Assembly: GCA_964247055.1 (NCBI GenBank)
Contig: OZ176050.1
Coordinates: 13,950,001 to 14,014,000 of the forward strand
Source of the DNA: Paragordius varius
Lineage: Eukaryota; Animalia; Nematomorpha
DNA length: 64,000 bases
Direction: 5' to 3'
The translations under genes and the position numbers were made by a program. The notes beneath the pieces were generated by a model, which made no database searches, was not told the origin of the DNA, and saw nothing but the letters and a program-made list of their open reading frames with translations. Positions 1 to 64,000 of this stretch are shown piece by piece (position 1 is the stretch's first letter; each line of letters starts with the position of its first letter).

Positions 1-105
1 TAGGTAACATTTAATCTTATAAAATCTTATAATTTATTTTAGGGTGAATTTGAATTGTACAAGAGTGAATATGAATTGTCAAGGGTGAATTTAAAGTTTA
101 AATGG
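1..105. mobile_element. Right end of family-A MITE (21-bp GGGTGAATTTGAATTGTTCAA-type array ending AAATGG|TA), cut off by the window edge
   Basis: Same terminal motif and repeat unit as the ends of the 45011-48250 element. Confidence 0.8.
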
Positions 106-908
106 TATATTAGGTTGATTTGCTAAATTATATACAGTTTAAGTGGATCAAATAACTGTTTTAAATATCATGGGTTGGTATAATTATATTTTTCCGTAAA
201 TTTAAAATGTTGTGTAATTTTTCACAAAAAAACGTATTAAAATTTTATTCGTCTGACTTGTCAAAAAAAGATGATTTACAGAAATTATAAAAAAATATCA
301 AATCAATTTTCTGAATTGTTTTGGATCCGCTTTTATACAGATTTTAAATACTTTAATAAAAAACAATTCAAATAAAATTGTTCCAACTTTGTTGTTTGAG
401 ATTTTTATTCATTCATTAAAAACTTCCCATACATTGATGACTTAACACTATGTTTGTTATGTTGAAAATTATTTTTATGATTAGAATTGAAGTTGAAGAT
501 TTATTTTCGAAACTTGACCCATTTTAATATTTGGGGAGACAATATTGATTACCCCACTTCCATATTATACACACAGCATTCTCAATCAGAATTAGTTCAT
601 CTATACCATGTAATATTAATATTATTTTTTATTAGTTTGCTATATTTCAATATTATACTTTATTTAAATGACTAAAATTGTTTAACAAAATGTATTCTTT
701 TTTAGAAGCGTTTGGCTAAGGCCACAAAATTTTTTAAGCCTAATATGCTCCTGCGATTTTCGAAGAGCAATTACCACAAAAGTGAAAATATTTTTTAGAA
801 TAATTCGTAAAACCCAAAACCAAAAGCATTATAAGATACCTATTTTTCTATCACAAAAAATATATATTTTATCAGGATATTTTATATATACATATAAATT
901 ATTTTATA

Positions 909-1830
909 CTTGGATACAACACATTTATTTGAATCCTCCGATTAAAATTGAGGTCTTTGGGGACCCCAGGCCTATTTAAAAATAAAATAATCCTAAAAAT
1001 ATGGAACAAATTGAAACCATTGCAAAGTTTGCATTTATAAAACGCTAAACGCCGAAATATATAAAATATTTACAAAAACTTGATATTACTTATTTTATGG
1101 ATTAACCTCAAGGGAAAAATTGAGTCAACATGACATGTGTGCATCAGCTAAATATAAAAATAATGCAGAATAAACGACTTTTTTTGTTTATATCCATGTT
1201 TGATTATACTTAAATAAAGAATTAGCTTTAATTTTAGCGTTAGAAACAAATAAACACGATTTTTTGCAAAAATGTTGTAAAATATGATCCTAAATCTTTT
1301 TTTCAAACTAAATTTTATTTGAAATGATGTGGAAATCGTCGTAAAATAACGTGAAAATAAAATAAAATATAATATATTGATTCTCAAATTTACGTCATAG
1401 GCATCATCAAGAGATTAGTTAAGAAAAATATATATAAGACAATAAAAATTAAATTAAAAATGAACAAAATTATGATTGATATTAATTATATGGAAAAACT
1501 CACAAAAAAACCGTTAATGAACACAAAGAAAAATCACAAAGAAACCGTTCTGATATAATTTTTTCTTAACTAATCTCCTGATGATGGCTATAGCGAAAAT
1601 TTGAAAATCAATAAATTATATTTCATTTTTCACGTTATTTTACGACGATTTCCACATCATTTACATTATAAACTCTCGTCGTTACCCACTCAAATAAATT
1701 TTATTTTGTGTTATAAATATTTTTATTAGGATGGAGGATAAATTCGAATTGGAATTGTTCTTTCAGTAGTTTTTAAAAATGTCTATTTAAATATATCTGG
1801 GGTATTTAGATGCCCCATTTTACATCAAAT
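909..1830 (+). mobile_element. Family-E MITE (piggyBac-like, TTAA type), interrupted by a palindromic insertion
   Basis: Starts CTTGGATACAAC and contains the GGGGTATTTAGATGCCCC end motif shared with the copies at 3379, 14639 and 24765. Confidence 0.6.
1322..1662. mobile_element. Foldback-like MITE with long (~110 bp) inverted arms, nested in a family-E MITE
   Basis: AAATGATGTGGAAATCGTCGTAAAATAACGTGAAAA at the left is matched by its reverse complement ending at 1662. There is also an inner pair, CATCATCAAGAGATTAGTTAAGAAAAA / TTTTTCTTAACTAATCTCCTGATGATG. Confidence 0.7.
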
Positions 1831-1954
1831 ATAAATTGACTCACCAATCTAGAAGATATTTAATATTTTTTAATGAAATATGTACATATGATCCTTTAAT
1901 ACGTAAAAAAATGTTAAAATATTCCATTTTTCAGTCAAAAGCAACATTTTTTAA

Positions 1955-2517
1955 CACTTCGATTCAAATTGGGGTATCTAAATACCCCAGACTAAATTTA
2001 AATTAATAATTTTATAAAACTACTTAATGAAACAGTTACAATTTAAATTTATGCTTCTCTCCTAATAAAAATTATATAAAAAAGCCAAAATATCCAAATA
2101 AAATTTTGTTTTAAAAAAAATCCATGTCAAATTACTTGGACGCCATTTTTATTTTGCAAAAATTTTGCAACATATCGTGTTTATTTGATGCTAACGTTAA
2201 AATTAAAGCTAATTTTTTATTTACACATCTAACATTGATAGAAATAGCAGTTTATTTTGTATTATTTATTAATTTTACCATTTCACACATGCCACGTTGA
2301 CGAAATTTTTACATTTCAGTTTTAGCTTAAAATAAGTAATAACAAGTATTTTGGAATATTTTTCATATATTTCGGTTTATTAATGTTATTTAAGTGCAAA
2401 ATTTTGCCATGGTTTCGATTCCTTCCATACTTTTATATTTGATTTTAAACACGCCTGGGGTATCCAACTAACCCAATTCGATTCGAAGGACTAAAATAAA
2501 TGTGTTGTATCTAAGTG
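1955..2517 (-). mobile_element. Family-E MITE, reverse orientation
   Basis: TTAA|CACTTCGATTCAAATTGGGGTATCTAAATACCCCAG at the left and GTGTTGTATCTAAGTG at the right. This is the reverse complement of the 14639-15212 copy. Confidence 0.75.
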
Positions 2518-2960
2518 TTCACCAAACGCACTAACTTTTTTTAAACAAACGAATATTTTTACAAGCAAACGCAATAGGTTTTCAAGCAAAAACCACTAAA
2601 AAAAACTTTACGTTTGAGTAAAAAAATGTTGCGTTTTGAAAAAATGTTGTCTTTACTTAAAAATGCGCGGTTAATTTGACTGAAAAATGGTATACAAATT
2701 TATGTCTAAATCTTTTAATATGATCCTTACTTGGTTGTTTATATTTCTATTTTATCCATCTAGCACGAATTTCTTCCTCTGGAAAAATTGAATTTCACTA
2801 CAAACGAGATATATTGGATATCCCAAGGTATTAAATAAAATTTGAGCTTTACAACATTTATAATTACAAATATTTTATAATAGAATTCTTATAGATTCTG
2901 TCCCGATATACCTTATTTTAACAAAAAATTCTTCGATTTTTGACATTTTTATTTATTTTA

Positions 2961-4053
2961 CAGTCATGTAGACTTTATTTTATCAAACATTTACTTTTTT
3001 TCGTTAAATGGGTATAAATATTGGGTAAAGAATAGAAAAACAAGAGCTCTATGGTATTAACCATATCATATTCATTTAAAAAGTAAAAGCAGTGTGTGGG
3101 AAGGGCGTCGGAAATCTTTGGTAAAAAATGAAAATGCACTTACTACTAACCCATCAATTAAAATTATTGTATAAAAAAGTTAGGAAAATGGTAATTTTTA
3201 TCTCAATTATAATTTTTTTTGTTAAGATATGGGAACGATTTTAAAAGGGATATTTACGATAGATGCTATATTAAATGTCAATTTGATCTAATTTCGTTAG
3301 AATGTGATATCCTATTATAAATTATAATAAACCTATACATAAAAATCTATATTTAAGTGATTAATTTATTTTGTTTAACACTTGGATACAACACTTTCAT
3401 TTTTAAGCTAAAACCGAAAGGTAAAAATTTAGTCAACGTGACATGTGTGCAATGGTAAAATTGAAAAATAATACAAAATAAATCGCTTTTTTTATTTCTA
3501 GCAATGTTAGATGTGATTTAAATAAAAAATTAGCTTTAACTTTACCCTTAACACTAAATGAAGACGACGTTTTGCAAATATTTTGTAAAAATGGCGTCGA
3601 ACTAGTTTGACATAAAATTTTTTTCAAAACAAAATTTAATTTAGATATTTTGGCATATTTTTAGAATTTTTATTAGGAAAGAAGCATAAATTTAAATTGG
3701 GACCGTTTCTTTCAGTAGTTTTTGAAAATCCTAACTCAAATTTATTCGGGGGATATTTAGATACCCTAATTTGAATCTAGGTGTTAAATAAAAATTTTAT
3801 CAAAAAAATTAATATAAAATTTTGCTAAAAAAATTAACAAAAATATTACCATTCCCCTTTAACAATATTTTAATATTTTCATTTTTTACCAAAGATTTCC
3901 GACGCCCTTCCCCCACACTTCTTTTACTCTTTTAATGAATATGATATGGTTAATTACCATAGAGCTCTTGTTTTTCTATTCTTTACCAAATATTTATACC
4001 CTATTTAACGAAAAAAAGTAAATTTTTGATAAAATAAAAAGTCTACATGACTG
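2961..4053. mobile_element. Tc1/mariner-type non-autonomous element with ~175-bp TIRs, containing a nested family-E MITE
   Basis: TA|CAGTCATGTAGAC...GTCTACATGACTG|TA. Positions 2961-3135 are mirrored at ~3875-4053. Confidence 0.8.
3379..3783 (+). mobile_element. Family-E MITE (piggyBac-like) with TTAA target duplication
   Basis: TTAA|CACTTGGATAC...TCTAGGTG|TTAA. Confidence 0.8.
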
Positions 4054-5468
4054 TATATATATAACATCTTTTTTTTAAAAAAAATATTGTCAAATAGTGT
4101 TTTTATCATCCGCATAAAAATATATACTAAAATCTCTAAAAGTTGGATGAAAAAAATTAAAAAAAGCTTATTTTAGTGTGTAAATTTTTGTGTGATTACA
4201 AAATTTATTCGGAAAAGAATGGTATATTTTGATTTTCGGATTGGTTGTATGAGTAATGATATCAATTACATAGAACAGTATAAAAATTATAATAAAAAAC
4301 GAGAATACTAAATCGAAAAATCGAGAAAATTTCCCATGGGTACATATACCATTTTCAGGCAAAAACAACATTTTATAATGGAAAATGTTGCCTTCGCTTG
4401 AAAAAATGTTGTTTGGTTAAAAATGTTGTTTTTGTCCAAAAAATGGTATATCAGCTAAATCTATTTTTATACAATAAAAATTAAATTAATAAGAGGGCAA
4501 ACTAAAAAGTTTAGATTTTGATTAGCTCCCCTTAATTATATTCACAATTGTAAATAAATTTTTAATCCAAGTTAAAAAATATGGCTGCTTTGTATAAAGT
4601 ATTTGTCCTTTCACCTCTATTAGTTAATTAGTTTATGCGAAATTCGAATTGATATAATGTATTACATATTTTTCAGAAGATTAATAATAGTAGTTTTAAA
4701 ACCTAAATTATGATATAAAATATCTTGAAAAAAAACATTTTTTTAAAACTGTATATCTATTTTAGTGATGTCGTATGATTTGATACGAATGCTAAAGGGC
4801 CATATCATTTGTTAAATATTTTTTTTGGAAAAAACAGAGTCTCAAAGTTTAATATTTTAAATCCAAAATAATTACTTAACTTTAGTAAATTTTATTTAAG
4901 ATATAAACGTTTGCTTAAAATATTATATATTTCGGTTTGAAAGCATTTTATGCTAAATTATTTAAGGGATATTAATTGTAATTTTTGAAATTTGGGTGGA
5001 AACTATTGGTTAGAGCTGATATATTTTATATTTTTGGCAAAAAATTGAATTATCTTTACTTTTAGGACTGTATACATTCTTACTGTAAACATTATTAAAT
5101 ATCTTAGGCAGTGTGAGTTGGATTACACCATATTCAATGAAATCAAATTTTAGCGCCAACATTCCATATATCTGCCCATTGTGCGTCTTTAAAAAATTGA
5201 TTGAGGCCAAATATTTTACTTGTTATATGTGTGTTAACCTTGAACCAAAACCCAATAAAACGATGGAAATAAGCTTTTAAGTTAACAAACATTTATATTT
5301 TCATTTTAAATAAATTACGTATGCCACATATGATTAATTTAATACGATTACTAAATGCAAAAAGATAGATATGCAACTTTTTTAATTTAATATTATGGGT
5401 CAAGTTTGTGATTTACAGTTAGGGGCATTTTGCGAAAACAATGTGTGCATGATATGTTTATTACTATA

Positions 5469-5740
5469 CAGTAAAAACTGAAATTATACGGACAAAATGT
5501 AAAAATATAGAGATAAATGTTTTTTTTATTTAAAGACAGCCATACTTTTTAAATCATTATTTTTTTCATTTTACATCGTCTAAAATGGCATGTGAAAAGA
5601 GATATACTACTAACAATCAATTTTTATATTTAACAATTGTAACCAAATAGCTAATATGGGAATAATTATGGTTTGTATTTTAAATAAAAATATTAGTCTT
5701 TATATTTTTACATTTGCCCGTATAATTGCAATTTTTATTA
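5469..5740. mobile_element. Family-D MITE (Tc1/mariner-type, TIR CAGTAAAAATTGAAATTATACGGACAAAA)
   Basis: TA|CAGT start. The same TIR recurs at 15410, 19568, 24313, 41258 and 52710. Confidence 0.75.
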
Positions 5741-5949
5741 TACATTTCTGGGCATGAATATTCAACAAACGAATATTGTTAAATAAATTGGATTAAAATT
5801 ATTTTTTTATTCACAAGGATTTATATATTTTGTTATTGGATTAAAGTTTTTAAATAAAAGTATTCCATGTATGTGTGATCAACTTTATTTTTTTTAAATA
5901 AATAATTTTAGGCCTTTATTAATAATAAATTTAAATTATTTCATAAAAA

Positions 5950-6200
5950 TATTATACAACCCGCCGAGACTTTACCTGCAGCCCGCGAATTTAGAAATTC
6001 ATAGTTTGCAAAAAATATGCATAAACAAATTTATAATAACAATTTATCTATAATCTATCCGATTGGGAGTAATTGGATTCAATTGCTATTCTAAGTTTGC
6101 ATTACAATCTTATGTTTGAAATATAACAAATATTATTTATAAATGGCCATATATATTTCAAATGCAGCCCGCAAAGCCATTTGTGTCGGACACACACCTG
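5950..6200 (-). mobile_element. hAT-type MITE remnant
   Basis: Reverse complement CAGGTGTGTGTCCGACACAAATGGCTTTGCGGGCTGCATT matches the + strand copy starting ~30564. Confidence 0.5.
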
Positions 6201-6677
6201 GTTTAGATCACTGATAGTTGTAAAAAAGTCGAATGGCTGATTAAAATGATTTTTCGGGCTCAAGGTAATACCGACAAATATATAGTTTCTTATGCAAACG
6301 GATACTTATAAATTGAATCAGTACACCAAGATTTTTTAATGGTACTCTATTTTTTGAAAAGGGGGAAAACGCCCCATAAGGGGGCGCTGCAAAAAAATTG
6401 CAGAATATAATAATTAAAAAATAAAACCAGAAACAAATTGAAGGTATAGATGTTGCAAATTATCATGATTTTTCAGCGAAATGATAAACTCCAAAATTGA
6501 AAATACAAGGATACACTCATTGATTGGGATTCACATAATATTATAGTAAATTTTATTTTGGATTTTTTTGAGAGGGACGTGAAGAATTTTCATTTTCTTT
6601 GTAGGCCGTGAACAAAAAAACTTTGACCACTGGTCTAGCATATCTCAATGTATTTGATATATTTCATTTTAAATATA

Positions 6678-7305
6678 CCATTTGCGCTTCAATATTGTCC
6701 TTATACACTTCAAGTTGGTCCTTGAACAATTCAAGTTGGTCCTTGAACAATTCAAGTTGGTCCTTGAACACTTCAAGTTAGTCCTTGAACATTTCAAGTT
6801 AGTCCTTGAACATTTTAAGTTGGTCCATTGACTTTTTTGTTTTGTTTTTAACTTTTATCAAACAAATCGTAAAGCATTCATTTTTATCGCTTTTACCTAT
6901 TATTTTAAATAAATTTTAAATCATCACTTTTAATCATTAAACCATATATTTTCTTATAATTATTTTGGATATTTATAAAATTTTAACAAAATTAAAAAAT
7001 ATAAAATTATTCTGGGTTATTTATAAAAATTTTTTTTTAATCATTTAAATAATTTTGTTAGAATATTAGTTAGAAACAAAAAAGTGGTTTCCGAATAAAA
7101 TATTTTTTAATGTAATATATAAAAAATTAGGTTAAAAAATAATAAAATATAAAAATATATGGAAAAATTATGATTAAATCAAATTTAAAAAATTTTAAGG
7201 ACCAAATTGAAGTTTTCAAGGATCAACTTGAAGCGTTCAAGAACCAACCCGAAATGGTTTAGGATCAACATGATGCGTTCAAGGACACTTTTGAAGTGCA
7301 AATGA
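6678..7305. mobile_element. Family-B MITE (TA|CCATTTGC ends; 21-bp TTCAAGTTGGTCCTTGAACAA subterminal arrays)
   Basis: Tandem 21-mers at 6708-6830, inverted and more degenerate copies at ~7198-7300, TA at both flanks. Confidence 0.85.
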
Positions 7306-8143
7306 TATATGTGTCGCCTTGTAAGTGGATAGAAAATAATAAAAATATTTAGCACATTTTATATTTATAAATTTTATTATATTGGCACATCGTGCGAAAA
7401 CTCAATTGTCCCTATCCTTTCCCATTTCCTTCTAAACATATATTTGTTCAAAACTGGAATCAATTGATTGATAAAAACCGTAAATTATTTTCATAATAAT
7501 AAAAAATAAAACGAATTTTTTTTTTAAAAAACTGAAAAAGTAATAATTTATCCGTTGCACACATTAATATATCTAAACAATTAAATATATTTTTTTGATT
7601 TAGGGCATAAAAGGTATATTTAGGGAACAGCATGGCACCTGAGTCGAGTTTTGAGTATAACCAGTTTGGACGTTAATTAAAAAATTGACATAGAAACACA
7701 TGATTGAATACTTTTCAAATAACAGTTTAAATAACATAAATGATAATAAAAATTAAAATTAGGGCAGGCTTTTTTTCAGCCAAATGTTCCCTTGCTAAAA
7801 CATTTAAATTTTCAAATGAGTATATAATGCGTTTATAAAAGTGGATTTACAAGTAAAGTCAGTAGCAGCATCATTTACTACGTGTTGTATTTAAATTAAA
7901 GGTACTTATTTCATATTAAATAAAGTTCTTTATATGAAAAGATTTGGTGATTATATTCTAATTTTTATCCAAATTCCAATAGTATAGGGGAGGATTTCTT
8001 TGCCAAAAAATTAGTTATTAATATATATATATATATATATATATTAGATTGTAAATTTATTATTAGTTTGTATTAACAAAATACTGATCGAAAATCATTT
8101 TAAAACCATTAAATTTGTAAACAAGTTAAGCATTTTAAATATA

Positions 8144-8744
8144 CCATTTGCACTTTAAGAGTGTCCTTGAACACTTCAAGTTGGCCCTTGAACATTTCAA
8201 GTTGGTCCTTGAACAATTCAAGTTGGTCCTTGAACAATTCAAGTTGGTCCTCTTAAATTTATAAATTTTGATTTAACCATAATTTTTCCATTTATTTTTT
8301 AATTTTATTATTTATTAACCTAATTTTCTTTATTTATTATATATTTATTTTAAAAATAAAAAATTTTATGAAAACCACTTTTTTGTTTCAAACTATTTTT
8401 TTTCAATTAAACAAAATTATTGACTTTTAGATCTTTATAATAAAAAATTTTAATAATTATCCCAGAAAACTTATATATTTTTTCATTTCGTGATAAAATC
8501 TTATAAATATCCAAAATTATTATAAGAAATTAATAAAGATATACGGTTTCTCAAAGATTAAAAGTTTATATCGATTTAAAATTTATGTTAAATAATAAAA
8601 AATAGGTTAAAAACAATAAAATAGATGAATTATTTACGATTTGATTGATAAAAGTTAAAAACAAAACAAAAAAGTCAAAGGACCAACTTGAAGTGTTCAA
8701 GGGCCAACTTGAAGTGTTCAAGGACACTCTTGAAGTGCAAATGA
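8144..8744. mobile_element. Family-B MITE
   Basis: TA|CCATTTGCACTT...AAGTGCAAATGA|TA with 21-bp arrays. ORFs 8566-8766 and 8645-8845 are translations of the repeat. Confidence 0.85.
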
Positions 8745-9089
8745 TATATACCTTGTCATTAACCATAATTAAATTTTATTTGAGTTTTTTTCAGCACGAT
8801 TCAAAAATTGGAAAAATATATGTGACGGCTAAAAGTTTAAGATAATGGTTTTTCGGATTTTTACTTATAATATCTTTTATGAAAGACGTACAAATCACAA
8901 CGTGTATATTAAATCCCTATATAAGGACTTTTAGGTTATTCATAATTCAGTAGTAGAGTAGAAAGCTACCCCCCAAAAAATGAATTGGGAATAAGATTAT
9001 TATAAATTAGGGCTATTCCACTTTAGTTTCCGTAAAAGCGATATTTATATAGAAACATTTTACAAGTAAAATATTAACAAATTATTTAT

Positions 9090-9622
9090 TTAATCTTGAT
9101 TGGAATCTAAAACAATGGTAACAGGTCCATCATTAATTAAATTTATATGACAATATGCACCAAATACACCTTCTAAAACATTAATAGACCAAACAAAACC
9201 TTTTATATGAGTTTCATCATAACTTTCCCTTAATTTACGGACAAAATAATTGTAAAGAACTTTTGAGTCCTCCGCTAACATCGATTTATGAAAATCCGGT
9301 TTTCGACCCTTAATAGTGGCATATAAAGTAAACTAAAAAGTTATTAATATGCCTTCACTTGCTTGACTTAGGGATAATATTTCAAAGTTTTTCTCTTTTA
9401 CATCACTTGCCCATCTTTTACCATCTGCATCAAACAGTTTAAGATTAAGTATTTTTTTGACCCTTTTTATATATAAATTAAAGTATACATTTTATCAGCG
9501 TCTTCTTCTTTATCATCTCTATTAATTCCAACTAAAAGGCAAAGACCTTGGTTTATTTTATTGATTAATTTTTCGTCCACATGGACTGAAGCTTCAAGCA
9601 CGCGTTGTATTACGACCCTCAT
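9090..9622 (-). CDS. DTD1: D-aminoacyl-tRNA deacylase (D-Tyr-tRNA deacylase), 4 exons
   Basis: Exons 9622-9489, 9462-9363, 9332-9200, 9172-9090, with introns of 26, 30 (GC-AG) and 27 nt. Spliced protein reads MRVVIQRVLEASV...SQFTLYATIKGRKPDFH...FGAYCHINLINDGPVTIVLDS*, containing the SQFTL and NDGPVT family motifs. Confidence 0.95.
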
Positions 9623-9682
9623 GTGTTTTATTGTATTTATTTACATCACACGATAAAATTAAAAAATCGGGATGAGCCTTGG

Positions 9683-10397
9683 TAACCTTTCGATTCAAAT
9701 TGGTTTATCTAAATACCCCAAATAAGTTAAAATATCTAAATAAAATTTTGTTTTGATATAAAAGTTTCATATCATACTACTGCAACGTTATTTTAATTTT
9801 TCAAAACTTGTAAAATATGTGTTCTAATTTTAAAAGTAAAATTATAATTTTTTAATTATATTTTACATTGTTTTTTACCATTGCACACATGTCACGTTGA
9901 CGAAAGTTTTACTTTTGGTTTTAGCTGAAAATAAGTAATACTAAGTATTTTTGAATTAAATTTTGTATATATTTGGATTTATTGTTATATAAATGGGAAA
10001 TTTCGCCATGGTTTAGATTCCCTCCATATTTTTTAGTATTTAATTTTAAACATGCATGGGGATAGTCCTTCGATTCAAATTGGTGTAGTTGGATTCCCCA
10101 GGCAAGTTTAAAATTAAAATCTTTGAAAAATATTATGTGTGCAATTGTATAATCAAAAATAATACAAGACAAACCGCTTCTATTTCTATCAATGTTAAAT
10201 GTAATTTAAATAAAAAATTAGCTTTGATTTTACCTATTAAATTTTTCAAAACAAAATTTCATTATATTTTGGCATATTTGCATAATTTTTATTAGCAGAG
10301 AAGCATAAATATAAATTGGGACCGTTTTATTCAGTAATTTTCTAAAAATCCTAACTCAAGTTTAGTCTCGGGTATTTACCCAATTTGAATCAAAGTG
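9683..10397. mobile_element. Composite of two family-E MITE pieces directly upstream of DTD1
   Basis: TTCGATTCAAATTGG motifs at ~9689 and ~10068; ends AAAGTG|TTAA at 10397. Confidence 0.65.
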
Positions 10398-12654
10398 TTA
10401 AATTTACAATCATACGATAAAATTGAAAAAAATGAGCCAAAACATTAACATTTTACTAATACAGTTTTACCTAAGTCATTTATTTATACGAATGAAAATA
10501 TTATAATCAATAGGCGAAAATTTATACAATTACAATAAGTACATGATTATCATTTTTTATAATTTATCACATTTTCATAGTATTGTATTCCCCAAACATC
10601 AAAACTATATCTTCATTCTATTGTGTAATCATTCTATATCATATTTGATCAAATATTTTAAATAAAAAAATAATCTTAAAATTTAACTGGAGCCGTCAGT
10701 CAAGTAATAATTTTATAACCCATTCATTTTAGATGTAGAAATTATCTTATTTTAAAATGACCTTAAACATAATAAATTTATCTCTGATATTGAGGCCTTG
10801 GAGGTTAAGTAATTTCCATTATATTATAATTATAAATTACATTTTGGGTTAGTTAGTTTACTCCACTACTATTTGAAATTTAATTGATTTAATTATGATT
10901 TGTTCTCAATTTCCAAAATCACTATATTATATCAAAAAAGCAAACAATAATTTTAAAAAAATTCAATTAGATGTGGGCTCCAAAAGTGCTAATTTTTTCG
11001 CTTTTTAAAACGGACTCTTCTTTTCTAATGGAAAATTGTTTACGCGATAGTTATTTTAATACTAAATTTTGATATCAACTAAAATTCTTATTATATCCAT
11101 TTTTTTGAAAATTAAATTTTTAAATTTTGTTAAAGTGTACTTTTGTTGTGAGGCTAAATGGAAACAGTATAAAAACGTTTTGAAAACACAATACGAAATA
11201 TTTCAATCATTTCAATAATTCGATTAGATCAAAATATTTGTGTAATATATGTTGAGTGCATAATGTTTCAGCTATCACATAAATAATTTACTCTACACCA
11301 AAATTAGCAGGAAATAGTTATTTTAACATTTTGCTATTTTTCTATCGAAAGATTTTCGCCTCAGAGTGCACCACCAATTCTTGCTGAAATCCGTCCAAAC
11401 TGCTTCATGTCTGGCTATTTTGTTAGGATACCTTTTGCAATTATGATGAGATGTTAAAACTAGACAACAAATTATTTTACGAAATAATTTCCATTCCTAT
11501 TGCCTCACACAGAGTCCACCAATAAATAAGCTGATAAAAAATAAATCTTATAGTAAATGTACAAGAGTTCCATGTTGCTTTCAATATAGCCCTTAGAATG
11601 ATTTAGAAAGTTATTTACATATTTGTCATTATATCAGAAAATGAAGTTTGCGCATTTAATATAAAATGTTTCTGTGAAAACTATAAGCTACATCCCTAAA
11701 AATATCCTAAAATATATCATAAAAAAATGAATATTGATTTTTATAGGTGGCTCCGAAAGTCCTTATCTTATCGCTTTTTTAAATGGACATTTTCTTTTAA
11801 AAAACGCAAAAATGATGAGATTGCGGTATATATATTAATTATATATCCTAAACTTTACAAATACAATATTTTTAAAAATGCATGTTGAAAAATTTAGTTT
11901 TTAGCAAAATTTTGTAAAGCTTATTCATACCATGTTAAGATATGATGAAAACGGTATAAAAACGTTGTAAGATATTATAAACCACCTTTAATACATATAC
12001 CAAATATGTATATCAATTCAATTTCTTAAATTAAAATATTCGTTTGTCTTCAAATTTATAAATATAAATTAGATTATCTTTACGAAAATTCAAAGTCAAA
12101 AAGCAAATAAATCCTTTAATTTAAATTGGAGGAGATTAATATGTTCAGCATAATTGAATTATATAAAAAACGCTGGTTTTGTAACATAAAGCGTTATCTT
12201 TCTGTGAGAATCATGCCTCAATTTATGAAGTAGGCTTCAACAAAATTATGCTAAAAATTAGCATATATTTAAATTACTTATCCAGAAATGTCGGCCTTTT
12301 TGCGTTTAAAAAAATATTTCATTTTTTAAGAGCAATAATTTGGGATTTTCGTAGCCGACATCTAAAATCAAAAATTTTGCTTCCTTTTTATTATTTTATG
12401 ATGAGATATTTTTGAATTGCCAAATTTAAAAAACGGAAATTTTACAAGTTAATTTATAACCAATAACTATTTTAATTCACTTAAAATAATAATATTTTTT
12501 TATAGAATGTGTTTCCTGCTATAAGGAATTTTACATTTGATGATTTCAAAAATATTAAATAAATTTTACTTTCTTAGTGCGTTAATGTTCAAATTTTCAA
12601 ATCATATCGTCGATGCGACTCAGATACCGCATGCAGGTATTCATATTTATAATG

Positions 12655-13135
12655 CAGAACGCAAATGTAAAAATGATCCGAACAATTTTTGTATGTGTTG
12701 TGGAAGATGGATATTTAAAAAAGGTTAAGAAATTTAGGCAACACGATACAACAACTGTTTTTGAAATATTTTGATACGAAAATAGATGCTGACAAACCAT
12801 GGGCTCCAAAAAAAATATGCGATGCTTGCCGTATAAATCTAATCGATTGGAAAAATAACAATAGAGCAATGCCTTTCTGCGTGCCAATGATTTGGCTTGA
12901 GCCAAAGAATCATTATCAAGGTTATTCTCAAAATTAATATCAGATTGCTACTTTTGTCTTTTCGATTACAAAAAAGCTCTTGTCTCGAAACGACAACGTA
13001 AGCCTATTATTTATCCGGATGTATCCAGTGCTAAAAGGCCTGTAAAACAAGTTGATCAACCTTTTCCAACTTATATTGATAAAAATAATATTCTTGATGA
13101 TCAAACGTATCCTATTGATACAGATATAAATTAAC
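12655..13135 (+). pseudogene. N-terminal Cys/His region of a decayed DNA transposase, probably Chapaev3/CMC type
   Basis: RKCKNDPNNFCMCCG, then a 1-bp frameshift, KYFDTKIDADKPWAPKKICDAC...MPFCVPMIWLEPKNHYQ, a 23-nt intron (12921-12943), then DCYFC...IIYPDVSSAKRPV. The family assignment is from memory of the motif and was not searched. Confidence 0.65.
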
Positions 13136-14638
13136 ATAACATTTGAAATAAATTTATGATGTGACAAACTCTCTTAATATGTTTTATAGTATGAATAAAC
13201 CTTAAGCTTTGTTAAATTGATATAAACGAAGATTTGATAATTTAAATATTAATATTTAATTAGAAACATCCATTCTTTAATATTAAGATGTTTTTGTCGA
13301 TTGAATTTTAAAACGATAAACAATTGTTTATCAAGTTATAAAGAAATTATAAAAATACGATATACTTTTAGGAATTTAGCCTATGCGATCAGTTGGTTGA
13401 TTCAAAGATATATGTTTATATAAAAATTATTTTAAAATAATTTTTTTGTAACCCTTCGAAATAAAATTACTAATTAAAGCAGTTTTTTTATATAACATTT
13501 CTGTTTTTATACGAATTAGTAACAAATTTTTAAATTTGAACCGCATGTGTTGCAGATATATAAATCAAATTTCTTTTGATCGAATTAACACTAAAAACAC
13601 TATTATAACTATAAAAGTTTAATTGATTTTTTCTGGGATCATAAAAATAAATTCAAAATATGTCCGGGATTTTTACGAACGGTATTGATCAACTTAGGAA
13701 ACTTTCAGATGCAACTCATATATATTTAACATACAAAAAATAACTCTATTTTATATCCACTCAATTTGAATCGGTTAATTAACCAAAAATCAAATAAAAA
13801 CTTTATATTAAGAAACGTTTCAATTACATGTTAAACCTAAATTATATATATCATTAATTTCCAAAATAATTTTATCCATATTTTTTTTAAATCTATCAAG
13901 TGTGTCCTACACCACATTTGCAAAATCTTTAAGTCTTACTGGATCATATTATTTTTATCACATCTGATTCAAGTTTTCTTGATTGACTTAACTAACTTAA
14001 TGTTAATATTTGTTATCACTCCACCCATTGTCTCTTTTACAAATATTTATCAAAATTAGACAGCAAACGGACCATTAGAAAAAATTCAGAAGCGATATAT
14101 GTGCATTGATTTAAATAAAAAAGTGTTCATATAATATCTTTAAGCATTTTTACCGTTTCCATCATGCCTTAAAATCGTGTGAAATATTTTTCAAAAACAA
14201 AAATGCATTTTTAAAAAACATTTTGTTGATATCAAAATATAGCATAAAATTTTATTGCGCAATCACGGCATTTTTGCGTTTATTATAAAGAGAACAAGCT
14301 CATTTTACAAGAGCGAAAAAATTGGGGACTGGAGCCCACATTAAAAAATTTAACTTTTTATAAAAATAATGTTTTGCTTTTTATATGTAGTTTGTAATAT
14401 ATTTTAGTATTATGGAAAATTCAATATTTGCCAAAAAAAATTTTATTATTTTAAATTTTAATTAAAATTAAAGTTTAGTACTACTAATATAGGCAATGGA
14501 TGTGTTGCTCAATTTCTAGTGTCACCTTTTTGTAATAATAGAAATAAAACTTGTCCACAAATTGCGATTGATATTTTTAATTTTAAAACCAAAAACATTT
14601 TGCCGAAAAAATGTTGATTTTTTATGTTACATCTTTAA

Positions 14639-15212
14639 CACTTGGATACAACGCATCTATTTCAGTCCTTCGATTAATTAGGGTAGTTGCCCCAGGCCTT
14701 TGCTTAAAATTAAATTCTTTAAAAATATGGAAGGAATGGAAACCTTGGAAAAATTTTGCACTTATATAATATTAATTAACCGAAATATATAAAAAAAATA
14801 TTCTAAAATTCTTGTTATTACTTATATTACGCGAAAACCTTAAGGTAAAAATTTAATTAACATTACATGTGTGCAATAGTAAAATTGAAAAATAATACGA
14901 AATAAACCACTTTTTCTATTTCTATCCATGTTAGATGTAATTTAAATAAAAAATTAGCTTCTGCCCTTTAAATTTACTGAAGACGATATTTTGCAAAAAA
15001 ATATTAAAATAAAAATGGCGTCGAATTAGTTTAACATTAAACTTTTTTTTCAAAACAAAATTTGATTTAAATATTTTTGCATATTTATATAATTTTTATT
15101 AGGATAGAAGCATATATTTAAATTGGGACCGTTTCCTTCGGTAGTTTTATAAAATCCTGACTTAAATTTAATCTGGGGTATTTAGAAACATACCTCAATT
15201 TGAATAGAAGTG
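14639..15212 (+). mobile_element. Family-E MITE with TTAA target duplication
   Basis: TTAA|CACTTGGATACAAC...AGAAGTG|TTAA. Confidence 0.85.
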
Positions 15213-15409
15213 TTAAACATATACAATGCGGGTGTTAAAAGGCCATGGAATATATTTTTAATTTAACCCGATATCATAAATATTTTTTCAAGAGAATTCT
15301 AATTGGTTTGGGAAAGAAAATTTAATAAGGTAATTTAGTTTGAATTTGATCCATTTATTAAAATGGTTTAAGCGAGTGGGTTTAATTTGAACCACCCTAA
15401 AATAATATA

Positions 15410-15637
15410 CAGTAAAAATTGAAATTATACGGACAAAACGTAAAAATATGATTTTTTTAAATGTATCTAAAATTGCCAATTATAATATAGAGATGTATAT
15501 TGGTAACACCATATATTATATATATTGCAATCCTATGAATTTTATCGCATAAATTAAGGTAAAAAGTATGATTGTTTTTTGAAAATATATTTTGTCTTTA
15601 CATTTTTACATTTTCCGTGTAATTTCAATCTTTACTG
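15410..15637. mobile_element. Family-D MITE
   Basis: TA|CAGTAAAAATTGAAATTATACGGAC...TTTACTG|TA. Confidence 0.8.
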
Positions 15638-16503
15638 TATTAATATGATCCAAGTTTTAGTATGGTTTTACGAGTGAGTTTAATTGGCCTATATTATTAA
15701 CTTGGAATAAGCCCATTCGTTTCCTAAAAAATTGCTGTGAAAAGAGGATAATATAATGTAAAAGCGTAAGATAAATATTGGATACCCCACCAAAGAAGTA
15801 AGATAAGAAAAAACATTTAATTGTACTATAACAAAATTATTGAATTTGAAAGATAAAATGAAGGGATATGAAAAATAAGACGCCACAATCATTTATCATT
15901 AAAAAAATTTAATTACGCGTTTTGGATGTTAAGCCAACATTTCACATTTTTTGTAATTTCCATTAATAAAGTTTTAAATTTAGTTTTCACAAAAATATTC
16001 ACCACACAGTATGTTAACCTTGATTTAATCAGGTTTTTAAATTTGATTTAGTAATGAGAAGCTTAATTACAAGAAGAGTATCATATCATTATTTGTATGG
16101 TTTTGCCATTAAATGGCGGTACACACGTTAATTTTTTCCAATATTTTCTTGATCTGACTAAATCTAGATCTAAATTAAGCGAGCGATTCGAGGCCTTTTG
16201 TTATTGCCATGTGGTATGAACTCGAAATGGATTTGACTGGTGGTTCAACCGAGTATCATAGTTTTAAGGATATACGTAACTATAACTATTAAACGCTTAG
16301 TATATCTGATAACAATAAATACACCAAAGATATATACATATAAAATAAAGAATATTTAAAGACGACACATGGACCCAAATTTATTAAACAATCACATATA
16401 CATCAAAATATCATTCATACATCAAATATATTGGTATAAAGATTTTAATTTCAATCATATGTGGTTGTATTGCAAAAGCGATTTTTCCTTCAAAATTTTC
16501 GGC

Positions 16504-19500
16504 CTATAGGCCATAACAATACCAGATAAGGCATTGTAAATCTATTTCAAGTGCTGAAACCGGCAATGTTAAATCGAAAGATTTCACAACCTCTGGATGC
16601 AGTATACCGAAATGACCCAAGCAAAAATGTTGGGTGGGATCTTGATGATTGTACAAAAGGATACGGGCACACCGTCCCTCAAAATAACTTGGATCTGTTG
16701 TGTATATGGTGTTATAAAATTAAAATAATTTATCAAAACAAGAAATACTTAATTTATGGAATTAAAATTGTCTAGTATAAAATATTTATTGTATTATGTA
16801 TGCATTCCAAATTAAAATATTATGAATTCAGGATCTAAGTAGCCCCAAAAAAGCAATAGAAAATATTAACATTTGTGATCTCAGTAAAAATGGGATATGA
16901 TTCATTCATAACCATAGAAATGCTATAAAACTCTCAATATTATAAAAAATTGTTATCATCAACAATTTTTATTTAAGCGCCTTAAAATAAAATTTTGGAG
17001 AATGGAATAAATAAAAAACTGTATATGGCCATTAATTATTACAAAGGCATGGAAAAATAATAGGATATTCGATTTATAAAATGGTATAAACGACGGAATA
17101 TATAAGTTAAAATAAAAAATATGTAAAATCGTGTAACATCAATGTAGATTTTTTTTCAAGAGACAACCATACTCTTTTCCACCTTAAATTATCCTATAAA
17201 AATTATTTAATTGCAATCGCAAAATACATATTTGCTTGTCTTACCAATTTACATCTCTATTTTATATTTTGTAGTTTGAAACAATCAGTTATATTTACAA
17301 AATGCAAAAAGTGTGGTTGTCTTTTGAACAAAAATATTTTTAATATTTTTACGTTTTGTCCGTGTAACTTCAATTTTTACTGTATGTAAAACTTTCGTGT
17401 AAAAGTTAGACATAAAAAACTATTTACTTGTTCCAGGTACTATCATATACATCGGTTTTCCCAACTCTAAATTTGTCAGCATATCATTATGCGGGCTATT
17501 GCTTTTATCTAAAAGTTTCATTTCTTTTATGTGTTCATGTAGGGTTACCTCATCATTCAGCATAGATTTTTCCAATTCATTTTGCGTGTAGTAAGGAGCA
17601 TTAATATTGACGGGCTTGCATGAATTCTGGATTAATTCCCTGTTTTCTACGAGTTGAACTTCTAAAGGATCTCCTTCGGCGAGACCATTACTGAGGGCTT
17701 GAATAGTTTTATCGCCTTTTTGGGTTTTGCCATCGATACTAATTATTTTTATGTTAATCGATATATTTTTATATATATATATATATATATACAGAATTTT
17801 GGGTGAATATACATTCTTAATAATAAAAAGGTATTAAAATTTAATTCGTTATTTTAAAAGAATATCATTTTGTCTTATTCAAAAATAAGGATAAAATTAA
17901 ATTAAAATAAATGGGGATTTATTATATGTATATAAATTAATAACACGAATATAAAGCACGCATCTTCTATCAATCCAATAGTTTTCTTAGGGAGCAAATT
18001 ATTTTTAATTGCTATACCTAGTATTCTAACTACACATTAAAATAACAATTGTCCTAAAAAACGTGATATGAGCCCTGATTAATTTCCGTTCAAACACCAA
18101 ATCTTTACTAATTATATTACCAATTAATTTATATTTTACTTCAAATGCGCATCAACAACTTTATATTTATGATAAATAAATTAAATTAATCCAGCAATAA
18201 TTTAACTTTTTAAAACATAAATTTTATTGCTTCCTACACGGCGCAAACTTTGTCAAAAACGCAAAAAAGAAGAATAAACCAAATTTAACACAAAAAATAA
18301 TTAAGAATATAATCCAATTCAATCAAAAATAACCAACCCATTGATAATTGGCTCACAAATAAGTCCACTATCCCCATTGCTGGTAATACAATCTTTTGTG
18401 GATTGAGGCAAAAAAAGGCGTTCACAACCACATATTTTCATGATTCGATCCAATGCGCCATGTATTAATTCAAAACCAGATCCACCCGTTTTAGCGTATC
18501 GAATGATGCATAAATTACGTTGATTTCTAGCTCCCACCTCTATGCATTTATACCCATATATATACATTCATTTAAAAAAATATCGGATTTTATATGGGAA
18601 CTTATATAAATTCAGAAATAATTGAATAAATTTAATCTTTTTCGAATGTAAAATTTATTGGTGTTTTTGTTAAATAAAATTACTAAAGGGTAAGGTTTAT
18701 ATTCGTTTTATGGGACAGCCTGCTCTAAAAAAGTGCAGTTAATATTTTAAGAATATCACGTTTTGATAAAATATAAAAGATATTGATTTTGAACTTATGC
18801 ATGATATTTCTTATCAAATATTCGTTCATTGTTGTTATATGAATTTACGGTATCACAATACTATGTTCAATTTAAAGTACAAATTTGCGTTTTATAATAA
18901 TATACTTTTTACGAAAACGATTATTTTTAATGTTAAAAAAAAATAAAACCCAAGATTAAGCGAATAAAAAACAATAATGTATACCCGCTTGTCCATCCTT
19001 CAAAACAATATCAGAAATTTCAAAAAGTTTCAGTGGTAAAGGCACATTTTTATTGGACCCAATGACCTTCAATATACCAGGCATAAGGGATGTCCTTACA
19101 ACCTAAATAATAAATATAAAAACTTATAAAATATAAATTCTTGAAATAATGGGTTAATTTGAAAAAGTACATTAACGTGAAAACACGCAAAAACAGATTA
19201 ATATTATTCATAATTTTTTTAAAAAACCACTCATTGTAAAAAATATAATAAAAGTTTTGCCAATTTATATGTCTAAGGCCCGAAATAATAGTTATGTATA
19301 TTACAAAAAATCAATGTTTTAAATATAGTTTCCCCTTATCAGTCTCAAATTAATTATATCCTAAATTTTAGGTTAATTAAGTTCAATAAACAAAAAATTA
19401 ACAAAATATATTTTAATTGATATATATATACTTCAAAATCCTGAGTTTTAGGGTTTGCAATTACACAGGCATCATTTTCCTCAGCAGGTTTTCGCATTTT

Positions 19501-22500
19501 CTTATAAACATCATCACTTGAACACTAAATATAACACAAAAAATTAAATATTTCATCCTTGTAATTACAGTAAAATTTAAATTATACGGACAAAACGTAA
19601 AAATATAAAGACAAATATTTTTTATAAAAAGCCAACCATACTTTTTTAAACTTTAATTTTTCCCAAATAAATTATTTACTTACGATTGTAAAATATATTG
19701 ATTGTGTTACCAATATACATCTCTGACTTTGCAATTCTCAAGAGTGATTTACAAGTTAAAAATTAAGATTTAAAAAGTATGGTTGTCTATTAGAAAAAAA
19801 TATTTGTCCTTATATTTTTACGTTTTGTCCGTATAATTTCAATTTTTACTGTAAAATTTTGCGTAAAAATTTACAATTGATAGTTTAAATAGCTAAATAT
19901 AAAAAAATTAATCAATTATTATATTTACCAAAGTAAAGGTAAGGACTTCAGTGTAACCCATACCCACGATTTCGGATCTCAAAATTTCACAAAATTTATT
20001 CATGGGGACCTAATGTAAGAAAAAAATGTAACTTTCATAAAAGCTCTTTAGGGCATATAAATTAACATTAACACTTCAAATATACCGTTTATAATATTAT
20101 GCGTTGAATTTTTTAACCGTTAATAAAGGTATAAAAATTTCAAAAAACTATCCACTTTTTAATAAATATCAAAAAGCATGGGTTAATTTGAAAATTTAGG
20201 ATATTTTGAAGAGTATGTGAGTATATGTGTTTTAATAAAAAATTAATACATTTAGATCCAAATTTAATTTTAGGTTATAAGAGTAAAATTGTGTCAATAT
20301 TTCAATTCGGGACAAAGTATGCACATTTAGGTTAAATAGTTGTTCGAATGCGAATATAGAATATCTCATGATGAATTTCAAGCGTAAATGATATTTTGTT
20401 TAATATTTTTATGAACAAAATTTATAACAAAAAAATGCCATAATCTTTTCCCTTGATTGGGAATTTATTTAGCCCAGAAAAACATACAGTAAAAATTATT
20501 ATAAAAAGACAACTTAAAAACTATAAGACAAATATTTTTTAAAAAAGGTCATAATATTTGACCTTATTTTTAAAATTAATCTACTATTCTGGGAAGCAAA
20601 AGGGAACATATATGTAAACTGATAACACAACACTCTATTTTTAAATTTTTAGAGTTAAATCAAACAAAAAAAGTATGGACGTCTCCTGTTTAAACAAAAT
20701 GTTAATTTTTAGTTTTAATTTTTAGTTTAATGTTTAATTTCTTTTCAAAAAAAGAGTTAAATGGAAGTTATTAAATAATAGGAAACTAACTTGCATAGCA
20801 ATCGTAGGTGTACGAGGATACGTTGCTGGTATTTTATTAATCCCATAAGCTATTGCTATATCTTCCATTATATCACGGACATGTAGGACATCTAAATGGT
20901 AAAATAAAAGTTTAAAGGGGGAATATAATATAAATCTTAAATAACTTTAAACATCTAATAAACCATTATTTATTAATTATTTTTTTAAAATATATTATTT
21001 AACAATGATAATCATAAGAATTGATTTAAGGTGACAAGGGTTATTTTTAACTCAAGACGTTTTTTCAACATCAAATTAAATACCTTTTAATTACAATCCA
21101 CACTTATTAATGATTAATTAACCAAAACTTGATTAAAACATAGTTTTTAAGTATCTAATTAACATAATCAAATATTTAATATTTTTTCGAATAATTAAAA
21201 GAAAAAACATTAATATTTCCATTCATAAATCGTTAATAAACCCCTAAAGCATGGATTATTTTGAGTAAAATGTTAAAAAATAAAGAAAACTAAAAAAAAT
21301 CAAATTTATTGAGCGATATATTAAGTTAAAACGTATTGGTTAGATAAAAAAAAGTTGACTGAAAAAAATCATTTTCAATTCCTAAAATATTATAATAATT
21401 AAATTAATTATATACCACTTCTTAGGGGTGGTACATCTACTACAACATAGTTTGATGAAACATTCTGATGTATAGAATACTGTGATTGATTTTTAACATG
21501 GTATCCCATGCGCATTAGATATCGCTGAATTTCTTCCTTTTCACATCTAAGGTGTAAAATATATTATAAAATTATCTTAAAATAACCGCCGCCTCGTAAA
21601 AACCTTTCTTTTAAACCTGGGTGTGTGATCAACACAAATGGCTTCAATTATATATAATTTATTAATTTTAAACGTAGATTTTTAAAAATTACGAAAAAAA
21701 TTATTTCACGGAATTTTTTGTAGTATTCATTGTCAAAATTTGGCAAAGACTTATATTATATAAAGAAAAAGTTGTTGTAATATTAATTTAACTAGCATAG
21801 AATATTTTATAAATATTTTTAAAAATTATGGCTGTTTTTTATTTAATTTGGTATTTTTTTAAATTATAAATCTGGGAGGGGAGGTTTGACGACCCTATAC
21901 TCTTATTTCATACTGATTATAATGTTTCCGTTTATTATGTAGATTTTAGAGATATAAAATTCTAATTTGAAAAATAAAAGATATAATCTCTAAAATATTT
22001 TGCTATTAATTTGCGAAAAAATATAATTTTTATGTTTTATAATTTAATTAATTGGAAATAATTTAAGTGTTTATAAAATTTATGGGTAAAAAACTTACTT
22101 TAATCCTATGAGCGTATTTGTTTGATCAATAGGCAAAAGTTCTTCACGATACTTGAATTCCTATAATCAAACAAAAAAAAGTTGAAACATTGTAAACCAT
22201 ACATAAAATGTTAGTCAATTTTTAAACGTAATACGCCAAAAAATATTTTTATAAATACAGACACACACAATATTAAAGTATTAAAAGGAGATATATATTC
22301 GTTTATATAAAATAATTTTAATATGCGAGAGGAATTTTTATATCATAGCGATAATTTATAGTTAATATATATATATATATATATACCATTTACAGTTCAA
22401 ATTCACCCTTGAACAATTCAAATTCACCCTAAAAATAAATTATGTGTTTTCGAACTAATATAAATCATTACTGATATAAAATATATCTTTATGGCATAGT

Positions 22501-25500
22501 TTATTTTTTCAGTATTATTTTAATTTAAAACAAAATTTTATTTTTTTAAAATAGTTAAAAATATAGGTAATTTTTAATCTTAAAATACATATAATTTATT
22601 TGAGGGTGAATTTGTTCTAGGGTGAATTTAAATTACCTAAGGGTAAATTTGAATTGTAATTGATATATATATAAACTAATTTCAATTTTATTATTGGGTT
22701 AAGCATTTTCCAATACTATAATTTAATAAAAATTTATATTAAAAGTGCCTTTCAATAATTAACTCTATATTTTTTATCAATGCTAAGAGAAAAGTAAAAA
22801 AATATGATGTTTTTAAATTTTTCCCATTAAATAAATTAGTAAATATATAAAGATTAACTTTTGAATAGATATGAGTATTTAAATGATTATAACACTCTTT
22901 ACGCTTAAATATACCATTTATATGTCAAATTCACCCTTAAATAATTCAAATTCCCTCCTATAATAAATAATGTTTTTCGGGCCAATACTAATCATTATTA
23001 ATATGAATTATATGGCATAGTTTATCACATTTTTTCGCTAATGTGTTAATTTTAAACGAAATTTAAAAGTTATAAAATAATATATAAGGTATTTTTAATA
23101 TTCAAAAACACATAATTTAGTATTGTGAATATAATTTGTTCAAGAGTGAATTCGAAATGTAAATAGTATATGTATGAATTGATAATTTGTCAAATGCGTG
23201 AAATTTGCCAGGTAAATGGATATTATTGAAAACATAATATAATTAAATAATAAATACTGGAAAGATGAAGGATTTTTGAGTAACTTCGTCAATAATTTGA
23301 ACTGCTTCAACTCTAAAATGTATTATTATATAATATATAAAAAATAAAAAAACCTTATAAAATCCTAAGTTAATGATAATTTTAAAAAAGCGATAATAAA
23401 GTTAAATAATAAAAATCATATTCGAGATATTTTAACAAATACGAGTTTAAGGAAAAAAAACTTGTAATTTTTAATATATATATATATATCTTTAAAATAT
23501 CATAGGGATATCTAATGAAAAATTATTTTATATTGATTAGGTCAAACGATAAAAATTTTATAAAAAAAGTATAAAAATATGTATTTACTCATATGGCCGA
23601 GCACAATATATGCTAAAAATGGCTGACAGATATTCTACCGCTATTTTAGCCTACAATATAAAATATATAAACATTTAAAAAAAATTATTTTTATACCATT
23701 TACAATTCAAATTCAATCTTGAACAAATCAATTTCACTCTTGGACAATTCAAATTCACCCTAAAAATAAATTGTGTTTTCGGGCTAATATAAGTCATTAT
23801 TAATTTGAAATATATTTTTTATAAACATAGTTTATTATTTTTTCAGTATTATATTAATATTAAACGTAATTTTTATTTTCATAATATAAAAAATATAGGT
23901 AATTTTTACTCTTGAACACATAATTTATTTTAGGGTGAATTTGAATTGTTCGAGGGTGAATTTGAATTGTTCTTGGGTGAATTTGAATTGTAAATGGTTA
24001 TAATAAAAAAATTTCCAAAAAAATTATTTTTATAAAATAGCACCTTATGTAAATCCGTGGCACTGCAATCAATTAAAATATTTTTGGTTTTGAGCGTTAT
24101 TTTGGAATGTTCGCCTATAAAATAAAATTTTAAATTTATTATTTTACAGAAAATTATTAATAAATGGAAACAAAAAATAATAATTTTAAAAAACTTATGT
24201 TCTTTTTTTAAGATAACAACCAACTAAAACTTGGTTTTTTAACTAAATAATTGTCTTAAGAAGAGGAGATTAAATGGTAAAAATCAATAATCAAAAAAAT
24301 ATTGTTTATTTACAGTAAGAATTGAATTTATACGGACAAAATGTGAAAATTAAAAGACAAATATTTTTTTCAAAAAGACAACCATACTTTTTTAATCTCG
24401 ACTCTTTTAAATAAACTCATTGTTTTAAACTACAAAGTATATTATAGAAATGTAAAAACACAATGAATTTATTTGATTGTAATTTAATATTTTAGATTAA
24501 GGTTTAAAAAAGTATGGTTGTCTTTTAAAAAAAATTTTTTTAAATTTTAACATTTTGTCCGTTTAATTTCAATTTTTACTGTATTGTAAAAAATATTATT
24601 ATCTTTTTTTTAATTTCTACATTAACCTTTACTCAATCACTAAAAGTAATACATAAAAATTAAAAAAATATGGTGACTGTCCTGATAAAAAAGGTAAAAA
24701 ATATTTGCAAGTTAGTATTAATAATATCATCAAAATTTAAAAAATGTACAGTGGCTGTCATTAACACTTGGATAAAACACAATGATTTTAGTCCTTCGAT
24801 TCAAATTGGGGTAGTTAGATACCCCAGGAGCTCATTAAAAATTAAATATTTCAAAAAATAGGGAATTACTTTGAAACCATGGGAAAAGTTTGCACTTATA
24901 TAGCATTAATAAACCAAAATATAATAAAATATTAATTCAAATTTGTATGATATTACTTATTAAGAGGTAAAACCCAAAGAAACATGACATATGTGAATAA
25001 GGTAAATATAAAAATGATATAAAATTTACGACTTTTTCTGTTTCTATCAATGTTAAATGTGATTACAATAAAAAAGTAAACTTTATTTTAGGATAAGAAT
25101 CAAATAAACACGATATTTTGCAAAAATGTTGCAAAACAAAAATGGGGCCGAAGTAGTTTGATATGGAACTTTTTTTCCAAAACTAAGTTTTATTTAGATA
25201 TTTTGGCCAAGTTATGTAATTTTTGTTAGGATAGAAGCATAAATTTAAATTGGAACCGTTTCTTTTAGTATATTATAAAAATTATCAACTTAAATTTTGT
25301 CTAGGGTATATAGATACCCCAATTTGAATCAAGGTGTTATGTATAAAAATATCTTTTAGTTTTTGCCTTTTAGCTCGAATTTTAATGTTTTTGCATATTT
25401 TTAAATATATCAAGAAGTGGGTATATCATTATAGAATATGATTTGTCTTAAAAGTATTTATTTACATTATTTTAAAAAAAACTTTAATCAAAATTAACTT

Positions 25501-25622
25501 GAAATTACTATTAACAATAGGGGGGAAAGAGAGTACTGTTCCAACACTATCCAAAAACACAGGATATAAAGGGCTATCTTTAATGATATGTAGGTATGGT
25601 TTAAGATGACTTTCTTTCTATT

Positions 25623-25670
<48 letters not shown>

Positions 25671-28600
25671 AATTACATTTCACCCTTAAACAATTCAAAT
25701 TCACCCTTGAACAATTCAGATTCACCCTTAAACAATTCAAATTCACACTCAAATAAAATATATGTTTTTTAAGATTAAAAATTACCTATATTTTATATAT
25801 TTTTAAAAAATAAAAATCTTGTTTTAAATTAAAATATACTGAAAAAAATAATAAACTATACCATAACATATATTTCATATTAATAATGAGTTATATTAGT
25901 TCAAAAACACATAATTTGTTTTTAGGGTGAATTTAAATTGTTCAAGGGTGAATTTGAACTGTAAATGGTATATATATACAGAATGCATTTTAATGGTTGC
26001 TTATTTCACAATATAGTAGGGCAATTTGCAACACACAGTAGTGTATGGAAAAAAACAACAAAATGTTGAATAAACAATTATTTCCATTCTTTTTTCTATA
26101 CACTACTGTGTTGCATATTGCCCCACCATTAAAATTCGTAAAGTATTTAACAGCTTTCCCAAAAAAGATTGAAAAATTTAAATTTTCTTCCCCCTAAAAA
26201 ATTTATAAAATGCCTTGGAAATTAAGCAAAAAATTTTACATTATATAGTTCCATGAGTTGTTCAGCACTATATGGTGTAGATTGGTTTAATGGGATAAAT
26301 ACGATATCTTTGGGCGATTTAGCATCATATATCAGGGGTCCTTTTACCGTATCATAATCATGCGTGCCGATTGAAAGTAGGGTTCTTTTTCTGACAAGAA
26401 TATATAAAATAAAATGTTAATAATCAATACAATAGACCTAAAAAGTTTGAAACTAATTTTAAATATAAAGTTAACAAATTGAAATTATATGACAAGAATA
26501 AAATGTCTAATATTTAACAAAAGCTGCCATTACCTTAATTTCATCTAATCTAATACAATAGAATATAAATTTGAGTGTGCCAATATAAACTATACTATTG
26601 TATATATTGTTTCACTCAAATAAATAGGTTAGATTTGAGAAAAAGTTTTAACACTAGTGCGCGACAAAAATGCAAAACCATCTAAAATGGTGACAAAACA
26701 TACATTTTGTATTATTTATAGTAGGTGAAAACAAAAAATCTTAAAGCTCAATGGGGCAAATGAATTTTTAGGATTTAACCAATTTGAATAGTGACAAGCT
26801 ATATATTAATATCCAATATATTTTTATCAATAATAAGATGGCGTTTTTATATACTTATTACTTTATATTTAGGTTTTATGTTAATTATTGTTTTAATAAT
26901 TATTACATTAGTCTCATATTGTCCAACTTTCTAAAGAATTTTAAAAACAAAAACATAATCCAAATTTATTTAGTGTATAATTGATTTTTTCGACCATATT
27001 TTGTAATTACAATCATGTATATTTTTTATTGTTAGAAAAATATAAAAATTTTTGTTCGGATTGTAAAAAAAAGTTTTTTGACCAGCATTTGTTCCCAAAA
27101 GTGGGTAATTGCCCTCTTGCAAGTGCTTAGAAAAATCTAGGGGGCGAGGCTTGACCGAAAAATTACGAGAAACTATTTGAAAATTATGAATATGAACATA
27201 ATGTAAACGATTATTAGATAATTATTTAACACTCATACCTTTCCACTTTTTGTTTTAAATGCTGGATTTCAATATAAATAAACTAGTTTTGAAAGTTATT
27301 TTATCCAAATGTAAAAAGCTTATATTTTTTACAGTTTTGTCATTTATAAAGTCATAAATTGGGACAGCTTCAAAGCACGATTTAAACGATCAGCTGATAT
27401 TGAAATCAATATATATCAAGTTTTTGCTGGTAGCCTAAAATCATATAGCTAGGGTTTTTATAAAATCTCAGCTCAAAATATAACGTTTTTCATTTAACAC
27501 AGTTAAAAGACAAAATTTTTTATGAAACTATATTAAAATAATTTCTTAAAATTATTTACTAGATAAACTCACTATTAAAATCTTAACATTCATATTTTTT
27601 CAGTATATATCAGATTGAAACCACAAAATATTGTTTTTATTTATTTCTTTGTCATCTGGTTTATGAGTATATAAAAAATTTATACTGTGTTTTTTTAAAT
27701 CTTACATAAATGGGAATTATAAAGTATATAATTTGTGCAAAATAGGATTCAAAAGTAGTAGAATATTAACCAAAAATCCTTACAAATTCAAGTCTGTTTT
27801 AGGACACATTAATATTTTAAATAACAAAATTTTTTTAATAAGGGATTTGTTTTAGAATTTTATACAAATGTTTATTATATAAGATTTTCGATGCCCTTCT
27901 CTCAAACTTTTATGTATTTCAAAAATATGGTAGATTTTGTTCGATTCTTAAACATATATTTTAATATAAAATTATTATAACGTTGCCAAATTAAGGTATT
28001 CAGCACTGTATACACTTATTTTATTTTCAAGTAGTAAATTTTTGGTTCGTACATAAGTAGTTATTAATTGAAAATTAATTAATGGGTATTTAATTGGATC
28101 TGAACAAATTTCTTTGCAGAATGCTTTGATGCTAGTGATAAATTTTACCCATAATTTTTTTATTTTTAGGACAATATAATTTTACAAAATTTTAAAATAT
28201 GGCAACATTATCAAATTGACGTTATTGATGTAAATTTTTTATGTAGTTTTAAATAAAATTATTTTTTATATGACATATGATAAAAATTAATATAGCCGAA
28301 ATGTAAAAATCTACATATATTTTTTACCATACTTTTTGGATATTTTTGCCCAAACGATATAATTACAATTTTTAAATATATAATTGATCGTGTTACTAAT
28401 TCACATTTTACTGCTTATTTTGAAACGCAAAAAGGGTTATATATAAAAATCAAGGTTACTAAAAATGGTTGCTTTTAAAAATTGTTTTTTAATTTATTGT
28501 TTTATCTATATAACTTCAATTTTTAGCATGTATGTTTTATAGATAATATGGCAATTTTAAGATATTTATGGTATTTAATTTAAAAAAATATAAAAAAAAT

Positions 28601-29335
28601 ATTGGATGAAAAATAAAAAAATTAATTTTGGTAAACAGTGTAAAAATATAGTCCTTAATTTTCCTTTTGTTTTTAAATATTTTAGTTTTAAATAAAATAA
28701 TTGAACCTGGCTATCGTCTGATGCAACCGATCTTGATAATCAATGAAACTCAAATAAGCAGCCTGTTTAATTTATTTATAAATTAAATATATTAACCTCA
28801 TCTTTAAATTCAAAATTCCGTAATATTGCAGCAACCATATATGGACGAATGACACTGGGCTAAAAATTAATAAAAAATAATACATTTTTGGTTATATAAA
28901 GTTTCTCCGTTTTATTGTTTGATGGCTGTGTAACTCTAATTTTTGGAGCTGTTTTCCTTTATAGATATAATTTAAGAAATCATACTTTTGTAAAAATATA
29001 AGAAGCGAATAGACCAATCCCTCCAAACATAACAAATCATACCTTTAAATAAAAATTAGATCAAACCGATTCGCTGGAGTTTCAATCTTGTAAACAACTT
29101 CGTCTTTTTTTATTTTAAGATGGGTAGTGTCCACACCCTTTTCTTTCATCTCGATTTCTTTGGTCGATGTCTATTTAAGATATTAATATAATAAACTATT
29201 TCATCCAATTCCAATCCAAAATCAAACAATAATTCGGTAAATTCTTCATCAGCTAAAAATTTTAAATGTTATAAAACTATATTCCTGCCCCAAATAGTGG
29301 AAAAGTTTAGATCGATTCACTGATACTACAGGCAT
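16504..29335 (-). CDS. FARSB: Phenylalanyl-tRNA synthetase beta subunit, 21 exons
   Basis: ATG at 29335 ([12 protein letters not shown]). First six introns are 25, 26, 24, 29, 24 and 34 nt. Later exons: 26390-26240 (IGTHDYD), 25617-25509 (LSFPPIVN), 24114-24044, 23650-23589, 23312-23258, 22160-22099, 21546-21416, 20891-20791 ([11 protein letters not shown]), 20009-19929, 19524-19432 (NPKTQDFE), 19102-18985 (PLKLFEISD), 18539-18338, 17738-17428, 16694-16504 (YFEGRCA...GILHPEV...LEIDL*). All junctions checked keep frame. Confidence 0.95.
19568..19851. mobile_element. Family-D MITE, full length, in a FARSB intron
   Basis: TA|CAGTAAAATTTAAATTATACGGACAAAACG...CGTTTTGTCCGTATAATTTCAATTTTTACTG|TA. 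Confidence 0.85.
22386..22672. mobile_element. Family-A MITE in a FARSB intron, adjacent to a (TA)n run
   Basis: TA|CCATTTACAGTTCAAATTCACCCTTGAACAATTC, identical to the terminus of the 45011 element; inverted degenerate array at the right end. Confidence 0.85.
22914..23166. mobile_element. Family-A MITE, degenerate
   Basis: TA|CCATTTA...CAAATTCACCC at the left and GAGTGAATTCGAAATGTAAATAG|TA at the right. Confidence 0.7.
23696..23997. mobile_element. Family-A MITE
   Basis: TA|CCATTTACAATTCAAATTC...GGGTGAATTTGAATTGTAAATGG, with three 21-mers per end. Confidence 0.85.
24313..24581. mobile_element. Family-D MITE
   Basis: TA|CAGTAAGAATTGAATTTATACGGAC...TTTTTACTG|TA. Confidence 0.8.
24765..25336 (+). 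mobile_element. Family-E MITE
   Basis: TTAA|CACTTGGATAAAAC...TCAAGGTG|TTAT. Confidence 0.8.
25626..25668. repeat. (TA)n microsatellite between a FARSB splice acceptor and a family-A MITE
   Basis: About 21 TA units read directly from the sequence. Confidence 0.95.
25669..25968. mobile_element. Family-A MITE
   Basis: 21-bp TTCAAATTCACCCTTGAACAA units; ends GAACTGTAAATGG|TATATA. Confidence 0.85.
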
Positions 29336-29409
29336 GTGTATATTGCGACTACCAACTTATGCAATATTGATGTTACCACACTTGAGAAAATACCAATATG
29401 TAAATTTAA

Positions 29410-29876
29410 CCCTTGGGTTCTTCAATTTAAATTGGGGTAGTTGCATACCCTAAGCTTGTTTATAATTAAATATATCAAAAAATACGGAATGGATTAAAAC
29501 GATGGAAAAAGCTTAGACTTATATGAAGTTACTAATCGAAATATAAAAAATATTATATAAATATACTCTATGAAACCCAAAGTAAATTAGGCAACATGAC
29601 AGTACATTATACTGTTTTGTTTTTATCAAAGTTAGCTATTATTTAAATAATAGCTTAAATTTAGCCTTATAATTAAAAGAACACGGTTTGCTAAAATAAA
29701 AATTTGAAGTAGTTTGATTTGGACTTAATATAAAATCTGTTTAGATATTTCGACTTGTTGGTATATTTTTTATAAAATATAGGCATAAATTAAATTAGGA
29801 CCGTTTCTTTCAGTAGTTAATAAAAAATATCAAATTTTTTTTAGTATAATTAGATACCCCAATCCCAGTCAAAGTA
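29410..29876 (+). mobile_element. Family-E MITE, 75 bp upstream of the FARSB start codon
   Basis: TTAA|CCCTT...AAAGTA|TTAA, with internal AAATTGGGGTAGTTG and GGACCGTTTCTTTCAGTAG family motifs. Confidence 0.7.
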
Positions 29877-29984
29877 TTAATGAAAATAAAATGATATAAA
29901 CTATTATTTTATCACCTTTCTAAAATGAGAAGTTAGCTCTCTCAAAATAAATGCCAAAAAAAATTTGTATAATTTTTTTGCATA

Positions 29985-30090
29985 CCATTTCCCAGTCAAA
30001 AAACGTTTTCCCAGTAATTCTAAACGTTTTCAAGGTCATCAAAACATTTTCCCCAATTAAACTTCCCAGTCAATCGAAACATTATCCCAG

Positions 30091-30137
<47 letters not shown>

Positions 30138-31391
30138 TCAATAAAAACTGTTTTTTTTTTGGTAATATATCAAAACAAGATATAAAAATAACTTTTAACC
30201 ATTATCAGCGTAATATTAGGATATTATTTTTATATAAAAATTCAATTAGTGAATGACAGTTTTTCCAATTATTTTCCAGTGCACAATCATTAAAGATTTA
30301 TTCTATAAAAGATATATTTTATGGAATTTGAGTATTTTTGAAAAAATAATTATTAATTTTTTTATTTATCCATGGTAGGCATCAATATTCGGGGCTAACT
30401 TATAAAATCTATAGTTAAGGATGAAATAATAAAATTAATAATAATATTCCATTTTAATATCATTTAACTCTTCAAATTGGTTTAAACATGCCAAGTTTGT
30501 CAACAAAAATATTATCGGAAAAAATCTATACAAATATTTAAAAAAAAAGATGTTTGACTAAAACGGGGTGTCCAACACAATAGGGCTTCGCGGGCTGCAT
30601 TTTCAACTCAGCACGGCGTTCCGCATTCGAGATTACGGACATTCATAAATAATTTATTCTATTTTTGACATATTAAATGCAAACACAATATAACAATTTT
30701 TTCAAGTTGCCAAATAGACTTATTCAGTAAAATTTCGCGAGAAATATTAATTTTACCAAGATTTTATGGGCATATTTTTGCATATGGATTTCCAAATTTT
30801 GCGCGGGCAGCAGAATCTATTAAGGCCGTATGGTGGCCACTCCTCAACTATAAGATAAATATATTATATAAATTAGGGTCAAGTTGCAGATGTTTTTAGA
30901 TTCAATTTGAAGCGCTAAATGACGAATTTGTTATAAAAATGGTATATTTTTATAAATATTATTATTTCATCCGCTATAAGTTTTTTAAGTTAGGCAATGC
31001 GATCCATCAATAAAATAAAATAATTATCAATTATTTTCTTAACAATACTCAAATATAAAATATTTTTAAAGAATAAGTCATTAATGATTGTGCATTGGAA
31101 TATAATTTAAATAACTCTCATTCATTAATTTATTTTTTTATAAAAGAATAATATCCTATTATTACGATGATAATGGTTAAAAGTTATATTCATATTTTGT
31201 TTTGATATTTCTCATCAAAAATAAAACCGTTTTTATTGACTGTGAAAACTTTTTATTGATTGGAAAAATGATTTATTGCCTGAAAAAATGTATCGATTGA
31301 CTGGGAAAACGTTTCGATTGACTGGGAAACGTTTTGATTGATTGAAAATGTTTCGCCTGACTCGGAAAACGTTTTTTTTGCCTTTAAATGG
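29985..31391. mobile_element. Family-C non-autonomous element (TA|CCATTT ends; ~21-bp TCAATCGAAACGTTTTCCCAG arrays) with a nested hAT MITE at ~30564-30845
   Basis: Left array 29991-30092, inverted right array ~31235-31370, ends AAATGG|TTATA. Confidence 0.7.
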
Positions 31392-33479
31392 TTATATTCT
31401 AGATGATGGCATCAAAAAAATAATTTAGAAAAAATTTATATTTTGTCAAAAATTTAATTTTAACAAAATTTTGTTGAGCCGTAACATGCTATTATGACAC
31501 ATGATAGAAACGGTATGAGAAGGCTCTAAGATACATATATGCTAATTTGATTACCTTAAAAATATGATAAAAATAATCCATAGTCATTTATTATAATTGT
31601 TTTTTTAAATACGTTTGAAAGTATGCAAACCTTTTAAGGTGAGAGTAATATTCAGCATCATAGTTTACAGTATCCACCCAAAAATATACTTTGGAATTAT
31701 ATATATGATAGGAAATATATTGGGATTATCATGGTTCTTTTGAGCCCTTATGAGTGATATGATAAGTATAATTTTGCCATAACTCCTCCATATCTGAAAA
31801 CAACAATATTTCCGCAAATTTTGTCAGATAAATATTTGATGCAAGTTAGATGCCTCATTCCAATAATATCACCATATAGAGTATGTATAAGTATACATTG
31901 CTAAAAGTTAATTATTGCCAAATAGCATATACAACAAATATTATTGGTTTATAGTTTTTTTATTTATTAGCCAATAACTTTGCTGCATATGTCATTTGGC
32001 AATAATTAATAACTTTCTAGCAATATATACTGATTTATACTGTATCTTCAAAACAATATTTTAAAAATCATTTTTAGATGCGGGCTCCTAGTCCTAAATT
32101 TTCTTAAATTGGCTAGTTCTCTTAAATAAACGTAGATGCTGAAATTGCTGAAGGAAAAGAATATATGCAGGATTTTCAAAAAAAATTTCCGGAAAAACTC
32201 ACAACTAATTAACCAAAAAAGTTCACATTTACCTTTCAAAAAAAAAATTAATAATATATAAGGATCTTTTGCGATTTGTAATCAAACGTATAATTTTTAA
32301 TTTCCATATCATGGATATATAACCTGAGTACAACACCGCTAAAATGTTTGAAAATTTAAAATAAGGTAAAATAGGATTCATAAAAATCACCTCTTTTTTA
32401 TTGTTCTGTGAATTATTTGTTATAAAATGTTTTTTAAACTAAGTTTTGGACACAAAAATTGGGGTACTATTATTTAAACATATAAAAGAGAATAGTTTAT
32501 CCCTATGTGCCAGAAAAAGTGTTGTAATTCCTACGCGAAACATGTTATCAATAGATGAGGATAATTATATAAAATTATATTAATGTATATATATATATAT
32601 ATATATATATAGAGACACCAGCTTATTATATGTTTATGTTCCCATTTTAGTCTACTATAAAGATATAATTGTTTTCAAAAATAAATTATTTGCATAGTAA
32701 AAGCAAACTTTATGTCAAACCATAATTATCTTTTCATTAAATTGCGTGTGTAATCGTTTGCACACCTTGTCAAAATCTCTTAAATCCAAACTTGTGGTAT
32801 ATATATATAAATACACTGATGATAAAATATTATATATTGTTTACGGTGAAATGCTATTGTAATTTTTGTATTATTATAATTCAGCTATAATTGGATGAAT
32901 TATATAAACAAATTTCAAATAAATTTTTTTCAGCTTATTTGATAAATAATCTCAATATTAATAAATCATCAAGAAAAAATGAATGCAACAATATTTTCAT
33001 GATACTTATATAAGTAATGGAGCGTTGCAAAAGATCATTGTTTAGGAAGCTTAATATGCTAAATAAATTTATCAAAAGCTGCTCCATTCTAAATATCATT
33101 ATATGATAAAAACGTATCTAAAACGGTAAAAAATAAACATTATTAGTAAATGAGGTTGAATCTTTCCTATTAGATAAATAAAAAAGTTGTGATTTTAATT
33201 GTAATTGTGATCAAATCCTAGATGATAACATCACAAGTAATTTTTGAAAAAATGCATAAATAAATATATAGTTTTCAGCAAAATTATAATGCGTATTCCT
33301 TGAAACGGTGTGTAAACATTTTAATATATTTATGAACACTTTTTTATGTTATTAATAAAATATTTGTGCTGTATCTTGATGTACTGATTTGGGTTATAAT
33401 TACCTGCATATCAAACTATGAAATTACGTATCATACTGTAGCCATCGAGATTATTTTTATAACATTTACATGTTTTTAC

Positions 33480-34340
33480 TCGTGAGAGCGATCATGTGGT
33501 ACAACATATCTCGCCATGGAACTCTATAATGGTCTTCTGCTTTTAGCTTATATTCTGCTAGCTTTCTTTTTATTGTGTCCATCCATCTCGTTCACATCCT
33601 TGTTTTCCTTTAACTATATTACTTCTATTTTTACAATATAGTTAGAATCTCTCTTTTTAATGTGCCCACACCAACGTAGCCTATTTTTTGTCATTCTTTC
33701 CACTACTAGTTTAACACCTATGCTCCCACAAATATATCTATAATCAACTTTGTCCTCTCTTGTTACCCCATACATCATTCTAAAGATTTTCATTTCCGCA
33801 ACGTTTAAATGTCTTTCTTCGGATTTTTGACGCCCCACGTCTGTCAATTACACATGATCATATAGCACGCTTGAAATTCTTTTTTATTTAACTGCTCTTA
33901 GTTAAATTAATATCGTCGGTCAACGATCCATCTGAACTTAACATTGCGAACTATTAGCACCTTTCTTTACTTTTCCATGTTGGTGATTCCAAATAAATTC
34001 AGTTTTTGTGTTTCGGACCGTATACAGTATAATACCTCTTGTATACCGTTTGCTACTCAGCCAGTGAATCAATCAAAATGATATCCGCAGTAAAACATAC
34101 CTTTGATTAACAACTGCGGTTATCTCATCCATACATATTATAAACAATAACAATATTTGAGCCTTGGTAGACGGCACGCTTTATTTAAAAGGGCTCTTAT
34201 AATCCTGAGGTTAAATCTTGGAGGTGTGGGATTCGCAGATTGTCTGTAATAACTTTATATAATTTTCTGGCCCATTTTTGCGACACAGACTCCACCAAAT
34301 AGTTTCTTTAAGAATCCGGTCAAACGTTTTCTCTGTGTCA
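33480..34340 (-). mobile_element. Decayed RTE-clade LINE fragment (RT and C-terminal region)
   Basis: Translated pieces IDTEKTFDRILKETIWWSL and LNVAEMKIFRMMYGVTREDKV...RLRWCGHIKKRD. Confidence 0.8.
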
Positions 34341-36095
34341 ATTTAAACCCCGTGTAATTCTTTCTTTTTTTTAATGAGTTATTTAATAAACCTAATCGCA
34401 TGTATAGGGTCTAATGTTGACTTTTCTGGCATGGAACCGAATTGATTTATTTCATCAAAATAATTTCGTAAAATATAACTTTGGCAAATTTTAGATTCGA
34501 AGACAAAAACCTATTTTACATTGATGGCTTATGATGACTAAATTACCACGTTAGATTTGCAACTCAAGTGCGACTTTTGTATCATCCCACCACCCGTTTT
34601 AGAGTTATCGTTATTTAGAGATCTGAAGGTGTAAAATCTATTAAAAATATAAGCTTATCTAATACGGGAAAACTATGTTTCATAATTAATTTTTAAAACA
34701 ACTTTTGAACAGGACTTTGGGTGGGGTGAAAATTTTTTTGACTTGACTCGCAAGTTTTTCAAGTCATGGCTTGCTTTCATATGATAAAAAAATTTAACAT
34801 AAGACGACTTAAGTCATGCAAGAAAACTTGATTCGGAGGTGATAAAAAATCATATGATCAGGTAATTCTTAAAAATTTTGCAAGTGTGGTGTAGAGCACA
34901 CTTGACAGATTTAAAAATATGGATAAAATTATTTTGGAAACTATTTATGTATAAATAGGTTTTATAAGTAATTCGAACCTTTGTTAATTCTATGAAATGT
35001 TAATTTGATAAATTTTGACTAATTAACCTATTCATTTGGTGGATACAAAAGAGGATAAATTTAAAGAAAAACTCTGCTAATATTTAAGAGCATGGCATAT
35101 AAAAATATGCTAAATATTCGTGAACGAAAAATAATTTGATTCTCGAAAATTTCTTAAACTTAATATTAAATATTAATCTTGTAAAATTTCTAATCTTCGT
35201 TTTTTAAACGCTAGAGGTTACTTAACTATTAACTAATCTAAAGAATTTATTCCATCATTAATTTCGAATGTAATGTTGATAATCAGTGAAAAATAATAAT
35301 ATGTTAATTGTATAAACATCTTCCCATCATATTTGCAACTGGACTCCAAACAAAACAAGTAGTGTGGTAAAATAATGGAAAATGTTTTAAGGGCGAATGG
35401 TTTCATCAATCCAATTACCAACAATATTTAAAAAACTCTATAATATTAAATAATATACGGGCCAGTGAGTTTAAAAAACTTCAATAAATGCTTATTGTAT
35501 TAATTGTTTATTTTTTGTGCATTATTTCATAAATTTTGGCTGAATGATCAAAATAATTTCCGTAAAATTCTAATTTGGTGGCAAAAAGTTACATTCATAA
35601 GCAAAAGACTTGGCTTAAGTATTTTTTATCACCAATCTTCAAGTGTACACTTGCTGGCTTTAGTAAACTTTCAACTTGCCACGTTTGGCTTACACAAGTG
35701 CGACTTTTTTATCACCCCGCCTTTTATTTACAATTTTTTTTGGTTAGAAATAAAATTACCCTAAAATATCTTCCACAAAAAAATAAAATATTATAACAAT
35801 GTAAATAATTAACTATTTTTAGCAAATTTTAAAACTTGTATTAGCAATTTTTCTTTCACCCTAATTTTAAAGCTATCCCAATTTTAAGCTATATAAATAA
35901 TGTAATAATAATTTGTTTTGATCCATAAACCAAAGTAATTCTTTTAAACATTATATTAATATAAGTTTAATCCTGGAAACTACCAGAAATAAATCGTTTA
36001 CGAAATAAAATACTAAAAATGCTGGCCTTATTCGTATTTACAAACATTCGTATGAGTCATATGTTGTTACTTCACCTATCTACGATTCTATAGGC

Positions 36096-38745
36096 ATGTT
36101 AAAATATTTATCCCGCGACGAAAAAAAGAAAAAGAATATTGATGTGATTGAAAGTGTAACTGATAGCTTAAAACGCTTATATAAACAAAAAATTTTACCA
36201 CTCGAACGTGAATACAAGTTTCATGAATTCCATTCGCCGGCACTTGAGGATGCAGATTTTGATGCAAAACCCATGGTTTTACTCGTTGGCCAATATTCGA
36301 CAGGGAAAACGACATTTATAAAATATATCCTGGAGCAAGATTTTCCAGGAATACGTATTGGACCCGAACCAACTACTGATTCTTTTATTGCTATCATGTG
36401 GGGCGAAACGGACACCATTATTCCCGGGAATGCTTTAGTTGTTGACCCTAAACGACAATTTCGACCGTTAAGTCGGTTTGGAAATGCCTTTCTAAACCGT
36501 TTCCAATGCTCCCTAGTTAACAATAGTGTGTTAAAACATCTAACGATAGTCGATACACCTGGTATTCTTTCCGGCGAAAAACAACGCGTAGATCGTGGTT
36601 ACGATTTCACCGGAATTCTTGAATGGTTCGCTGAAAGGTGTGATCGAATAATTCTACTGTTTGATGCTCACAAACTAGACATCTCGGACGAATTTAAACG
36701 TGGCATTGAATCTATCCGAGCCTATGATGAAAAGGTATAAAGATATTTTTTATAAAAAATGTTAAGGCATTTTGAAACCGTTTTTAATTTGGGATCTGTT
36801 TTAATGCTTCCGTAGGGCTGCGGTTTACATAATTTATTTAGCTAAAAAATAATTCCCACTGTTTCCTATAAACAGTAAAAAAAATGCACCATTTCTTATT
36901 TTTTATATAATGCGATTTTATCTTTAACCTTATTATTTTAAACAATAAAAAGTCCAAATTTATTACATGTTAAATGCAAACATTCTTGGATGTCATTTTT
37001 CCTTGAATTAAAAAATATGATTAAATTTCACGAATATATTTTTACCGCTGATACTATTGTCAATTTGAAACGTTTTTTTAGCTTAAAATATTTTACGATA
37101 AAAAATAATATCCATTTTGATATCCACCTTTTTTCTATCCCTTTAATAGATTCGTATAGTACTAAACAAGGCTGATGGTGTAGATGCTCAACAACTTATG
37201 CGGGTTTACGGTGCTTTGATGTGGAGTTTGGGGAAAGTTTTAAACACACCCGAAGTACCGCGCGTATATATTGGTTCCTTTTGGGAACAACCGCTAATAT
37301 ACGACGTTAATCGCAAATTGTTTGAAGCCGAATCCTATGACCTATTTGCCGACCTACAAAATTTACCCAAAACGGCTGCTGTTAGAAAACTCAATGACCT
37401 TATCAAACGTGCCCGACTTGCTAAAGTTAGTTACATATATATTATATGATGATTTAAATTCCATTTTTCTTCACCATTATAGACATGTTGTAGTAATTAA
37501 AAAATTATTTCTACCCATGAATTTGAAAAAAACAATAATAATTATTGATTTTTAACAAGTACACCTACTTTCATTCCAGTTTATTGTTGAAAAATGCATT
37601 TAACATCACTAAATTTTTTATATAATTTTGTTGAATTTAGTATTTAAATATACCTTCGAATCCTTGTTTAGACATAATTTATATATAAAATATTCAATTT
37701 TTTTATCGAACATTCTTAATATCATTTGTTATTGAATATTTAATCTATTTAGGTACATGCCTACATCATTAGCCATCTCAAGAAAGAAATGCCATCCATG
37801 TTTGGTAAAGAGAAAAAGCAGAAAGAATTGATTGCCAAACTTGATCAAATTTATGCCGAGTTGCAAAAAACATATCAAATTTCACCCGGAGATTTTCCTA
37901 ACCTGGCTCGTATGCAAAAATGTTTGGAATCACAGGATTTCGATAAATTTGAACGCTTAAAACCAAAACTGCTTGAAGGAGTGGATAATATGTTAGCATT
38001 TGACATTGCCAAACTCATGCAAATGGTATCCAATGCCAATGCAAACGCCGAAGCCATGATGGCAGAAAGTGGTAGTTTACGCTCAAATAAGTCCGTAACC
38101 GGTAAGGAAAGACCCTCTTTAAACACTCTGGGAGTTGGTTTAGGCTCCCGAGTAACAGGCGGAATCTTTGGGGGTGATACACCAACCACGAATCCTACAG
38201 TCATGGGTAATGATGTATTAGCAGCCTACAATAAATCAAATAGCTTATCAACGATGGACAATAACATTGATATGGATAGCAGCAATAGTAATGATTATAT
38301 ACGTACAAGTTTTGGTGGAAATAACACATCAATGAACAACGGCCCTTCCGCTCTTTCCGGGTTTGTACCCTCAACCCCTTTTTCCCGTTTCGGTGATAAA
38401 GGGGGTCGAGGCGAAGGCGAAGGTTTTAACCTTGGAGCGGGTGAGCCGGGTTGGATAGTTGATCGTATTCCTGAGCGGTCTGGCTACGATGCTACATTTG
38501 CGGCACTTGGCCCTATCCAAGGTCGGATAACAGGGGTCAAGGCCAAAAATGAGCTCATTCGTTCTAAGCTACCCAATGCCGTTTTGCACAAAGTTTGGAA
38601 TTTGGCGGACGTTGATAAAGATGGGTTTCTCGATGCCGAGGAGTATGCCCTTGCTTGTTATATTATCAAACTAAAACTTGATGGGGCCGATCTGCCTTCC
38701 GCGTTACCATACCATCTCATACCCCCATCCAAACGTGAACTGTGA
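36096..38745 (+). CDS. EHD1: EH-domain-containing protein (EHD/RME-1 dynamin-like ATPase), 3 exons
   Basis: Exons 36096-36734, 37150-37425, 37753-38745. Motifs: P-loop GQYSTGKT, GPEPTTD, DTPGILSG, LNKAD, and a C-terminal EH domain (SKLPNAVLHKVWNLADVDKDGFLDAEEYALA). Confidence 0.97.
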
Positions 38746-40209
38746 TGTGATACTTTTGGTAGGGCTAAAAGCATACTTTTTTTTCTATTAAAAACATATG
38801 CCTATATTACAAACGTTTTAAAATTGTTTAAGTCAAATTTTTTTAAACCGCAAGGTATATGTCTGCAAAATTACATGATTCTATCGTAAATACTATAAAC
38901 TCAATACTTTATATTGCTTTAACCATTTGTAGGGTAAACAGCCTGGTTGATTTTAGTAATAACGGTATTTCTAACACTTGCCATTAATTTAACATATTAT
39001 TAGTTTATGAATCTAACATTATATATATAATATATATTTATATTTTTTAATATAGATTGTCCACCAATTTTGATCCCAAATCTTTTCAAACTGCGTTCTA
39101 ATATGCCATTATTTCAAACATTAATACATAATATTAATAAAGTTTATTTGTGCTCCATCAGCAAAAAATATGCAATACACATCATTACACCAATATATCT
39201 ATTATTACAAACTTAAATAACATATGTGTTCATATGGGGACCCAATATAAAATTAATTTATTTAAGTAATCGTATAATTAATTTTTCTTCGCTTATAAAC
39301 GAATTTGGTACAATATCATATATAACATATATATTTTTGTCCTAATTGCTCCAAATTAATTGTACAAAGAATTAATTTTTAAATTATGGCGTATGCATGT
39401 CCTTAAACTCCTTTTTCATATTTTATTTTTCTAGACGACTTTAAATATATTCTTTATAATCTGCAACAGGTTATTATATATTTATATATAATATAGATAA
39501 AATTCCAAATATAAAATATCATATTTGATAATAAATTTATCATATAATGCTTTATTATTTTACGATTTTAATAGAGACCTTGATTATTATTAAACATGAA
39601 AGGTTATAACTTAAGGCTATTCTCAACATATATCAATAATTTGTATATTACCTTTTTTTGTCATGTTTAATAATTAAAATACCAAGGAATGCGGAATAGT
39701 CTTTAAGTATTTTATTTTAACCATGAACTTTAACGCTTCGTTAATTAATTAATTTTATGTTCTTTAGTTAAAACGATTTTATGAAGATTTTTGAAAAACA
39801 TGGTAAATCAAGTTGTTTCGTAAATGAAGACAATGCAGATATTTTTGCCTACATTTAAAAATGATTATAATAAAATTTAAAAAGATAGTAAAATCACTTA
39901 TTGAAAATGTAACCATTTTTTAAATCTTATATTAGTATCAATCTTTTTGGCAAAATAAGAAATAAAGTTGTAAGTTCTATTTAATTAAAAATTATACAAT
40001 TGTTTGAATTTAGATTAAATTAAAAAATAAATGTTTAAAGAGGGCACTTTAATAAATTTCTAATTTTCTTTATAGTTGATAAAATTAAATGCTCTTTTCA
40101 ATAATTGTAAAACATAAAATAATATTGAGGCCAAGAATCTTTTGACGCATCATCTATCTACAACTCAATGCAAGTTTAAAATTTTTAAAAACCATGTGCG
40201 ATTAATCGC

Positions 40210-43200
40210 ATGAAAGTTCTCTCACATGTAAAATTATATAGTGCAAAATCATTATTAGGTGGTTTTGATTTCGACCTTTCCCACACTTTTGCAAACTATT
40301 GCGTAAAAATGTCATCAGCTTCTGAAATATTGGATTTTTTCCGAGTTTTTATTCCTAAACTTTCGAATGACAGTCACAAAGGACAATCGGGTAAAATTTG
40401 CGTGATTGGAGGCAGTCGAGAGTTAAAACAATTTATAAAATTTTATATAGATATACAGGAGCACCTTATTTTGCTTCGATTGCAGCCTTAAAGATCGGTG
40501 CAGATTTATCTCATGTTATATGCCCTAAAGATGCGGCCCCCATTATTAAATCTTATTCACCTGAATTGATGGTACATCCTCTTTTGTAAGATATTTATTT
40601 TTTAAAATGCGTTTTTGATCATTTTAATATTCAGTTTTTTTATATTTTTTTTATTGTTATTATCAAATATACATTTAAGGCTAAATTTATTTCCAAATTA
40701 AAAATATTTAACGTTTCGGCCTAACCAATAATACATAGCGTACACGATCACAAAAAAATTCTATTTAAATGCATAGAAAATATTTTACTAGATGCTACGA
40801 TTCACAAACGCTTCAAATATAACTATTTAGAAAAAATATCAATTAATGTTTATTTTATTTAATCCTTTATTTGCAAAGACCCTCCAAAAAATTATGGCGG
40901 CAAAGTTTAAATATTTTTTAAATTGTTTTTCTTTTAATATTATATTAATTATCACATAAAAGCTTCTATATTTTTCTATTATGGATTTTTTTTACTCAAA
41001 GGTATGAAGTCTTTAAAAATAAATGTAATTTTTTCTAAATATTTTTATAACAAACTTTTAGAGGCGAAAAAAACGAAACGGATCACATTATGGCGTTACT
41101 GGAAAAAATGCATGTTTTAATTATTGGACCAGGTCTGGGTAGGGATGAAACTATTTACCCCTTTATTTTGGTATAAAAATTCCATTTATATTTTAGAAAA
41201 TTATTGAAGTGGCGAAAGATTTGAATAAACCAATGGTGATTGATGCGGTAAGTATTACAGTTAACATTTAAAATATACGGACAAACTGTATAAAAGATAA
41301 AAATTTTTGTAAAATGGCAACCATATTTTTAACCTTTGTATTTTGTATGTAAACTAAATAATTAAAATTGTAAAATACTGAGAGTGTTACCAATTTAATT
41401 ATCTATTACATACTTTGCAGTTCGTAACAATGTGTAATTAAATAAAAATAGTTTTAAAAAAAATATAACGGTTTTTGAAAAAATTTTTTGTCTGTATACT
41501 TTCATTTTTACTGTAAAATTTTACTGTAAAATATTTTTTATTTAATTTTCTGCATTTTTTAATTTTATTTTTTTAATATATTTTTTTTATTTATATATAT
41601 TTATTAATGAAGGATGGTTTACATATAGTGACCAAACATTACGATATAGTTCAGGGTTATCGCAAAATTATTTTAACACCCAACCCCAATGAATTTAAAC
41701 AAATGTACTCTACTGTGGTAAATACCCATTTATTTGTATTTGCAATTTTAAAACAATGTTCACTTATTTTTCTTTCATATTGTTTTCAATTTTATTTGAA
41801 ATATAAAAGTATCTTTTTTCGGATTTTTTAAGAAAAATTAGGACAAAATAATGAAATTTTGTTGATTATATTATTTTCATTATCAATGTGTAAATCTAAA
41901 ATTTAATGAAAGTGGTACGTACTATTTTATTAAAAAAATAATTTTTTACCACAAAACAATTTTTTATACCATGAACTAAACTGATATCAAAATTATTACG
42001 AAAATACTGTTGATTAACAAAAATCGAAATATTATAATTTATATTATTTTTGCTGAATTATTCCATATATAATAATTTTTTTTTATATATTAGGCATTTT
42101 TATTATAATCTTCCGATTAATTAACAGGTTAAAAAGATTGATTCTTTTGATGCTCAAGAAAGTCAAGTTACGGAATTGGCTAAAAAATTAAGTGGTCCAA
42201 CCATTTGTCGCAAAGGACATTACGATATTATAAGTGATGGCACAATCAGTATTAATCAATTAAATTACATTATTGGAAAAAAAGATTAAACAAGAGTGTG
42301 TTTGTGAAAAATTGGTTATTTTATAAATTTTATAATTAATTAATATATATATAATATATAAAAACAATTCATTATTAATGAAATTCTTTGGATTTAATAT
42401 GGATGTATATGGAAAACAAAAACTATAAAATATTTTTTTAAATTGCTTTTAAATTTTATACAAAACCCATGTAAACGTTTTTGTATTATATTATTGTTTA
42501 TATTAATTTTCAATCTGTTCTCCACTTCGCAACTCTAGATGAGTTTTATTTAAATATCCAATTTTAATTGGTGTCAATAACGATTTGTCTTGATTATTTT
42601 AATTATATGTATAATTCTATTGTTTTTTTATTGACAAATTTTTTTTTAATATGTAAATATAGAATATGACTCCAAAATTTTATAAAACATTTTAATTGAT
42701 CATAAATATATTAATATCAAATTCAACAATTTCAACAATTTTTTTTATTTCTAGCCGTAAAATGCGAAGCTGAAGGAAGTCCCAGACGCTGTGGAGGTCA
42801 AGGAGATTTGCTATCTGGTATGACAGGTGTCTTGCTTTATTGGACCTTAAATTTTGTGGAAAAAAACTTGCGTGAAAATATTAATGTTAAATCGTGTGAA
42901 ATTTCTGGCCATTTACGCGATACCAATGAACCAAAGTAGGTATAATTTTGTAGCGTTCAAGTAAAAAGAAACCGTCTTTTAAAAGCTTCAATTGCTTAAA
43001 GATAAAATGTTAATTATTTTATAGTAAAAAATTAGAGTTTTTCAATAATAAACTCATTTTTTTAAATAATCAAGATAAAATGTTAGTAATCGTTTTTTTA
43101 TAATTTTTAGGTGGTATTTTACTTTGCAGATAATATAATTTGCGTCTATGATTAAGTTAAGTTTTTTTATTAACTGCAAATAGTATATTTAGAGTTAGAT

Positions 43201-44004
43201 TTTTTGACTGGTGAAAATTATTCAAAATTATGATAAATATGAAACAACTTTTTATATTGCAATTATAATTCAGCTAAAATTATATGAATTTATTGTAAAT
43301 TTTCGATTACTACTATTAATCTTTGTCAAACGTAAAAAAATATAAATTAAAATATTTATTTACAATAAATTCATATAATTTAAGTTGAATTATAATTGCA
43401 ATATAATAATACAATCACACTTCAGCGTAAACAATATCCAATAATGAAACAACTAATTATATCATTAAATTGATTACACTTTTCAATTATATATGCATAT
43501 AATATACAATATTTTAACAAAATAAAGACATTTTTTTAAAAGAAATTAAAAAAGACTCATTTGTTAAATTTATTTAAACTGCTTTTTTGTATCGCCATTA
43601 TTTCTAAAACGTTGTTCATTAATGCATTTATAAAATGTCAAACTCATTCTCAACTATAGATCTTAAAAAGACATTTTTTCAATCTTTTTTGCCTGTTTTT
43701 TTGCCTTAGTGAAATGGTTTTAGAAACTGCTTTTTTTGTATCGCCATTATTTCTAAAACGTTGTTCATTAATGCATTTATAAAATGTCAAACTCATTCCC
43801 AACTATAGATCTTAAAAAAACATTTTTTCAATCTTTTTTGCCTGTTTTTTTTGCCTTAGTGAAATGGTTTTAGCCTCTTATGTTGGTTGTACCCTTGTGA
43901 GAGAATGTAATAAATTAGCCTTTGCAAAATATGGCAGATCAACCCTAACCTCAGATATGATTGCCGAAATACATAGCGCTTTCACAACTTATTTTGGTTC
44001 GTAA
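40210..44004 (+). CDS. NAXD: ATP-dependent (S)-NAD(P)H-hydrate dehydratase (CARKD), 8 exons; possible second start at 40309
   Basis: Exons 40210/40309-40421, 40451-40585, 41062-41170, 41197-41247, 41613-41717, 42128-42248, 42755-42935, 43860-44004. Motifs [52 protein letters not shown]. Confidence 0.95.
41258..41513. mobile_element. Family-D MITE inserted 10 nt after a NAXD splice donor
   Basis: TA|CAGTTAAC...ATACGGACAAA at the left and TTTTTACTG|TA at the right. Confidence 0.75.
43255..43403. mobile_element. Small palindromic MITE
   Basis: TATTGCAATTATAATTCAGCTAAAATTATATGAATTTATTGTAAAT and its reverse complement. One arm recurs in COPS5 intron 3. Confidence 0.7.
43576..43873 (+). repeat. 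Tandem duplication (2 x ~149 bp) spanning the last NAXD splice acceptor and the first 14 nt of the exon
   Basis: Units 43576-43723 and 43724-43873 are nearly identical, and each ends GCCTTAG|TGAAATGGTTTTAG. Confidence 0.92.
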
Positions 44005-44715
44005 CACAATATTTATGAACCAAAAATTATTTTATATTTTATATAATCACATGCTATATATATTCAAAGTGTGATTGATACAATAGAATAAATATTGAAA
44101 TTATGCAGAGTAAAAAAACTAAAAAAGAGAAATATTTTTTGTGTAAAAAATAACCATACTAATTCAAACTTTTATTTTTTCGATATTAATTGTTTATTTG
44201 TAATTTTAAAAGATAAAATTGGCCTGTTTTACCAATATACATCTCTATTTCAAACTTTGCAATATAAAACATTTAGTTTTAACAAACTCATGATGTAAAA
44301 AGTATGATTGTTTTTTAGTAAAAACATATTTGTATTTATAATCGTTTTTATGTCCGTGTATTTACTGTAATATAACTAATACTCAAATATTTATATTGTA
44401 AAAACCATACACCTATCTAAACCATAAACTATTGTTTTCAGTAATTGCAGAATAAAGAACAAGTCTAACACAATTGATTTATACAACACTTGTTTAGAAA
44501 AAAAAATCAAAGTTTCAGGCTTCAGTTAAAACTAAATATAATATAATATATATATATATATATATATATACATTTTTGAGTTTATTACCATAAACTATAT
44601 AGTTGCCGAATAAAGGCCAAGGCCAACACGCTTAATTATGGAATACTTGGTTATGTAGCAAAAAAAAATCAAAGTTTCAGGCTTCAGTTAAAATTCAAAT
44701 TAAATATAAATACAT

Positions 44716-47700
44716 TTATTGAGTAAGTTTATTGTAATCTTGATGGTGATTTGCCGATTTGACATATTCGTGATACTTAAGTGAACCATCGTGATTACTA
44801 TCAAACATTAGTTTGGCATCCACTTCACGAATTAAAAATTCTTCAAAGGGATTAATCACATACCCTGTATCTTGAACTGTCAAACGGACAAAAATTAAAT
44901 TAGAAACTTGAAATTATACGGACAAAAGGTAAAAAAAATAATGAAACAAGTATGTTTTTTTTAAAAGACAACACTTTTTTAACATGTTATTTCTTTATAA
45001 CTGATATATACCATTTACAGTTCAAATTCACCCTTAACCAATTCAAATTCACCCTCGAACAATTCAAATTCACCCTTGAACAATTCAAATTCACCCTCGA
45101 ACAATTCAAATTCACCCTTGAACAATTCAAATTCACCCTTGAACAATTCAAATTCACCCTCGAACAATTCAAATTCACCCCTAAACAATTCAAATTCACC
45201 CTTGAACAAAATGCTTATTTTTTGATTCATATTATCAAATTAAAAGGGAAAAAACTTTGGGAATTATTTTGCCATTTCTTAAAATTTTTTTAAATGGGTT
45301 AATAATAAAATTCAAAGCGGAAATACCTATATTTAATAGAAAATTTCATAATTTTTCCGTTTTTTGATGTTCCAAGATTATAATACAAACATTAAAACAA
45401 TTATTAGCCATAAATCATTTATTAATATGTTTATAATAAAGTAAATAATAGCGTTAAAATTATAATTATTGGTGCACATAAACACGTCCCTCCGCAGCAT
45501 TTGCAAGATTGTGGTTTACATAATCACAAAATCCTTTAACATCCGTTGCTGTTATTTGTAGGCATCCATAGTTAACTAAATCTTTCAATGATGCATTACT
45601 TTCATTACTAATTGCGGAGCATACATTAGATTTTATTTTGGAGAATGCGTTTTCTATTGGATTGAGCATGTAGCTATATGGAGCCAAAAATGAAATTTTG
45701 TAGTGGTATCCATCAGCTATATTGTTTAAAACTTCCCTTTTGTGAATCTTTGCATTATCCAAAATAAAATGAATTCCTTCTAAATTCAAAGAGGTGAGAA
45801 ATTCACATAAATCTTTGAAAAAATTAGAAAATATGTCTCCATTTACATTTCTCTCACATTCTATTCTGTGAATTACAATTCCCTGTGACCCCATAGCTGC
45901 AATAAGGGTTATGTTTCTTCCTTTTATGTTAGGAAGTTTAACAATGGCCCTTGTACCGCGTTTAGATCTTCCAAAATTTCGCCTAAGGTGGTTGTGGAAA
46001 CCACATTCATCAATGAAAACCACCTTTGTTGTATCAAAATTAAACGTTTCGAGAAACCAAATGGCATACTCTTTTCTTTTTCTAATTGTATCCGAATCAT
46101 TTATTTTGTTAATCTCTGTATGAGTTTTTTTCAGTGTTATCGCTAGTTTTTGGATTATATTTTGAATGGTACTGCAAGATATGCGAAAATCGCATTCATG
46201 TTCTAAAAATAATTTTAGCGATTTTAGAGTGATTAAGGGGTTTTCGCTAATTTTTTCTTCGACTATGTTGACAATGCGATCCGTAATCTTTTCATATCTC
46301 TTTCCACCTTGCGATTTACACTTAATATTTTTTTTGTACTTCATAACAAATGATTTGGCGGTATTATAATTAATATCCAACGATTCAGCCACCATTTTTA
46401 TCGAATCCCCATCCATAATTGTTGATTTTATTAGGCGCTTCTTATCATGTTCACTAAGTTTCGTATAATTCTTTTTACCATCTATCTTAGATTAAAAATA
46501 TACCAATTAATATAATTTCACTGTCTTGATTTGTAGTGTTAGCCATTTATTTTACAAAAAATTATTGTCTGCTTGTTGGGTAGTTAAAAATATTAAATTA
46601 ATTAAATATATGTTATAAAGGAAAAATTACACGTCGCATAAAATATACCGTCTGCTTTGACTATAAGAATATTTTTAACTACCCAACAAGCAGACAATAA
46701 TTTTTTGTAAAATAAATGGCTAACACTACAAATCAAGACAGTGAAATTATATTAATTGGTATATTTTTAATCTAAGATAGATGTCAAAAAGAATTATACG
46801 AAACTTAGTGAACATGATAAGAAGCGCCTAATAAAATCAACAATTATGGATGGGGATTCGATAAAAATGGTGGCTGAATCGTTGGATATTAATTATAATA
46901 CCGCCAAATCATTTGTTATGAAGTACAAAAAAATATTAGGTGTAAATCGCAAGGTGGAAAGAGATATGAAAAGATTACGGATCGCATTGTCAACATAGTC
47001 GAAGAAAAAATTAGCGAAAACCCCTTAATCACTCTAAAATCGCTAAAATTATTTTTAGAACATGAATGCGATTTTCGCATATCTTGCAGTACCATTCAAA
47101 ATATAATCCAAAAACTAGCGATAACACTGAAAAAAACTCATACAGAGATTAACAAAATAAATGATTCGGATACAATTAGAAAAAGAAAAGAGTATGCCAT
47201 TTGGTTTCTCGAAACGTTTAATTTTGATACAACAAAGGTGGTTTTCATTGATGAATGTGGTTTCCACAACCACCTTAGGCGAAATTTTGGAAGATCTAAA
47301 CGCGGTACAAGGGCCATTGTTAAACTTCCTAACATAAAAGGAAGAAACATAACCCTTATTGCAGCTATGGGGTCACAGGGAATTGTAATTCACAGAATAG
47401 AATGTGAGAGAAATGTAAATGGAGACATATTTTCTAATTTTTTCAAAGATTTATGTGAATTTCTCACCTCTTTGAATTTAGAAGGAATTCATTTTATTTT
47501 GGATAATGCAAAGATTCACAAAAGGGAAGTTTTAAACAATATAGCTGATGGATACCACTACAAAATTTCATTTTTGGCTCCATATAGCTACATGCTCAAT
47601 CCAATAGAAAACGCATTCTCCAAAATAAAATCTAATGTATGCTCCGCAATTAGTAATGAAAGTAATGCATCATTGAAAGATTTAGTTAACTATGGATGCC

Positions 47701-48857
47701 TACAAATAACAGCAACGGATGTTAAAGGATTTTGTGATTATGTAAACCACAATCTTGCAAATGCTGCGGAGGGACGTGTTTATGTGCACCAATAATTATA
47801 ATTTTAACGCTATTATTTACTTTATTATAAACATATTAATAAATGATTTATGGCTAATAATTGTTTTAATGTTTGTATTATAATCTTGGAACATCAAAAA
47901 ACGGAAAAATTATGAAATTTTCTATTAAATATAGGTATTTCCGCTTTGAATTTTATTATTAAACCATTTAAAAAAATTTTAAGAAATGGCAAAATAATTC
48001 CCAAAGTTTTTTCCCTTTTAATTTGATAATATGAATCAAAAAATAAGCATTTTGTTCAAGGGTGAATTTGAATTGTTTAGGGGTGAATTTGAATTGTTCG
48101 AGGGTGAATTTGAATTGTTCAAGGGTGAATTTGAATTGTTCAAGGGTGAATTTGAATTGTTCGAGGGTGAATTTGAATTGTTCAAGGGTGAATTTGAATT
48201 GTTCGAGGGTGAATTTGAATTGGTTAAGGGTGAATTTGAACTGTAAATGGTATATATATCATTTACAGTTCAAATTCACCCTTAAACAATTCAAATTCAC
48301 CCTTGAACAATTCAAATTCACCCTGAAACAATTCAAATTCACCCTTGAACAATTCAAATTCACGGAACAATTCAAATTCACCCTCAAATAAATAACATGT
48401 TTTTTAAGATTAAAAATTACCTATATTTTAACATATTTTTAAAAAATAAAATTTTGTTTTAAATTAAAATAATACTGAAAAAAATAATTAATTATGCCAT
48501 AAAGATATATTTTATATTAATAATGAGTTGTATTAGTTCGAAAACACATAATTTATTTTTAGGGTGAATTTGAATTGTTCGAGGGTGAATTTGAATTGCT
48601 CAAGGATAAATTTGAACTGTAAATAATATATATATATATATATCAATTATAAAATATATTATTGATTGTGTCACCGATATATACATCTCTATTTCACATA
48701 TTTTGTAAGTTCAAAATATGATTTACATTTAGATAAAAATCGTGATTGAAAAAGCATGGTTGTTTTTTGAAAAAAAAACATATTTGTCCTTGTATTTTTA
48801 CGTTTTGACCGTATAATTTTAATTTTTATTGTAAATTGATATTAATAAGCTAAATAA

Positions 48858-48892
<35 letters not shown>

Positions 48893-49485
48893 TATTTTAT
48901 TAAAAAAGAAACAAGATTTAGATCTTCTAAAAACGTTAAAATCATAATTGTTCAATAGATTCAATTAGAATTTGGATTATAAAACCAATGATTGGGCTGT
49001 TAGTGTAATATTAAATTATCCCTTGATAATTTTGGTAAAATAATTTTTTTTTAGCTGATTCAGTTATTAAAAATCTACTTTTTAAAAAATATAAAAATTG
49101 TATAATGATAAATTTATTTTTTATCCTAAAATCTAGTCAAACTCTTAAAATAGTTATTTTATGGTAATTTAAAGTTAAAAACCGATAGGCATTTTTTCAT
49201 GAGCTATGGCATATGCGATTTCAAGTCCATCTAAATGTTGATCCCCATTCTTATCGTGGACGCCAAAATAAAATTTTGTTAACTCTTCTTCGCTTAACTT
49301 CTTAGGATCTTGAACAAACCCATGTAAATCATGATATAAATGTCTAAAAGTTTAATATATATATATATATATATATAATACTCTTTAATATCATTTGGAT
49401 TTTGTTTGAAATCTGCAAAACCTTGTTGATTATACGCACAACTAAACAGTGTTAAAAAAATTGCACATATGACACGCGTAGACAT
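44716..49485 (-). CDS. MCFD2: MCFD2-like secreted two-EF-hand protein (LMAN1/ERGIC-53 cargo co-receptor), 3 exons
   Basis: Exons 49485-49382 (signal peptide MSTRVICAIFLTLFSCA), 49343-49183 (LSEEELTKFYFGVHDKNGDQHLDGLEI) and 44876/44870-44716 (EVDAKLMFDSNHDGSLKYHEYVKS...*). Junction phases are consistent. Confidence 0.88.
45021..45209 (+). repeat. Nine tandem 21-bp units (TTCAAATTCACCCTTGAACAA), left terminal array
   Basis: Units start at 45021, 45042 ... 45189. Confidence 0.97.
45466..46546 (-). CDS. Intact DD34E Tc1/IS630-type transposase, 352 aa if the 22-nt intron is spliced
   Basis: Exon 46546-46504 (MANTTNQDSEIILI), GT-AG intron 46503-46482, exon 46481-45466. Two N-terminal HTH-like regions; catalytic VFIDECGF / ILDNAKIH / LNPIEN with 34 residues between the second D and the E. 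Confidence 0.9.
46716..47795 (+). pseudogene. Second transposase copy, frameshifted by a 1-bp deletion (A7 versus A8 at ~46927-46933)
   Basis: Same exon/intron layout (46716-46758, intron 46759-46780). The shifted frame stops at TAG 46996-46998, and the downstream catalytic region is identical to the left copy. A homopolymer sequencing error cannot be excluded. Confidence 0.8.
48052..48240 (-). repeat. Nine tandem 21-bp units, right terminal array
   Basis: Exact mirror of the left array, including the order of unit variants. Confidence 0.97.
48260..48626. mobile_element. Family-A MITE abutting the palindromic element in the same TA run
   Basis: TATATATA|TCATTTACAGTTCAAATTCACCC, five to six units at the left and three at the right, followed by (TA)n. 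Confidence 0.85.
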
Positions 49486-49548
49486 TCCTCGATTTGTGAA
49501 TCAGGTGTTATAAAGATTAGATAAATATCTAATAAAAATTTTGATTTG
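49486..49548. promoter_or_regulatory. Putative bidirectional promoter/5' UTR region between MCFD2 and COPS5 (63 bp)
   Basis: Divergent ATGs at 49485(-) and 49549(+); dyad ATTAGATA-AA-TATCTAAT at 49516-49533. Function is inferred from position only. Confidence 0.55.
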
Positions 49549-55203
<5,655 letters not shown>

Positions 55204-55449
55204 ATTATATTTCACTCAAGAGTGGGAAATGTAGTAAAATTTAGGGTTTAAAAAAATTAAATTCTCCAAAATTGGTATTTGGAACATTTCCTTGGGAACA
55301 TGGTCAGGTTCATAAATGATATTTTTAATCAATCATGAATGCACCCGTAAATTTAACCTTATCAACTATCCTCTTGTGTTTAGTTCCCAAATCCCCAGAA
55401 ATTAATATATTGTACTACTAATTCCCTCCATATAAGTATTATATAAATT

Positions 55450-55870
55450 TTTTAACCCTATGTACTTGTCTTACAAAGGCAAAGTCTAGGGAATTCCTTA
55501 ATTAAAGCTTTCCCAGTGTAAAATGCACCAAAGATAAACAGAGTTTAGCATTGCTGCCTTCCAAGCAGCAGATTGGGTTCGAATCCTTTAAAAGTAATTC
55601 TTTCTCCACCGTAACCATGCCTGTGTTTGTTGCAACAAAGGCTCCCCAATTCTTTCCCACGCTTGACAATCAATTATTGAGATGCACTTGAACCTGTGTC
55701 CATAATCATACGTATTGGCTTACCATTAATTACTGTTGTTATCTTAGGGGTGGATCCACTATCGATATGCTGAACGTTGATCATTTTCTTTGCCCAGTAC
55801 GCTTGAAAGTGATTCTAGCCTTGGCACTTGTAACATTGCTTATCCCAAGAGGGCCATCTCCCGGATCTAA
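55450..55870 (-). mobile_element. Gypsy gag zinc-knuckle/protease remnant, inverted homologue of 57820-58200
   Basis: Reverse complement reads ...CYKCQG... and GTATGATTATGGACACAGGTTCAAG (MDTGS), aligning by eye to the + strand copy at 57880-58050. Confidence 0.75.
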
Positions 55871-56055
55871 AACTCAAAATATGGATATTGTTGATAAATG
55901 GCGCAAAAATGTTTCGTTTCAATTTATGGTAATGCAAAAGTGTATCACGGAATGTCTGGAACTCGATCTCAAAAAAATTACATGTTTTACAACGATAAAT
56001 CGCGGATAAATGCAATCAAAAGCTCTGTAAGCTCAGATTTACCGATAAAAAATGG

Positions 56056-57190
56056 TAAATGCATATCTGTCAAGATTTACTCACTGATGATACAAATTGT
56101 TTAAAGTTGGTAAGTAAATATGGATACACTTTTCATTTTTTCTGCCTGTTATTTACATCTGGTTTCACACAAAATGGTCATTCCGATTCAACCGAAGATT
56201 TATATGGTTTTAATTTACCGAGTATCCTAAACGAGTTCCACAGAGCTCAAAAATTGATATGCCTTTATTGTTAACGCATGGGCGCTTCTATTGGTTGTTG
56301 TGTCAGTTCTTGTAAGAAAAGTTATCATTTCCCTTGTTTTAAAAACGACAACCAAAACTTGGGTTCGTTTAGCTCCTATTGTTCAGAACATATCCTACTT
56401 TTGCAATAAAAATGCCTCATATGTATGTTACAAATAAGGAACACTAAAATTCATTAAACAAAATATCAATTCAAAAATAACTACGATTGCAACTTCGAGG
56501 ACAAACACTACACCGATTATGAACTTATCCGTGGAAACAATAGCATAACCCCGCCACAGCGTTTTGCCTCGAAATGATACAAGGCCAAATTAAAAAAGAA
56601 AAAAATGGCTACACACAGCCACAAAAATCTAAAAAATAAATACCTGTCTTGAACAATGATGACTTTGAATGTGACCAAATTATTAGAATTGAGTGTAAAA
56701 TAACTATCACGCCTTTATATATACAAAGACATGAAATCCTCCAGATGTGTTCTCGAAATCTATTATTTGCCTAATATGTCAACAGACCAATCTTCGATTT
56801 GAAAGAGTTTTATATTCAAACAGAACGCTGTTCAACTGCTCATTTTCATAGGTATTTGATTCAGAAACAAGGATTTCACTCCTTATTTATTCCAGTGTCG
56901 GCTTGTTGTAATAAAGAAATTTTTCTAGGAACTTTGAAAGACCGTATATACTTCCCTGAGCCCGACGCAAGTTGGGAACCAAAGGATAATGCCTACAGTG
57001 AGTTATATCAAAAGCCAGAATACTGTTCTCACCTTTACCGTAAATGTCCGCATAGCACCGATGAGATGCTTATTTGTGAATCATGCGGGAGTGAGGCCAA
57101 ACTTTTACCATGCGTTGGATTTAGGCTTACCGACTCGATTCCTGATCAATGGTATTGTTGTGCTTCTTTATACAATTCCCCCCCCCCCCC
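56056..57190 (+). pseudogene. G2E3/PHF7-like extended-PHD/RING/PHD pseudogene
   Basis: HFFCLLFTSG...YGF...[34 protein letters not shown]...SYCSEH and IYFPEPDASWEPKDNAYSELYQ...CESCG...QWYC resemble the G2E3 N-terminus. It has an in-frame TAA and frameshifts. Confidence 0.78.
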
Positions 57191-57246
57191 CCACCCCCTG
57201 AACTATCAAATTATATGCACTGAATGACATTGCTTCTTTGTCAAAA

Positions 57247-57635
57247 TAGAAAGGGCAGGGACGTAATCAACGCCAGCTTATGGCTCGCGCTTACTGGGAA
57301 TTCCTCGCTCAAAATAATTACGATTCCCTATCCCCATCGAGAAAGAGTTTCAGCGGATTACATAGAAATCGGACAAGGGAAATATCACGCTAATTCTTTC
57401 AGTGTAACCCGCGTCTCACTCCGACATCTAAGGGCATCACAGCCCTGTTATTGCTTAATCTCGTACACTGAAAATATTGTCGCAAGATCCTTCGCTGACG
57501 AGAGACGTCAACGTTCTAGTAAGCAGGTTAGATTGTTTCTTATCGGACTCAATCAGACAAATCCTCCACCAACTAAGACCGGCCATGCACCACCACCCAT
57601 TGAATCAAGAAAGAGCTATCAATCTGTCAATCCTT
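57247..57635 (-). pseudogene. Dispersed, degenerate 18S rRNA fragment (3' half, about V7-V8)
   Basis: Reverse complement contains AGGATTGACAGATTGATAGCTCTTTC, GGTGGTGCATGGCC, GCAATAACAGG..GTGATGCCCTTAGATG and GCGTTGATTACGTCCCTGCCCTTT, with substitutions at normally invariant positions. Confidence 0.92.
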
Positions 57636-57639
57636 AAAT

Positions 57640-60600
57640 TAGATCTGTTTACCAGATTCCCAACGCCAGGGAAAACGAACCTGTAACTCTAAAATGGGTG
57701 CTAGACAAAGCCTTCAATTATGAAAAGGCACATCAATTGGCAACAATAGATGGCAATTGCATACAACAGCTCGGACGTAGAACAAGTGTCCCTGCAGTTT
57801 AGGCCATGCACCCGGCAGATGCCCAGCTTGGGGTCAATTTTACAAGTACCAAGGCTGGAATCACTTTCTACCGTACTGTAAGAAGAAAATGATTAGTCAA
57901 CGTTCAGCATATCAAATGTGGAGCTACCCCTAAGATAACAATAGTAATAATGGTACAATGCGCATGATTATGGACACAGTTTCAAGTTATCTATAATTGA
58001 TTAAGCGTGGGAAAAAATTGCAGAGCCTTTGTTGCAACAAACAGGCCCAGATTTGTATAGCTATGATGGACAAAGAATTAATTCTAAGGGTAGGTGTATG
58101 GTCAGGGTACAAGATGGTGAAACAAAACCTGTGGCGTGCGTGGTGGTGATCGGCATTACCCCAGCAATCCTTGGTTGGGATTGGCTAAAAGAATTTCCGA
58201 ATGCCATAACACAGATGATAAGTTGTCGTAATAAATTTAATTCCCTTTTTTTGAAAAGTTAGGATGTTTCACTTGAGAGCCTATAAGTGTCGCCGCATCC
58301 CGATACCATCAAAAGAAAAAGTCTGAAATTTAAAGACTTGAAGCGGACATAATCATACCATTTCTCGGACTGAGAAATTAGCCTGGGCCACCCTTATTGT
58401 TTGTATAACAAAAGTGAATGATGCCTTAAGATTATATGCAGATTATCATGTTTCAATAAATCCGCATCTGGTAGATGATGGTTATAATATACCGAGATTT
58501 GACAAATTAGTTTCCAAAATAGGATTAGGACATCCTTTTTGGTCTATTTAAAAGACGCATATTTGCAATTGCCAATAGATCAGGAAAGTCAAAAGTTGCT
58601 AACTATTACCACACCCCCAGGGTATTTCACAGAAGAGTTCCCTTTGGCCTAACGAGCGCCACCTGCATTTTTTAAAGATTAATGGATAAGACTTAAGTAA
58701 CCGCCCGGGAACAGCTGTATATTTAGACTATGTTTTTTAACAGGGACAAACCCAACGAACATAAAAGAAACTTGGTATTTAAGCGTCTAGACCAGGCCTT
58801 TGAACTTTTGTAACTTCCGACCCATTTATGATTGCGAGTTTTCTAACGACCCCAACAATTATGAAAGAAAAATAAATTAATATTTTTTGATGATATATCT
58901 TTGGGTAACAATATACATATACATATAAAAAATATAAATTTAGTATTCGTTTGGAAGCGTATAAAAATTTAAATTGAAATTTGCACAAATGTTATAGATA
59001 TGTTTTGTTATGGTTTCAAAAACAAAAGTGGATTCTGACCGTCTTGATTCTTTTGAATATATCCAAGTAGGTGTTAAATATTAAATTAAAGTTTACGTTA
59101 AAAATTTAATGAGATGGATGTGCCTGTTTTTTATTGCATAACAAATCAAATATTGGTGTAATGTTGAAAACTGCTGGACGTAAGACCTATTCAACATTTT
59201 TTATCGCTGAACGATAATGGAATTAATGTATGTTAAAGCTGAGAAAAATATATATGTGGTGCTAAGTGGCAGAAGTGCATTTAACGCCATATCGGCGACT
59301 GTGGGAAATTCAGTTCCAGCCGTTCCAAAATTCAGTTAAGGGCCTTTTTGGAATTGTTGTTTTAGAGTCACACGAAAGTTCAGCAAAATCCTCTTGAGCT
59401 TTAAGTGGCAAATGATCAATCTCACTTAAGCCAATCCAAAACGGCTTTCGTTTCCAAATGCTGATCCATTTAATAAAAGTTTCAATTTTATCGTCTGAAG
59501 TAAATATATCCCAATTTTTTCCTTGAAGAGACAAGTTAAGATCGCTTAACTTCGCAAAAATATCTGACAAATAGCACAGCTTGGATAGCCACAAGTCAAT
59601 TTTAAAAAAAAAGCAGCAAATTTACATTTTCGTTCAGTTAAAATTTCGATCTCGTCCTTTAATAACAATAATCTTTTTAAACTTTGACCTCTTGACAACC
59701 ATCTCTGCATGTAATAACAAAGTTGTGTTTTAGAAATCCGTATCCTTACAGAAATTTGAAAATAAGCGACTGTTAAGGGCATGGCTCTTATCAAATTGAC
59801 TTTAACAGCATTCTGACTAACATCGTTCGATTCTGGTGCTATTTTTTTGCTGCAAAAGCCTCTCGGTGAATAAGGCAATGGGTAAAAGTTATATGATCAT
59901 AATGAGCAGCTTAAAACATGATTTTAAAACCAATATTTTCGTTATTCTTCGCTCTTGCACCATCTGTGCATCACAGCAATTTTTCCATAGTAAACCTTCT
60001 GCTTTTAAAAATTCGTCATCAAATTCTGAATAACATGCACTGTTCACAAACAATGGCTAAAGGAAAATAACACGAAATGTATTAGTTCCTTCAAAATAAC
60101 ACTTTGAAATTTTGTTGATAATATTTATCAGGATTATTTTGGTTTCGAATTGACAAAATAAATCTACATTTTATAAATTTGTATAACATCTTCTGATTCA
60201 TAGTAAATTTATACAACATTATGATCTGAATTGAAATGCTGGTAAACAGTCTTCCGGAACCAGAAGATTTTATGATATATATCTACGGTGAATGTTATTT
60301 TTTCTTGATAGCAATAATTTTACAAGTTAAAAAACGTTTTTTGTTAAATTGTATTTTTATCACTCGCGACCCCATAATTTAGCTACGCGACCGCAAATGG
60401 GGTCGCGACCCATAGTTTAAGAAGCCCTGGTCTAGACGAATCTGGTTTAAAATTAAGTAAAGCAGACTACAACATTTTCAACCCTCCGTAAGTTATTTAG
60501 ACTATGATACATCAAACAACGGCATCTCACCAGCCGCCGATAAAGTTAAAGCCATACAAGACTTCCCAAGACCCAATGACAAAACAACACTCATTCTTAG

Positions 60601-61060
60601 GCTAAATAAATTTTTACACGATTCCTTCCAAAATCGAATAGAAGTTGGTCGACCTAAGTTGTTATAAAAAACCCTGGATATGAAGCAAAAACCTTAAGGA
60701 CTGTTTTTACAAAGCCAAAAATTTAATATGCCATACAGTTAAACACTCGCTATTCAACCCTGAGTTACCTATAATAAAAACAGATTCCTCAAATAAAGGG
60801 TACGGAGCAGTGTTGCTACAAACCACGCGAGAGGGTATAAATAAATTACCTACGCATCAAGGAAGTTATCCTAACCCGAATCATTCAGTCATGAAAAGGA
60901 AGCACAAACCATACTTTTCGCTTTTGAAAAATTTAAAACGTTTATTACGGGGAAGAAGTTTCAATAGCATACTGATCACAGACCACTAATGACATTATCG
61001 TAAAATAGACCAAACACAATTAGCTACCACGTTGGATATATTACCATCCGAATTTAAATA
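57640..61060 (+). mobile_element. Decayed Ty3/Gypsy gag-pol remnant (protease, RT, RNase H), split by a hAT insertion
   Basis: WATLIV..K...LRLYADY, LKDAYLQLP, YLD..., LVFKRLD|ESGLKL across the insertion, DSSNKGYGAVL, EKEAQTILFAFEKF and TDHRPL. Confidence 0.85.
58793..60429 (-). mobile_element. Decayed hAT (Buster/Charlie-type) transposon with an exact 8-bp target duplication GTCTAGAC
   Basis: GTCTAGAC at 58785-58792 and 60430-60437; CAGG-initiated imperfect TIRs; RWLSRGQSLKR and LCYLSDIFAKLSDLNLSLQG motifs. Confidence 0.9.
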
Positions 61061-61434
61061 CCTAGTCAGAAATGGCTGGCCAAACATTTGTCGCAAAAGA
61101 CAATCAGTTATTTCTGGCATAATTTTCTGTCACAATGATTTATTTTATATATTTGTTTTAAAAAAATAATTGAAACGTAGGATTTTAAAGATTAATTGAG
61201 ATAGAGACAATTGGTACATAATATAAACTTCATAAATATTACGGTATTTATCAGTTTTCGACAGTACATAAAACAAAACTAAATATGTCACATCATTAAT
61301 ATTTAATTTAACCTTTATCACAATGGATTGGCTTTAAACACCTATATTGCATTCCACCAAGAGAAATCACATCAAAGTATTTTAAGTTGTGCTACATTTA
61401 AGTTACATAAATTTTATTATACATAGGATTTATA

Positions 61435-61779
61435 CCATTTGCAAGATTCTCAATTCAAGTCCTTGACATTTTAAGTTGATTATGGAACACTTCAAGTTAG
61501 AAATTGAACACTTGTTTGAAAAACATATAAAAGATAATAATTTAGTTAAATTAGAAAAAATTAAGAAACAAAAAAAGCGGTTTTTGAATAAAAAAATTTA
61601 TTTTAATTGAATATATAAGTAATAAAGAAAAAAATTGGGTAAAAACAATTAAATAAAAAATATGCAAAAATAATAATTAAATTTAAAAATTTTGAGGACC
61701 AAATTGAAAGTTTCAAGGATTAAATTGAAATATTCAAGGGCCAACTTGAAGTGTTCACGGACACTCTTGAAGTAAATGG
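61435..61779. mobile_element. Family-B MITE, degenerate
   Basis: TA|CCATTTGC at the left; GGGCCAACTTGAAGTGTTC array and AAATGG|TA at the right. Confidence 0.75.
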
Positions 61780-62724
61780 TATGCATTTATCTCAAAGGAG
61801 ATTTAATTTACATGTCTAGTATATGATTAATATTTCAATGTAATAAAATTTTGAAAAAAAAATAGTGGCGCCTGTCCGCAATTAAATATCATGTTGGCAA
61901 TTTTTAATTGCTAATAATGTCGAAAAATCTAATATATACCAACAGACATGTAAATTAATTCCCCTTTTAGCCAAATTTAAAACTAAATGCTCAATAGGAC
62001 TCATTACTGTATTTCATCCCCTTATATTACGAAGTCAACCCAAACGTTATCAATGGATTTGTGATCTAAATGTAACTGTGGTTTACGAACTTTTTTACAT
62101 TTCATGATTTAAATTAATATTTATATTTTCAAATTTTAATTTAAGCGTAAAAAAGGTGGTTTTAAGAGCCCTTTAATTTAGGAATGATTATGGTAGGAAC
62201 TATATTGAAAACAAAAATAAAACGATTCCAAGAAAACCGGATTTTAAATTTTTTCAAATAAAACCACAATGGTTTGATAAATTTAAACCCGAAATCGGGT
62301 GGTTTTGGCCAATTAAAACAAAATTTAATGGGTTTTATTTTAAGATGCTTTCTGTAATCTTATTACCCGTTTCAAACACTGGTTTGTTTATTTGTATGAG
62401 AAATTGGGACTCCTTTAGGAAGTATGCATAGGGTGTTACAGATCTACCGTAAAATTCCGTAAATTACCATATCATTATTTAATTAGTAATATAAGCTTTT
62501 AATAGTATTACATCTAAATAAGAGTAAAACCGAAATTTTCAAATTTTTTGGTTAATTTTTAATTGCTGATATATTAATTTCGTATGTTTGCTACCATATA
62601 ATCAAGCGACCTTTAAAAATTTTGTAGGTCAAATAATTTACACAGGGAGTTGATTTAATAATACTAACGAACCTTTTTTCTGTTAACATAACTTTTTCTA
62701 TCATATTTTTCCAACGGGTTAACC

Positions 62725-63736
62725 CAGTGGTACTCACCAAAAAAATTTGACGGGCCAAATAAAATATATTCTTTTTTGAGGGCCATAAACCTTATAATGG
62801 CAAATATTCCAGAGCTATTTGACACATTGCACATATTTATACTCTGAGTCAGCACAATAAATTTTTTTCGGAGCGCATGTAAATCCAGCTAAAAACTCTT
62901 TTTGACCATTTCGTTTAAAAAATTAAAATATTTTGATAACATCATTTAATTTTGATATTAACCCATAATTTTTGAATTTGATTTCGTCTCATGACAGGCC
63001 ACGTCGGCTATATGATCATCGGTTAAGCGATTTTTGTTTTTCTTGACATTTATTTTTGAATATGCCGTCTCACATGTGTAAGTTGAGGGAAAAACAGTTA
63101 GGATAACTGGAGCACATTTTTTATATTTTCATATTTATTTGGCACATCATGCCAAAATACATTTTCTTCTCTACGATTCTCATTTAATATAGCCCCCGAA
63201 TTGGAATCTATAATCATTGAATTCTTCAATGATTATAACCTGATCGAAACCAAAATGTTCAAGTTGTCTAAGATTAGATAAATTCATATGCCATGGATTT
63301 TCAACGAATGCTAAGCAATTTTAAATATTTTTTAATTCCTTAAATCTGAGTTTCATCTCATTGGATAAAAATGTTAGATGATTGTTTATTATTAAATTAA
63401 TCTCCGCGGGAAATTCCATATTTTTTCATTAATCGTTGTGAAAGGCTTGCTTAAACACAAAAAAGGAATGCAACAAACATTTCAAAATAGAAAACAAAAC
63501 AGAATACATTAGCAAAAACAACATGTGCCAAAATTTTAAAATCATTTTAATGTAGGGAAAATTTTCTACATTTGGGTAATAAAAATTAAGGAAAATAATT
63601 TAATAATAAATAACCAAAATTCGTTAGTATTTTATTACAATAAAAAAATAATTTAAGTATTAATATGGTCATAGGGCAATTTTAAATCACTTTTAGGGCC
63701 GCATGCGGCCCGCGGGCCGTGGTTTGAGTACCACTG
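62725..63736 (-). mobile_element. Internally deleted hAT transposon retaining the dimerisation-domain coding segment
   Basis: TIR CAGTGGTACTCA / TGAGTACCACTG; TSD GGTTAACC/GGTTAGCC (7/8); the - strand at ~63010-63115 reads FPSTYTCETAYSKINVKKNKNRLTDDH. Confidence 0.85.
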
Positions 63737-64000
63737 GGTTAGCCCATATGTATCCCAAACAAATGAATTTTATTTGTTAATTTTGCCATACAGAGCTATA
63801 TATGATTGTTAATTTTTTATAATTTCGTATTTTTTTGTTATCCTGTCCATGTTATATTATAGTTAAATATTATAAAAACGTTAATATTTTTGGTCATCCT
63901 TATTAATGGCCCATGACTCCCATATATAGGTTTTAGTCAAAGAGCATTTTTTATCGTTTTTAGTTTTAACTGTTTGTGCAAATTCCATTTTTAATGTAAT

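Follow-up and report, generated by a model that had tools for sequence, protein, structure and literature searches.

Background

Tc1-like elements of the IR/DR type, such as Sleeping Beauty, Tc3 and Minos, carry two transposase-binding sites in each of their 200-460-bp terminal inverted repeats (TIRs) and a single central open reading frame (ORF). In foldback and other long-TIR families, FB-NOF among them, any coding region occupies the central loop that separates the arms. Foldback and other long-TIR elements, exemplified by FB of Drosophila and by Galileo of the P superfamily (PMC4168063), have very long arms with tandem sub-repeats at their outer ends, and their families include abundant related copies that are short, hairpin-forming and MITE-like.

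Inverted duplications of transposase genes have been described in maize. Mu killer (PMC3440606) derives from an autonomous plant DNA transposon of the Mutator superfamily and combines two copies of one TIR with a transposase gene duplicated in inverted orientation. Only part of mudrA is duplicated and no transposase is encoded, transcription of a neighbouring gene can read through the locus, and both hairpin RNA and silencing have been demonstrated. Composite insertions of Ac/Ds (hAT superfamily) arise through aberrant transposition or repair, which creates inverted transposon duplications that can be transcribed into dsRNA (bioRxiv 10.1101/2020.01.07.897926); they consist of fractured Ac fragments within larger rearrangements.

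Here we describe a palindrome in a 64-kb window of the Paragordius varius genome (the window being the whole stretch of DNA analysed, 64,000 nucleotides) in which a Tc1/IS630-type transposase gene occurs in each arm. A preliminary reading of the sequence alone had not recognised this architecture from described families. This overstated its novelty, since Mu killer and the Ac/Ds composites are inverted duplications of transposase genes. A literature search returned no described Tc1/mariner element with a whole ORF in each arm, a result that does not in itself prove that none exists.

With Mu killer, the locus shares a TIR that is present twice and a transposase gene duplicated in inverted orientation. 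It differs in belonging to the Tc1/IS630 group, in residing in an animal and in having duplicated the whole gene, with one copy intact. Unlike the Ac/Ds composites, it is compact and has two perfect outer ends. As in foldback elements, its inverted arms are long and bear outer tandem sub-repeats, and abundant short MITE-like relatives exist, but its loop measures 73 nt and is non-coding, the genes being located in the arms. It resembles the IR/DR elements in having several direct repeats at each end (transposase-binding there, putatively so here), but each of its ends has nine 21-bp units, and its ORF is duplicated. The departure from the plan of one ORF between short TIRs concerns the architecture and not the protein, as the ORF is present twice, inside the arms.

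Results and discussion

Structure of the palindrome

Repeat finding and pairwise alignment identified two arms, 45004-46594 and 46668-48257, that are reverse complements of 1591 nt each, with five differing columns and 99.7% identity (Table 1). The differences are found at 45298/47963, which lies in the 3' UTR, at 46322/46939, in a 1-nt indel (T8 at 46328-46335 versus A7 at 46927-46933) and in a dinucleotide (46477-8/46784-5); the 21-bp arrays of both arms are 100% identical. The symmetry detected by the repeat finder runs 7 nt past the end assigned in the preliminary reading because the flanks are (TA)n. Comparison with the ends of MITEs in the window and of distant relatives fixed the true terminus, TA/CCATTT (the slash marks the element boundary), at 45011 and 48250. 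The palindromic element measures 3240 nt (approximately 3.25 kb; 45011-48250), with arms of 1584-1591 nt. TA is present on both sides, but within (TA)n tracts from which a target duplication is inseparable.

From the outside inwards, each arm consists of the terminus, 9.2 copies of a 21-bp repeat forming a putative transposase-binding array, approximately 256 nt, the stop codon, the transposase and its ATG. The two genes are arranged head to head, with the ATGs (46546 on the minus strand and 46716 on the plus strand) 169 nt apart, an interval that the preliminary reading took for a putative shared bidirectional promoter. The preliminary reading had proposed inverted arms with about five differences around a 73-nt spacer, symmetry ending at TA/CCATTT and head-to-head genes with 169 bp between their ATGs, and all of these features are borne out by our alignments and by the ends of the MITEs and relatives.

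The 73-nt spacer has no second match within the 64-kb window and none among JGI metagenome contigs. MITE arrays occur elsewhere in the window, which holds no additional transposase copies or palindrome centres. We found no convincing microhomology at the ends of the spacer. A mini-palindrome, AATTAATT, lies at its edge (46596-46603).

Table 1. Coordinates of the palindrome, the abutting MITE and the exons of the host gene in the window
Feature	Position	Strand	Evidence
Last exon, MCFD2-like host gene	44716..44876	-	Alignment; 3' splice site 44877-8
TA, left insertion site, in (TA)n tract	45009..45010	.	Sequence; TA also flanks the ends of relatives
Left outer terminus CCATTTACAG... and 9.2 copies of 21-bp repeat (45017-45209)	45011..45209	+	TRF; MITE-end alignment
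3' UTR of left transposase copy, 256 nt	45210..45465	-	Approximately 250 nt in relative L001
Left transposase exon 2 with stop codon, intact	45466..46481	-	ORF translation, homology, HMM
Left intron, 22 nt, GT..AG, putative	46482..46503	-	Sequence; homology upstream of ORF Met; host introns of 29 and 38 nt in the window
Left exon 1 (ATG at 46546, 14 codons + 1 nt)	46504..46546	-	Spliced reading
48 nt upstream of left ATG; inner end of left arm	46547..46594	.	Repeat finding, alignment
Unique 73-nt spacer (hairpin loop)	46595..46667	.	Alignment; spanned by X3 and X5 contigs
48 nt upstream of right ATG; inner end of right arm	46668..46715	.	Repeat finding, alignment
Right exon 1	46716..46758	+	Spliced reading
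Right intron, 22 nt, putative	46759..46780	+	Spliced reading
Right exon 2, frameshifted	46781..47795	+	ORF listing, alignment
3' UTR of right transposase copy	47796..48051	+	Alignment
Right 21-bp array (9.2 copies) and outer terminus ...CTGTAAATGG	48052..48250	-	TRF; MITE-end alignment
(TA)4 between palindrome and next element, includes right TA	48251..48258	.	Sequence
Adjacent same-family MITE with 6 and 2.9 copies of 21-bp unit at its two ends	48259..48633	.	TRF; end alignment
Exon 2, MCFD2-like host gene	49183..49343	-	Alignment, splice sites
Exon 1 (signal peptide), MCFD2-like host gene	49382..49485	-	Followed by 38-nt intron 49381-49344

The palindrome is not an artefact

Palindromes are a known class of artefact in long-read and amplified libraries, where they may represent fold-back chimeras or unremoved hairpin adapters, and the A7/A8 difference between the arms is typical of homopolymer error. 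However, a 133-nt contig from an independent second sample (X3; 46565-46697) and a 192-nt contig obtained under another organism label (X5; 46534-46728) both span the spacer and the inner ends of both arms. The palindrome is therefore real and not an artefact of the assembly. In addition, the unique flanks of the two arms differ from each other and belong to a single intron of a real gene, both ends are genuine transposon termini, and the spacer does not resemble an adapter. An origin in assembly or library preparation is already largely refuted, and we consider it extremely improbable. The occurrence of the centre under another organism label also indicates that the assembled individual is not alone in carrying the rearrangement.

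The same structure could have been produced by two conventional elements that inserted independently head to head and then lost their inner ends; the family targets TA tracts and its elements cluster, as illustrated by the MITE adjoining the right end. Against this scenario, both arms break off at an identical point of the element (46594 and 46668), a search of the window detected no remnants of inner TIRs, and independent truncations would not yield arms and arrays of the observed identity (99.7% and 100%, respectively). Two separate insertions are thus hardly tenable as an explanation.

An IS630/Tc1 transposase with one intact copy

The predicted protein of the palindrome is a DD34E transposase of the IS630/Tc1 group, in keeping with the type assigned in the preliminary reading. 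It matches Pfam DDE_3 (1e-22) and the NCBIfam IS630 model (112.2 bits, compared to a cutoff of 100), and its catalytic triad is composed of D172, D256 and E291, with 34 residues from the second D to the E. For the N-terminal HTH, Pfam matches are sub-threshold only, and the N-terminus aligns with homologues carrying PF00292/PF13518. The best match in a collection of 5.8 billion proteins shares 43% identity, and exact or near copies are absent from that collection.

Homology to the relatives continues upstream of the Met of the main ORF, and only splicing would connect this upstream reading to an ATG in frame. On these grounds, and given host introns of 29 and 38 nt in the window, we infer a putative 22-nt GT..AG intron that would join an ATG to the main ORF. 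Exon 2 of the left copy comprises the 316-aa ORF and 21 in-frame codons upstream of its Met, and the spliced gene would encode an intact protein of 352 aa, as compared to 346-364 aa for the homologues. In the right copy, the spliced reading ends after 86 aa owing to the loss of 1 nt in the A run at 46927-46933. The 7-A form of this stretch is unconfirmed by the listed contigs of any other sequencing run. The frameshift falls in a homopolymer. The earlier observation of a transposase gene in each arm holds, with two features that the preliminary reading had not noted: the ATG is joined to the main ORF through the putative 22-nt intron, and the right copy is frameshifted in the assembly.

Derivation from a conventional element

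Relatives of the transposase (36-43% identity) were found in the microsporidian Enteropsectra breve (L001) and in the metagenome loci L002, L003 and L007. They share with the palindrome the TA/CCATTT termini, TIRs made of approximately 21-bp direct repeats, the DD34E signature and, putatively, an N-terminal paired-like HTH. In contrast to the palindrome, where the 1.58-kb "TIRs" each hold a whole gene, they are 1.4-1.66 kb long and have a single ORF between TIRs of 60-135 nt; furthermore, the 5' TIR that they possess is missing from the palindrome. The distance from the stop codon to the 3' array is approximately 250 nt in L001 and 256 nt in the palindrome, and approximately 104 nt separate the 5' array from the ATG in L001, as compared to 121 nt (48 + 73) upstream of the ATG here. 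Because these relatives with matching termini are ordinary one-ORF elements, the comparison identifies the palindrome as a derived form of a conventional element, and it agrees with the earlier suggestion that the locus arose when one half was duplicated in inverted orientation.

We therefore favour, as the probable account, that the palindrome is a young, low-copy, rearranged version of a conventional IS630/Tc1/mariner DD34E transposon of the TA/CCATTT 21-bp-repeat clade, generated by inverted duplication. A single such event would have removed the 5' TIR and replaced it with an inverted copy of the segment between the 3' terminus and a point 48 nt upstream of the ATG. We infer that, while the gap left by excision was being repaired, a strand switch from one 21-bp array to the identical, inverted one may have occurred, with end joining as the final step. 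On this model, the native 5' subterminal DNA of one copy would possibly be preserved in the 73-nt spacer and the adjoining 48 nt. The product retains two perfect outer ends and, in at least one arm, an intact gene for the 352-aa transposase, and for this reason could, in principle, still be cut and pasted and supply transposase to the very abundant MITEs with matching ends. As a single locus, the palindrome can be accounted for by known routes of repair and rearrangement.

Copy number and possible spread

To estimate how often the components of the palindrome occur, we relied on word depth, which reaches 2-3 million in the 21-bp arrays and 1300-2900 in the arms, compared to 170-360 in the flanks; the excess of the arrays is roughly ten-thousand-fold. 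These values suggest approximately 4-9 arm equivalents and approximately 1-3 copies of the centre, although word depth is not copy number and the AT-rich flanks (approximately 20% GC) may be under-covered. The word depth of the spacer in X1 and X3 is approximately twice that of the flanks, which could reflect two loci or a coverage bias against the AT-rich flanks.

Alternatively, the palindrome itself may be what transposes within a small family: once formed, it would have been excised at its two identical ends and inserted at further TA sites, so that its architecture is propagated and not a dead-end rearrangement. The perfect and identical outer ends and the intact transposase copy are compatible with such behaviour, as are the depth of the X3 spacer contig (145, compared to 57-80 in the flanks), the X1 centre bins at roughly 2-3 times flank depth and the inner arms at approximately 4 times flank depth, as would be expected of two palindromes. 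The centre also occurs under organism label B. Yet the caveats on word depth apply here as well, neither another locus nor a further set of flanks came to light, and run X6 (organism C) has transposase pieces that are 99.6% identical but contains neither the centre nor the 5' third of the gene. A propagating palindrome is on balance unlikely, while deserving serious consideration. Joints skipping 3.1-3.3 kb were evaluated as candidates for an empty-site allele and rejected: all fall within 21-bp arrays that the palindrome has in common with the adjoining MITE, and their sides of 19-28 nt are read as cross-matches between arrays and not as empty sites.

Position within a host gene intron

The palindrome and the abutting MITE are contained in the 4306-nt last intron (49182 to 44877) of an MCFD2-like gene, whose 3' splice site (44877-8) is 134 nt from the palindrome. 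This intron is GT..AG and phase-consistent, and the alignment of the host protein with human MCFD2 extends over the exon junction; the other host introns in the window measure 29 and 38 nt. The MCFD2-like gene is a housekeeping gene, and the genome is very AT-rich, with normal introns of 20-40 nt. A search with the EHD gene yielded no close relative, the best match reaching approximately 60% identity over the EH domain. The 22-nt intron of the transposase and a GC content of 24% prompted us to consider a ciliate genetic code, which was rejected as the host genes (EHD, MCFD2 and NAXD-like) are of animal type and use the standard code.

Since the palindrome is inside a host intron, it is likely to be transcribed by read-through from the host gene, and, by analogy with maize Mu killer, MCFD2-like transcripts should carry a hairpin of 1.6 kb. 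The locus might act mainly as a silencer, with a perfect hairpin in the host pre-mRNA being diced into small RNAs that silence the transposase family in trans. In addition to its position entirely within a GT..AG intron, the locus combines a TIR present twice, an inverted transposase duplication and a placement that would allow neighbour-gene read-through, as does Mu killer (PMC3440606), and Ac/Ds composite insertions act similarly (bioRxiv 10.1101/2020.01.07.897926). On the other hand, none of the sampled words of the palindrome were found in the RNA runs of the species, and transposase copies that are nearly identical are still present at several-fold depth, which indicates that any silencing has not brought decay. 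We regard a silencing function as improbable on present data, if conceivable.

A broader and decidedly doubtful reading is that cut-and-paste transposons of several superfamilies have repeatedly become near-perfect palindromes in this genome and that the palindromic form is selected, not accidental, and persists in introns. If true, the transcribed hairpin would feed small-RNA silencing or draw together the splice sites of a kilobase-sized intron, and the palindrome described here would be one instance of a selected form that still encodes a transposase.

Link to the MITEs

The ends of the palindrome and of the MITEs are either identical over their first 30 nt or so or differ at 1-3 positions, and the 21-bp unit ACAATTCAAATTCACCCTTGA is common to both. 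Because of this match, the palindrome is a credible source of transposase for the abundant CCATTT/21-bp-array MITEs, and the role of MITE driver put forward in the preliminary reading gains plausibility.

Conclusions

The abundant CCATTT/21-bp-array MITEs gain a concrete candidate transposase and, with an apparently intact copy at hand, binding and excision can be tested directly. The locus is also the counterpart, in an animal and in the Tc1/IS630 group, of Mu killer and the Ac composites, the hairpin loci that start transposon silencing in maize. As it joins a complete gene to two perfect ends, one and the same locus could be both driver and silencer of its family.

Structure and coding capacity of the palindrome

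The giant palindrome described in the sequence-only reading was confirmed by a repeat finder and by pairwise alignment of one arm against the reverse complement of the other: two arms of 1591 nt each (45004-46594 and 46668-48257), differing in five columns, enclose a 73-nt spacer. The spacer and the adjoining 48 nt have no significant match elsewhere within the 64-kb window. The terminus is TA/CCATTT at 45011 and 48250 (the slash marks the end of the element); the (TA)n of the two flanks makes the symmetry appear to run 7 nt further. The same start is common to every end of the CCATTT family of MITEs in the window, short elements with these ends and a 21-bp unit, and to distant relatives from other organisms, which upholds the outer ends as first read.

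The 316-aa ORF of the left arm matches Pfam DDE_3 (1e-22) and the NCBIfam IS630 model (112 bits, over the 100-bit cutoff). Its homologues are 346-364 aa long. The helix-turn-helix segment conserved at their N-termini aligns to codons that precede the first methionine of the ORF, whose frame, when extended upstream, reaches a stop before any ATG. A putative 22-nt intron would connect the ORF to an ATG, and the predicted spliced protein of the left copy has 352 aa, with D172, D256 and E291 forming DD34E. An intron this short is plausible in the host genome, since introns of 29 nt (NAXD-like gene) and 38 nt (MCFD2-like gene) occur in host genes of the window. The proposed distance of 169 nt between the head-to-head ATGs holds, as does the Tc1/IS630-type identity: judged from its protein and ends, the palindrome belongs to IS630/Tc1/mariner.

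The right copy, as assembled, is one A short in an A run, and its reading ends after 86 aa. Contigs of two other runs show the 8-base form over the frameshift site, and the 7-base form is listed in none of the Logan contigs of four runs placed on 44300-48950. On this evidence, the lost base is perhaps peculiar to the haplotype assembled, or else an error in the homopolymer.

Coordinates of the palindrome, its host gene and other features, as window positions
Feature	Position	Strand	Details
MITE copies/fragments	33-110, 6673-6821, 8139-8245, 22379-22670, 22909-23164, 23692-24002, 25662-25975, 48259-48633		
Inverted-repeat pair	1046-1183 / 2242-2379		138 nt, 71%
Inverted-repeat pair	1947-2121 / 3617-3791		175 nt, 81%
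EHD (EH-domain ATPase) gene	36096-38745	+	
NAXD/CARKD-like (NAD(P)HX dehydratase) gene	40210-41831	+	29-nt GT..AG intron, 40421-40449
MCFD2-like host gene	44716-49485	-	three exons
Host exon 3	44876-44716	-	
Host exon 2	49343-49183	-	
Host exon 1	49485-49382	-	encodes signal peptide; then 38-nt intron 1
21-bp array, left end	45017-45209		9.2 copies (Tandem Repeats Finder)
21-bp array, right end	48052-48244		9.2 copies (Tandem Repeats Finder)
Left-arm ORF	45466-46416	-	316 aa
Putative intron, left copy	46482-46503	-	22 nt, GT..AG; mirrored at 46759-46780
ATG, left copy	46546		mirrored at 46716 (right copy)
Spacer	46595-46667		73 nt
Arm difference	45298/47963		substitution, 3' UTR (pairwise alignment)
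Arm difference	46322/46939		substitution (pairwise alignment)
Arm difference	46328-46335 / 46927-46933		T8 vs A7, 1-base homopolymer length (pairwise alignment)
Arm difference	46477-8/46784-5		dinucleotide (pairwise alignment)
ORF	49668-49835	+	divergent to MCFD2-like gene, ~180 nt between starts
Reverse-transcriptase ORF fragments and SSU rRNA piece	53858-54774 and 57426-57641	-	one shared entry

Other features of the window

At least eight copies or fragments of MITEs with the TA/CCATTT ends and the 21-bp unit lie in the window, and MITE arrays reach word depths in the millions in the runs of this species. In the NAXD/CARKD-like gene, joining the exons recreates the conserved GGSxEYTGAPY motif. 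The best database relatives of the EHD gene reach only ~60% identity over the EH domain, which points to a divergent animal lineage as host. The sequence of the ORF at 49668 resembles the beginning of a JAB1/MPN protein of the CSN5 or RPN11 type. A GC-richer block (54-60 kb, 35-39% GC) contains the reverse-transcriptase fragments together with 216 nt of eukaryotic SSU rRNA, which match model positions 1229-1478 in Rfam with 108 bits; they are possibly from an rDNA-carrying retroelement or an rDNA-specific element. Both inverted-repeat pairs (~1.1-1.5 kb apart) are possibly other foldback-type elements.

Reality and copy number of the locus

An artefact of assembly or library is very unlikely, because contigs cross the centre in two further runs and the arms bear different unique flanks that together make up a single intron of a real gene. 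In X3, a second sample with the same species label, a 133-nt contig (46565-46697) covers the full spacer and reaches 30 nt into each arm; in X5, which carries another organism label, a 192-nt contig (46534-46728) spans the centre.

Depth of the unique flanks was 167-313 in run X1, where adding the two alleles at 44414 gives 364, and 57-80 in X3. The corresponding values were 1345-2945 and 360-383 for arm contigs, and 2.2-3.3 million and 0.3-0.75 million for the 21-bp arrays. The spacer contig had a depth of 145 in X3; it is not listed in X1, where two centre bins give ~800-950 by back-calculation. Taken at face value, these figures correspond per haploid genome to ~1-3 copies of the centre, ~4-9 of the arms and thousands of the arrays, word depth not being the same as copy number. 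Because the flanks are far more AT-rich than the element, a bias in coverage may account for a twofold excess of the centre. A diverged copy (~91% identity over 46157-46411) occurs at about single-copy depth.

Contigs of X6, labelled as organism C, match parts of the gene's 3' two-thirds with up to 99.6% identity (45745-45969, 47146-47276 and 47536-47686, one difference per 131-225 nt). Neither the flanks, nor the gene's 5' third, nor the palindrome centre is represented among them. Such near-identity of the transposase family across organism labels implies that the family spread recently or was transferred horizontally, or that samples were mixed. Contigs of the four runs contained no believable empty-site joint at the palindrome; joints skipping ~3.1-3.3 kb were rejected because they fall within arrays that the abutting MITE also carries.

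Conventional relatives and origin

The closest proteins, 36-43% identical, come from Strongyloides, several microsporidia, Hermetia and many metagenome contigs. We compared the loci of four relatives: L001 in the microsporidian Enteropsectra breve (2769-4430, 1.66 kb), and L002 (~1.5 kb, limits not exact), L003 (182-1625, 1.44 kb) and L007 (411-1823, 1.41 kb) on metagenome contigs. All four are one-ORF elements with TA/CCATTT ends and TIRs of 60-135 nt made of ~21-bp direct repeats, and none is palindromic. On this comparison of sequences, the palindromic form is a derived state rather than a character of the clade. Between the microsporidian and metagenomic relatives and the palindrome, the terminus and the ~21-bp period of the TIRs are conserved and the repeat sequence is not, with proteins ~40% identical.

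The equal end points of both arms exclude two independent insertions and indicate one event; together with conventional relatives sharing the termini, they support the inverted duplication originally proposed. We infer an ancestor with the order 5' array, ~121 nt, gene, 256 nt, 3' array. This layout fits the distances in L001, where the 5' array ends ~104 nt ahead of the ATG and ~250 nt separate the stop from the 3' array; in the palindrome the latter distance is 256 nt, and the stretch ahead of an ATG measures 48 + 73 = 121 nt at most. The ancestral 5' array would have been swapped for an inverted copy of the segment that begins 48 nt ahead of the ATG and extends to the 3' terminus. The route may have been repair of a gap after excision: a strand primed from the 5' side would copy the array, switch by re-annealing to its identical, inverted counterpart at the 3' end and continue inward from there; the 3'-primed strand would copy the gene and stop on reaching the 5' array, and end-to-end joining of the two would yield the palindrome. 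Alternative transposition with re-replication is another known route, described for maize Ac/Ds (bioRxiv 10.1101/2020.01.07.897926).

Comparison with known systems

Conventional IS630/Tc1/mariner elements have one ORF between short TIRs, an organization from which the palindrome departs. Foldback elements share its long arms with outer tandem repeats, but their coding DNA sits in the loop, whereas here the genes lie in the arms. In architecture, maize Mu killer comes closest (PMC3440606): it has two copies of one TIR and an inverted duplication of the transposase gene, and read-through from a flanking gene produces a hairpin RNA that silences MuDR. The palindrome differs from Mu killer in superfamily, kingdom, its complete and apparently intact gene and its intronic position. 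Ac/Ds composite insertions are also similar (bioRxiv 10.1101/2020.01.07.897926). To call the architecture unrecognised was thus an overstatement. The literature searched contained no description of a Tc1/mariner element with a whole ORF in each arm.

Host gene and possible activity

The MCFD2-like gene around the palindrome encodes a secreted-type product of 141 aa with two EF-hands, which matches human MCFD2 (PDB 2vrg) with E 5e-11 over residues 16-129, in an alignment that crosses the exon 2/3 junction. Intron 2 (4306 nt, GT..AG ends, phase-consistent) holds the MITE at 48259-48633 and the entire palindrome, whose left end and the 3' splice site are 134 nt apart. The contrast between this transposon-filled intron and the 38-nt intron 1 is striking in a tiny-intron genome.

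With two perfect ends, nine putative binding sites at each and at least one intact gene, the palindrome could still be mobilised, perhaps as a unit. It is also a plausible source of transposase for the MITEs, as the sequence-only reading suggested, since they have the first 30 or so nt and the 21-bp unit in common with it. The bidirectional promoter that the same reading placed between the genes is a hypothetical one, and divergent transcription from the centre would yield two identical sense mRNAs rather than dsRNA, and hairpin RNA would arise only via read-through, for example from the host gene, whose orientation is that of the intact (left) transposase copy. Since the palindrome lies inside intron 2, the host pre-mRNA should include both arms and could form a 1.6-kb hairpin.
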